Numbered from the stretch's first letter, positions 1 through 52,610 are shown. The stretch: 52,610 bases of DNA from Myxococcota bacterium (GCA_036339465.1 JAYZAY010000066.1:1-52610), one strand, 5' to 3'. Notes: generated by a model not told the origin, from the sequence alone. Numbers and translations: made by a program.

Positions 1-101
1 TTCTTTTTTTTATTATTTTTAGTATTTTAGTATTTTTTTTTAATATTTATTTAATATTCTTTTAGATGATTTGTGTATGCTCGTGAGATACGAACTCAGT
101 A

Positions 102-1238
102 CTAACTACGCCTCAGAAAAGCAGGAATGTCATAAGTGTCCTCTTGAACTTCAGCCACGGGCTCAGGTGGACGTACTTTAACCATCGGTTCTTGTTCCCA
201 CCGATTCCTAATAATAGTAGGTATGTCGTGTCTTTCTTTCTGAATTGGTAGGTTGCGCAGATTCTCTTCAACCCGCTCTTCCACTTTATCAAATCCAGTC
301 GCAATCACAGTCACTTTGATCTCATCCTGTATGCTTTCATCAACCACCGTCCCAAAGATGATCTGTGCATCTTCATCGGCTGCCTCTTGAATCAAGGTCG
401 ATGCCATATGAACATCGTGAAGACCCATATCGAGACCGCCCGTAAGGTTGATGAGAATTCCAGTGGCGCCATCGATGCTCACATCCTCAAGCAATGGCGA
501 AGAAATCGCCTGAGAAGCAGCATCCACGGCTCTATTCTCACCGGATGCACGGCCAGTCCCCATCAAAGCCAGTCCCTGATCGGTCATAATGGTTCGAACA
601 TCGGCAAAATCCACGTTCACAAAACCATGGCGAGTAATCAAATCACTGATTCCCTGCACGGCATTGAGCAACACATCATCGACTTCCTTAAATGCATCCA
701 TCATCGATGTGTTCTTGTTGGTAATAGATAAGAGTCGTTGATTAGGAATCGTAATCAACGTATCCACATTGTCCCTTAACTCGATAATACCCGCTTCTGC
801 ATGACGACGACGACGATTGCCTTCAAAGAAAAAAGGCTTCGTCACCACACCCACAGTCAAGCAACCAAGAGACCTAGCAATAGCCGCAATCACAGGCGCC
901 GCACCCGTGCCCGTTCCACCGCCCATTCCCGCAGTCACAAAGACCATATCCGCACCATCCAGAGCCGCGGCAATTTGGTCTCGGTCTTCCAAGGCAGCCT
1001 CTCGTCCCACATCGGGATTAGCACCTGCCCCAAGACCTTTTGTCAATGTGGAACCCAAAGGTATCTTCAAAGGTGCCAAATTATTCTGCAACGCCTGCTG
1101 ATCAGTATTGCCACAGATGAAGTCTACACCATCAATGTTTCCCTGAATCATGGTGTTGATAGCATTGCCACCACCACCACCCACTCCAATAACTTTGATC
1201 ATTGCATCCTTAGACGCAGATTCGTCCAGCTGAATCAC
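102..1238 (-). CDS. ftsZ: Cell division protein FtsZ
   Basis: [13 protein letters not shown], tubulin signature [16 protein letters not shown] and C-terminal DIPAFLRR. Start placed at GTG 1238, 8 nt after GGAGG; the ORF track starts at 1259. Confidence 0.98.
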
Positions 1239-1303
1239 TTTCATTCCCTCCGTAGCCAACTCAGGTCGCGCAACCCAATAGAGCTAATTATTCTATTAAT
1301 ATA

Positions 1304-2533
1304 CTAAAAAAGATCGCCAAGCCAGGACTTCATTCTATTTTTTACTTTACTATAAACATTATTTTCTCGAACTTTGAAATAGCGATGTTCCTCGTGGTCA
1401 CGGCCATAAAGAACAAGGCCAACACTCGTTGAAAACATCGGACTCCTAACAACGTCTGTCAATCCACCAACACTACCTGGTAGTCCCAGTCTTACGGGCA
1501 ATCCCAAAATATCTTCCGCCAAATCGGGCATTCCATGCAATAACGTTGCTCCTCCCGTTATGACCACACCACTCGCTAGAAGGTCTTCATAACCCGTCCG
1601 CTGGATTTCTTGTTGAACGAGCGAAAACATTTCCTCTACACGTGGCTCGATAATTTCGGTGAGAATTCGTTTTGAGAGGATTCTTGGCTTTCGACCTCCC
1701 ACACTTGGAACCTCTATGGTCTCTTCTTCTTCAACCATGGAAGTCATTGCACAACCAAAGGTCTGCTTAATTCGTTCGGCATCCTCCATCGGAGTTCGTA
1801 ACCCCACCGCGATATCGTTGGTGATATGGTCGCCACCAATCGCCAGTACTGAAGTGTGAATGATACTTCCTTCACTCCAAATTGCGAGGTCTGTCGTGCC
1901 ACCACCAATATCTATCAGCGCCACGCCTAGGTCTTTCTCATCCTGGGATAACACGGCGTCTGATGAAGCCAATTGCTCTAGGACGATATCTGCGACAGTC
2001 AAGCCACAGCGCTGGGCACATTTAATAATGTTCTGAGCCGAAGTAACCGCCCCCGTCACAATATGAACCTTCGCCTCCAAACGAACGCCACTCATACCCA
2101 ACGGTTCCCGAATTCCGTCTTGGTGATCAATAATGAACTCTTGAGGCAAAATGTGAATAACCTCTCGGTCAAGAGGAATGGCCACCGCCCTCGCTGCATC
2201 AATGACACGTGAAACGTCGCTGTCAGAAACTTCTCGATCCTTAACGGCCACAATGCCATGACTGTTCAGTCCCTTGATATGTCCCCCTGCAATCCCCGCA
2301 TAAACGTGCGCGATTTCACAACCCGCCATCAATTCTGCTTCACGAACGGCATTCTTAATTGACTCAACCGTTGCTTCAATATTGATAACAACCCCTTTTC
2401 TGAGGCCCTTCGATGGATGAGTTCCAATTCCCACCACTTCCAAATTCCCGTCCTGGTTGATCTCAGAGACAATGCAACAAATTTTTGTGGTTCCTATATC
2501 TAGGCCAACAACAAGATTCCCAGAGTGCGCCAT
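1304..2533 (-). CDS. ftsA: Cell division protein FtsA
   Basis: GLDIGTTKI, DIGGGTTD and GVVITGG actin-fold motifs; lies between ftsQ and ftsZ. Confidence 0.98.
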   Translation of the reverse strand: MAHSGNLVVGLDIGTTKICCIVSEINQDGNLEVVGIGTHPSKGLRKGVVINIEATVESIKNAVREAELMAGCEIAHVYAGIAGGHIKGLNSHGIVAVKDREVSDSDVSRVIDAARAVAIPLDREVIHILPQEFIIDHQDGIREPLGMSGVRLEAKVHIVTGAVTSAQNIIKCAQRCGLTVADIVLEQLASSDAVLSQDEKDLGVALIDIGGGTTDLAIWSEGSIIHTSVLAIGGDHITNDIAVGLRTPMEDAERIKQTFGCAMTSMVEEEETIEVPSVGGRKPRILSKRILTEIIEPRVEEMFSLVQQEIQRTGYEDLLASGVVITGGATLLHGMPDLAEDILGLPVRLGLPGSVGGLTDVVRSPMFSTSVGLVLYGRDHEEHRYFKVRENNVYSKVKNRMKSWLGDLF

Positions 2534-2545
2534 ACTAATAACCTT

Positions 2546-3418
2546 TCAATCCTCGTTTAATTGTGGTTTTCTTGGTCGTAAAAGCCGAGCGTGCACACGC
2601 TCTGGCCGCTTTTTGCCATCAACCCACAGTACCGTCGGTATAAGTCGTTCTGAATCCAATATTCGAATCGCCTCACGGGCATTAGGAAAACGCCGAAGCG
2701 GTTTTTGGCCTAAGTGAATGGTTAAAGCCTGCTGCGAATCGGTCGGCTCCACCACAATGGACCAAAATAAATCAGGATCCCAATGTAATTCATCAATTCG
2801 CCCAAAGGTAGAGGACTGCTCTCGTGCACTATCTAGAAGTTCCAATGCTTCACGAACAAGTTGTTCGACACCCTCTAGGGGTGTCCCCTCAGGAATGCCT
2901 GTGAGTACAGGTAAGTCGAGCTGATCCGAAAAACTAAAACGCTTAAATAAAACGCCCTTTGCATCTGCGACATACAACTTACTCATGGAAACAATCAATG
3001 CAGGTTTTTGTTCGTAAACAACGATCTCTACACTATCCGGCAGAACCCGACGGATTGTAACACGTTCGACCCATGGATGCTGAGCCAAATTTTGATTCGC
3101 TTGTGCGAGGTTCGCATCAAGAATATTCGTTCCTGTTTTCAGACCTGTATAGCGCAGAATTTCGTCTGTGGGCAGTCTTTCGTTTCCCCTAACCACGAAT
3201 TTTTTCAGCTCTAAAACCTCGGAAGACACCTCTTTCGCCGAAGCAAATAAACGACGCGGCTCCCAACCAATGACCACAACACATAAAGCGAGAAAAAGAG
3301 AACTCACAATTATAAACTTGGACGTGCTGATTAAGGAAGCACGCTGCCTGGATATATTGCGCGAATTCGTCGCACGCTTGTTACCACGCTTATTTAAGTT
3401 AGATCTCGGCCACATCAC
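2546..3418 (-). CDS. ftsQ: Cell division protein FtsQ/DivIB (TM + POTRA)
   Basis: Basic N-terminus, one TM helix, POTRA-like VRGNERL...HPWVERVTIRRVLPDSVEIVVYE; immediately upstream of ftsA. Confidence 0.9.
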   Translation of the reverse strand: MMWPRSNLNKRGNKRATNSRNISRQRASLISTSKFIIVSSLFLALCVVVIGWEPRRLFASAKEVSSEVLELKKFVVRGNERLPTDEILRYTGLKTGTNILDANLAQANQNLAQHPWVERVTIRRVLPDSVEIVVYEQKPALIVSMSKLYVADAKGVLFKRFSFSDQLDLPVLTGIPEGTPLEGVEQLVREALELLDSAREQSSTFGRIDELHWDPDLFWSIVVEPTDSQQALTIHLGQKPLRRFPNAREAIRILDSERLIPTVLWVDGKKRPERVHARLLRPRKPQLNED

Positions 3419-3492
3419 TATGTCTATTTTGCTTCAATAAATTGAGATTCCCTAATTTTTGACAAGTATTTGACGGAATTTTTAAAAAAAAA

Positions 3493-4869
3493 CTAGTCTA
3501 ATTCGTTCATTAGTCGCTCAGATGCACGAACAATATTACCTGCACCTAAAGTCAGCACCATATCCCCAGGTCGCACGTGTTCAACCAAGGCATCAACCCA
3601 GGCATTTTCACCACCTGCAATATAATCCACAGCATGGTGCCCACGCTTCCGAATCTCATCCACCAGAGACTTCGCACTCACTCCTTCAATAGGTTGTTCA
3701 CTGGCTGCATAGACATCGGTCACCAAAACAACATCAGCTTCATGAAAACAGGTCGCGAAATCAGCCATGAGGTCTCTCGTTCTACTGTAACGATGGGGCT
3801 GAAAGAGCACGACCATTCGACGTCGATAACTTTCGCGGGCCGCTACCAAGGTTGCCTGGATTTCGGCTGGGTGGTGAGCATAATCATCCACCACTAAAAC
3901 ACCGTTCGCCTCTCCTTTGGTTTCAAACCTACGCCCCACACCTTGAAAACTCTCCAATGATGCGGCAGCTACCTCCATGGGCACACCGATTTCATCAGCC
4001 ACGGCGAGGGCAGCTAAGGAATTTTGAACATTATGACGACCGATCATATTGAGTACAATGGTCCCCCAATGTTCACCAAACCGTGAAAAACTAAACTCAA
4101 CCCGACCATCCATCAATCGAATATTGGAAGCTCTGTAATCCGCTTGAGGCGTGAAACCATAGGTTAAGTATCTCTTTTCCAATTTAGGAAGGATGCTTTG
4201 TACAGTGGGATGGTCGAGACATAAAACAGAGCACCCATAGAAAGGTACTTTGTTCGCAAAATCTGTAAATGCCGTCTTCATCTGTTCCATGCCACCGGTC
4301 CAATGGTCAAGATGCTCCGGATCAATATTGGTGATAATGGCCAAAGTAGGGACAAGGTTCAGAAAAGAACCATCGCTCTCATCTGCTTCCGCCAAAAGAT
4401 ACTCGCCTGCCCCCAATTTCGCATTGGTCGAAATCGACTTTAAACGACCTCCAATCACCACCGTCGGATCGATCCCCCCATCTCCAAGTATGGTCGCTAA
4501 GAGGGAGGTGGTCGTTGTTTTTCCGTGGGTACCCGCCACGGCAATGCCATATTTCAAGCGCATCAACTCAGCGAGCATCTCAGCCCGTCGAATCACGGGT
4601 ACGCCTTGTCGATGGGCTTCTCTTACTTCCGGATTGTCCGTGCTGACCGCCGTAGAAGTCACAACAACATCTGCGTTGTTCAAGTTTTCAGCAGCATGAC
4701 CAATTTTGATATCAGCACCCAAAGACCTCAGTCGCTCGGTGGTTTTGGAGAGGCTTAGATCACTGCCATGAATGTCAAAACCTAGATTAAGTAGTACTTC
4801 TGCGATACCACTCATTCCGATCCCACCAATACCAATAAAATGTAATCTCTGTACTCGACCTCTAAACAT
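3493..4869 (-). CDS. murC: UDP-N-acetylmuramate--L-alanine ligase
   Basis: [48 protein letters not shown]. Confidence 0.98.
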
Positions 4870-5945
4870 CAGCTTATCTCTCGCTTAATTTCATCCACTA
4901 TTTTACTAGCAGCCGCGGGGCAACCAATTCGAATCGAGGCCTCAGCCATATTCCTCAATCGCGACCTGTCATTGGCCAAGTGCTCAATCAAGTCAGCCAA
5001 CTTTTCTGGACTCAAATCTTTTTGGGCCAGATGGAGCGCCGCCCCCGCTTCCACCAAGGTCATAGCATTCGCAGTTTGATGGTCGTCAACCGCAAATGGG
5101 AAAGGAATCAAGACAGATGGACGTCCCGTCACGGTTAACTCCGCGATGCTCGTCGCCCCAGCCCGGCATACCACCAATTCAGCCCAACCATATGCTTCAG
5201 ACATATCTTCAATGAAATCTACTACTTTAACTAATCCTCCCGCCAAATCATACACCTTCCGAACCCCGTCTGCTTGATTTCTTCCCGCTTGGTGCCAAAT
5301 TTGTATTTCCACTTTCCGATCTAAGAGCTCCTTTAATACCAAGGGCATCGTTTCATTTAGAACACGCGCCCCCTGAGAACCCCCAAAAATCAAGATTCGC
5401 AACACGCCAACATCCCCTTCGGACTGGTCATGCTCTCGTACCGTGAGCATCTCCGCCCTAACCGGATTCCCCGTCACAACAACTTTTGACTCAGCAAACC
5501 CCGGAATAGGCAAGCTCGCTAGAACTTTCCGTGCAAACCTGGATAAAATTCGGTTGGTCATACCAGGAACTGCATTTTGTTCCAAAACAAAACAGGGAAC
5601 CCTTAGGACCCAAGCCGCAAAAACAGCGGGACCAGCAGCATATCCACCACAACTAATCGCTGCACTCGGACGAAAGCTTGCCACAATCCACAGCGCTTTA
5701 AGAACTGAATAGGGGATTCGCCAACCGGCCTCAATCAAACTCTTCAAACCCTTCCCGCGTAATCCCGCTACTGGCAGTAGTTTGAGTGCATACCCTAAGT
5801 TGGGCACCATTCTCGCTTCAATCCCAAAGGGAGAGCCCACGAAAAGGAGTTCAGCCTGAGGGTACTCTTGCAGAAATGCCTGTGCCACCGCGATACCAGG
5901 AAATAGATGTCCACCAGTACCGCCACCCGCAATCAAAATCCGCAT
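4869..5945 (-). CDS. murG: Undecaprenyl-PP-MurNAc-pentapeptide N-acetylglucosamine transferase
   Basis: [41 protein letters not shown]. Confidence 0.98.
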
Positions 5946-5960
5946 TACGTCCTCCGAGGC

Positions 5961-7124
5961 TCAGGAATTCCCCCCCCCGATTTCATCGGCCGTTAACAAG
6001 AGACCCACCGCCATCAAATTCATGATCAAACTGGTACCCCCTGCACTGACAAAAGGCAAAGCCAAACCCGTGGTGGGTAAGACCTTAATGGCAACGGCAA
6101 TATTCACAAAAGCAGGCACGATAATCATTCCTACCGCACCAAGCTTAAGGTACCGAGCAAAAGGAGTGGTGGCTTGTACACAAAGCTTAAAACCAAAAAG
6201 AGAAAAAATAAGATAAAGGACGACCATTCCCGCCGCGCCGATAAATCCCAGCTCTTCGCCAACAATGGCATAAATAAAATCAGTGTGGGCTTCGGGCAAA
6301 AAGCCAAACTGCTTCTTCCCTTCCCCCAAACCAACGCCCCACAGTCCTCCCGACCCAATAGACGTCAAAGCCTGGGTAATTTGATACCCACTCGTCGATT
6401 GATATTCCCACGGATCTAGAAATGCCAGCACTCGACGTAAGCGAAAGGGAGTTCCCATCACCAAATGATACATGACGGGCATCATTCCCAATACGAGGAG
6501 TACCAAAACCCGATACCTAACTCCGGCAACAAAGAGCATCAGTGCCAATATCGCTTCCATCACGATTGCCGTTCCCAAATCAGGCTCCATCATAACCAAG
6601 AGAATAGGTATCTGTCCGATCGCGAATACCCGCAATAACCCTCCAGGTGACTTCTCCCTCCCTAAATCACGTTTCGCCAATAAATAAGCTGTAAAAATAG
6701 CCATGGTTAACTTCACCAGCTCAGAAGGCTGAAAGCGAAGACCTGCGATTCCCAACCAACGTCTCGCCCCACCAACTTTGATGCCGATTCCCGGAATCAA
6801 AACCAATAGACAAAGTAAGCAAGTAAACCAAAATGCTATTTTGACAAGTCTATCATTGAGGTGTCGGCTGAACTGGTAAGCAAAAATGAGAGCCAAAATC
6901 CCCACAAGCCCGAAGGTCGCTTGCTTCAATAAAAAGTAGTAGGAAAAACCATAGTCCTTCATGGCATAGGGACCACTACTCGTATAGACCATTAGAAATC
7001 CAAGCAACACCAAGCTGGCCACGGAGAACACCACCAGACGTCGGTTGAAATCCACTGAGGGTAGAGCGCCCTCCGTCGAGCCCTTTTTCTTTCGTTCGGT
7101 TTTCTTTTCGCTCATTCTGGGCAT
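5961..7124 (-). CDS. ftsW: SEDS-family peptidoglycan glycosyltransferase FtsW
   Basis: GARRW, FQPSELVK, EPDLGT, LPEAHTDFI and multiple TM segments; dcw position. Confidence 0.95.
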   Translation of the reverse strand: MPRMSEKKTERKKKGSTEGALPSVDFNRRLVVFSVASLVLLGFLMVYTSSGPYAMKDYGFSYYFLLKQATFGLVGILALIFAYQFSRHLNDRLVKIAFWFTCLLCLLVLIPGIGIKVGGARRWLGIAGLRFQPSELVKLTMAIFTAYLLAKRDLGREKSPGGLLRVFAIGQIPILLVMMEPDLGTAIVMEAILALMLFVAGVRYRVLVLLVLGMMPVMYHLVMGTPFRLRRVLAFLDPWEYQSTSGYQITQALTSIGSGGLWGVGLGEGKKQFGFLPEAHTDFIYAIVGEELGFIGAAGMVVLYLIFSLFGFKLCVQATTPFARYLKLGAVGMIIVPAFVNIAVAIKVLPTTGLALPFVSAGGTSLIMNLMAVGLLLTADEIGGGNS

Positions 7125-7142
7125 CGCAGTCTCCCACTACGG

Positions 7143-8561
7143 TTAAGAAATATCCCCTACCCACTTCTTAAACCAGTTTCCTCGTTCTTGGTAATTCTTG
7201 AACTCATCAAAGCTAGAACAGGCTGGAGAAAAGAGGATAGCTTCTCCCTGCCGCGCAATTTTCGTCCCGGCCAGCAGTGCATCATGCAATCCATGACAGC
7301 ATTCGATGACCACTTGGTCACCATAGGTGCGCCCAAACGCTTCGGCTATCTCATTTTTCGCTTCACCGAAACAAATGACACCACGCACCATTGACCGTCC
7401 TGCCGCAAGTAACTCATCATAGCCACCGTCCTTGCTACGCCCCCCTGCTAAAAGAATAACGCTTCGTCCCATGCATCTAAGGGCCGCCGCACTTGCTGCA
7501 TCATTCGTTGCCTTTGAATCATTGATGTAAACCACGCTATCTTTTTCAGCAACCCATTCCATTCGGTGAGGCAAACCCTTAAAACTCTTATAACTCTCTA
7601 TTAAGAAGTCGGCATGTTCTTCCAATCGACCCGTAATGAGACCCGCCGCGACCAAAGAGGCCATAGCATTAAAATAGTGATGCCCTCCTACCAAAGATGG
7701 GTGTTCAAACTCACTCCCGGTCAAGAAATCTAGCTTACCCCGCCCCACCATCAGAGTCCCGTTCATGCCCAAGCCTGTCCATCCTTGAGAATCGGGTGGA
7801 TGATTCTGGGACAACCAAAAAACCTGAGCCTTCGTATTCATGGCCATCTTGCGGGTTGTCTCATCATCCCAATTCAAAATCGCGCAATCTGATTCAATCT
7901 GCTGAGACAACAAACGCTCTTTCGCAGCCGCATAACTTTCAAACGAAACATAACGCTCACTATGATCTGGCGTCAGATTTAATACCACTGAAACCTTAGG
8001 ACGATACGTAACCAACGTTTCTAATTGATAACTAGAAAGCTCTATCACCGCCACGTCAGGACAATCAGCCTCCTTATATAATTCAACCATCGGGGTCCCA
8101 AAATTCCCTCCAATGAAAGACCGTAACCCCATGGATTCCAAGAAAAAATGGGTCAGTGATGTCACTGTACTCTTGCCATTGGTCCCAGTAATAGCGATTG
8201 ATTCAGGCATCAACGACTTGGCAAGTTCGAGTTCTCCCAAAATAGGTAGCTTTGTATTAAGGATTTGGATTTCACTATCTCGCGGATCCATTCCGGGTGA
8301 AATAAAGACCCATTCCAATCTCCTTTCCAATAACGTCGAAATATCTTCCACAAAAAAGAGATTGCCGTATCGCTCTGGTAACTCAACCGGAACGACTCGA
8401 TCATAGACAATGACAGTGGCCCCCCGGTTAATCAAATATTCACTCACTGCGCGACCACTCACCCCAAATCCCAACACCCCAACACGGGCATTTTTTAGTT
8501 CTCCCAGTCGGGTTTGCAACCCTTCAGTGAAGTTCTTATTGGGATATTGGTTCATGGGCAT
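7143..8561 (-). CDS. murD: UDP-MurNAc-L-Ala--D-glutamate ligase
   Basis: ITGTNGKSTV, ELSSYQLE, NDSKATN, SPACSSFDEF. Confidence 0.97.
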   Translation of the reverse strand: MPMNQYPNKNFTEGLQTRLGELKNARVGVLGFGVSGRAVSEYLINRGATVIVYDRVVPVELPERYGNLFFVEDISTLLERRLEWVFISPGMDPRDSEIQILNTKLPILGELELAKSLMPESIAITGTNGKSTVTSLTHFFLESMGLRSFIGGNFGTPMVELYKEADCPDVAVIELSSYQLETLVTYRPKVSVVLNLTPDHSERYVSFESYAAAKERLLSQQIESDCAILNWDDETTRKMAMNTKAQVFWLSQNHPPDSQGWTGLGMNGTLMVGRGKLDFLTGSEFEHPSLVGGHHYFNAMASLVAAGLITGRLEEHADFLIESYKSFKGLPHRMEWVAEKDSVVYINDSKATNDAASAAALRCMGRSVILLAGGRSKDGGYDELLAAGRSMVRGVICFGEAKNEIAEAFGRTYGDQVVIECCHGLHDALLAGTKIARQGEAILFSPACSSFDEFKNYQERGNWFKKWVGDIS

Positions 8562-8562
8562 A

Positions 8563-9699
8563 TCAGCGGAGCTTGAGACTCACCAATCCGACCAAAGCTA
8601 AGATAATGGAAATAATCCAGAACCGAACGATAATCTTAGGCTCCGCCCATCCCTTAAGCTCATAATGATGATGGATGGGGGCCATTTTAAAGACCCGTTT
8701 ACCCGTCAACTTAAAACTAGCGACCTGAGCAATAACGCTTAGAGACTCCATTAGAAAAACGCCGTGGATAATGGCACTCAAAATTTCATTCTTGGTCAAA
8801 ACCGCAACCGTTCCCAAGGCGCCACCGAGGGCCAAAGACCCAACATCCCCCATAAAAACCGATGCAGGAAAGGTATTGAACCATAAAAAACCAATACCCG
8901 CACCGACCATCGCCGCACAAAACACGGAAAGCTCACTGCTTCCTTCTATGTGGACAAGATTCAGATACTCGGCCACATTAAAATTGACCCATACTTCTCC
9001 TGCCCGAAAAGTGAGCACCAAACCTGTGACATAGGAAAGAACGAGAAATACCGATGCACTCACAACAGTGGGACCAATCGCTAACCCATCTAACCCGTCG
9101 GTGAGATTAACCGCATGAGATGTTCCCATAATGACAAGAAATGCAAAAGGTATGTACCAAAAGCCAATATCGGGATTAAAGAATCGTGTTGATACAAATG
9201 GAATGCTAATGGTCGTATCAAAAGTGGGCACTCCGGCCGCCGTGGTTTCCCATAGAATAGCAACCCCCGCACCTAAAACGAGGATTTGATACAATAGCTT
9301 CTTTCTACCCGCTAAACCATCGGAATTTTTTTTACGAATTTTTCCGTAATCATCGATGAAACCGATCAGCCCAAAAGCAATCGTCACCCACAGGGCAATC
9401 CACACAAAACGATTGCTTAAATCCGCCCACAAAAGTGTACTAACTACGAGCGCAATCAAAATAAAGAGACCGCCCATGGTCGGTGTGCCGGTTTTTTTCT
9501 GATGCTGCTCTGGGGTATCTTCTCGAACATTGCTGACCCCGTGCTGAAATCTCCTCAAGAACTCAATGAACTTCGGAAAAAGAGTAAGCATGATAATTAA
9601 TGCACTCAGAGCTGCAGCGGGAATCCGAAATGAAGGATATTGCAAGACACGCCACGGACCATCCAGATCGGGAAATTGCTGCAACAAATTATAAAGCAT
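8563..9699 (-). CDS. mraY: Phospho-N-acetylmuramoyl-pentapeptide transferase
   Basis: TPTMGG, GFIDDY, NLTDGLDGLA, FMGDVGS, MAPIHHHYE. Confidence 0.98.
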   Translation of the reverse strand: MLYNLLQQFPDLDGPWRVLQYPSFRIPAAALSALIIMLTLFPKFIEFLRRFQHGVSNVREDTPEQHQKKTGTPTMGGLFILIALVVSTLLWADLSNRFVWIALWVTIAFGLIGFIDDYGKIRKKNSDGLAGRKKLLYQILVLGAGVAILWETTAAGVPTFDTTISIPFVSTRFFNPDIGFWYIPFAFLVIMGTSHAVNLTDGLDGLAIGPTVVSASVFLVLSYVTGLVLTFRAGEVWVNFNVAEYLNLVHIEGSSELSVFCAAMVGAGIGFLWFNTFPASVFMGDVGSLALGGALGTVAVLTKNEILSAIIHGVFLMESLSVIAQVASFKLTGKRVFKMAPIHHHYELKGWAEPKIIVRFWIISIILALVGLVSLKLR

Positions 9700-9701
9700 A
9701 T

Positions 9702-11123
9702 TTAGTCTGCCTCGGAGAGTGCTTCAACCACCCTCTCCATTCGCATACTTCTAGAGCCTTTGACAAGAACCCAGCCACGGTCATCGAGAAATCCCTTCAC
9801 CAAACCTGCAATATCTTCCTCCATGCCCACGTGATGTGCACTTTTCGCCCCTGCCAACCGCGCCCCTTCGATCAAGGCTTGGCCCAAAGGACCGACTGCG
9901 ACAATGTGCTCAACACCCATCTCAGTAAATTTGGTCCCCACCTCAAAATGTAAACGCTCTGACTTTTCACCCAATTCTCCCATATCGCCAAGAATCGCAG
10001 CCGTGGGTCCGAATTTCGAAAGCTCGACCAATGCCTTGCCTGCAGCAAGCATAGAAGCTGGGTTGGCATTGTAAGTATCATCGATCACCCGAAAATCGTC
10101 ACGAACCTTAATTAGTTTCATGCGTCCACCCGGTAACTCTACCCTTGCCAAGCCCTCCTCAATTTCAGCCAGGGTTGCCCCAACGCCAATAGAAGCCGCA
10201 ATTGCGCCGGCAACATTGAGTGCTTGATGTTCTCCTAAAACGGGGACGGTAACCTCCAAACTCGTATTTTCCACCATCAAAAGAACCTCAAGACCATTTT
10301 CCCGGACGACGCTCTTAGAGAGATAAACGTCATTGCTCATAGAACGGCCAAAGAGGATGCGAGGTCGTCTGGCTAGAAAGGGAACACAATACTCTTTGAT
10401 CAAATCATCATCAGTGTTGATCACCCCAATGGCATTAAGGGGCAAACCATCAAAGAGCTCGCCTTTAGCCTTTGCTACTCCCTCAACAGATTTTAACCCC
10501 TCAAGGTGCGCCGGCGCCACATTGGTAATGAGGCCCACACTTGGAGACCCCATTTTCACAAGCCGACGTAACTCGCCCGGCTCATTCATTCCCATTTCAA
10601 GAACTGAAACCCAGGCGTTTTCCCGCCATTCAAGTAAGGTACGTGGTACCCCAATTAAATTGTTAAAGTTCCCTTGAGTTTTATGAATGCTGCCACGGAC
10701 AGCCAGGATAGAAGCAACAAATTCTTTGGTGGATGTCTTACCATTCGAGCCCGTAATGGCCACCAATGGACTTGCCATCTGTCGCCGATGTAATGCTGCG
10801 ATTTCACCATAAGCGCGAAGGGTATTGTCCACCGCCAAAACCGTGACATCGTCCCCAATGAATTTCTTCAATCGCGGAAGCTCACTTTCTTCAACAACAA
10901 TGGCTCTGCAACCCTGCTTGAGAACGTCTTCGACAAAATCGTGTCCATTAAAATGGGGACCCTTCAATGCCAGGAAAATACAAGTAGGCGGTAGACGACG
11001 TGAATCCGTCGCTACCGCCTCGTATTGGGCTGAGAGCCCCCCTCCTGAAATACTTGCCCTGGTGGCTCGCGCAAACCGTTCCAGAACCCACGGATAAACT
11101 TTATTATCGCTTGACTTATTCAC
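9702..11123 (-). CDS. murF: UDP-MurNAc-tripeptide--D-Ala-D-Ala ligase
   Basis: ITGSNGKTSTKE, GNFNNLIG, EMGMN, DDTYNANP, VKGSR. Confidence 0.97.
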   Translation of the reverse strand: MNKSSDNKVYPWVLERFARATRASISGGGLSAQYEAVATDSRRLPPTCIFLALKGPHFNGHDFVEDVLKQGCRAIVVEESELPRLKKFIGDDVTVLAVDNTLRAYGEIAALHRRQMASPLVAITGSNGKTSTKEFVASILAVRGSIHKTQGNFNNLIGVPRTLLEWRENAWVSVLEMGMNEPGELRRLVKMGSPSVGLITNVAPAHLEGLKSVEGVAKAKGELFDGLPLNAIGVINTDDDLIKEYCVPFLARRPRILFGRSMSNDVYLSKSVVRENGLEVLLMVENTSLEVTVPVLGEHQALNVAGAIAASIGVGATLAEIEEGLARVELPGGRMKLIKVRDDFRVIDDTYNANPASMLAAGKALVELSKFGPTAAILGDMGELGEKSERLHFEVGTKFTEMGVEHIVAVGPLGQALIEGARLAGAKSAHHVGMEEDIAGLVKGFLDDRGWVLVKGSRSMRMERVVEALSEAD

Positions 11124-11171
11124 TGTATCGTTTCGCTAATGTTTATAAAAGACAATCTTTTGTAAAAGCGA

Positions 11172-11220
11172 CGAAAAGAAAATGACAACAAAGTCATATG
11201 TACTTTTTTTGCCGTCATTT
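11172..11220 (-). terminator. Putative hairpin plus U-rich tract immediately after murE
   Basis: Minus strand AAATGACGGC...GTTGTCATTT stem (two G-U pairs) followed by TCTTTTCG. Confidence 0.35.
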
Positions 11221-12688
11221 ACACTTCCTCCAATGCTCTAAGTATCTCTCGAGCACAAACGCGGTCATCAAAATAAGTAACCTCCTTACCAATAATCTGG
11301 TAATCCTCATGTCCCTTACCAGCGATGACAACACAACCGTCCTGGTCTGTTTCGCAAATTGCTTTCTCAATCGCCTTTCTACGATCCAATTCAATATGGA
11401 ATTCCATCTTTCCTTTATCGTTCTTCATACCTGCCACGATGGCGTCCACAATAGCATCGGGCCTTTCACTTCGAGGATTGTCACTTGTGACAATAACAAA
11501 GTCTGAAAGACGGGTAGAGATAGCGCCCATGACGGGTCGCTTCTCAACATCTCGGTCACCACCGCACCCAAAAACACAAACCAACTTACCTTTCGTAATC
11601 TCGCGAGCTGCCTCTAAGAGATTTTCTAATGCATCAGGAGTATGTGCATAATCCACGATAACCAATGGATGACCAGTGAGGTTGATTTGTTCAAACCTTC
11701 CGGCAACGGGGTCAGCCATCATTAAACCCTCGGCTATAGCATCCACCTCTAATGAAAGGGCGTAGGAAACAGCTGCTGAAGCAACAGCATTTTCCACATT
11801 GAAGCGCCCCACAAGTGGCATAGAAACAGGACACATAGTGCCACCTAAGCGGAGCTTTAAAATTGTTTTTCCTCGTTCATACGTAACCAACTCCAAAGCT
11901 ACATCTGCTTTGGCATTCGGCTCAAAAGAATAGGTGAGAATGTTGGAGGTGCCAATTTTCTGTCTCCAATCGACGTTTAAAGGAATTACTGCAACCCCAT
12001 CATCCTTAAGGCATTCTGAAAAAAGAATATTCTTCGCATCGAAATATGCACCCATATCACCATGATAGTCCAGATGCTCGGGCGTCAGATTCGTAAACAG
12101 CCCACAATCGAAAGAAACTGAATGCACCCGGCTCTGCTCAAGAGCATGAGAACTCGCTTCAATGACGATGGCACCTGCACCCCGCCCAATCATATCCACA
12201 TACAACTCAGCCAACGTCACAGCATCGGGTGTTGTATAGCCTGTCTTTGTACTCCAATCCCCTAGTTGAGCCCCAAGAGTCCCAATCAATCCAGTCTTTA
12301 TACCCGATCTCTCAAGCTGCGAACCAATTAGGTGAGCACAAGTGGTTTTCCCATTGGTCCCTGTCACAGCAATCGAGCGAACTTTCTCAGCTGGGTTTTC
12401 GAAAAATTTCATCGCCACTGCAGCAAGACTCTTTCTGGTATTTTTCACAACCAATTGTGAAATACTCAGATCTGGAACTTCGTGATCCGTAATGATTGCT
12501 ACTGCTCCCTTCTCTATGGCATCTGAAATGAACCTTTCACCAGCATAATGCCCTCCCGAAACTGCAGCAAAAAGATAACCTGGCTCGACCTGACGAGAAT
12601 CAGCCGTCAATCCATTAATTTGGACATCCTCACCCATAAGTTGGCGCTCAATGTGAGCACTTAGTTCAACTAAACTCATGGCCCTCAT
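11219..12688 (-). CDS. murE: UDP-MurNAc-dipeptide--meso-diaminopimelate ligase
   Basis: VTGTNGKTT, EASSH, VDYAHTPD, GCGGDRD, the DNPR motif associated with mDAP specificity, AGKGHE. Confidence 0.97.
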   Translation of the reverse strand: MRAMSLVELSAHIERQLMGEDVQINGLTADSRQVEPGYLFAAVSGGHYAGERFISDAIEKGAVAIITDHEVPDLSISQLVVKNTRKSLAAVAMKFFENPAEKVRSIAVTGTNGKTTCAHLIGSQLERSGIKTGLIGTLGAQLGDWSTKTGYTTPDAVTLAELYVDMIGRGAGAIVIEASSHALEQSRVHSVSFDCGLFTNLTPEHLDYHGDMGAYFDAKNILFSECLKDDGVAVIPLNVDWRQKIGTSNILTYSFEPNAKADVALELVTYERGKTILKLRLGGTMCPVSMPLVGRFNVENAVASAAVSYALSLEVDAIAEGLMMADPVAGRFEQINLTGHPLVIVDYAHTPDALENLLEAAREITKGKLVCVFGCGGDRDVEKRPVMGAISTRLSDFVIVTSDNPRSERPDAIVDAIVAGMKNDKGKMEFHIELDRRKAIEKAICETDQDGCVVIAGKGHEDYQIIGKEVTYFDDRVCAREILRALEEV

Positions 12689-14682
12689 TCGCCTTGCCTC
12701 AATCGAAGACTTAACTTCTTAACACGGCCTAAAGACACGCCCGGCTTTGGGCTTTGCTCATAAACCAAGCCAGTTCCTTCGATATGGATGTCGATATCCG
12801 TACTCAATCGACTCAGAACAATCAATGATTCCCGCGCAGTCTTCCCATAAAGGGATGGCATTCCTGTATTTCGGTCCAATCCATCTCTGGAGTCTTTTGG
12901 TACATCACCCTCCTGCGACGATGTCTTTAAACGTTGCAAAGCACTTTGGACAACCAATTCTCGCGACGGACGAAAAGGGTGACTGGCAACCAAATTTTCC
13001 CTCTTATCATGCTCTAAAGCAAAACTCATAATTCGGGAAAAAACAGGCCCTGCAACGGAGCCGCCATAATACTGGTCACGGGGCTCATCCACCATCACAA
13101 CCGCGACAAAACGAGGTGCATCAGCAGGAGCAAAACCAGCAAAGCTGGCAATGTAATCTGTGCTTGAATAACCCTTACCATCATCCCGTAGCTTCTTAGT
13201 CGTGCCGGTCTTACCCGCAACCCGAATCCCATCTATTGCAGCTTCAAGTCCCGTCCCTCCAGGCTTCACGACGCTTTCCATCATTCGATTCACCACGGAT
13301 GCTATTTCAGAAGAAAAAACCCGTTTCTCCGATCTGTTCACTCTGGGATTAGTTTTCCCGGATGGTAACTCCACCCTCTTGAGAAGGGTCGGTTTTTGAT
13401 AAAGTCCTCCCGATGCAATCGTTCTATAGGCCGCTGCTAACTGCAGAAGTGAAACCGATACGCCATGTCCGTAGGAAATCGTAGCGACTTTTGCCGTGGA
13501 CCACTTTCCCTTCCCATTAAGTAGGCCCCGTGTCTCAGAAGGCAATTCAATGCCGGTTTTACGACCAAAACCAATAGAATCGAAAAGATTGTAGAGGTTT
13601 TCTTGCCCTAATCGCTCACCAATTTTCGCCGTACAGATATTGGAGGATTTCTGGATAATCGCTTCAATATTTAACCAATCATAGGGCTTGGTATCATGGA
13701 TCGTATATTTCCCAATCTTCATTTGTCCTTTCTCACAAAAGATTTCGGTATTGGGTTGAATATTGCCAAGCTCCAACGCTTGCGCAATCACAAATGGCTT
13801 CACCGTTGAACCGGGTTCAAAAGCATCAGTCACAGCTCGATTTCTTCGGTGGTCTGCTTTCGCTAATCTTCCGTTATTGGGATTAAATGTAGGATAGATA
13901 CCCATGGCCAAAACTTCTGAGGTTTCTACATCTAGAAGAATCGCCGACGCCGAAAGTGCACGGTGCTTCTTAACGACCTCCTTGAGACTCTCTTCAACTT
14001 CATTTTGTATTTGGGTGTCTAAGGTCAAATAAACTCGATTGCCCAACGAAAGTTCATGAGGGTCTAACTGCTCAGTTAGAACCGAGCTTCCACCTCCATC
14101 GCGCATCGCTCGTATCTTTAATCTCTTTCCACCAAGTTCATCTTCAAAGGCAAGCTCAATTCCTTCAAGGCCCTTACCATCAATATTGGTATATCCAAGG
14201 ATATGAGCCGCCAGTGTTTTTGCGACATAATAGCGTCTAGGCTCATAGGTAACGCCAAGGCCTCTATGTCCTATATTAAGAATTTCGCTCGCGCTGCCCC
14301 CTGAAACATGCCTCTTTAGCCACACAAATTGAGTGTTCGCACGACTTAGCTTATGATAAATGGACTCCGCAGACTCTTCAAGAATAGATGCTAAAGCACC
14401 GGCATGTGGCCGTGGATCGTCAATTAGACTTGGGTCAGCATAGATGGACGGAACAACCGTGGACTTAGCAAGGTATTCACCATTACGATCGAGAATATCT
14501 CCCCTTTTTGCTGGTATGGATATAATTTTTGTTGCCTGGCGCTGGCTTCGCTCTTGATGTTGCGTGTGTTCATCAATTTGTAATTGGTAAAGTCTAAAAA
14601 CGAGAAGACCTGAAAAAGCGATGCACCCAATTGCTAAGGCGAGAATACGTTCCTTAAACTGGTCCCCTGATTTCTTGTTCAT
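12685..14682 (-). CDS. ftsI: Class B penicillin-binding protein FtsI (PBP3) with C-terminal PASTA-like domain
   Basis: RGDILDRNG; SxxK (STVK), SxN (SSN) and KTG motifs; C-terminal VYEQSPKPG. Start moved to ATG 14682, just after the ftsL stop. Confidence 0.94.
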   Translation of the reverse strand: MNKKSGDQFKERILALAIGCIAFSGLLVFRLYQLQIDEHTQHQERSQRQATKIISIPAKRGDILDRNGEYLAKSTVVPSIYADPSLIDDPRPHAGALASILEESAESIYHKLSRANTQFVWLKRHVSGGSASEILNIGHRGLGVTYEPRRYYVAKTLAAHILGYTNIDGKGLEGIELAFEDELGGKRLKIRAMRDGGGSSVLTEQLDPHELSLGNRVYLTLDTQIQNEVEESLKEVVKKHRALSASAILLDVETSEVLAMGIYPTFNPNNGRLAKADHRRNRAVTDAFEPGSTVKPFVIAQALELGNIQPNTEIFCEKGQMKIGKYTIHDTKPYDWLNIEAIIQKSSNICTAKIGERLGQENLYNLFDSIGFGRKTGIELPSETRGLLNGKGKWSTAKVATISYGHGVSVSLLQLAAAYRTIASGGLYQKPTLLKRVELPSGKTNPRVNRSEKRVFSSEIASVVNRMMESVVKPGGTGLEAAIDGIRVAGKTGTTKKLRDDGKGYSSTDYIASFAGFAPADAPRFVAVVMVDEPRDQYYGGSVAGPVFSRIMSFALEHDKRENLVASHPFRPSRELVVQSALQRLKTSSQEGDVPKDSRDGLDRNTGMPSLYGKTARESLIVLSRLSTDIDIHIEGTGLVYEQSPKPGVSLGRVKKLSLRLRQGE

Positions 14683-14683
14683 G

Positions 14684-14968
14684 TCACTGGGCCTCAATCG
14701 AACCGACAACCACTGAAGTCGCTGGCTGCATTTCGAAATGTTTTGCCAGTCCCTTGAGTACGCTCGCTTCTTGAATCGTATGCAACTCCAATTCAAGGTT
14801 CGTTCTTAGTCGCTCGACCTTCCGAGTCCGTTTCTCCAAATCAGAAAGCTGAAGACCCAGCATGACATTTTCTTGAAACACAAAAATCCTTAGAATCCCG
14901 GCAATAAATGGAATGAGCATCCACAAGAGCCACTTATAATGACCTAGTTTTTCACGCATTGCGCCCAC
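14684..14968 (-). CDS. ftsL: Cell division protein FtsL-like (TM + coiled coil)
   Basis: 94 aa, one TM helix followed by Leu heptads and a LAKHFEMQP-type ending; directly upstream of ftsI. Confidence 0.7.
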   Translation of the reverse strand: MGAMREKLGHYKWLLWMLIPFIAGILRIFVFQENVMLGLQLSDLEKRTRKVERLRTNLELELHTIQEASVLKGLAKHFEMQPATSVVVGSIEAQ

Positions 14969-15007
14969 TGCCGTCCGCTCCCGAGAATTATTTTCGCCCT
15001 GTCATCT

Positions 15008-15472
15008 TCAAAGTCCCAACTCCGTTAAGACTTTACTAATGTTTTCAGGTTGAGCTCGAGATGATTCCATTTCCTCAAGCCATCGCTCTTTCGCCCAAAG
15101 TTCCACCACATTTCCCATACCTGCCCAAACCACGTCACGCTGAATTCCTGCGTACTCCCGTAACATCGGTGGAAGCACAACTCTTCCATGCCGGTCCAAA
15201 CTCGCATCCGTCGCCCCCGCCACATAAATTCGACGTACCCTCTGCACTGCCCCATTGAACTGGGAGAGCTCAGACAATTTAGCCTCCAAAGCGTTCCAAC
15301 CATGAATCGAGTAGAGTACCAAGCACTTCTCCATCCCCATGGTTAAAACAAATTGACAGTCATCATCGATACCCACTTCGCGGTTCTTCATCATCAAGAC
15401 ATCGCGAAACCGCGCAGGGAGGCTAGTTCGCCCCTTGCTATCCACGCTGTGCTCATACAAACCACGAAACAT
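15008..15472 (-). CDS. mraZ: Division/cell wall cluster transcriptional repressor MraZ
   Basis: MFRG.YEHSVDSKGR and DRHGRVVLP (two DxxGR repeats); first gene of the dcw cluster. Confidence 0.97.
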   Translation of the reverse strand: MFRGLYEHSVDSKGRTSLPARFRDVLMMKNREVGIDDDCQFVLTMGMEKCLVLYSIHGWNALEAKLSELSQFNGAVQRVRRIYVAGATDASLDRHGRVVLPPMLREYAGIQRDVVWAGMGNVVELWAKERWLEEMESSRAQPENISKVLTELGL

Positions 15473-15500
15473 CTAAAGTCACTCGAAACTGGGATTTTGT

Positions 15501-15545
15501 GCCACGTATTGCCTAATTGATCCAAAAATTACCACAATACCCCAC
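15501..15545 (-). promoter_or_regulatory. MraZ-binding direct-repeat array
   Basis: Minus strand GTGGG-N5-GTGGT-N5-TTGGA-N5-TAGGC-N5-GTGGC, exact 10-bp period, ending 28 bp before the mraZ ATG. Confidence 0.75.
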
Positions 15546-15698
15546 TTATTGCGAACCAAAAGATTTGCCGGATGAAATATTTGTGGTGGAATTTCGATAG
15601 TTTTGGGATCCGAGTGATCTGCAAACAACCATGTTTCAGAAACGTGAAAATTCGTTTTTTTGCCCGCTTTTCCTAAAAGTGCTCTAAGACCTCTGCAC

Positions 15699-16337
15699 AT
15701 GAAAAGTTCACTAATTTCAGGAATTCTGACGGTCGCCTTTGTTCTCGGGAGTGCTATCGTCCTTATTAATCTATCGATCCAGAGGTTTTGCCACGGCAAT
15801 CCCCACGCGCTGTCTGCACGTCATCTTCCGGAAAAAGTATACGCTTTATCAAGACTTAGCCTTCACAGTGTGCTTAGACCACTTGAAGAGCATGAAAAAC
15901 TGGACATCCAAAACCTAGTCAAGGACCGGGCGAATCAATTGGGTGTCCCCACCAAATTGGCCGTGAAAATCGCACAAATTGAATCGGGCTTCAGGTCTAA
16001 AGTCATCAGTTCCACCGGAGCGATGGGCGTGATGCAGCTTATGCCCAAAACCGCCGCGCAATATAAAGTGGGAGACCCATTCAATCCCATAGAAAATATC
16101 GATGGCGGGCTCAGATATTTAAGGTATTTACTCAGACGATACCAAGGCGATTGGGTCCGTGCCGCTGCTGCTTATAATGCAGGTCCTGGACGCGTACGAA
16201 AACATGGCCGCTTAACCGGGCTACCAAAAGAAACACAGAAATACATCCGGCACATCAAAAAGATAGCACAATCCCAACCCCAAAGACGCGAAACCAGCAA
16301 AAAGGCACATCGAACGCATCGCCCCTCACACGAATAA
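15699..16337 (+). CDS. SLT-domain lytic transglycosylase with N-terminal membrane anchor
   Basis: IES (catalytic Glu), GAMGVMQLMP, AAYNAG; hydrophobic N-terminus. ATG 15699 preferred over TTG 15660. Confidence 0.9.
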   Translation: MKSSLISGILTVAFVLGSAIVLINLSIQRFCHGNPHALSARHLPEKVYALSRLSLHSVLRPLEEHEKLDIQNLVKDRANQLGVPTKLAVKIAQIESGFRSKVISSTGAMGVMQLMPKTAAQYKVGDPFNPIENIDGGLRYLRYLLRRYQGDWVRAAAAYNAGPGRVRKHGRLTGLPKETQKYIRHIKKIAQSQPQRRETSKKAHRTHRPSHE

Positions 16338-16433
16338 AAGCACCAATAGAACCGGCCCACCACTCAGATCAGAGAAACAAAAACCTGGGCAAAAGAAGCG
16401 CACTAAATCATGTTTGAATCGTCCTGAATCAGC

Positions 16434-19328
16434 CTAGACAGAGAGTTGCTTATCTACCTGTTGGGCAACGCCTGTCTTTTTCGTCGCTGCTGTCTTTTTC
16501 GTCGCTGCTATCTTCTTCGTCACTGCTGTCTTCTTCGTCACTGCTGTCTTTTTCGTCGCTGCTGTCTTTTTCGTCGCTGCTGTCTTCTTCGTCGCTGCTG
16601 TCTTCTTCGTCGCTGTCTTTTTCTTCCCTACCTCTGCGCCGCGTGGGTCCTTGCCTTCGGCTTTCATCCTATCTTCACGAACCGCAATCAGCTCCAATGC
16701 ATCATCATAAGTAATCGTCTTGGGATCACGTGCAGTTGGGATCGTTGCATTCACCTGCCCGTCGGTTACATAGGGGCCGAACCGACCCGTCTTAACCTGA
16801 ATGGTGTTCCCATTAACAGGGCTCGCCCCCAATTCGGCAATGGGCCCTTGCGCTCCGCGACTACGTCGCTTCAGCGGCTCCTTCAATAAGGCCTGGGCTT
16901 CATCCAAAGTTATTGTCAGTAGTTTTTCGTGACCTTCAAGGGGACGCGACTCCCTCTTACCCCCATCTTTTTCCATGGACACATAAGGCCCATAGGGACC
17001 ATCCTGAACAACAATGTCCTTAGCGGTCTCGGGATGCGCCCCTAAAACCTTTGGAAATGTCAAAAGAAGCTGGGCTTCCTCCAAACTCAAAGTTTCCGCA
17101 GACATCGTTGGCCACAAACTCGCCATTTGTGGCTTTGCACTCCCCTTCTTGATGTTCCCCTTCTTATCGACCTCGGGTTCACCCAATTGCACATACGGAC
17201 CATATCGTCCCGATTTCAGGTAAACCATTTTATCGGTCTTTGAACACGTCCCTAATTCTCGATTGGCATGAGCTGCTTGCAAAAGAAGTTCCTCGGCACG
17301 CTCAATATCTAAATCATCCAGAGTGATTTCTGTTGGTAAATATGCTCGCCGATTTGTGTCCCCTACCTGAATATAAGGTCCATACCGCCCAACTCGAGCC
17401 GCTATTTCAATACCTTCGCTGCCGACCCCCAAAGATAGAGTAGAAATTGCCCGAGCATCAATTGCCGCAGCACCCAATGATAGCTTACGCTTGAGTCCCA
17501 CTTCATCGACCGGTGCAGCGACGTCAATTTCTGCATCTTCGTTCGCTCCACGACGACCAAAATAAAATTCCCGTAACCAGGGCCGGGAATCCTTGGCGCC
17601 ACTGGATATGGTATCGAGATCATCCTCCATTTTCGCCGTAAACTGATAATCGACCAACCGTCCAAAATATCGTTCCAGAAGCTGTACCACCGCAAAGGCC
17701 GTGAGCGTAGGTACTAACGCCCCACCCTTTTTCCAAACATAGCCGCGATCCTGGACGGTTTGAATAATCGTCGCATAAGTAGAAGGGCGCCCAATCCCCT
17801 TTTCTTCCAAGCCCTTCACCAAACTGGCTTCGGTAAAACGCGCCGGTGGTTTGGTCTGATGATCAGTGGCTTCGGTTTCCTTCACTTTCGCACGCTGGCC
17901 AACCTCAACCGCAGGTAATAGTTTCTGTTCTTCCTCGTCTGTTTTCTGCACCCGGTAAACCTTCAAAAAACCGGGAAACTCAAGCACCGAGCCGGTGGCT
18001 GTGAAAGTGGCCACAGCTTCCTGACCGGCCTTTTGGGGATGCTCCACATTCAGCGCGAAACGAACTTGCGTTCGTTGGCCACGGGCATCGTGCATTTGAG
18101 ATGCCAGCGTACGACGCCAAATCAATTCGTAAAGTTTGAGAGCCTCATCATCCAACTCACTTTTTAATTGCTCCGGCGTTCGAAAGACTTCACCTGCTGG
18201 GCGAATCGCCTCGTGAGCTTCTTGAGCCCCTTTTACTTTTTTACGATAAATTCGCGCCTCTTTGGGCAGATAGTCAGCTCCAAACATCTCATTGATCTGG
18301 CCACGAGCTGCGTTAATCGCCTGTTCCGATAGATTTGTCGAATCAGTTCGCATGTACGTAATATAACCATTTTCATAGAGACGTTGGGCAACACGCATGG
18401 CCCGACGAGCCGTAAAACCGAGCTTACGCCCCGCGTCTTGCTGTAGCGTGGAAGTAATGTAGGGAGGCAACGGCCGTTGGGTATAGGGTTTCTGATTAAC
18501 ATCGCTAACCTTACCCTCTTGGTTTGTAACCGCACTCTTAAGCGCAGACGCTAGCTTCTCCGTTAGATGAATCGTGTCATTTTCTTGGGCCTGTTGCGTC
18601 ATCGCTCCAGTATCCGGAGAAAAATCTTTGGATAGAGCAATTCGTTGTCCGTCCACATCAAGGAGGGTACCTACGATCTGCTCATCCGCTTGGACATCAA
18701 AATGGGAGGTCAGAGACCAATATTGGGCATTTCTAAAAGCACGCCGTTCTCTCTCACGCTCAACCACCAGGCGAGTTGCCACAGACTGCACCCGACCGGC
18801 ACTTAAACGGGGACGAATCTTAATCCACAAAAGGGGTGAAACCTCATATCCGTAAAGACGGTCGAGAATTCTTCGAGCTTCTTGGGCCTGTACCAACCGC
18901 ATATCAATTTCACGAGGATGCTCCAATGCACTCTTGATCGCTGTCTCGGTAATTTCATGAAAAACCATCCGAAAAACCGGCACCTTGGGCTTCAAAACCT
19001 CAACGAGATGCCACGCAATGGCTTCCCCCTCTCGATCCTCATCCGTCGCGAGGTAGAGTGTGTCCACTTCTTGCAAGAGCTCCTTCAGGCGCTTGACCTG
19101 AGGCTTTTTGGTGGTCGGCACGATATACAGAGGCTCGAAATCCTCATCCACATTTACCCCGATCCGAGACCACGATTTTTTCCGATGGGCGGCAGGAATC
19201 TCGGCTGCTTTTGAAGGTAAATCTCTAATATGACCAATGGAGGATTCAACCGTATAATCCTTCCCTAGATACTTAGAAATCGTTCTGGCTTTAGCTGGTG
19301 ACTCGACGACAATTAATGCTCTTCCCAC
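16434..19328 (-). CDS. topA: DNA topoisomerase I (type IA) with Topo-C-terminal repeats and Lys-rich tail
   Basis: VVESPAKARTI, ATDEDREGE, SAGRVQS, ITYMRTDS, GIGRPSTY; four G(R/P)(Y/F)GPY repeats. Confidence 0.97.
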   Translation of the reverse strand: MGRALIVVESPAKARTISKYLGKDYTVESSIGHIRDLPSKAAEIPAAHRKKSWSRIGVNVDEDFEPLYIVPTTKKPQVKRLKELLQEVDTLYLATDEDREGEAIAWHLVEVLKPKVPVFRMVFHEITETAIKSALEHPREIDMRLVQAQEARRILDRLYGYEVSPLLWIKIRPRLSAGRVQSVATRLVVERERERRAFRNAQYWSLTSHFDVQADEQIVGTLLDVDGQRIALSKDFSPDTGAMTQQAQENDTIHLTEKLASALKSAVTNQEGKVSDVNQKPYTQRPLPPYITSTLQQDAGRKLGFTARRAMRVAQRLYENGYITYMRTDSTNLSEQAINAARGQINEMFGADYLPKEARIYRKKVKGAQEAHEAIRPAGEVFRTPEQLKSELDDEALKLYELIWRRTLASQMHDARGQRTQVRFALNVEHPQKAGQEAVATFTATGSVLEFPGFLKVYRVQKTDEEEQKLLPAVEVGQRAKVKETEATDHQTKPPARFTEASLVKGLEEKGIGRPSTYATIIQTVQDRGYVWKKGGALVPTLTAFAVVQLLERYFGRLVDYQFTAKMEDDLDTISSGAKDSRPWLREFYFGRRGANEDAEIDVAAPVDEVGLKRKLSLGAAAIDARAISTLSLGVGSEGIEIAARVGRYGPYIQVGDTNRRAYLPTEITLDDLDIERAEELLLQAAHANRELGTCSKTDKMVYLKSGRYGPYVQLGEPEVDKKGNIKKGSAKPQMASLWPTMSAETLSLEEAQLLLTFPKVLGAHPETAKDIVVQDGPYGPYVSMEKDGGKRESRPLEGHEKLLTITLDEAQALLKEPLKRRSRGAQGPIAELGASPVNGNTIQVKTGRFGPYVTDGQVNATIPTARDPKTITYDDALELIAVREDRMKAEGKDPRGAEVGKKKTATKKTAATKKTAATKKTAATKKTAVTKKTAVTKKIAATKKTAATKKTGVAQQVDKQLSV
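16473..16625 (-). repeat. 18-bp coding tandem repeat (about 7.5-8 units) encoding (A-A/V-T-K-K-T/I)n
   Basis: Plus-strand unit tgtctt(t/c)ttcgtc(g/a)ctgc repeated from 16473. Confidence 0.95.
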
Positions 19329-19611
19329 AATATCTCCCTCAAGTTTGCTCGATAATCTGGAGTGAAACTGAGTTAGGTTTGCCTAAATGATCAAACTATG
19401 GGTACCCCCTAACCATCCTCTGAACCAAGACTCAAGCCTAGAACACACTTAATTGCAAACCAAAGGCACCCTAACCCCCTAAATCACACCGGGGGACACC
19501 ACACAATTCCACAACAAAATTGAACACTTAACGTCGGACACAACACCACTGAATAAATTTTTCGCATTCCTGCTGGAACCGTTGGCTTTATTAGGCTAGC
19601 GATGTCCTAGC

Positions 19612-20448
19612 ATGAGTCTGCGGCATCAATCTCTTCAGCTTGAAGACCACTTTAGGCGAACTAGCTCTCACCAGGACCGTCGGAGCAACAATTCGCCCAA
19701 ATGCGTAGGTATAATATCTCGCCTGCGCTACTTTCTTTGGCTCGCACTTCTCGGAGTCGTCCCTTCCCTAGCCAACGCAGATGATTTCGACGTCCAATTG
19801 GAATTTCTGAATTACCCCACCGATGCCAACAGCATCCAAAAAAGCGGCTGGGAACGACTCGCCTGGGAAATACGGAGACGAACCAGTATCGAAACCGCTC
19901 TTACGCCCATGACACTCAGTCCCGAGCTGCGAGAGCTCTATCAATACCCATTCGTTATCTGGGCAGGCCAAGAAGGTTTCAACGATATTCCTCCTCAGTG
20001 GCACCGACGACTCAAAACCTACCTTCTCCAGGGAGGAATGATTTTCATTGATGGAACATACCAGGGAGAGGCAGCCAAATTTGTCGAATCGGCGCGGCGC
20101 TCCCTACAAAAACTGATTCCCACAACCACCTGGAAACGCGTTTCACGCCAACACGTTCTCTACAAAAGTTTTTATCTCGTGGATACCCACGGCGGACGCA
20201 TTCAAGGAAAACCTTACGTTGACGGTCTCTTCATCGACAACAGAATTGCAGCTCTCTTATACTATAATGACCTCTCCGGAGCACTTGCCCGTGATGCTTA
20301 TGGGACTTGGCTAAGGGAGGTCGATGGTTCGGACAACCGACGAGAAATGGCCGTGCGATTCGGTATCAATACCCTGATGTATGCGCTCTGCTCAGACTAC
20401 AAGGAAGACCAGGTTCATATACCTTTCATTCTCAAGAGGCGCCAGTGA
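19612..20448 (+). CDS. DUF4159-like protein (possibly exported; true start may be downstream)
   Basis: LYQYPF, YLLQGGMIFID, HVLYKSFY, NDLSGA, FGINTLMYALCSDYKEDQVH resemble the DUF4159 family. Confidence 0.75.
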   Translation: MSLRHQSLQLEDHFRRTSSHQDRRSNNSPKCVGIISRLRYFLWLALLGVVPSLANADDFDVQLEFLNYPTDANSIQKSGWERLAWEIRRRTSIETALTPMTLSPELRELYQYPFVIWAGQEGFNDIPPQWHRRLKTYLLQGGMIFIDGTYQGEAAKFVESARRSLQKLIPTTTWKRVSRQHVLYKSFYLVDTHGGRIQGKPYVDGLFIDNRIAALLYYNDLSGALARDAYGTWLREVDGSDNRREMAVRFGINTLMYALCSDYKEDQVHIPFILKRRQ

Positions 20449-22694
20449 AACCAACCGACCTCGAGAATCGCTGGCAGATTGTCTTTGGCAGTCCCTTTGA
20501 ACCATCATTGGGTATCGTTGCACTCGTCATTCTGACCCTGATGGTCATAGGATTCGGCTGGGAATCTCTGCAAAATTCCACCTCACGAAAACTCATTTAC
20601 CTGCGCCTGGGACTCGTAGCCATTCTCGCTATCACCATTCTCCAACCAACCCTAGAACTACAAAAAGTTCGGCGCACACCCTCACAAGTGGCAATCATCA
20701 TCGACCATTCCAAAAGTATGAACCTCCCAAAATCCGGCAAAAGCCGTCTGGAATTCACCCAAGATTTCCTTGGGCAATCCACAAAGCAAATGCAGACGTT
20801 GTCAAAAAAACATGGTCTCTATTTCTTCGATTTAAACGGTCCCATCGCCGACACGACCAAATTAAACGATACCCCAAACAGCACCAACCTCAAAGAAGCC
20901 CTTAAACAAACCAAGGAAATATCAAATCTATCCAATCTCGCAGGCATCGTTGTCTTCTCCGATGGTGCGGACACAATTTTTCGGGACGGACAACCGTTGG
21001 AAAAGCGACTTGAAAATTATCTCGAGGATATTCCCGTCAATCCCCCGATCAACACCGTCCTCACCACCACGCAAAAGACCATGAGGGATCTTAGCATCGT
21101 CAATGTGTCCGCTGCAGAACTGGGCTTTATTCATAATACAATGAATTTTGAGGTTGAGGTTGCTCACGTCGGTTTTAACAACCACATATTAGAAGTCCGC
21201 CTCTACCAAAATAACCAATTTATTAGCGCTCAATCCATCCAGCTCGATCAAGCTCCTTCTCAAAAACTCACCTTCCAACACAAACCAGAAAAAATTGGAG
21301 AATTTGTTTATCATCTTGAGATAAGCCCTGCTCCCAATGAAATCATTCTGTCGAACAATCGTTGGGCCTCTATCGTTAAGATCATCCGCGACAAAATCCG
21401 AGTTCTCCATGTTGCTGGTAGACCAAGTTGGGATGAGCGTTTTCTCCGTCAAACATTAAAGTCCAACACCAATATTGACCTTATCTCGTTTTTTATTCTC
21501 AGGACGCCTGGCGACCATCCTCGCGCATCCGAAAATGAACTTTCCCTCATCCCCTTTCCCACCAACAAAATCTTCGACACCGAATTAAACTCCTTTGATG
21601 TCATTATTTTACAAAATTTCGATTATCGACCCTACCGAATGGTGCGGTACCTCAAGAATATCCAAAGGGAAGTAGAAAAAGGATTGAGTTTCGTGATGGT
21701 TGGGGGCCCTCAAGCCTTCACCCTAGGAGGCTACCCCAAAACACCCATCGAACAGATCCTACCCACACAATTGGGGTCAAGCCGTTACCAAAGAGCTCCG
21801 AACCCACCGAAATTCACCCCTGCCGGTCACCAACACCCCGTGTTTCGAGGTTCTCGTTTAACGCAGTATCCCTCCAAAAACCTTCCTCACCTCAGCAAAA
21901 TAAACGAACTTGGAACTATCAATTCGGGCAGTACCGCCTTGATCATCGTCCCCAACAGGGACGGAAAAGAGTTACCCTTGGTAGCCGTTCGGGAATATGG
22001 TTTAGGACGTACCATGAGCATTGCCACCGACCAACTGTGGCGCTGGTCATTTGCACCCACTTCAGCTTCAAAATCGAGTGATAGTATCTACCAACACTTT
22101 TGGAAAAACACCCTTAGATGGTTGGTACGCGATCCCGCACAAAGCAGAATTCAAATTATACCTTCCCCCCGAAGAGCCGAAAACACAGGTTCCATTAATA
22201 TCGAAATATCCGTTCGCGACCGCGATTATCTTCCGTTACAAAAACACCCCATCCAATTATCCCTTAACGATGTTAAGACACCCAATCAGGTCATTTGGGA
22301 GTCAACACTTCACTCTAACGAAGATGGCGTATTGTTAAAACAATTTGAGGACCTCCCCGAAGGTACTTATCAAATTAGTGCCCAAACCAATATTCCCAAC
22401 CTAGGCTCCGAAACACAAAGCACCGTTTTTATCAAAGAAGAAAACGTGGCCGAAGACCGCTCCCTTATCCCGAAACCCCTTGTGCTTCAAAAGCTCGCCG
22501 AAAGAACTGGGGGCCACTACTTCAAAAAGCCATCTTCCGATATGTGGGAACAACTGGCAACCAAATCAGAACAGGTCTACAGTATTGAAAAATCCCAACA
22601 CGTTCCCCTATGGGACAATGCTCTTATTCTTATTCTTTTTCTGACCCTAAGCAGCTCCGAATGGTTTCTGAGACGAAAATTCGGCTACGTTTAA
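20445..22694 (+). CDS. Membrane-anchored vWA + Ig-like + glutamine amidotransferase-like domain protein
   Basis: Two N-terminal TMs, MIDAS-like IDHSKSM and VFSDG, GATase-like MVGGPQAF, GLGRTMSIATDQLWRW, C-terminal TM EWFLRRK. GTG start overlaps the upstream TGA (GTGA). Confidence 0.75.
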   Translation: MKPTDLENRWQIVFGSPFEPSLGIVALVILTLMVIGFGWESLQNSTSRKLIYLRLGLVAILAITILQPTLELQKVRRTPSQVAIIIDHSKSMNLPKSGKSRLEFTQDFLGQSTKQMQTLSKKHGLYFFDLNGPIADTTKLNDTPNSTNLKEALKQTKEISNLSNLAGIVVFSDGADTIFRDGQPLEKRLENYLEDIPVNPPINTVLTTTQKTMRDLSIVNVSAAELGFIHNTMNFEVEVAHVGFNNHILEVRLYQNNQFISAQSIQLDQAPSQKLTFQHKPEKIGEFVYHLEISPAPNEIILSNNRWASIVKIIRDKIRVLHVAGRPSWDERFLRQTLKSNTNIDLISFFILRTPGDHPRASENELSLIPFPTNKIFDTELNSFDVIILQNFDYRPYRMVRYLKNIQREVEKGLSFVMVGGPQAFTLGGYPKTPIEQILPTQLGSSRYQRAPNPPKFTPAGHQHPVFRGSRLTQYPSKNLPHLSKINELGTINSGSTALIIVPNRDGKELPLVAVREYGLGRTMSIATDQLWRWSFAPTSASKSSDSIYQHFWKNTLRWLVRDPAQSRIQIIPSPRRAENTGSINIEISVRDRDYLPLQKHPIQLSLNDVKTPNQVIWESTLHSNEDGVLLKQFEDLPEGTYQISAQTNIPNLGSETQSTVFIKEENVAEDRSLIPKPLVLQKLAERTGGHYFKKPSSDMWEQLATKSEQVYSIEKSQHVPLWDNALILILFLTLSSSEWFLRRKFGYV

Positions 22695-22751
22695 ATAGCG
22701 ACCGTAAAAAATCCCCAAGCTATTGCCAGACTCTAAATCTCTGTGTAGCGC

Positions 22752-24152
22752 ATGCCCATGACACAAGCCCCTCAAATACAAGTCATCGGCGGTGGACTGG
22801 CAGGTTGTGAAGCCACTTGGCAATTGGCCCAAGCCGGACTTCGCGTCAACCTTAAAGAAATGAAGCCCATCAAACGCACCCCTGCCCAAACCTCCGATAA
22901 GCTCGCCGAACTGGTTTGCTCCAATTCGCTTAGATCTCAAAACCCCATGAATGCCGTGGGCCTCCTAAAAGAAGAAATGCTGCGATTGGACTCCCTGATC
23001 ATTCGAGCCGCTATAGCAAGCGCTGTTCCCGCTGGAGATGCACTTGCGGTCAATCGCATCGCGTTTAGCACCTCGGTCGAACAAGCACTCGACAACCATC
23101 CCCTGGTTACCCGAACCAATGAAGAGTGCTTGACGCTCCCCAAAGAAACCCCCACTATCGTGGCCACCGGTCCGCTCACCGCAGACGCCCTCGCCCGCGA
23201 CATCGCTCAAGCCACCGGACAAGAGCGGCTCTATTTTTACGACGCCGTCGCCCCGATTATTCATGGAGATAGCCTTAATCACGACATCATTTTTGCCGCA
23301 TCAAGATACGGCAAGGGCGACGGAGACGACTACCTCAACTGCCCTCTCAACAAAGAACAATACGAAACCTTTCTAGAAGCTCTTTTGGCCGGGGAATGCA
23401 TGCCCCTACACGAATTCGAAAAACCAAAATATTTCCAGGGCTGTATGCCTATCGAGGTTATTGCGGCCACCGGACCTGAAACCCTTCGATTTGGAAGCAT
23501 GAAACCCGTAGGGCTTCCGGACCCAAAAACGGGGAAAGAAACCTATGCTGTGGTTCAGCTGCGAAAAGAAGATGTGGAAGGCAGATGCTACAACATCGTA
23601 GGCTTCCAAACCAAACTAAAATATCCCGAACAAAAACGTATTTTCAGGATGATTCCGGGCCTGGAAAACGCCAATTTTGCTCGCCTGGGGGCCATTCATC
23701 GAAATACCTACCTCGACAGTCCCAACCTTCTCGACGAACGAATGCGACTCAAAACCCATCTCAACATCCGATTTGCAGGACAGATCACTGGGGTCGAAGG
23801 CTATGTTGAAAGTGCGGCCCACGGATTACTGACGGCCCGCTTTACGGCAGCCGATCTCTTGGGACAATCATTCGAAGCTCCCCCTAATAACACAGCCCTT
23901 GGAGCACTCCACGGACATGTTATCGGAAGAGATCGGCTCCCCAAACGTCCCCATGAGCCCCACAACGTTCATTGGGGAATGTTTCCTAATATCAAAGTTA
24001 AAGGCCCCAGAAAAAAACAGACAAAAAAAAGGCTACGCATAGAACAGGGAAAGGCCGCATTCGAAGATTGGGCCATTCAAGGGGCCATCACGCTCAAACC
24101 AGGGCACTGGGTCGATGCAAGTCTTGAAACCATGCGCCAGGAAGTAAATTAA
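22752..24152 (+). CDS. trmFO: Methylenetetrahydrofolate--tRNA-(uracil-5)-methyltransferase TrmFO
   Basis: GGGLAGCEA, ELVCSNSLR, GFQTKL, HRNTY, AGQITGVEGYVES. Confidence 0.97.
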   Translation: MPMTQAPQIQVIGGGLAGCEATWQLAQAGLRVNLKEMKPIKRTPAQTSDKLAELVCSNSLRSQNPMNAVGLLKEEMLRLDSLIIRAAIASAVPAGDALAVNRIAFSTSVEQALDNHPLVTRTNEECLTLPKETPTIVATGPLTADALARDIAQATGQERLYFYDAVAPIIHGDSLNHDIIFAASRYGKGDGDDYLNCPLNKEQYETFLEALLAGECMPLHEFEKPKYFQGCMPIEVIAATGPETLRFGSMKPVGLPDPKTGKETYAVVQLRKEDVEGRCYNIVGFQTKLKYPEQKRIFRMIPGLENANFARLGAIHRNTYLDSPNLLDERMRLKTHLNIRFAGQITGVEGYVESAAHGLLTARFTAADLLGQSFEAPPNNTALGALHGHVIGRDRLPKRPHEPHNVHWGMFPNIKVKGPRKKQTKKRLRIEQGKAAFEDWAIQGAITLKPGHWVDASLETMRQEVN

Positions 24153-24197
24153 GCGAATTTTTTGTTGAACATAAATTAATGCGGTACCCACTTAAGT

Positions 24198-25094
24198 ATG
24201 GACGCCATACTCGATAATTTCGAAAATTATCTAATGAAGGAAAGACGACTTTCCATCAACACCGCTAGAGCATACCTCGCCGATCTGCGAGGTCTTTACG
24301 ATTTTGCAAGATCCCGTTCAGAAATTGACCCTTACCAGTGGTCATCTGATCTGCTCCGGGCCTACCTCGCCTTCTGTCGTCGGGATCCGGCAAGCCCCAT
24401 AAAAGCAACAAGCATGGCCCGGAAACAAAGTGCATTCCGAGCCTTTTACAGTTGGTTGTTGAGAGATAGTCCCAACGGACACAATCCATCGAATCTCCTG
24501 GAAAGTCCTAAACTACCAAAAGCACTTCCTAAAGCACTTGATGTCGATAGTATTCTAGCCATGCTCCAGCCACCAGCGACAATGAACGTAAAGGCTCTTA
24601 GAGCCCATTCAGCTCTGACCCTCCTCTACGGAATGGGCCTACGCGTTCAAGAAGTCGCAGACCTTAAGCATAGCGACGTCGACCTCCTCAATCAAAGCGT
24701 GAGGGTCATAGGTAAAGGCGACAAAGAACGGCTGGTTCCGATCCCCGCCGGCTGCCTCTTAAGCCTCAAAGGCTACGCCCACACCCGCCCACAAAACGCG
24801 GAAGATTTTTTCATATTAGGAAGAAATGGCGGTTCCATATCGGTTCGCACCCTGGCGCGAATCGTATCCGCCGCGGCCAAAGAAGCCTTGGGCTTTCATG
24901 TGACCCCCCACCAACTGAGACACTCCTTTGCCACCCATCTTCTGGCGAGCGGTGCGAACCTGCGGGAGATTCAAAGTCTGCTCGGCCACACCAACCTGAG
25001 CACCACCCAACGTTACACCAAAGTTACCGTCGAACGAATGTTCGAAGCCTACGACAAAGCGCATCCACGTAATAACACCAAAAGCTTTGATTGA
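24198..25094 (+). CDS. xerC: Tyrosine recombinase XerC
   Basis: Catalytic set GLR, GKGDKER, HQLRHSFATH, LGH, TQRY; conserved trmFO-xerC-hslVU context. Confidence 0.88.
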   Translation: MDAILDNFENYLMKERRLSINTARAYLADLRGLYDFARSRSEIDPYQWSSDLLRAYLAFCRRDPASPIKATSMARKQSAFRAFYSWLLRDSPNGHNPSNLLESPKLPKALPKALDVDSILAMLQPPATMNVKALRAHSALTLLYGMGLRVQEVADLKHSDVDLLNQSVRVIGKGDKERLVPIPAGCLLSLKGYAHTRPQNAEDFFILGRNGGSISVRTLARIVSAAAKEALGFHVTPHQLRHSFATHLLASGANLREIQSLLGHTNLSTTQRYTKVTVERMFEAYDKAHPRNNTKSFD

Positions 25095-25119
25095 CAGGCA
25101 TGCATGCCGCGCTTATTTA
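25091..25119 (+). promoter_or_regulatory. Putative sigma70-type promoter for hslVU
   Basis: TTGACA-N17-TATTTA; the spacer contains the perfect palindrome GGCATGCATGCC. Confidence 0.45.
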
Positions 25120-25324
25120 GTACTGCAATGCACCATCTAGCTTCAAGCGCACCACTACCAATGGTCGAAAGGGTTGATCACCCTCGTTCAAGACTAGATT
25201 CACCCACCCTAAATCGGTTATATTTCGCAGCCGTCGGACTTATTTTATTAGGGGCGGTAAAAACTTCGATACTCCAACCCAAAAATTATTGGGCCCTTTC
25301 AGGGGAAATTAAGAGGAGTTAACC

Positions 25325-25861
25325 ATGGATAGCTTTCACGCGACCACCATACTCGCCGTCAAAAAAAACAATACAGTAAGCATGGCCGCTGATGGTCAGG
25401 TCACCCTCGGCAATTGTGTCGTCAAACACACCGCAACCAAATTGCGCAAACTCCACGACGGGCAAGTCGTCGCTGGATTCGCCGGGGCTACCGCCGATGC
25501 ATTCACACTCTTCGAAAAATTCGAAGAAAAGCTCAAAGATTATTCCGGAAATATATCGAGGGCCGCCGTGGAACTTGCCAAGGATTGGCGCACCGACCGC
25601 GTACTTCGCCGACTGGAGGCGATGTTATTGGTCGCAGACGTAAACCGCATTCTTTTGCTCTCAGGAACCGGCGATGTGCTCGAACCAGAACACGGCGTGG
25701 CTGCAATCGGTTCGGGCGGAAACTATGCCCTCTCTGCCGCACGGGCCTTAAGAGAGCATTCAACTCTTTCGACCAAAGAAATCGCCACCGAGGCCATGAA
25801 AATAGCTGCTAGCCTCTGCATTTATACAAACGACCAGCTGGTCTTCGAACATCTTGAATAG
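25325..25861 (+). CDS. hslV: ATP-dependent protease subunit HslV
   Basis: HATTILAV (catalytic Thr), [29 protein letters not shown] ribosome-binding site. Confidence 0.98.
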
Positions 25862-25870
25862 GATTTCGTC

Positions 25871-27226
25871 ATGGAACGCTCGACTCAAAGTACCTTATCT
25901 TTCACACCTCGCGAGATTGTTGGAGAACTAGACCGCTATATCGTAGGTCAACAAGATGCTAAAAAGGCGGTCGCAGTCGCCCTGCGAAACCGGTGGCGTC
26001 GTCAGAGGGTCGCCCCTGAAATGCGCGACGAAATTGCGCCAAAAAATATCATTCTCATTGGATCTACAGGCGTCGGTAAAACGGAAATCGCGAGGCGCTT
26101 GGCCAAGCTGGCCAGAGCGCCTTTCGTTAAAGTGGAAGCCTCCAAGTTCACCGAAGTTGGTTACGTCGGACGCGATGTGGATTCAATGATTCGAGATCTC
26201 ATGGAAATCTCAGTACAGATGGTCCGAGCTGAAGAAAAAGAGAGGGTCATGGTACAAGCCAGAGCACTTGCCGAAGAAAGAGCCCTGGATCTGCTCTTAC
26301 CCCGACCCAGTTACGAAGATCCTGTTTCCGAGGAAGAGAATACGTCCAATAGCCGTGAACGGTTGCGGGAAATGCTCCGCAAAGGGGATATGAAAGAGCG
26401 ACAGGTAGAAATTGACGCTGAGGATAGGTCTATCCCCACCATGCAAATATTCTCCAACACCGGCATGGAAGAGATGGGCATGAATATCCAAGATATCATG
26501 GGCCAAATGATGGGACAGCGTAAAACTCGGAAGCGACGGGTAAAAGTTGACGAGGCGATTGACATCTTCGCCCTTGAAGAGGCCGCAAAACTTATTGACC
26601 AGGATTATGTCAATAAGGAAGCAATCTCGCGAGCAGAGAACTCCGGTATCGTGTTTCTAGACGAAATCGATAAAATCGCAAAGCGCGAAGGCGGTGGGGG
26701 TGTCGATGTTTCACGAGAAGGAGTCCAACGAGATATCCTCCCCATCGTCGAGGGCTCCACGGTCACCACTAAATACGGGCAAGTAAGGACCGACCACATT
26801 CTCTTCATCGCCGCCGGTGCCTTTCACGTCAGTAAACCAAGCGACCTCATTCCAGAACTTCAAGGTCGATTTCCAATCAGGGTCGAGCTGGAGTCCCTGG
26901 GTGAAGCTGAACTCCTCCGAATCCTGCAAGAACCCCAGAACGCCCTGCCTAAACAATACCATGAGCTTTTAGCCACAGAAAAAGTATCCCTGGATTTCCT
27001 AGACAGCGGCCTAGTAGCCATCGCCAAACTTGCCGCAGACGTAAATACCCGTGCAGAAAATATAGGCGCCCGGCGCCTACACACCATCATGGAAAGGCTG
27101 CTGGAAGATGTGTCCTTCAACGCACCCGAAAGACCTGGTACCTGCATTTCGGTTGATGGTCCATTCGTGGCAGAAACCCTCAACGAGCTCTATGAACGAG
27201 AGGACCTCAGTAAGTACATTCTTTAA
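25871..27226 (+). CDS. hslU: ATP-dependent protease ATPase subunit HslU
   Basis: [42 protein letters not shown]. Confidence 0.98.
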
Positions 27227-27337
27227 TCGAGTTCCTAGTGTTCGAATAGTTTCAGAGGCCTGCCTACAGCCTTCCATTGTTTATTTTCTTCTCTCGTTTT
27301 CGGGAACATCGTAGAAAGTCTTGATGGTGGACAAATT

Positions 27338-28534
27338 ATGAACCAGCTTGATTTCATTCAAAAAATGAAAAATTTTATGACGCCCAATTATGCGCCGGCG
27401 CCTTTCATCCTCACCCACGGCGAAGGCACCAAGGTATGGGACATGGGTGGGAAAGAATACCTAGACTTCACCTCCGGAATCGCAGTGAATTCCCTAGGAC
27501 ACGCCCATCCTAGAGTGGTTGAGGCGATCCGCGAGCAAACGGGGAGACTCTCCCATGTTAGTAACATGTTTCATCATGAGGGTTACCTAAAACTCTGTAA
27601 GAAGCTATGCGAATTGTCCTTCGGAGAAATGGTTTTCTTGTGTAATTCTGGAGCGGAAGCCACAGAGGCATCCATAAAACTGGCTAGAAAGTTCTTTCAT
27701 CGTCGTGGGGAAAATCGACCCAAACTCATTGCCTTCGAAGGTGGTTTCCACGGGCGCACCTACGGCGCCCTCAGCCTGACCCAAAGCCCGAAAGCCCGAG
27801 AGGGATTTGGCCCTTTCCTGCCCGATATCACCCATGTTTCCTACGATGATTTAGAGGCAGTCAGCAGAGCGATCGACCAAGAAACAGCTGCCGTTTTTAT
27901 TGAACCCATCCAGGGTAATACAGGCGTTCGTGTCCCGACCCCTGGCTTCTTCAAAGGACTCGAGGAACTCTGTCGCAAATCTGGTGTTTTGTTGGTGGCC
28001 GATGAAATTCAGACCGGTTGCGGTCGTACGGGACGATGGTTCGGTTACCAACACGAAGACGTGACTCCGGATATAATGCCTTTGGCTAAGGCTATGGGCG
28101 GTGGGCTTCCACTCGGAGCGGTCGTTACTTCGAAACCAATCGGTGAAGCGCTGGCGCTAGGCATTCATGGATCCACGTTTGGAGGCAATCCGTTGGCATG
28201 CGCCTCCGGACTCACAACCCTCGAAGTAATCGAGGACGAAAACCTCATCAGGCGGGCCGAGATGGCCGGTCGCGCTTTCATCAACGAGCTACGCGAAATC
28301 CAGAAATCCACAGAAATTATTTCAGCGGTAAGGGGCCGTGGCTTGATGATCGGACTCGAGCTAACCACGAAAGCTAAGCCAATCTTGGTCGCCTGTCGGG
28401 AATCTGGCTTATTGATAACTGTGGCTGGTCCCAAGGTCTTGCGGATTCTCCCCCCCCTTACGACCTCCGACCTCGAATTTACAAAAGCCCTAGAAATACT
28501 CAAGAAAGTGGTGAGTACCGCTCACGCAACGTAG
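27338..28534 (+). CDS. argD: Acetylornithine aminotransferase (class III PLP-dependent)
   Basis: GIAVNSLGH, NSGAEA, FHGRT, DEIQTG, LAK (PLP Lys), HGSTFGGNP. Confidence 0.8.
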   Translation: MNQLDFIQKMKNFMTPNYAPAPFILTHGEGTKVWDMGGKEYLDFTSGIAVNSLGHAHPRVVEAIREQTGRLSHVSNMFHHEGYLKLCKKLCELSFGEMVFLCNSGAEATEASIKLARKFFHRRGENRPKLIAFEGGFHGRTYGALSLTQSPKAREGFGPFLPDITHVSYDDLEAVSRAIDQETAAVFIEPIQGNTGVRVPTPGFFKGLEELCRKSGVLLVADEIQTGCGRTGRWFGYQHEDVTPDIMPLAKAMGGGLPLGAVVTSKPIGEALALGIHGSTFGGNPLACASGLTTLEVIEDENLIRRAEMAGRAFINELREIQKSTEIISAVRGRGLMIGLELTTKAKPILVACRESGLLITVAGPKVLRILPPLTTSDLEFTKALEILKKVVSTAHAT

Positions 28535-29157
28535 CTCCCATAAAGCTTGTTGATATAATAGGGATAAACATTTCGACGTGCGGTTAGGGGCAATGATTGT
28601 AATCTGCTTGCCGTAGCTTCGGCCGGTAGAAGTGTGACTGTCTTTCCTGCCAAATGGGCCCCCACCAAGTGGCAACCATACACACCGGAATCGTTGTTAA
28701 AACTACATCCGAAAAGCCGCCCTAAAAGTTCTCTAACGGGGTATACTTCGCAAGCACCATCAACCGCCAAGAGTGGGCATTTAAATTTTAGGCTGAGGGC
28801 CAATTCGTCGTGTGCCGCTTGAGCGCGAGGACGATTTGAACTTAGGGCATCGATGGTTTCTTTGTTGGCCTGATAGATCGCCAAGCCGTCATCGACCATT
28901 TCAGTACGACGTTCATCTTCGATATTTTTTTGAACCCAGTCCCAAACATAGAAGAATTCTAAGGGAGTGAGAAACACGCTCTCGTAGCAACAGTCCCCGC
29001 AACCCCGGTGGCAGGGTAAATTGAGGCCAACCGTGTTTTTAGCATTACGAGAATCCACATCATCGTAGATGGACTGAAGTTGTCGAAAAGCACTGGCTAA
29101 GTCAATTCCCATAGCCGTACCAACCTCGACAATATCAACTTTGGGCCACCTACTCAT
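28522..29157 (-). CDS. YkgJ-family (CxxxCxxCC) cysteine-cluster protein
   Basis: CHRGCGDCC and CPLL...ACEVYPVR. Confidence 0.75.
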   Translation of the reverse strand: MSRWPKVDIVEVGTAMGIDLASAFRQLQSIYDDVDSRNAKNTVGLNLPCHRGCGDCCYESVFLTPLEFFYVWDWVQKNIEDERRTEMVDDGLAIYQANKETIDALSSNRPRAQAAHDELALSLKFKCPLLAVDGACEVYPVRELLGRLFGCSFNNDSGVYGCHLVGAHLAGKTVTLLPAEATASRLQSLPLTARRNVYPYYINKLYGSYVA

Positions 29158-29202
29158 ATTTTAATCGTAACGAATCGCGTGGAAAGAGGGAATCCTAAAC
29201 GC

Positions 29203-29228
29203 AAAGAAGCCCCTCGAAAGGGGCTTCT
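29203..29228 (-). terminator. Intrinsic terminator of the barrel/protease unit
   Basis: Perfect 10-bp stem AGAAGCCCCT-TTCG-AGGGGCTTCT followed by TTGCGTTT, about 55 bp after the stop at 29284. Confidence 0.8.
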
Positions 29229-29283
29229 GAACTATTGAATTGATATTGATTATTAGTTTGGATTGGGGCTTGGTCCTATGGGA

Positions 29284-32200
29284 TCAGCCGCCCCACTCCA
29301 TGGTATACGACATGTCTCGGAGAATCTCGACGAAACCAACATGCTGATTTAGCGTCATAAGAGCTGCTTCCTTAGCTTCATCACCAACCGCATTTTCATA
29401 GACGCCCTTCAGTGAGTTGAGCTCAGTTAAGAACTCAGCCCCTATCATCTTCTGGCCATCTGCAGTATTGTTCGGTGTCTGGTAAACCAATCCCGTAACC
29501 GGATGAACGAATTCCTGAATTCCATTTCCGAAGTCCCGACAATCTCGATATCCTTTCAAGCAGATATAAATGTGGTTGTTGAAGTCTTCAGTATAATCGT
29601 AGAACGAGTTAAATCGGGCCATGGGTAGCAACGCCATCCAGTACCGCATTGTCCAGCTCCAACTCGGTGCAATTTTTGTTTGCGCCATGAGGGCGGCATC
29701 AGGCTCGGAGATATTCTTAACATCAACAGGCAAGACATTTACGCCATCGAAGCGGAAAGCATAGTCACTGGGAGTTCCTTTCATACCATTTCCGAAGAGC
29801 TCGAGCATCTCAGGCTGCAACTTCCGCCAATAGGAGAGTGTGAATGAACCACTGTCTAGGTAGTCCGAGAAGTCGCGGTAGAACGAGCCTTCGTTTGATG
29901 TAATTGCGAATAAAGCTGCAATCTTATCCCAGAAATAGCCGATTCGATTCACCTTGTAATAGTACTCCTCAGAAAACGCTGTATCGAAATTGCGGCCTGC
30001 TACACCATCCACAGTCATTGGTGAACTACATGCTTCACCCATGAGCGTAGTCTCGTGAACATAAACACCGTCTTTGAGGCAATGCTTACCTTCAGCGGGT
30101 TGATTTAAGACCGATGCTAGATAGTTCATACCAGTCAATGCGGCTCTCGCCCAGTCGCGCCCGAAACCGAAATCCCCATAGCTGACTTTCTGACCAGAGG
30201 AATCGCTTCCTAAGCTCGAGTCACTGTAGAGATAGTTCCGGAAGACAGTAGACATTGGGTTGAAGAAACGGGACTGTAATCTAGCCATGTGACTGTTGTA
30301 ACTACCCCAATCAAATCGGTCACGTCTCAGGTTCGTCAATGCGTAATAGGCTTTGTGACGAAGAGCGCGATCGTCCATGACCTCGGTGAAATTCGCGCCT
30401 TTGTCCCAAGTCTGACAGGCGATGTTGGATTCCCAACTACGCTCATCTGGGCAGAACTTATACGGAACCGCTTCCATCGCACGATTCGGAACATCGGCTT
30501 CGGCTTCGATAGCATTATAGTACGCCGACTCTTGCTGATAGAAATCTTCTATCGTCACATATTTTCGCTGGTGAAGCGCTGCGACATTCGGTGTTGGATC
30601 CCAATCATCCGCGGTATCTTCGGTATCACGCCCAACATCTTCGCGAACGATGTCCCTAAGATACTGGTTAATGGCCCGATTAAACTCTGTGTTCCCCGCA
30701 TTATAACCAGCAATAACGTTTTGAAAGACTGTAGAATTGGCGATTTCTGGGTCAAAAAGCTTCGGTAAATCATTATAGTCGGTGAAGAAAAGGAGGTCTG
30801 TAAAATACAGAGGCAGTGAACCTGCCTGTCCGTTAAACGGAGGCATAGGAGTTCCGTCAGGCTTAGCGAAAACTTCAATAAGACCACCGTAGCCAAAGGC
30901 GATTGCTGCTTCATCGTATAGACCAATACCTTTGAACGAGTCGGCATAAAAACGCGCATCGTAATCCATGATGGTGGAGTACTTATAAGCTTCTTGTCCT
31001 GTGGACTTACCACCCACAATCTCATCGATGTCACCAGTATGAGCAGGGTTGACAGCGCCTTCCTTAAGAACACGTTCGGTCTCAGGATTGTAATTCGCCC
31101 AGTACTCCTTACGGAAATTTAATGGGTCCATGGAACCTTCAAAGTTGTGCCGAAGTCCTAAAGTATGTCCAACTTCGTGCGCCATAACCGCCTCGTAGAT
31201 ACGGGCTCTCATGTAGTCGTAAACACCTTGCCAATCTTTGCCTTCGTCTTTCAGTTTCTGAGCTATCCACAGCATACCATCATCACCAAATTCATCAGCC
31301 ATCATGATAGATTTAGCACGTAACATGCGACGTGCTTCAGCCTGCTTCTTACCAAAATCGCTGTCCATCAAATACGAAAGCGCACTGAATTCGGTACCTT
31401 GAATCTGGTCAGCCGTGAGCTGCATAGGCTCACCTGCTGCCTGAGCGTGGGCCAATTCCATTGCCGCTTTCTTCGGTCCCATAACCCGACGGAATTCGTC
31501 ATTGGTTAGCAACTCTTTATCGATGGACGAACCTGCCACTCGACGTAGTTTTGCATCCAAGGAGGCGAGGTTGGCATCATGGTCATGGTTCCCAAAGCGG
31601 GAATGAAGACCAATTTTCCCGCGATATTCCAACCCACTTTGGTGCTCTAACGGTAATTTCTGCGCCGCCAATCGTTCAAAGTCGGGATTGCCGCGAGTTT
31701 CAAAGATTGAGCCTCCGCGCTGGCTTAATTCATCTAGCGTGCGGTCTAGGGCCTGGCTAGCATTGGCATTCTTGCGGCGTTCATCGAGTTCTTCTCGAAC
31801 ATTGGTACCATTGAGAATGTCGGCAACCTTGCCACCATCGTTCATCATGGTCACCAAGTCAGCCGCATAGGCTGCGTATCTATCGATGGCCGCACCGTAG
31901 ATATTCGCGTTACCAGAGATGAGCTCGCCGGTGACCGGGTCAGCCGCTGAGGGCCCGTATCCCAGGGGACCAGACTGCATGGGGGTATCCACCCAATGAA
32001 GGAAGCTGTAGCGTAGATCGCCTGGCTTCTGCCAAGTAAATTCGCCGTTGCTTGCCCATTCTAGAAGTGAACACGCCCGCTTAAGATTGCCTTGCTTAAT
32101 GGTCGAGATGCCGTATTCCGCGAGTAGCTCTCCGTGGTCGTTTTTCTGCGCGTAGCTGGTAGCCGTTTGAAGAGAACAACTGTTGAAAGCCCATTTGTAG

Positions 32201-33417
32201 ATGGGATTGATGTCTTCAAGCTTGTATTGGTCCGTAAAGGTCTTTCGTCTCTCGTAGACGGTTTTTCGAAAAGAGTCGTCCCACTCTTTGACCAGCTTAT
32301 CGGTGGCATCCTTAATCATCGAATCCTTCGGAAAATCCACATTGGTATGATAAACAACCTCGCCTTCCCACCGCTGAGACATTGGTATCAACCTTCCATC
32401 GGCGGCGTATGTTTTCTTCCAGATATTCCAGCGATTTGCCCAACGGATGCGGTTGTCACGGGTAAGCTGGAATTCGTCATCCCAAGCCTGACGGCTGGTG
32501 CGGAAAAAACCGAACCGCTCGAACATTTCAACTTTCCACTCACGACAATCAGCAAGGTCCTCTTCTTTGCATCGGCGCAGCGCCTTACCCTCAGTGATTC
32601 CTCTTGAGGCATCGTTGAAAGTCGCCTTGATGGGCAGATGGTCGGGGTAAGCAAGGGGTTCATAGTCTCTGTTTTCAATTTTGAGAAAAGACATCTTCAC
32701 TTTCGTGAGTGAGCCACCGCAATGGTAGTACTCACCAAGCGTGTAGATACAGGTGTAGAGGTCTGGCGCTAGAATATATTGTCCAACAATATTGATGCTA
32801 TTGGGTTTTATTTCTGCCCGGTGCGGATTGTCGTACTCATGCTCTTGGATGTAGTACGGGTGCGACGCACTCATGTAGTTGATGAACCCCGCGATTGAAC
32901 CGGGATCTGAAATCAGGTTGGTGCTCCAATCGACGCGAACGTGCTCACGCTCATACCAAGGGCGGGTGGATACATCTTCCACAATAACGTTGGTCTGCTC
33001 ACCCGTAGCCGGGTTGTACTCCCGAAAGACGTCGATATGCGAGACGGAAAACGCGGCGATGGGATTGCCGTAGAAATCAACGTCACTGTCTTCACTTTCG
33101 GCATTCTCAAGCATTTCGAAGCTGCGGTATGCAGTGAGAGTGTCTTCTTCTAGTCGCCACTTCACTCTGTCCATATCCCCTTCGAGTCCCTCGAAGAGGT
33201 AGCCTTGGTTATACTGAGCCTCAATGATCGTGGGACGGTAATACCAGTCACCATCAAATTGACTCTTCTTGATTAGATTTGGCTGTGTTCGATCAATGTC
33301 CTCGACATCACCGGCACATGCTGTCAGCCACAAGGCTGCCAATCCTGCTATCATTAATCGCTTGAAGTTGCCCATTCTGCAATCTCCCATTCTAAAAATA
33401 GATTCTCGTGCTTTCAT
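29284..33417 (-). CDS. Large lipoprotein zinc metalloprotease (metzincin, DUF4953/EcxA-like catalytic domain), paralog A
   Basis: Lipobox LTAC; HEVGHTLGLRH (HExxHxxGxxH, 31147-31179); Met-turn STIMDY. Alternative start ATG 33375 also has a GGAG site. Confidence 0.85.
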   Translation of the reverse strand: MKARESIFRMGDCRMGNFKRLMIAGLAALWLTACAGDVEDIDRTQPNLIKKSQFDGDWYYRPTIIEAQYNQGYLFEGLEGDMDRVKWRLEEDTLTAYRSFEMLENAESEDSDVDFYGNPIAAFSVSHIDVFREYNPATGEQTNVIVEDVSTRPWYEREHVRVDWSTNLISDPGSIAGFINYMSASHPYYIQEHEYDNPHRAEIKPNSINIVGQYILAPDLYTCIYTLGEYYHCGGSLTKVKMSFLKIENRDYEPLAYPDHLPIKATFNDASRGITEGKALRRCKEEDLADCREWKVEMFERFGFFRTSRQAWDDEFQLTRDNRIRWANRWNIWKKTYAADGRLIPMSQRWEGEVVYHTNVDFPKDSMIKDATDKLVKEWDDSFRKTVYERRKTFTDQYKLEDINPIYKWAFNSCSLQTATSYAQKNDHGELLAEYGISTIKQGNLKRACSLLEWASNGEFTWQKPGDLRYSFLHWVDTPMQSGPLGYGPSAADPVTGELISGNANIYGAAIDRYAAYAADLVTMMNDGGKVADILNGTNVREELDERRKNANASQALDRTLDELSQRGGSIFETRGNPDFERLAAQKLPLEHQSGLEYRGKIGLHSRFGNHDHDANLASLDAKLRRVAGSSIDKELLTNDEFRRVMGPKKAAMELAHAQAAGEPMQLTADQIQGTEFSALSYLMDSDFGKKQAEARRMLRAKSIMMADEFGDDGMLWIAQKLKDEGKDWQGVYDYMRARIYEAVMAHEVGHTLGLRHNFEGSMDPLNFRKEYWANYNPETERVLKEGAVNPAHTGDIDEIVGGKSTGQEAYKYSTIMDYDARFYADSFKGIGLYDEAAIAFGYGGLIEVFAKPDGTPMPPFNGQAGSLPLYFTDLLFFTDYNDLPKLFDPEIANSTVFQNVIAGYNAGNTEFNRAINQYLRDIVREDVGRDTEDTADDWDPTPNVAALHQRKYVTIEDFYQQESAYYNAIEAEADVPNRAMEAVPYKFCPDERSWESNIACQTWDKGANFTEVMDDRALRHKAYYALTNLRRDRFDWGSYNSHMARLQSRFFNPMSTVFRNYLYSDSSLGSDSSGQKVSYGDFGFGRDWARAALTGMNYLASVLNQPAEGKHCLKDGVYVHETTLMGEACSSPMTVDGVAGRNFDTAFSEEYYYKVNRIGYFWDKIAALFAITSNEGSFYRDFSDYLDSGSFTLSYWRKLQPEMLELFGNGMKGTPSDYAFRFDGVNVLPVDVKNISEPDAALMAQTKIAPSWSWTMRYWMALLPMARFNSFYDYTEDFNNHIYICLKGYRDCRDFGNGIQEFVHPVTGLVYQTPNNTADGQKMIGAEFLTELNSLKGVYENAVGDEAKEAALMTLNQHVGFVEILRDMSYTMEWGG

Positions 33418-33431
33418 GATTCTCGGTCTCC

Positions 33432-36400
33432 TTAAAGGACGCTGCCTTCTTCGTAAACTCGGTGAATGAGTCGGTTGTATTCAAGGAACTGCTCCACGCG
33501 CTTGATTTCATATTCGAGATTCTCTTTCTGATTCTCAAGCTGAGTTTTCTTGGTTGTTCTCTTTTCGTCCGTTAGACCCCTATTTTCACCCATAACCGGT
33601 GTGTTTGAGTTCAGGTCAGCAACGACTGTTTCAAGTTGAGCTAGCTGGGAAACTAGGACACCACAGCTTTTAACCAGCTTAAAGGATGCATCTTGAACCA
33701 AGGGTTTGTCGTCAGTTCCACCGGTTCGAAGTGCCACAAAGGTCTTTCCAGCAGCATGAACCTTGCATTCAATAGTGTCTGCACCAGCTGAATTCACTTC
33801 ATCTTCAGCGCCCTTGAGCCAGACCCGAGCATGCTTCGAAAAATCTAGGGTTTGATCCAGCGGACTTGTCAGAAAGGCCATTCCGTAAAGGAGAGCAGTT
33901 CGTTGCAGGTTGGTTACTAAGGGGGGTAGCACAACCGGTGTCGTCTGGGCAGAGGAACTGCCAAAGACTGGTGAGAGTTGCTGCTCCAACACAAAGGTAG
34001 ATTCGGAACCATCCTCCGTAGCTTGCGCACTGGCAAAAGGTGCAATGGTATTACCGATAGAGTGTCGATTTCGGACCATCATGTTGGCGACCTGGTCGAC
34101 GATGCCGGGGAACCATCGGTTCAGGCCGATGGAGTAGGCGGTATAATCCACTGTTTGGTCTATTCTGAAGAACCGGGCGAAGGGGTCCATCAATTCCATT
34201 AGGGCGTACTGTTTATCCCAGTATGTCCCGACGTAGGAAAATTGCCAATCCACGTAGTCCTCGGTAAATCCCAGAAAGAGAGGATGAACCCCAGGCTGGG
34301 TCTTGAGTGACAATTCAGTTTGGTAGCCAGTGGGCGCTTCCAGATCAGAAGAACAGTCATAGTTAGACAAACCATTGTCATCAAATTCAGTGCTCGTATA
34401 GGGAATGTAGAGGTGTTCTCGCTTACTCACGTCAGGATTCAAAACACACTTGCGTGGGTCAGTCACAAGACTTCCATTGTCGTTCCCATCAACAAGATTG
34501 AGCACTTTATAGCCAGACTCGCACTTGGCACATAGGTAGTACTCGTCTGGTTCCGGAATGCCCATAACCTCGTTCATCATGTTCAGACCATCTTCAACGG
34601 ACGCAAGCATGTCTTCGTAGAGCTCGTGTCCCTCATCGAAGACACCACCGTTGGACGTCCAATTAAATCTCTCTGGCTGTTGCTTGTAGAGGTAAAGGTA
34701 GTGGTAAGTCATAACGATGTCTCGGAAAACACCGTATCCGCGGTTCATAACTCCGAAATTCATGTTGAGCCGATTCCGAAGATAATTGGTAAACAGGTAG
34801 TAGTTTTTGTATTTTACGCGACGCGCTTCTTGAATTTCCCGCTGGTTCGCGCCGAAGTCAAAAGCTTTACAAGTGGGTGTAGCGCCCTGAAATTCATCAC
34901 TACAAAACATGTAGGGTACTTCGTTACGCAGTTGTTGGCTGTATTCGGTCTTCTTCAATTTTTCCTTGGTCCAATCCCAAACAATATCTTTTCGGTTTGC
35001 AATGTCGCTAACGGAAGAAAAGTAAGCCGGGGTAGCACCCTTCGGAGTGGCTAAGCGATTGTAGTCGTGTTCCATTCGGAACTGACGTAGATCATCCCCT
35101 CCCTTGCTCGGATCGATGAAAGTTTCGACGATCTGGCCATAGCCAAACTTGGCTGCGGCCTTGTCGTAGAGCCCTAGGCCTTGAAAATCTGCATTGATTT
35201 TGCCGTGGTAGTCCATAATCGAGCTGTATCGATATTCATCTCTACGCGCGTCTAGTTGGTCGTCTTTGCTCTTGGATGAGAGATTCCAGAACTCTTGATT
35301 GAAATTCAAAGCATCATACGACCCCTCGTAGTTGTGTCGCAGACCTACGTTGTGGCCAATTTCGTGAAGAGCAACTGCTTTAAAAATCATTTTGGTCAGT
35401 TCTTTTTGCTTTTCAGAGAAGGTCTTGCCTTTTAGAACTTTGGCCAGTCCAACCAAGGAATCATCCAAGGCCGCCATCGGACAGAAAGTTCGCTCACTGA
35501 AAAACCGCTCGGCTTCAGGCCGGATATGGCGCTCGAATTCAGCCCGCTTAATTGGAGATGCCCTGTCATAAAGTTCATCGCTGACATGTTGCCCAGGGCG
35601 CCATTCGCCACGGGAGGCCATCATGAGATCTTCATCGCGAATGATATATTCACGCTCCAGGTGAGTGCCACCAACTCGATTAAGTCGCTCTTGGAAATGG
35701 CGGCTATTGTCTAATTTGGTAAGAGCGGGAAGACCGCTTTCTTTAATTAGCTCCGAACGCTTTCGGATGTGTTCGAATAACTCAGGAGATGGTCGTCGGT
35801 TCGCCGCACGTTCTACAATGGATTCGATGCTAGAAGGATCAACTTGGTCTAGGTTTCGCCCTGTCTGTCCCTCTGGAAGAGTCACGCCCTGAAGAAGCTC
35901 AGCCATGGTAATTTCATCATTGATGTACTCGACATATTCGGCCGCTCGGGTAGCGGCGGATTCGATGGTCCAACCCAGGATATAAGAAGAAGACACAACG
36001 TTACGTCCATTGGTTGGGTCCGCTAACATAGGTCCATAACCGCTCCAAGTTGCAGGAACGCGGTTATCGATCCAATAGAGCATATTGATTCGCGGGTCGC
36101 CGATCTGCTGCCAAGTGAATGGTTCCGCAGTGCCCATGGAATGATACTCAAGCGCGGCGCAATAGTTGACAAGGTTCTCCATGTCTAACTGCGCATCTTT
36201 ACCGGCCTTGGCTTGTATATCTGCCTGAGCTTTGGTGGCCACTTCTGGATTGTCTGTGGAATATTTTTCGACTGTAGAAAAAAGGCAATTGTTGTCTTTG
36301 ATATAGAACATCTGTGGAACATCTGTGATATTCTTGCCCTGAGCAGATGCAACCGTTTCCTTAAACACCTTGTTCCACTCATTTTCGATGTCGGTTACGG

Positions 36401-37481
36401 TATCCCGCAGGTACTCAGGAAAATCCCAGTTTAGATAATAAACAATAGGCTTGGGCGTCCTTTGGACTGGGTCAATTCGGGTACCATCGTCGTTTAAGGA
36501 TTTTTCCCAAATATCGAAACGAATGAGCATGTGGTCAACACCACTTTGCGTAATGCCTCGGTGGTGGTCGTAAACAAGACGGTCGATTCGGAAAAAACCG
36601 AAGCGTTTAAATACGTCGGCTCGCTCAACCTCACCGGTAGCATCATCGACAATCTCGTGACCGTTGTCGTCGTGGAGTTCCACCGAGTCGGGATAGTATA
36701 GTTTTTCGTAGTGTTGATTCGCCTTTTCATCAACTTCCCAAAAAGCGTGTCGAACTTTGATTTCGCCCGCGCCACAACTGTAGGGGTCCATGCCCATGTC
36801 ACGGCAGGTGTAGGGATCAGATTCAACATAATGGTTGTTAACAAAATCCATATAACCGGACTCGGGAGTCAAACGCGCACGCCAGGGACTGGTGCTATCG
36901 TTTTCGTCCACAAAAAAGGATCCACCGGCACCTCCGTCCAGGTCGTAGTAGTCGACAGGTAACACAAAGGGATTGCCAGAAAGCTGGGTGCTTGACCAAC
37001 GGAGTTTCGCATACTCTCGCTCGTACCACGGCCGGTCGACTACGTTTGGCACGATAACGTTGGTCTTCTCGCCAGTGGATGCGCTGTACGCCCGATTAAT
37101 ATCGAAATGACTGCTAACGGGTATCGCGATAATCGGTTCGCCGTAGTCCTCGTGGGTCGATCCGTCGTCCTTGGCCTCTTCTGAGCCGGGCACGTACTCA
37201 TAGTCACGATAGGCAACGAGAGCGTCTTCAGTGAACTCCCAACGCAACCGCTGGATAATGAATAAGTCACCACTGCCAATGCTGGCATAGGGACCCACCG
37301 TTTCTGCTGCATCAACAACAGTCCGTCGATAGTACCAACTTTTGTTCAACAAGTCTGATTTCTTGATATAACCAGGTTGAACAAGATTAATATCACCTTT
37401 ATCTCCTGCACAACCGATGAAGAGTGCAGAGATAGAAAGCGTTGCCACCAGTAACTGGGTCAAGCGTTTACCAAGCCCCAT
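33432..37481 (-). CDS. Large lipoprotein zinc metalloprotease (metzincin, DUF4953/EcxA-like catalytic domain), paralog B
   Basis: Lipobox FIGC; HEIGHNVGLRH (35334-35366); Met-turn SSIMDY; GGAGG ribosome-binding site. Confidence 0.85.
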   Translation of the reverse strand: MGLGKRLTQLLVATLSISALFIGCAGDKGDINLVQPGYIKKSDLLNKSWYYRRTVVDAAETVGPYASIGSGDLFIIQRLRWEFTEDALVAYRDYEYVPGSEEAKDDGSTHEDYGEPIIAIPVSSHFDINRAYSASTGEKTNVIVPNVVDRPWYEREYAKLRWSSTQLSGNPFVLPVDYYDLDGGAGGSFFVDENDSTSPWRARLTPESGYMDFVNNHYVESDPYTCRDMGMDPYSCGAGEIKVRHAFWEVDEKANQHYEKLYYPDSVELHDDNGHEIVDDATGEVERADVFKRFGFFRIDRLVYDHHRGITQSGVDHMLIRFDIWEKSLNDDGTRIDPVQRTPKPIVYYLNWDFPEYLRDTVTDIENEWNKVFKETVASAQGKNITDVPQMFYIKDNNCLFSTVEKYSTDNPEVATKAQADIQAKAGKDAQLDMENLVNYCAALEYHSMGTAEPFTWQQIGDPRINMLYWIDNRVPATWSGYGPMLADPTNGRNVVSSSYILGWTIESAATRAAEYVEYINDEITMAELLQGVTLPEGQTGRNLDQVDPSSIESIVERAANRRPSPELFEHIRKRSELIKESGLPALTKLDNSRHFQERLNRVGGTHLEREYIIRDEDLMMASRGEWRPGQHVSDELYDRASPIKRAEFERHIRPEAERFFSERTFCPMAALDDSLVGLAKVLKGKTFSEKQKELTKMIFKAVALHEIGHNVGLRHNYEGSYDALNFNQEFWNLSSKSKDDQLDARRDEYRYSSIMDYHGKINADFQGLGLYDKAAAKFGYGQIVETFIDPSKGGDDLRQFRMEHDYNRLATPKGATPAYFSSVSDIANRKDIVWDWTKEKLKKTEYSQQLRNEVPYMFCSDEFQGATPTCKAFDFGANQREIQEARRVKYKNYYLFTNYLRNRLNMNFGVMNRGYGVFRDIVMTYHYLYLYKQQPERFNWTSNGGVFDEGHELYEDMLASVEDGLNMMNEVMGIPEPDEYYLCAKCESGYKVLNLVDGNDNGSLVTDPRKCVLNPDVSKREHLYIPYTSTEFDDNGLSNYDCSSDLEAPTGYQTELSLKTQPGVHPLFLGFTEDYVDWQFSYVGTYWDKQYALMELMDPFARFFRIDQTVDYTAYSIGLNRWFPGIVDQVANMMVRNRHSIGNTIAPFASAQATEDGSESTFVLEQQLSPVFGSSSAQTTPVVLPPLVTNLQRTALLYGMAFLTSPLDQTLDFSKHARVWLKGAEDEVNSAGADTIECKVHAAGKTFVALRTGGTDDKPLVQDASFKLVKSCGVLVSQLAQLETVVADLNSNTPVMGENRGLTDEKRTTKKTQLENQKENLEYEIKRVEQFLEYNRLIHRVYEEGSVL

Positions 37482-37511
37482 GATATCCTCCCAATAAAGA
37501 GATGTTGAATG

Positions 37512-37527
37512 TACGACATATGTCGTA
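37512..37527. repeat. Perfect 16-bp palindrome in the barrel/protease-B intergenic gap
   Basis: TACGACATATGTCGTA is its own reverse complement. Confidence 0.9.
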
Positions 37528-37531
37528 ACAA

Positions 37532-38599
37532 TTAGTAGGATCCTGAAATTCCCAAAGAAATTTCCCCGTAGTTATTTGCCGCCCTATTCTGCCCAAAGGA
37601 GTTGTAGAAAAAGGGCCACATAATAGCTCGATTATCTGCGGTTTGTGCTGGATGACTCGCGTCCATACTTAGACTCAAGCGATAAGACACCGGTGAATCG
37701 GGCGTCAGTAGCTCGGAAAGAGAAAATGACAGCGCTAGGGATTCAGACAATGAATCGCTGCGCCCCATCCCTGTATCCGCGTGGGGTGCGGTGAGGTCGT
37801 CTTCTTCATCGATAATGGCGTGGCGGAAACTATTACTGAGGGACACAGAGTAACTGATGCTCAGAGTTTCCAGGATTTGGTATTCAAATCCAATGTTTGA
37901 AGTAACTGCGAAGTTTAATGTGCCTGACCCTGACACACATTCGTAGACAGCGTGTATTCCACCTTCGCCTGCGGAAGCCACATTGCAGTTCCCAAAATCA
38001 CTTAGGCGTGGAGTCTCTGTGTATTTGGAAGACACCTTGTTCTGGCTGAAAGCCTTTGTAAAACCCGTGGCAAGAGAAATACTAAAATCGCCAAAGGTAC
38101 GATTTAGTCCCAACCCCGCTTTAAGTGTAACCCAACGCTTGTTGATATTGAGGCTCCGATAGGAGGTGGGTAAAGTGACCCTGAGATAAGGCGAAAAACC
38201 AATTCCTGTGAGGTCGTCCTTAAGCCCAGAGGCCGATAGGCTTAGACTAGAATCGGAAGGGTCAAATCTGCGTGCGGGATTGGAGTCCGGCTCGGTTAAT
38301 TCCAGAGTAAAGCCCATGCGTGGTGAAACTTTGAATTTCTGCCCCAGGATGTCGAAACTGTAAAATCCCGAGAGGCCCCAGGCCTGATAAACAAGGCCTC
38401 TAGAAGCTCGGAGGGTGTCATCCTGTAAAAAGGAAGCACTTCCAACGGCGTGGGTAAGACTCAAACTTACGCCATAGTTCTTCCTAGGCTTCTCCTCTGC
38501 CGTCTTTTTCGCATCGTCAGAGCTTACGGAAACTTCTGCTGCGTAGGCTGCGGCCGGTAAACACCAAAGTAGGGCTAAGAAAACCAAGTTGTTCTTCAC
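37532..38599 (-). CDS. Putative outer-membrane beta-barrel protein of unknown family
   Basis: GTG start after GGGAG; signal peptide ending AYA; many alternating amphipathic strands (YGVSLSLTH, LSISYSVSL, YRLSLSMD); C-terminal EISLGISGSY ends in an aromatic residue. Confidence 0.7.
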   Translation of the reverse strand: MKNNLVFLALLWCLPAAAYAAEVSVSSDDAKKTAEEKPRKNYGVSLSLTHAVGSASFLQDDTLRASRGLVYQAWGLSGFYSFDILGQKFKVSPRMGFTLELTEPDSNPARRFDPSDSSLSLSASGLKDDLTGIGFSPYLRVTLPTSYRSLNINKRWVTLKAGLGLNRTFGDFSISLATGFTKAFSQNKVSSKYTETPRLSDFGNCNVASAGEGGIHAVYECVSGSGTLNFAVTSNIGFEYQILETLSISYSVSLSNSFRHAIIDEEDDLTAPHADTGMGRSDSLSESLALSFSLSELLTPDSPVSYRLSLSMDASHPAQTADNRAIMWPFFYNSFGQNRAANNYGEISLGISGSY

Positions 38600-38806
38600 G
38601 TTCAATCTCCCCGATAAAAATAGAATACGGAATAATCTCATTAACCTGAGGTCTCAAAGTGGCCCGAGGCCTCGTTCTAATGGCGTAAATTACTCAGAGT
38701 TATCTAGTTGTTCCATCTACTCTTCTAAAAGGACAGCCGCCATGAATGGAGGCGTCTACAAGGTACCCGCTTGTAGCTCGGTTCCCTCTAGGCTTAGGGC
38801 AAGGTT

Positions 38807-38835
38807 TTGTTACAGTCAGCACACATTACCGTCAA
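38807..38835 (-). promoter_or_regulatory. Putative sigma70-type promoter of the barrel/protease unit
   Basis: Minus strand TTGACG-N17-TAACAA with an AT-rich upstream tract. Confidence 0.35.
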
Positions 38836-38905
38836 GTAAATAATTCGAAAATCCCTAAATTTATGTGGCCAGAGCAAAGTTCTGATGCACCGAAATGATC
38901 AACAA

Positions 38906-40027
38906 TTATCGAGCCCTCGTCCTTCTCAATTGGGCTCCTGTATAAGTACGGCGGACTTGGCCTAGACGGTCGATCCTGTCCATCGCCACTTGGTTGGCGG
39001 CTTTAAAGGTCGGAATTTTCCGTTCATTGGCCCGCTTAAAGACCGCCGAGAGAATATCATAGACGCCCTCAGCTTGCGTTAGGGCGCGCTCTTGGTTGTA
39101 TCCCTCCAATTCGTTGGCCACATTGATCAGCCCTCCCGCATTGATCACAAAGTCAGGGGCATAAAGGATTCCTTTTTCAGCCAATCGAGCACCATCCACC
39201 TCCTCGTTGCGCAATTGATTGTTCGCTGCGCCGGCCACGATCTTACATTTCAGATCAGGAATTGTGGATTCGTTGAGGGCCATGCCCAGTGCACAGGGTG
39301 CGAAAATATCACAGTCGACAGCATGGACCTCTTCAGGGGCGACGGCTTCCACCCGATGGCCCGCAATGGTTCGACGCACAGCATCAATATCCACATCGGC
39401 CACCACAACTTTCGCGCCAGCATCAGCCAAGTGGCCCGCCAAATGAAATCCCACATGACCGACGCCTTGGATAGCAACGGTCAGCCCGTCGAAGGTGGAG
39501 ATACCATATTTCTCCTCAATGGCAGCACGCATGCCAGAAAAAACACCGAGGGCGGTCACCGGCGATGGATTCCCAGATCCACCTAAGGCCCTTGAAATGC
39601 CCACGACATGGTCCGTTTCCATACGCATCATCTCCATGTCAGCCATAATCGTTCCGGAGTCTTCGGCGGTAATATACCGTCCTGCCAATCCCTGGATAAA
39701 CCTCCCCATTGCTCTCCACAAAAGTTCACTCTTATCCTTTTTTGGATCGCCGATAATAACTGCCTTGCCTCCCCCCAGATTCAAACCAGCAACGGCTGCT
39801 TTGTAAGTCATCCCTCGAGACAATCTTAGAACGTCAGTCAACGCATCCATTTCAGTTTTGTAGGGATACATTCGACAACCACCAAGTGCTGGCCCAAGGA
39901 CAGTATTGTGAATCCCAATGATTGCCCGTAACCCGCTCACGCTATCGCGGCAAAAAACCACTTGCTCATGGTCGTAATTTTCTAACTCTCCGAAGACCAA
40001 GTATCCATCTTGTGTTGTATTCATCAT
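38906..40027 (-). CDS. ldh: Leucine dehydrogenase (Glu/Leu/Phe/Val dehydrogenase family)
   Basis: GPALGGCRM, GMTYK, GGGKAVI, YITAED, GVGHVG, GAANNQL, INAGG. Start ATG 40027 after GGAAGGAT. Confidence 0.88.
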   Translation of the reverse strand: MMNTTQDGYLVFGELENYDHEQVVFCRDSVSGLRAIIGIHNTVLGPALGGCRMYPYKTEMDALTDVLRLSRGMTYKAAVAGLNLGGGKAVIIGDPKKDKSELLWRAMGRFIQGLAGRYITAEDSGTIMADMEMMRMETDHVVGISRALGGSGNPSPVTALGVFSGMRAAIEEKYGISTFDGLTVAIQGVGHVGFHLAGHLADAGAKVVVADVDIDAVRRTIAGHRVEAVAPEEVHAVDCDIFAPCALGMALNESTIPDLKCKIVAGAANNQLRNEEVDGARLAEKGILYAPDFVINAGGLINVANELEGYNQERALTQAEGVYDILSAVFKRANERKIPTFKAANQVAMDRIDRLGQVRRTYTGAQLRRTRAR

Positions 40028-40207
40028 ATCCTTCCATGGGATGCCATTTTGCGCCGATATATTGGAAAGGTACGTCCGGTCAATAAGTCGATACGACACA
40101 CTGCATCAGGATAAACCTATTTACGAGCATTTCGGCACCAAGTGCGCTACAAGAATACTGAGGTCAACTGAGAAGCCAAGACTCACGGACGGTCCCACGC
40201 ATTTACT

Positions 40208-41989
40208 ATGATAACAGTCAAATTGAACATAGATTCCGAACCTGAGATCATCGAGTTTCATGAATTTGAGGCTCGGGTAAGAGGCGGGCTCATCCTACCT
40301 CAGGCCCTGATCCGTTTCCCAGTGATCACAGGAAACCAATTTGTACCCGCATCATCACTTGAACTTTTCGATAATCTCTACAACGGCAGAGAGCTTGCAT
40401 TTACAAAATACTTCAGCCTTGGAAGGTTCCCGGTCCTCACCTGCATCATTATCACTGCCGTCATCTCCGTCTACTATCTGGATCCGCCTTCCACACCCCA
40501 GAGCTCACAAAACCTTCTGGAACGAGGCGCCAAAAGTTGGGACCTCATGGTGGAACTGGGAGAGTGGTGGAGACTCCTTTCGGCAAATTTCGTGCATGTA
40601 TCACCCCTGCATTTGTGGATGAACTCTTTCTTTCTCTTTAACCTCGGCGGTCCCACCGAAGCCATCTTTCGTCGAAGAGATTACGCCGCAATTATCTTTG
40701 TATCAGCCATAGCAAGCATGCTCTCATCAGCACTCGTTAATCCTGTGGTTAGCTGTGGTGCCAGTGGAATCATTTTTGGTGTTTGGGGCGCATTAAGCGT
40801 GTTTGGCTTTCGGTACCGCAGTATCCTACCCGAACGCTATAAAAAATATTTCCTGTACGTCGTCTTTCCCTATTCGCTAGTCGCCCTCTATATGGGGATA
40901 GCCATCCCTGATGTCGACAATTGGAGTCACCTAGGGGGCATCGTTTCCGGGTCCATTTACGGAATATTCTTGAGACCACGGCTATTGGAAACACCCCGCT
41001 TTACCACGAAACTTAGAAATGTCGCCGTGGGTGTACCAGCTTTGCTCATTATAGTCGGCACACATCACCCCATGGGAACGGGAAAACTCATCCCACTCAG
41101 CATGACCGCTGGCCACGGCCTTGAAATCCGGCTCCCCGATTACTGGTACCTAACGGTTTCTAAACGAGACCGAAAAACCGATTCACGCGCTTACCACAAC
41201 CGAGCTGAAGTCTCCTTCGGATTTGAGGCCCGGATGAATTCCAAACCAACGACACTAAAACGATTTACCGAAGAATTTATTGAAATCGAATTGGCCGAAC
41301 AACTCGAAGCACATCATGCTAAAGGCCTCAGAATCAAAGACCCCGTCCAATGGACGCTCGATGGCCATTCCTGCGCGCTGATTATTGCCGAAGTCGTAAC
41401 AGCTCAAACTGCACTCAAACTACACTATTACCTGATCGCAAGAGGCTACTATCAATACATTTTGAGTTCCTCTAGCCCAATATGGTTGGCCAAATCGTAC
41501 GAGCCCATCTTTGAGGAAATTCTTAGTACAGTTAGAGTATCGCCACCACAGAAACTTAAAGATGCTTGGCGATATTATCAAAAAGCGAATTCCGCCAACT
41601 CCCTCGTTAAATTGGGGCTACAGCTAGGTCAGACCGGACAATTTAAGGAAGCCATTTCCACTCTTACGAAAGCACAAAAAATGGAACCCAATAACGGCCT
41701 CGCTTACGCGGTCTTAGGAAAATTACTATTCGATTATAATGTTTCATCCGACGAAAGTTGCGAACTTCTACAGCAGGCAATTCTCAAACAGGAGTGGACA
41801 GAGGATTTGATCTTTCTGGCAATCCAAGCCCACCTTCGTTGCGAACGAAAAGCATTGGCCAGAAAATTATTGCATGCGGGACTCAAGCGATTCCCCAAAG
41901 ATCGCAAACTTAAGAGAATAGCGAAGAACCTTGGACCGGCGGTCAAATTTCAAGTTCCACCCCGATCGGACAATGATCAGACCCCATGA
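40208..41989 (+). CDS. Rhomboid intramembrane serine protease with N-terminal soluble domain and C-terminal soluble and TPR domains
   Basis: WRLLSANFVH..HLWMN, GASG (Ser), HLGG (His); TPR-like LGQTGQFKEAISTLTKAQKMEPNNGLAYAVLG. Confidence 0.88.
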   Translation: MITVKLNIDSEPEIIEFHEFEARVRGGLILPQALIRFPVITGNQFVPASSLELFDNLYNGRELAFTKYFSLGRFPVLTCIIITAVISVYYLDPPSTPQSSQNLLERGAKSWDLMVELGEWWRLLSANFVHVSPLHLWMNSFFLFNLGGPTEAIFRRRDYAAIIFVSAIASMLSSALVNPVVSCGASGIIFGVWGALSVFGFRYRSILPERYKKYFLYVVFPYSLVALYMGIAIPDVDNWSHLGGIVSGSIYGIFLRPRLLETPRFTTKLRNVAVGVPALLIIVGTHHPMGTGKLIPLSMTAGHGLEIRLPDYWYLTVSKRDRKTDSRAYHNRAEVSFGFEARMNSKPTTLKRFTEEFIEIELAEQLEAHHAKGLRIKDPVQWTLDGHSCALIIAEVVTAQTALKLHYYLIARGYYQYILSSSSPIWLAKSYEPIFEEILSTVRVSPPQKLKDAWRYYQKANSANSLVKLGLQLGQTGQFKEAISTLTKAQKMEPNNGLAYAVLGKLLFDYNVSSDESCELLQQAILKQEWTEDLIFLAIQAHLRCERKALARKLLHAGLKRFPKDRKLKRIAKNLGPAVKFQVPPRSDNDQTP

Positions 41990-42716
41990 CATCGGGGCAA
42001 ATAAAGGCATTCGTCAGAGCCTGCCGAGCCGCCTTATTGACTAGAACATAGTCGATTCTCCAACCGACATTCCGCTCCCGCACACCTTTTCGGTTAGACC
42101 ACCATGTATAGTGCCCATTTCCTTCGGTGAAACAGCGAAAGGAATCGGTCCAGCCTCCCTCAATCCACCGACTCAATTCCTCACGTTCTTCCAAACAAAA
42201 CCCGCTCGTTTTGTGGTTTTGTTTAGGTCGAGCCAAATCAATCTCTTCATGGGCGGTATTGAAATCTCCCATCACAATGACTGGCTTTGTACCAACAAAA
42301 TGAGCATTGAGTTGTTCGTGTAACGCCCTATAAAAATTCAATTTAAAAGGGATCCGACTATTGTCTCTATTTTTTCCTGAACCGTTGGGAAAATAGACAT
42401 TTGCGACATTTAAACTCGTAAATTGGGCCCATTGTAGGCGGCCCTCACAATCAAAATCATCAACCCCCAAACTGGTTTCCACTTTCTGAGGTTTCTCTCT
42501 ACTGTAGAGGGCCACGCCGCTGTATCCTGGCCGTTGGGCCGGTACGAAATGACAAAACCAACCTTCAGGAGCCCGAACATTCTCCTCTAACTGCTCGGAC
42601 CGTGCTCTTACCTCTTGTAAACCGACAATATCAGCATCGCTTCCCCCTAGCCATTCTCCAAAGCCCTTTCTGGCGCAGGCCCGCAAGCCATTGACGTTCC
42701 ATGAATAGATCTTCAC
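41943..42716 (-). CDS. xth: Exodeoxyribonuclease III / AP endonuclease
   Basis: SWNVNGLRA, LQE, YFPNG, GDFNTAH, GWRIDY, SDHCP. Confidence 0.96.
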   Translation of the reverse strand: MKIYSWNVNGLRACARKGFGEWLGGSDADIVGLQEVRARSEQLEENVRAPEGWFCHFVPAQRPGYSGVALYSREKPQKVETSLGVDDFDCEGRLQWAQFTSLNVANVYFPNGSGKNRDNSRIPFKLNFYRALHEQLNAHFVGTKPVIVMGDFNTAHEEIDLARPKQNHKTSGFCLEEREELSRWIEGGWTDSFRCFTEGNGHYTWWSNRKGVRERNVGWRIDYVLVNKAARQALTNAFICPDVMGSDHCPIGVELEI

Positions 42717-42935
42717 TTTTCAGCTCTCCTTAACCGTACAAAAACGCATTATTAGAATTCGCTCATGACCACTCAATCGCTAAATCCAAGCTTCGGCCAA
42801 TAAATCTATGGCAGACTTTCCGAATCTCATTCGACAGGATTGACAGCAATTCATTTATGATTCAATAGCATCTTGAGCGCCCAGGGGGGCGTAAGATTAA
42901 CATCATCGTCAAACACCAGACCAAGAGAGCATTCG

Positions 42936-44495
42936 ATGAGTACCAGCGCCAATGAATTCATTCTCGATCTTAAGAACGTCATCCGCAATCCAGATCCAAA
43001 CGACCTTCGGGGATTTGTTGGAGACATGCCTAACGCCCAAAAAACCGAATTTGGCAATTACAATGTTAAAGTGAAGGTTAAAGCTCGCTCCAAAGCATCA
43101 ACATATATAGTAACCGACACCCCGGACAATCACACCGACCAAACGATGTCGCGAAACGCCGCCGAGAGCATGGCTAAAGTTCAGAATGACTACATTCGGA
43201 CCCAAGAGATGATCGTCGTTGATGGCTTTATCGGTGATGACCCACTTACCCGAACTGCATGCCGACTAACCATCGAAAGAAGAAACGCAAATATCGCTGC
43301 AATGCAACAGCAGTTGTACTTCACCCCATCAGCCCAGGAATTCAGCACTTTTGTCCCCGAACTCAACGTCATTTACACACCCAATTTACCAGCAAAAGGC
43401 TATCCAAACGACAGGCTTATTTCGGTAGACCTCGAAAACAACACCACCCGTGTTTTCAACTCCGACTATTTCGGAGAATCGAAAAAAGGTGGATTAAGGA
43501 TGTGGAACAAACTTATTTATGACCGGGGCGGGTTACCCCTTCATGCTGGTTGTAAAGTTGTCCCCTCTCCGAACGGCAACAAAACGCTCCTCATTGTTGG
43601 CCTCTCCGGAACCGGTAAGACGACAACCACCTTCACCTGTCAAAATGAGTCGATGCCAGTGCAAGATGACTTCGTCGCGCTCATGCCAAACGGTGGCGTT
43701 TTGGGAACAGAGGACGGGTGCTTCGCCAAAACATTCGGCTTGGATCCTACGTCGGAGCCTTTAATTTACCAAGCAGTAACGCAACCAGAAACCTATCTCG
43801 AAAATGTCTCCGTCGATGAAAACGGCAAAGTTTACTTTAATGACCAGTCACATACTCAGAATGGTCGAGCCACATTCCCATTTCGACTGATCCCAAATGC
43901 AGCCAATCCTCGAGAACTGCAACCTGTCTCTTCAATTCTCATCCTAAATCGTAATGATAATATTGTCCCTGCTCTAGCTCGTCTCAATAAAGGGCAGGGC
44001 GCCGCCTATTTTATGCTTGGTGAAAGCCAAGGAACATCAGCTGGTGGTAAAGAAGAGGCGGGCAAAGCGCTAAGAGTACCAGGAACAAACCCCTTCTTTC
44101 CACTCCTACACGGACTCCAAGGCAATCGTTTCCTAGAACTCTCGAACAAGATTGACATGGAGGTCTTTCTTTTAAACACCGGCTGGGTGGGCGGTGGCAC
44201 TAGTAAGGACTTCCTCAAGAAGGTCAAGATTCACCACTCTTCTACACTCGTAAAAGCCATCGTAGATGATTCTATTGAATGGTCGCAATGTCGCACTTTC
44301 GGTTACCAGGTACCCAAAACTGTGCCTGGCTTCATAAACGAAGATAATGTTTTACTCCAACCCTTGAAACTATATGAAGAAACAAACCGAAGAGATGAGT
44401 TTAACCAACTCGCCCACTCTCTCAAAACCGGCCGGGTGGAACACCTAGACGCCTATCCCAATCTCGACCCAGCTCTAATCTCTGCAATTGCCTAA
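42936..44495 (+). CDS. pckA: Phosphoenolpyruvate carboxykinase (ATP)
   Basis: YFGESKKG, LHAG, GLSGTGKTT, QDD, EDGCFAKT, TQNGRA, LNTGW. Start moved to ATG 42936. Confidence 0.9.
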   Translation: MSTSANEFILDLKNVIRNPDPNDLRGFVGDMPNAQKTEFGNYNVKVKVKARSKASTYIVTDTPDNHTDQTMSRNAAESMAKVQNDYIRTQEMIVVDGFIGDDPLTRTACRLTIERRNANIAAMQQQLYFTPSAQEFSTFVPELNVIYTPNLPAKGYPNDRLISVDLENNTTRVFNSDYFGESKKGGLRMWNKLIYDRGGLPLHAGCKVVPSPNGNKTLLIVGLSGTGKTTTTFTCQNESMPVQDDFVALMPNGGVLGTEDGCFAKTFGLDPTSEPLIYQAVTQPETYLENVSVDENGKVYFNDQSHTQNGRATFPFRLIPNAANPRELQPVSSILILNRNDNIVPALARLNKGQGAAYFMLGESQGTSAGGKEEAGKALRVPGTNPFFPLLHGLQGNRFLELSNKIDMEVFLLNTGWVGGGTSKDFLKKVKIHHSSTLVKAIVDDSIEWSQCRTFGYQVPKTVPGFINEDNVLLQPLKLYEETNRRDEFNQLAHSLKTGRVEHLDAYPNLDPALISAIA

Positions 44496-44547
44496 TTCTC
44501 GATTTTATGGGGAACGCTTAGGACATTATTTTGGGCCAAGCTGTCAA

Positions 44548-44943
44548 TTAATCTGCCGCAGCAGCTTTTTCGAGCTTCGGAACCAAAACCTTGAGGGCGT
44601 CTTCAAAAGCCTCAACTGTAAACGGTTTCGCAATCAGAAATAGAGCCCCCGCATCTGTGGCTCTGTTTCGCATCTCTTGGGTACCTTCTGAGGTTACGAA
44701 CCCAAATGGAATAACCACACCGTCCTCCTGAAGCTTTTCTGCAAGATGAATTCCCGTCATTCGAGGCATATTCCAGTCAGACATCACCAAATCCGGCTTA
44801 TCATCCCCCACAATAATCTTATAGGCTTCGAAACCATCGGCAGCCTCAACAAACTGGTGGCCCGTGAAACCCGCCTTACGTATGGTACGCTTCACGATCA
44901 TTCTCATTGCCTTACTGTCGTCAACTACAAGTATTTTCACCAT
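44548..44943 (-). CDS. cheY: Single-domain response regulator, CheY-like
   Basis: VVDDS, DWNMP, T, KPF; last gene of the che cluster. Confidence 0.85.
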   Translation of the reverse strand: MVKILVVDDSKAMRMIVKRTIRKAGFTGHQFVEAADGFEAYKIIVGDDKPDLVMSDWNMPRMTGIHLAEKLQEDGVVIPFGFVTSEGTQEMRNRATDAGALFLIAKPFTVEAFEDALKVLVPKLEKAAAAD

Positions 44944-45058
44944 TCACTCCAAAGTGCGGTGATGCCCCAAACTACTATCAATCCAAACCTATTAGCGAGA
45001 GTCGGCACCAGGCCCACCCCGAAAAGTCCGCTACAGTTCTCTCCGCCCACAGTTGGTT

Positions 45059-45526
45059 CTAAACATCCAAATCTATATCTTCGCGAACGTGAACCACGGC
45101 TTTAAAACAAAATCCTTCACACTGGAAAAAGACCTCACAATCCACTCTAGAACCCGGAAATCGCACCGAGTATTCAGCACCAATTGTTACAACTGGCAAA
45201 CCCAATTCACAGGAGCCTTCAAGCAACGACTTAAAGCTACCGCCCGTCATATTTGCAAGCTCGCCCATTGCATCTTCGATATCTTCATCGGTTGCCTCGT
45301 CAGGGGCCACCTCAAACATTAGTCCTGCACACTTTGTTGCCAAAGCCCCAGGAAATGTCAATGTCGCCATTCCCTCCCATGTTCCACTAATCTGAACAGT
45401 GGCTGTTACATAGCGAATACCTGCTTCACTGGGAAGAGCCTCCGCTAGAGGCGAAACATCTAGTTCCAAAATGGTAGAAAAAATATTCGGGACGACCTCT
45501 AAAATATTTTCTGTAGTGGTTGACAT
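45059..45526 (-). CDS. cheX: Chemotaxis phosphatase CheX
   Basis: DAMGELANMTGG (ExxN) and LGLPVV. Confidence 0.88.
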   Translation of the reverse strand: MSTTTENILEVVPNIFSTILELDVSPLAEALPSEAGIRYVTATVQISGTWEGMATLTFPGALATKCAGLMFEVAPDEATDEDIEDAMGELANMTGGSFKSLLEGSCELGLPVVTIGAEYSVRFPGSRVDCEVFFQCEGFCFKAVVHVREDIDLDV

Positions 45527-45535
45527 AGTTTCTCC

Positions 45536-46360
45536 TCAACTTTCACGTAGTTTATAACATCCAGATCGCGGAAACTCGACCCTCTCATACGCATTGTCAA
45601 TGCTCATTGGCATCTCCGCAGCTCCTAAGAATAGAAATCCGTCGGGGCTAAGCGTTTGGCGAATCTGTCCCAAAATACGTCTCTTCGTATCGACATCAAA
45701 ATAAATCAAAACATTTCTGAGTAAAATGATATCCATCTTAGGCATCGTTGGCCAGGAATCAATCAGATTTAGCTTTCTGAAATCAATTGAACCTCGAACG
45801 CTCGGTTTGATCTGCCATTCCAAGCCCTGTTTCTCAAAATGCTTCAGAAGCAACGGCGCAGGTAACCCCCTGTTCACCTCAAGCTGAGTAAATCTACCTT
45901 CACGCGCTCTAGCCAGTATCTGATTTGATATATCCGTAGCAAGAATACGAACATTCCAACTTTGCAGCTGCGGAAAATTTTCCCGTAAAAGCATACTCAC
46001 CGTATAGGGCTCTTGGCCCGAAGAACAAGCGGCACACCAGATGTTCAAGCTATTCTTCTTCGCTCTTTTTTCCATGAGGGTTGGCAAGACGAATTCCTTC
46101 ATACACTTAAACGGATGGACATCTCTAAAAAAGGATGTTTCGTGGATCGTAATCGCTTCCACCAACCGCTCAAGTAGTCGCGCACCAACAGGACTTCGAA
46201 CCTCTGCAATCAAATTGTCAATGGAACCGTGCCCTGTCTGCTCCACGAGCGGCATCAAGCGACTCTCCACAAAATACTGCTTTCCATCGTCCAAAACAAT
46301 TGCTGCCCTCTCGCGGATGAGCTTCCTGATAAATTCAAAATCGGACTGCTGTAATGCCAT
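45536..46360 (-). CDS. cheR: Chemotaxis protein methyltransferase CheR
   Basis: ETSFFRD, WCAACSSGQEPY, ATDIS, RNVLIYF. Confidence 0.96.
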   Translation of the reverse strand: MALQQSDFEFIRKLIRERAAIVLDDGKQYFVESRLMPLVEQTGHGSIDNLIAEVRSPVGARLLERLVEAITIHETSFFRDVHPFKCMKEFVLPTLMEKRAKKNSLNIWCAACSSGQEPYTVSMLLRENFPQLQSWNVRILATDISNQILARAREGRFTQLEVNRGLPAPLLLKHFEKQGLEWQIKPSVRGSIDFRKLNLIDSWPTMPKMDIILLRNVLIYFDVDTKRRILGQIRQTLSPDGFLFLGAAEMPMSIDNAYERVEFPRSGCYKLRES

Positions 46361-46403
46361 CTTTAACTTCCGCCATTCCTAGTTCATAGGCTCTAACCCA
46401 TGA

Positions 46404-47525
46404 TCAGCCATGCATCGCCGCACCGCAAACTATTCGACTAATCTCGTCTCCAATACTTCCCAAAGGAAGGACTTTATCTGCCAAACCATGTTTAGCCACC
46501 AAGCCCGGCATTCCCCAAACAACCGAACTCGTCTCGTCTTGCACCAAAATCGTACCACCACTGCTCTTGATCTTCCCACAACCATCCAAACCATCCCGAC
46601 CCATTCCGGTCATCACCACCGCCAGAATATTATGATTGTAGACTTCCGATACCGATCGAAACAATACATCCACTGCAGGTCGACATGAATGTTCCCGAGC
46701 CTTTTGATGGGTTCGGATTGCAACCCTATCATTTTGAGTTCTATGCACAACCATGTGATAGTCGCCGGGAGCAATGTACGCTAAACCTGGCTCTAGAATA
46801 TCTCCGGTCTTCCCTTCAACAACCCTTAAATGACTCAGAGTCGTCAATCTCTCGGCTAAAATTCGCGTGAAAATAGGAGGCATATGCTGCACGATAACCA
46901 CGGGGATGGGAAAGTCTGGCGGTAACCGAGGTACTACCTCAGCCAATGCGTTAGGTCCTCCTGTCGATGTTCCAATCGCAAGAACCCTAAACCCGTCATG
47001 GGCAGCTATCTTCCAAGTACGAACTGCGAAATTCGGCGCTTTTCTAGGAGCTGTCGGCTTAACTGGGTCTGGTGGTTTTGCCAACGGAATTGGAACTGAG
47101 CCATGTCGTTTTCGAGATCCCCCAAAAGTTTTCAACTTTGACGTCAACTCTTCCCGAATAGTATCAATCGCCGAGCTCGAACCTTCCATAGAGGAAGGTT
47201 TCGTCACATAATCCGCCGCACCCAGCGAAAGCGCCTCCAGGGTTTTGGCTGCCCCTCTTTCAGTCACAGTACTAAACGCAATCACAGGAAGAGTTGGGTC
47301 CTTTTTTTGAAGAGCCACCAAAGTCTCGAGCCCATTCATCTCTGGCATATCCAAATCTAGAATCACGACATCTGGCTTAAACTCGCCCAGTTTCTCCAAA
47401 GCGATTCTACCGTTTTTGGCAGTACCGGCAATTTCTATTTCGGGATCAGAAACAAGCAAACTCGCCAGCATTCGGCGCACGACGACCGCATCGTCGACAA
47501 TCATGACTCGGATCTTCCCACTCAT
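46404..47525 (-). CDS. cheB: Chemotaxis response regulator methylesterase CheB
   Basis: N-terminal receiver domain; GTSTGGP, VQHMP, RPAVDVLF, MTGMGRDG. Confidence 0.97.
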   Translation of the reverse strand: MSGKIRVMIVDDAVVVRRMLASLLVSDPEIEIAGTAKNGRIALEKLGEFKPDVVILDLDMPEMNGLETLVALQKKDPTLPVIAFSTVTERGAAKTLEALSLGAADYVTKPSSMEGSSSAIDTIREELTSKLKTFGGSRKRHGSVPIPLAKPPDPVKPTAPRKAPNFAVRTWKIAAHDGFRVLAIGTSTGGPNALAEVVPRLPPDFPIPVVIVQHMPPIFTRILAERLTTLSHLRVVEGKTGDILEPGLAYIAPGDYHMVVHRTQNDRVAIRTHQKAREHSCRPAVDVLFRSVSEVYNHNILAVVMTGMGRDGLDGCGKIKSSGGTILVQDETSSVVWGMPGLVAKHGLADKVLPLGSIGDEISRIVCGAAMHG

Positions 47526-47533
47526 TGGAGTTC

Positions 47534-47902
47534 CTAACGTAATCCTAAAATGGCCAATTTTTCCTCAATCATTTCCTTAGTAAACGGCTTCATTAGATAC
47601 TCATTCGCACCGGCCTCCATAGCCAGCCTCATATGTTCCATTTCACTTTCGGTCGTAACCATCATAATTGGTATATTCCCGAATCCCTCTTGTCCTCTGA
47701 CATTTTTTATAAAATCGAGACCGTTCATTTCAGGCATATTCCAATCCACCAACACAAGATCGAGATGCTCATGCGACACTTTCAACTTATCTAAAGCATC
47801 TTTGCCATCGATAGCCTCCTCGACTTCAATATCAATTGCTCCCAGCGTCTTGTTTAGAATCTTCCGGATAGCCTTCGAATCATCTACTATTAATGCTCTC
47901 AT
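47534..47902 (-). CDS. cheY: Chemotaxis response regulator CheY
   Basis: IVDDS, DWNMP, MVTTE, KPF. Confidence 0.9.
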   Translation of the reverse strand: MRALIVDDSKAIRKILNKTLGAIDIEVEEAIDGKDALDKLKVSHEHLDLVLVDWNMPEMNGLDFIKNVRGQEGFGNIPIMMVTTESEMEHMRLAMEAGANEYLMKPFTKEMIEEKLAILGLR

Positions 47903-47936
47903 AAAATATCTCCACTGGTTTTATTCTCCACATACT

Positions 47937-49070
47937 CTAAAATCGAAATCCACTGATGGTAGTTTGTAATAAAGTCGAGGTCTCAGCCAGCTCGTGAGTT
48001 GAATTGCGCAATTCGTCAACAGTCGACAAAGTGGATTTCGCAACATCAGCCACACTGCCAATGTTTCGTGCAATATCCCGGCTTCCCTTAGCGGCTTCAT
48101 CCACATTCATACCCAATGAGCTCGTTGTTGCTGTTTGCTCTTCAACCGCGCTCGCAATCGTATTTTGAAAATCACTAATTTGATTAATCACCTCAGTAAT
48201 CTGTCCAATAGCCGTAACCGCTCCCTCAGTTTCAGCCTGAATCGCCTCAATCTTTTGTGAAATTTCCTCGGTTGCTTTCGCGGTCTCCTTCGCCAATTCC
48301 TTAACTTCGTTCGCAACAACCGCAAACCCCTTACCCGATTCACCAGCTCGAGCGGCCTCAATGGTGGCGTTGAGGGCAAGAAGGTTTGTCTGCTCGGCAA
48401 TCGATGTAATCACTCGGACCACGTTACTGATCTCTTGGCTACTTTCACCAAGTTTACCCACCGTTTGATTTGTATGATCCGCCGCAGTCACCGCTGAAGT
48501 TGCAATGTTAGCCGCCTCGGTTGCATTATTTGAAATTTCACGGATCGAGGAGGAAAGCTCTTCTACACCTGTCGCAACGACTTGAGTATTATTACTCACC
48601 TGGTCAGCGCCAACGGAGACTAGGTTTGCTCGAGTGGCAGTATCGGTCGCGTGCTGTTGCATCGTGGAACTGACACCCGCCAATTCCGTTGAGGACGAAT
48701 TCAGGGACCGACCCGCCCTCGAAAATTCTTTCAAAGCTGCCCGAACAACTTCCACACTTTGGTCAATTCCTGCACCGACGGCTGAAATCTCATCTGTACC
48801 ACTCATTCCTAAAGAACTAGAAAAATCCCCACTAGAAACACCGGCTAAATGCTGAACAATTCTTCTTAGATTAGCACTAAGCCCAGAGATAGTCACCCAC
48901 GTCCATCCCAATCCAATCAAGGCTGCAACGATACAGGCGATAAAATAGATTGAAGATTCGTTTGTCTTTAATTCGAAACCAGCCACACAAAGAGCAAGCC
49001 CCATCACAGCCGGCCCTACCATCATGCGAATTTCCATTCCCAACGAGCTCCCTTCATTGAATGAAGTCAT
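47937..49070 (-). CDS. Methyl-accepting chemotaxis protein (2 TM, HAMP, signalling domain)
   Basis: [37 protein letters not shown] hairpin tip; HAMP-like GDFS...DEISAVG. Confidence 0.95.
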
Positions 49071-49114
49071 GCCTCACTCCTTAAATATTTCCGTTCAGCC
49101 ATCTAATTTCTACA

Positions 49115-51487
49115 CTAAAAATATGATGCCTCTGACTCACCAAAAAATGATGGGTCAAAGGCTCGTACCACTCCCTCAACATCTACTAAATCCGTCACGC
49201 GATCTTGAATCACCACCGAAGCTTGAACCCCCGTGTGGTGTGATTCACGGCGCACCTCTAATCTATCTTCCACGATATCGATGATGCGCTCAACCACAAG
49301 TCCAACACTTTTCTCTCCGTGGGAATACACAACGACTTGCAGTTTATCGGAATCAGAATCATCATCCATCATGTCCCCACCAAATCCCGCACTTGGTGAT
49401 GAAGGCAAAACATTCGCAAGCCGTACCAAGGGCATAATCTCACCTCTATATTGCACCACCTCTTGAGCTCCCGCTGTCTCAACTTCCTTGAGGTCAAACT
49501 CTTCGAGGCGGGCTACAATCGCTAAGGGGATTGCAATCCGACCACCACCTGCTCCGCGACAAAGTAATAAGGCCTGAGTGTCCAACAAACGTTCATGGCC
49601 ACGGAATCCCTTATCTAAACTGGCAGCATCATGAACCTCTGATACAACATTGGTCTGTTGCGCCAGGCCGAGAATGTCTAGAATCAGGGCAACGTGACCA
49701 TCACCCATAATCGTCGCACCGGCAAAGACAGTAATACCCTGTAATTGTTTACCCAATGGCTTAACAACAATTTCTTGGGAGTCGGTAATCTTATCCACCA
49801 CCAAACCAAATTGTCGGTCATCGGCCTGCAGGACGACAATGTTAAAAGCGGATTGATTCGCTCCGATATCTGAGAGGTCGTGAGGAGTCGCACTCCCGGG
49901 ATAGAGTTCTTTACCCAAGTATACCAACGGTAAGAGATTTCCTCGTAGTCGATATACAGGTGCTCCATGAAGCATCTCAATCTTCTCTGCTACCTGCGCA
50001 GCGTCTAGTCGAACCAATTCTAACAGACTCACCTGAGGAATGGCATACCGTTCCTCCTGGCAGCTCACAATCAAGGCGGGAATAATTGCCAAAGTCAGTG
50101 GGATTTTTATTTTAAACGTAGTGCCCAAACCTAGCTGTGACGAAACATCCACAGTTCCACCAATCTTCTCAATGTTGGTTTTTACAACATCCATGCCCAC
50201 GCCCCGACCAGAGACGTTCGTAACCTTGGCAGCAGTGGAAAAACCAGGAAGAAAAACAAGGTTTATCAATTCCCGCTCACTCATCCTCTGGGCAGTCTCA
50301 GCGGTAATCAACTGCTTCTCGATAGCCTTACCCTTAATCTTCATGGGGTCGATACCACCCCCATCGTCGGAAATTTCGATGTTTACCATTCCGCCTTCGT
50401 GGAATGCTCGAAGGATCAGTGTTCCTTCCGGACCCTTTTCAGTCTGAGTCCGAACTTCAGGTGACTCAATACCATGGTCCACCGAATTTCTAACCAGGTG
50501 GGTCAGAGGATCTTTAATCGCCTCCAAGAGCGTTTTGTCTAATTCGGTTTCAACTCCTTCCATCTCAATTCGAATCTGCTTGCCACAGGTATGGGAAAGG
50601 TCTCTCACAACCCGCGGAAACTTACTCCAAATATTCCCGATTGGCTGCATTCGGGTTTTCATCACCTCTTCTTGCATCTCAGTTGTAATCAAATTGAGAC
50701 GCTGGGATGCTGCCAATAGGTTCGTATCAATGTCCTCGTGAAGAGCCGTAAACTGTACGATTTGGTTTCGAGCCAAAACAAGCTCTCCGACCAGGTTCAT
50801 CAGGGTATTCAGAACCGAAACATCAACACGAATACTACTCTCAGTTAGACCACCCGAACTCTCCGAACGCTTGGGTTTCTTCGACGTACCTGACTTGCCT
50901 CCTGCCGCTGCGTCATCATCTAATGATTCCTGTCCTTGCGCTTTTGTTTCTCCATCATCTGCTTCAGCGGCTGGGGCTGCTGCTACCGGTAGAGGTGTTG
51001 GCGCTGGTGGAGGTTCGGGCGCGGGTGCAGGTTCGGGCGCGGGTGCAGGTTTTGGCGCGGCCACCGCTGGCGCGGGAATGTCTTCAGGAATATCCTCTGG
51101 GCCAAGAGCTTCTCCGTCCTGAAGTTTTTCTAGACGTGCAACCAATTTACTGTAGTCGACATCCCCTTCTTGGTTCGACTCCTCAATGAAGGCCATAATA
51201 GCCCGAATCGCATCGATGGTATGTAGGAGTGCGGTCGCTATGTCCTGATTAACAAGTAACTCACCATCTCGTAATTTACTAAGTAAGTTTTCACTGGCGT
51301 GGGCAACCGATTCTAGCTTCGAAAATCCAAGAAACCCACAAGTCCCCTTGATGGTGTGAAGGGTCCTAAAAATTCGGGCAAGAAGCTCATTAGATTCCGG
51401 GTCTTGCTCCAACGCGACCAAGTCTTGATCCATCTCATCTAAGTTCTCATAACTCTCGACGAGAAATTCTCTGATGACATCATCCAT
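49115..51487 (-). CDS. cheA: Chemotaxis histidine kinase CheA with two C-terminal CheW-like domains
   Basis: Hpt FRTLHTIKG, HLVRNSVDHG, DDGGGID, SGRGVGMDVV; CheW-like domains ending ALILDI and DLVDVE. Confidence 0.97.
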   Translation of the reverse strand: MDDVIREFLVESYENLDEMDQDLVALEQDPESNELLARIFRTLHTIKGTCGFLGFSKLESVAHASENLLSKLRDGELLVNQDIATALLHTIDAIRAIMAFIEESNQEGDVDYSKLVARLEKLQDGEALGPEDIPEDIPAPAVAAPKPAPAPEPAPAPEPPPAPTPLPVAAAPAAEADDGETKAQGQESLDDDAAAGGKSGTSKKPKRSESSGGLTESSIRVDVSVLNTLMNLVGELVLARNQIVQFTALHEDIDTNLLAASQRLNLITTEMQEEVMKTRMQPIGNIWSKFPRVVRDLSHTCGKQIRIEMEGVETELDKTLLEAIKDPLTHLVRNSVDHGIESPEVRTQTEKGPEGTLILRAFHEGGMVNIEISDDGGGIDPMKIKGKAIEKQLITAETAQRMSERELINLVFLPGFSTAAKVTNVSGRGVGMDVVKTNIEKIGGTVDVSSQLGLGTTFKIKIPLTLAIIPALIVSCQEERYAIPQVSLLELVRLDAAQVAEKIEMLHGAPVYRLRGNLLPLVYLGKELYPGSATPHDLSDIGANQSAFNIVVLQADDRQFGLVVDKITDSQEIVVKPLGKQLQGITVFAGATIMGDGHVALILDILGLAQQTNVVSEVHDAASLDKGFRGHERLLDTQALLLCRGAGGGRIAIPLAIVARLEEFDLKEVETAGAQEVVQYRGEIMPLVRLANVLPSSPSAGFGGDMMDDDSDSDKLQVVVYSHGEKSVGLVVERIIDIVEDRLEVRRESHHTGVQASVVIQDRVTDLVDVEGVVRAFDPSFFGESEASYF
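51011..51060 (-). repeat. 18-bp coding repeat in the Pro/Ala CheA linker
   Basis: aggttcgggcgcgggtgc twice plus a degenerate third copy; encodes PAPAPE-type units. Confidence 0.85.
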
Positions 51488-51768
51488 GCTTCACATGCTC
51501 CGTTAGCACCAACACAGTCAATATTGGAGGCAAGAGGGACAAAACCCACCGAATACGGACGGTTTCAATGTTAGGCATTCGCCATACCCCTACTCATCCA
51601 ATCGTTGCTGCACGAAAATTAATCCGCTTTAGAAAAGATAGAAGATGTCTTAGGGACAAAGCAAGAATTGATATTTTAAGTCAGCCCAAGAATCACAAAA
51701 GCCACGGTCTGCCGCGCTTCAATAAAATGTGGCTTGCGAGATTAATACCAGCAACCTATCATTAAGTA

Positions 51769-52224
51769 ATGGGAAATTCCCTCGATACCACACACCGATT
51801 TGAGCCCCGACGCGCATTGAAAGTACCGATCATTTTAGCTTTAATATTCTGGTCGATTATCGCTCTCTTCCTGATTTCCGAGGCTTTATTGACCAACATG
51901 GAGCTCCACCCACAGAGTCTCATTGGACTTAGTTTTTTCTTGTACTTATTCGGAAACCGTCTCCGATATTACTCTCAACAAATGATTTTGGTGGATATGG
52001 ATGGTCTAATCATTATGGAATCAGGAAAACTAGAGGCATTTTCATGGAATGAAGTCGTTGGAGTAGAAATGAGTCACCCTATTTGGCCAGGCTATCACAT
52101 CCTTACCAAGCGAGGGTCGATCGACTTTTCGGGCTTCGTCTACAAAGAACACCAGCAACTTTACGATTATATCGTCACTTTTTCCAGGAAAGGTGCCCTT
52201 ACCCAGACAGGCCTCTTTGGATAA
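51769..52224 (+). CDS. Hypothetical membrane protein (2 TM + possible bacterial PH-like domain)
   Basis: Two hydrophobic helices followed by ILVDMDGLII...FSWNEVVGVE. Confidence 0.6.
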   Translation: MGNSLDTTHRFEPRRALKVPIILALIFWSIIALFLISEALLTNMELHPQSLIGLSFFLYLFGNRLRYYSQQMILVDMDGLIIMESGKLEAFSWNEVVGVEMSHPIWPGYHILTKRGSIDFSGFVYKEHQQLYDYIVTFSRKGALTQTGLFG

Positions 52225-52233
52225 CACCATGCA

Positions 52234-52610
52234 TTAGTCCGTATGCGATCCAACTCGTATCAGGCGATCATGCTCCATTAAATACCAAACAATGGTTATC
52301 AGAGCCTCAAGACGCATCTTTGGACGACCCTCTATGTCATCCCCAAGATAAAATTGATCGCGACAGTAATGTCTCGCAAGATCCTCAACATGGCCGCGTC
52401 GATCCCGAAAATTGTTGTACCAAACATCCTTGACCGAAATCTGGCGATCTACCATGTGCGCAGGAAACCCACATGGGTGACGAAACGGGAGCGAATCCCA
52501 GGAAACCAATATTGTTTCATCCGGCAGCCAAGACGCCCACTCTTGAGACAGCTGATCAGGAGAAAATGCTCCATCGCGCTCTGGCTCGAACATTTTTAAA
52601 TGTTCTAAGG
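52234..52610 (-). CDS. Partial CDS (5' end outside window); hypothetical, possibly the C-terminal extension of a DTW-domain protein
   Basis: Frame stays open to the window edge (...LEHLKMFEP); the GRPKMRLEAL ending is only a weak remembered resemblance. Confidence 0.45.
   Translation of the reverse strand, partial: LEHLKMFEPERDGAFSPDQLSQEWASWLPDETILVSWDSLPFRHPCGFPAHMVDRQISVKDVWYNNFRDRRGHVEDLARHYCRDQFYLGDDIEGRPKMRLEALITIVWYLMEHDRLIRVGSHTD

Follow-up and report, generated by a model that had tools for sequence, protein, structure and literature searches.

A candidate envelope module of Myxococcota pairing a predicted outer-membrane beta-barrel with giant putative lipoprotein metzincins

To our knowledge, the placement of lipoproteins on the surface of diderms outside the Proteobacteria and Bacteroidota is largely unexplained, and few barrel-dependent routes have been described. 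In SusC/SusD systems a 22-strand TonB-dependent receptor with a plug is combined with a SusD-like surface lipoprotein. The Slam or type 11 secretion systems consist, in the parts of the reports available, of DUF560 barrels which move surface lipoproteins, and one Slam barrel can serve more than one lipoprotein (PMC5449769, PMC8406197). The Pseudomonas amyloid exporter FapF is described in the accessible text as a barrel of 12 strands through which polypeptide passes in unfolded form, and whose gene shares an operon with those of its substrates (PMC5557850). Proteins of the COG4313 type have been linked to hydrophobic-molecule uptake, and the available portion of that source describes no protease partner (PMC4493636). 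In Myxococcus, the outer-membrane lipoprotein CglB depends on a beta-barrel platform of GltA/B/H/K for its surface retention and exposure; the excerpts at hand present it as an adhesin with a VWA domain in a motility complex (PMC9946355).

Here we analyzed a locus from a Myxococcota bacterium, located in a DNA stretch of 52,610 nt (GCA_036339465.1, JAYZAY010000066.1; referred to as the window). It had been predicted from the sequence alone to encode an undescribed system of a barrel and two lipoprotein proteases in one transcription unit. The three co-oriented genes and their spacing were recovered on the minus strand. These were: the barrel candidate (gene 1, 37,532-38,641, 369 aa), protease A (gene 2, 33,432-37,481, 1349 aa) and protease B (gene 3, 29,284-33,417, 1377 aa), with gaps of 50 nt between the barrel gene and A and of 14 nt between A and B. 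The ORFs are far beyond chance, since relatives match with E = 0, and every gene of the three has its own Shine-Dalgarno site. For gene 1 this is a GGGGAG (38,607-38,612, minus strand) located 7 nt before a GTG at 38,599. The same GTG is the start in the Atlas record of the barrel and in the 355-aa database representative P0004, and on these sequence grounds a start here (355 aa) is more likely than at ATG 38,641 (369 aa). Protease A is preceded by GGAGGA at 37,491-37,486. Protease B may alternatively start at ATG 33,375, which is preceded by GGGAGA; the gap between A and B would therefore be 56 nt.

The expected terminator was present 56 nt 3' of the B stop. It resembles an intrinsic terminator, with a hairpin (29,205-29,228, minus strand) of a 10-bp stem (6 G-C pairs) and a 4-nt loop followed by a T-rich tail, TTGCGTTT, and is the single terminator for the three genes. 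A perfect 16-nt palindrome, TACGACATATGTCGTA (37,512-37,527), lies in the stretch separating the barrel gene from A; it occurs once in the window vs 0.02 matches expected and was not found in the loci of relatives. A promoter and a structured leader had also been proposed upstream of gene 1; both turned out to be no better than chance. The promoter scan gave no site of at least 9/12 upstream of gene 1, and promoter-like sites in the whole region numbered 9 vs 12.7 expected. The 169-nt leader had no Rfam match and was no more structured than its shuffles (-46.8 kcal/mol vs -42.7 +/- 4.1, z = -1.0), 33 of 200 of which folded as well as the real leader. The proposed transcription unit thus loses its promoter and leader argument, whereas an operon of the three genes remains favoured by their spacing and ribosome-binding sites, by the presence of one terminator only and by the conservation of the gene order.

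Proteases A and B have the paralogous relationship, the size of about 1350 aa and all motifs that had been ascribed to them. They share 32.8% identity over 1203 aligned residues and fall into separate clades of the protease tree, and are an old paralog pair. Inspection by eye and a regular expression served to identify signal peptides and lipoboxes. In both proteins a hydrophobic stretch precedes the lipobox, which is FIGC with Cys24 in A (37,410-37,421, minus strand) and LTAC with Cys34 in B (33,316-33,327, minus strand), and the residue after the Cys is Ala. The lipobox Cys column was at least 90% conserved among 58 homologs; a crude regular expression recognized it in 52 of the 73 relatives, a figure to be read as a minimum. 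The zinc motif HExxHxxGxxH reads HEIGHNVGLRH in A (residues 706-716; 35,334-35,366, minus strand) and HEVGHTLGLRH in B (residues 747-757; 31,147-31,179, minus strand). The Met-turn is SSIMDY in A (residues 753-758; 35,208-35,225, minus strand) and STIMDY in B (residues 814-819; 30,961-30,978, minus strand). Among 73 full-length relatives from both the A and the B clade, the H, E, H and H of the zinc motif as well as the Met-turn Met and the following Tyr were kept without exception, the Gly in 71. The third His was followed by Asn, again in 71 of the 73. Judged by these residues, the zinc ligands, the catalytic Glu and the Met-turn are intact in A, B and their relatives. The Tyr stands two residues after the Met-turn Met in A and B, as it does in astacins and serralysins, where it acts as a zinc-ligand switch.

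Both proteases resemble the 'Met-zincin' proteins of Pfam DUF4953 (PF16313), which they match around the zinc motif and the Met-turn with 36.5 bits (A) and 40.5 bits (B) vs a gathering threshold of 24.2. The family was also above threshold in 12 of 13 other relatives, with 23.1 bits in the remaining one, and a third paralog scored above the cut-off as well. These matches are partial. They cover profile positions 3-100 in A and 9-43 in B, and 3-148 at the longest in relatives; of the 316 positions of the profile only the first 35-100 are matched. The proteins extend over about 1300-1400 aa. Public records call the relatives 'zinc-dependent metalloprotease'.

Most of each protein had been said to lack a domain that can be named. 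This holds for the sequence libraries, whereas the model of A (residues 25-1224, pLDDT 81.6, pTM 0.86) shows a metzincin domain that a large insert stretches to about 500 residues. From the N- to the C-terminus, the proteins comprise a beta domain, the catalytic domain with its helical insert of some 180 residues, and an extensive region to which no family corresponds. With the whole 1200-residue model Foldseek returned nothing at E<=1e-3. With residues 269-774 of the model, rows 1-9 of the structure search were all metzincins, led by EcxA (4l6t; Z 10.4, rmsd 3.5, 190 aligned) and followed by serralysin (1akl) and MMP-9 (both Z 8.2). A and B share with EcxA, serralysin, MMPs and astacin the catalytic fold, the third His and the Met-turn. 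In contrast to solved metzincins, to which identity is 13-18%, they are giant, multi-domain and putatively lipid-anchored, and the domain is split by the long insert. The Asn that follows the third His in nearly all relatives is a further difference. A is accordingly modelled as a metzincin fold divided by a helical insert.

The signal peptide, the amphipathic strands and the terminal Tyr predicted for gene 1 were likewise recognized. Its N-terminus is a hydrophobic segment ending in AYA-AE (read by eye), followed by alternating beta-strand-like sequence up to the terminal Tyr; the C-terminal residue was mostly aromatic or hydrophobic across 24 members of the barrel family. AlphaFold gave 12 long strands at moderate confidence (pLDDT 60.6, pTM 0.63, conserved loops below 50), and the Atlas's own model has a pTM of 0.71. 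Gene 1 therefore models as a 12-stranded outer-membrane barrel, as had been anticipated. Foldseek with this model found 226 PDB matches at E<=1e-3, and among the matches listed all were outer-membrane barrels, as were the best 50 rows of the VIA structure search. At E<=1e-3 the family numbers 1623 cluster representatives. It could be placed in no family of Pfam or NCBIfam, gene 1 itself having no Pfam match at E<=0.1 and the 24 members having been profile-searched at E<=1.

The VIA search was topped at Z 13.3 by the COG4313 channel 4rl8_A and by FapF (5o65_A), with COG4313 4rl8, OmpG, KdgM, NanC and Tsx among the nearest solved structures (Z 12-13.3). FapF was also the top Foldseek match among those listed (E 8.1e-9, TM by target 0.54-0.58). 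The Z of its VIA alignment (rmsd 5.0, 223 aligned) is level, to within 1 Z unit, with those of the COG4313 channel and of OmpG. Compared with FapF, the barrel differs by an identity of only 10-14% and by its partners, which are lipoprotein metzincins and not amyloid subunits. A plug helix or coiled coil before strand 1 of the FapF kind was not conserved in the barrel alignment, and in gene 1 this region is short with a pLDDT of about 30. The COG4313 channel Pput2725 (4rl8) could be aligned over 240 of 267 residues, a likeness that does not set it apart from other small barrels. Among named families, PF13557 Phenol_MetA_deg comes closest in Atlas structure (TM 0.57-0.59). By sequence this assignment found no support: none of the 24 barrel members matched PF13557 at E<=1, and identity to COG4313 4rl8 was 7%. 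The fold as such favours neither export nor uptake, because plain channels tie in Z with a polypeptide exporter.

The likeness to Slam and SusCD suggested in the original prediction stands as a functional analogy but not as membership, since both systems are defined by domains that are lacking here. As with Slam, in the parts of the reports available, the barrel gene adjoins the lipoprotein genes that it would serve. None of the 24 barrel members, however, matched DUF560 (E<=1) or TPR, and a periplasmic N-terminal TPR-like domain was absent. Further differences to Slam are the 12 strands of the model, the short, variable and disordered N-terminal part, and the putative cargo of 150-kDa proteases. 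The likeness to SusC/SusD loci lies in the logic of encoding a barrel and a surface lipoprotein together for polymer handling. There was no Pfam match to a TonB-dependent receptor, a plug or SusD in the three proteins or the 24 barrel members, and the model has 12 strands, not 22. The CglB-Glt system is found in the same phylum and also combines a lipoprotein with partner barrels, but the proteins are unrelated and the comparison is an analogy only. No characterised complex matching the three proteins was found by sequence, by fold beyond generic classes or in literature searches, in which DUF4953, PF16313, DUF5117, DUF5118 and TIGR03952 occurred in no paper found. In this respect the system is undescribed, as had been claimed, and the locus adds a new variant to barrel-plus-lipoprotein modules. 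A 12-stranded barrel is narrow for a 150-kDa protein unless this is unfolded, which speaks against export.

According to model and alignment, the conserved motifs of the barrel family coincide with the long loops that join strands 3-4, 5-6, 9-10 and 11-12, and the alternate connections are short (2-11 residues). If the N-terminus is assumed to be periplasmic, the conserved loop parts would lie outside or in the lumen. The approximately 20 residues between the signal peptide and strand 1 (pLDDT about 30) are variable, of low complexity and unconserved in relatives. Some barrel relatives carry 60-150 extra residues before strand 1.

Bacterial lipoproteins face the periplasm by default, and LptDE and BamA-E are known conserved complexes of a barrel and periplasmic lipoproteins. 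A and B could likewise be anchored in the outer membrane's inner leaflet and act with the barrel in envelope-protein quality control, remodelling or the processing of outer-membrane proteins. The very short tether, about 6 residues from the lipobox Cys to the first modelled strand in A, would suit such a complex, as would the core chromosomal setting of the module beside dcw, hslVU and topA genes and not in an island. We nevertheless consider this improbable. The conserved parts of the barrel are in the long loops and not in the short turns, and several diversified paralog modules per genome resemble substrate-facing enzymes more than housekeeping. Additionally, 8 of the 41 relatives, several of them at least 95% complete, gave no match to the module, which is therefore not essential envelope machinery.

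In these 41 genomes (G000-G040) barrel and protease were both present in 30, the protease only in 3, the barrel only in none and neither in 8, a table which is inflated by shared ancestry. All 30 barrel-positive genomes are thus also protease-positive, and 3 of the 33 protease-positive genomes have no barrel match. The co-occurrence on which the original prediction depended was also seen at the level of loci. From 60 barrel loci, selected blind to proteases, 43 had a giant DUF4953 protease on the same strand within 600 nt, with the barrel first in 37 and the protease first in 6. Starting from the proteases, the barrel gene adjoined in 16 of 18 loci, including 4 of 6 that were picked without prior barrel match. 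The other 17 barrel loci had no adjoining protease (3 of them are at contig ends), and in G008 and G025 barrel relatives are surrounded by unrelated genes, for instance Tex, SPFH and PilZ-Hsp70. This would be expected if the barrel were an unrelated porin that is located beside the protease genes by chance, without joint function. Such a coincidence is most improbable in view of the same-strand adjacency in 43 loci, which extends over many families of the phylum, two gene orders and several paralog lineages, and of the lack of barrel-only genomes among the 41. The linkage is not obligatory, since G008 keeps the A-B pair without an adjoining barrel. As far as gene content and order tell, barrel and protease are passed on together as one unit throughout the phylum Myxococcota, in several paralogous versions.

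Genomes with several protease paralogs hold several barrels, each adjoining its own protease. The tree distances of the barrels and of the neighbouring proteases were correlated in a Mantel test (r = 0.71, reached in 0 of 999 permutations, 57 pairs), a value that is again inflated by shared ancestry. Protein-to-protein specificity fits this one-to-one co-diversification better than a generic pore would. The result bears on the main rival of export or docking, namely that the proteases, brought to the surface by some general route, cut external protein and that the barrel is a substrate-specific pore for peptide uptake, following the logic of a polysaccharide-utilisation locus with other parts. 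Specific uptake channels are among the nearest folds named above and PF13557 is the nearest Atlas family, the long and conserved loops could narrow the channel, and the organism is marine. Furthermore, a Glu/Leu/Phe/Val dehydrogenase gene located directly upstream of the module in the window and in G008 fits amino-acid catabolism. However, a peptide pore would hardly need an own barrel for each protease paralog and mirrored trees, none of the 24 barrel members matched a Pfam channel family, and the flank clusters of 64 loci revealed neither a peptide permease nor a TonB-type gene accompanying the module. We regard uptake as somewhat unlikely. No third gene of any kind was found to travel with the module; the best flank cluster was present in 10 of the 64 loci, and these all belong to the same order as the window.

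We interpret the locus as one copy of a conserved Myxococcota envelope module in which a 12-stranded outer-membrane barrel of its own family is combined with giant metzincin lipoproteins, either one or, as here, two of them; this module is probably a protein-digesting machine at the cell envelope. That barrel and proteases act together we hold to be highly probable. For the specific role of the barrel we tentatively propose export or docking of the proteases at the surface, the likeliest of the readings considered although short of being probable outright. All three proteins would be exported by Sec; A would be lipidated at Cys24 and B at Cys34, and both would then be sorted to the outer membrane. 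Here the barrel would serve as a dedicated partner which moves A and B to the outer face, or holds them there, via its conserved long loops. A and B would then cut proteins outside the cell. Since the organism is marine, the likely substrates would be particulate or dissolved protein, or prey.

The module provides a clean genetic handle on the surface placement of lipoproteins, as it consists of two or three genes with no other conserved partner, is found phylum-wide and is present in genomes in several copies that have diversified together. Despite its size, the barrel family is nameless in Pfam and NCBIfam. If the barrel is an exporter or docking site, it would constitute a new class among secretion and surface-display systems; if it is a peptide pore, the locus would be a protein-utilisation locus of new build.

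Six of the unlinked barrel relatives adjoin a MacB/Lol-type ABC transporter, which hints at a link to export or lipoprotein traffic. A more far-reaching proposal, which we think unlikely, is that the family is a new outer-membrane lipoprotein device, a 12-stranded barrel which resembles FapF and COG4313, is unrelated to Slam and carries giant metzincin lipoproteins across the Myxococcota outer membrane or onto it, docked by the conserved loops, and whose unlinked members beside the ABC transporters form a dedicated trans-envelope lipoprotein route. Should A and B act outside the cell, the module may matter for marine protein turnover or predation. DNA of the organism was present in seawater metagenomes of 10 studies.

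The module consists of three consecutive ORFs on the minus strand of contig JAYZAY010000066.1. Gene 1, the barrel gene (P0001, 37532–38641, 369 aa), is followed after 50 nt by the gene of protease A (P0002, 33432–37481, 1349 aa) and after a further 14 nt by that of the paralogous protease B (P0003, 29284–33417, 1377 aa). A Shine-Dalgarno-like site was present at each of the three genes. In gene 1 the sequence GGGGAG lies 7 nt ahead of a GTG at 38599, which is the more likely start since the database representative and the record in Atlas, a protein structure resource, also begin there. Protease A has GGAGGA 4 nt ahead of its ATG. For protease B, AAGGAG precedes the first ATG and GGGAGA a later one at 33375; a start at the latter would yield a textbook 20-residue lipoprotein signal peptide.

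Downstream of protease B, a terminator-like hairpin with a 10-bp stem, six G-C pairs and a T-rich tail was located at 29228–29205 on the minus strand. The three-gene locus of the original prediction was confirmed, with the exception of the promoter and the structured leader. No sigma-70-like site matching at least 9 of 12 positions was found upstream of gene 1; the whole region had 9 such sites vs 12.7 expected from shuffles. The pair TTGACG...TAACAA proposed as promoter was rejected, its -10 hexamer matching at only 3 of 6 positions by eye. The 169-nt leader folded with a z-score of -1.0, and 33 of 200 shuffles folded equally well; an Rfam scan of 28400–40300 returned nothing at E ≤ 1. The 50 nt that separate the barrel gene from protease A contain a perfect 16-nt palindrome, TACGACATATGTCGTA (37512–37527), of which the window has a single copy vs 0.02 expected. 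The loci of relatives gave no match to this palindrome, which may serve to bind a protein or form a small hairpin in RNA.

The N-terminus of P0001 resembles a signal peptide, ending in AYA followed by AE, and the C-terminal residue is Tyr. No family was assigned to it in Pfam or NCBIfam, nor did any of 24 members of its family have a significant match in Pfam. The AlphaFold model based on a 7-sequence alignment (mean pLDDT 60.6, strands 70–88, pTM 0.63) had 12 long strands, with short turns of 2–11 residues alternating with long loops; Atlas's own model had a pTM of 0.71. Foldseek gave 226 matches in the PDB at E ≤ 1e-3. All those listed were outer-membrane barrels, the best being FapF (E 8.1e-9) and the COG4313 channel 4rl8 (E 8.9e-8). 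VIA, a structure search independent of Foldseek, likewise listed 50 rows consisting of outer-membrane barrels only, headed by 4rl8_A (Z 13.3, rmsd 4.7, 240 aligned residues), FapF 5o65_A (Z 13.3, rmsd 5.0, 223 aligned), OmpG (Z 13.1) and KdgM (Z 12.5). These four tie within 1 Z unit and therefore do not fix the subclass, whereas the predicted class of small outer-membrane barrel, here of an unnamed family, is firm. FapF and COG4313, the best structural neighbours, share 7–14% identity with the barrel and no profile match, and PF13557 (COG4313) gave no sequence-profile match either.

A profile of the 24 members matched 1623 cluster representatives at E ≤ 1e-3, 1093 at ≤ 1e-10 and 427 at ≤ 1e-30 (of 1.84 billion). 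Among the 150 matches listed, nearly all were approximately 320–555 aa long, a few of 213–297 aa matched the profile in part, and none was fused to another large domain. The family is characterized by the motifs T-x-P-x-x-N-P-x-R-R, L-P-T-S-Y, E-D-E-x-T-S-P-x-A-D-x-G-x-G-R-x-D and H-P-A-Q-T-A-D-N..I-M-W-P-F-F-Y..N-R-A-A-N-N-Y-G. The conserved motifs map to the long loops after model strands 3, 5, 9 and 11, which would be external or lumen-lining provided that the N-terminus lies in the periplasm, as it does in classical outer-membrane proteins.

Both proteases carry a lipobox (FIGC with Cys24 in A, LTAC with Cys34 in B), a zinc motif (HEIGHNVGLRH at residues 706–716 of A, HEVGHTLGLRH at 747–757 of B) and a Met-turn (SSIMDY and STIMDY, respectively), and they are 32.8% identical over 1203 aligned residues. 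The sole significant family was Pfam DUF4953 ('Met-zincin'), at 36.5 bits for A and 40.5 bits for B vs a cut-off of 24.2. The match covered just the first 35–100 of 316 profile positions, placing the proteases at the edge of the family, and 13 relatives scanned out of 58 protease homologs likewise matched DUF4953 with partial coverage. Single-sequence searches of the PDB gave no match at E ≤ 1, and a 58-sequence profile gave motif-level matches only (E ≥ 0.022).

Residues 25–1224 of protease A were modelled with confidence by AlphaFold using 58 homologs (pLDDT 81.6, pTM 0.86). When model residues 269–774 were submitted to VIA, the best match was EcxA (Z 10.4, rmsd 3.5, 190 aligned residues, 17% identity), followed by serralysin and MMP-9 (both Z 8.2) and, in lower rows, by archaemetzincin, snapalysin, other MMPs, ADAMs and astacin. 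A mostly helical insert of some 180 residues (model ~480–660) interrupts the catalytic domain. Ahead of this domain lies a beta-rich N-terminal domain (residues ~25–290, model 1–265), beginning about 6 residues past the lipobox Cys, and behind it a large C-terminal part, mainly helical, with weak repeat-like matches only (Z 5–7, not meaningful). Both of these parts are left without an assigned fold, since Foldseek of the whole 1200-residue model against the PDB returned nothing at E ≤ 1e-3. Judged from the model, the catalytic domain of A is real and of metzincin type, and the proposed place of the proteases in the metzincin clan was upheld by motif, Met-turn and fold.

The 73 full-length relatives, drawn from every clade, all retained the Glu and the three His as well as the Met and, two residues past it, the Tyr; the Gly of the zinc motif and the Asn after the third His were each found in 71 of 73. 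Given this invariance of the catalytic residues, both A and B should be enzymatically active. Among the 58 homologs, conservation at the lipobox Cys was at least 90%.

The module had been likened to Slam and SusCD. As in Slam/T11SS, the barrel adjoins its would-be lipoprotein cargo; however, the module lacks both a DUF560 barrel and the TPR part and is not a member. Neither is it a member of SusCD, as opposed to which it has no TonB-dependent receptor and no SusD domains. The module belongs to the known kind of outer-membrane barrel plus lipoprotein; its barrel comes from an unnamed family and its proteases from an uncharacterised family of giant metzincins. In the open-access literature we found nothing on DUF4953, PF16313, DUF5117, DUF5118 or TIGR03952, and nothing joining metzincin, lipoprotein, myxobacteria and outer membrane.

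The pairing of both families was analyzed in 41 genomes, the own genome and 40 relatives. Of these, 33 had the protease and 30 matched the barrel profile: both were present in 30 genomes, the protease only in three (G011, G024 and G036), the barrel only in none and neither in eight. A barrel-family gene lay alongside the protease at 16 of 18 protease loci from other genomes, including four of the six picked without a prior barrel match. The exceptions were G024, with no barrel beside the protease, and G008, in which a Glu/Leu/Phe/Val dehydrogenase gene like the one upstream in the window abuts A with no barrel between, a barrel relative being located elsewhere amid unrelated genes. In a sample of the phylum the barrel family was present in 79 of 151 genomes. 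Sixty barrel loci from outside the window's order were picked by barrel score alone, and in 43 of them a giant DUF4953 protease was located within 600 nt on the same strand. Here the barrel came first in 37 and the protease in six, and a second protease followed in 15. No protease was adjacent in the remaining 17 loci, three of which lie at contig ends. Several nearly closed genomes, among them G124, G059, G109 and G128, contain a linked module; two genomes of the phylum with a size of about 9 Mb lacked it. We consider it very improbable that barrel and proteases are linked by chance.

Genomes with several protease paralogs carried several barrels, each adjoining its own protease, as in G001 (contigs C332, C185 and C228) and G030 (C55 and C116). 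A FastTree phylogeny of the 73 proteases (hmmalign alignment, rooted at the midpoint, read without its support values) placed the proteases in first position (A) and those in second position (B) in separate clades. Each clade spans several families, and the A/B pair is therefore old. The barrel tree correlated with that of the neighbouring proteases (Mantel r = 0.71 over 57 pairs, with none of 999 permutations as high), a value inflated by shared ancestry; the test shows inheritance and duplication of the module as a unit, and no more than that. The comparative evidence supports a conserved, undescribed envelope module as originally predicted, the mechanism of which we infer as follows.

All proteins of the module would be exported by Sec, and A and B would be lipidated and sorted to the outer membrane. 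A specific, probably physical, functional link would connect the barrel with its protease or proteases. We tentatively favour the barrel as a dedicated partner which brings the proteases to the outer face or holds them there. In favour of this reading, barrel and protease paralogs co-diversify one-to-one, which argues for protein-protein specificity, two proteases share a single barrel in modules of the A/B type, and it is the long loops of the barrel that are conserved. Furthermore, FapF, of similar fold, is described in PMC5557850 as a 12-stranded barrel that passes unfolded polypeptide, and an outer-membrane lipoprotein of the same phylum relies on partner barrels for retention and exposure according to PMC9946355.

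The main rival is a barrel that serves as a peptide-uptake pore. Support for it comes from equally good structural matches to specific channels and from the amino-acid dehydrogenase gene next to the module; we consider such a pore unlikely. As to the side of the membrane, the proteases may face outward, a placement we hold as cautiously as the joint partner reading to which it belongs; a complex of barrel and proteases facing the periplasm seems improbable. A predicted complex of the barrel (residues 50–369) with the N-terminal domain of A scored 0.00, which is evidence neither way.

No third gene travelled with the module, the widest flank cluster occurring in 10 of 64 loci, all of the window's order. 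An ORF 3' of the terminator (28522–29157, minus strand, 211 aa, weak CxxCxxCC-type match at E 6e-4) accompanied the module in 10 loci; a gene cluster of the upstream flank (38906–40099, minus strand) recurred in eight. Both flank genes recur within the window's order only. A related-locus search with a 5-sequence alignment found one locus, in a Myxococcota MAG. At another locus (L091, G079:C1:481000–497000) the protease matches were spread over three frames or pieces and those of the barrel over two, which likely represents a decayed copy of the module.

The own assembly comprises 4.17 Mb in 102 contigs (92.8% complete), and the module is located in the core chromosome, with a uniform G+C content of 0.46–0.51. 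It neighbours the dcw cell-division cluster (102–15472). The lower-coordinate side carries topA, gidA-like, xerC-like, hslVU (hslV-hslU, 25325–27226) and aminotransferase genes, and the other side a Glu/Leu/Phe/Val dehydrogenase, a rhomboid-TPR protein, PEP carboxykinase and a chemotaxis cluster (cheX, cheR, cheB, MCP, cheA-cheW; 45059–51487). The chemotaxis cluster and hslV-hslU are ordinary housekeeping context. In the dcw cluster, mraZ (15008–15472) is separated by 212 nt from an ftsI-like PBP gene (12685–14796); a search for ORFs of at least 150 aa revealed no rsmH between them.

Public records label the relatives as Myxococcota or 'Deltaproteobacteria', and the DNA was detected in metagenomes of 10 studies that carry a marine or seawater label. 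No RNA datasets carrying this stretch were listed. Three marine runs with an RNA-Seq label, the RNA part of which is a guess, yielded short contigs on parts of all three genes between 29240 and 38471, the deepest at ~21x in protease A (36250–36902); the runs were found via these genes and contigs cannot demonstrate transcripts, so we draw no conclusion on expression from them. The same 8-letter loose end was seen at two places and looks like an adaptor remnant.

A third module of the own genome is located on contig C58 (11128–15804; L008:5129–9805), with an ammonium transporter gene downstream. It encodes a 1226-aa lipoprotein-like DUF4953 metzincin (P0013) and, directly upstream, a 320-aa beta-rich ORF (P0012). 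BLAST of P0012 against P0001 gave no significant match, and hhalign against the barrel profile a weak one (probability 61%, E 8e-5, 135 columns including an L-P-x-S motif); P0012 was alignable along the barrel family. In the protease tree P0013 clustered with single-protease modules having a detectable upstream barrel.

At six protease-free loci (L053, L059, L062, L066, L081 and L093) the barrel gene was divergent from genes for an ABC ATPase and two FtsX-type permeases of ~266, ~700 and ~447 aa, as in L066:6792–12181. Pfam and NCBIfam were scanned for the L066 trio, the other five being assigned from ORF lengths and order. The best NCBIfam similarity was to LolD and LolC/E, far under the cut-offs, so the trio is of MacB/Lol type and not LolCDE itself. 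Several of the six loci also had a Ser/Thr kinase and an Hsp70 gene near the barrel.
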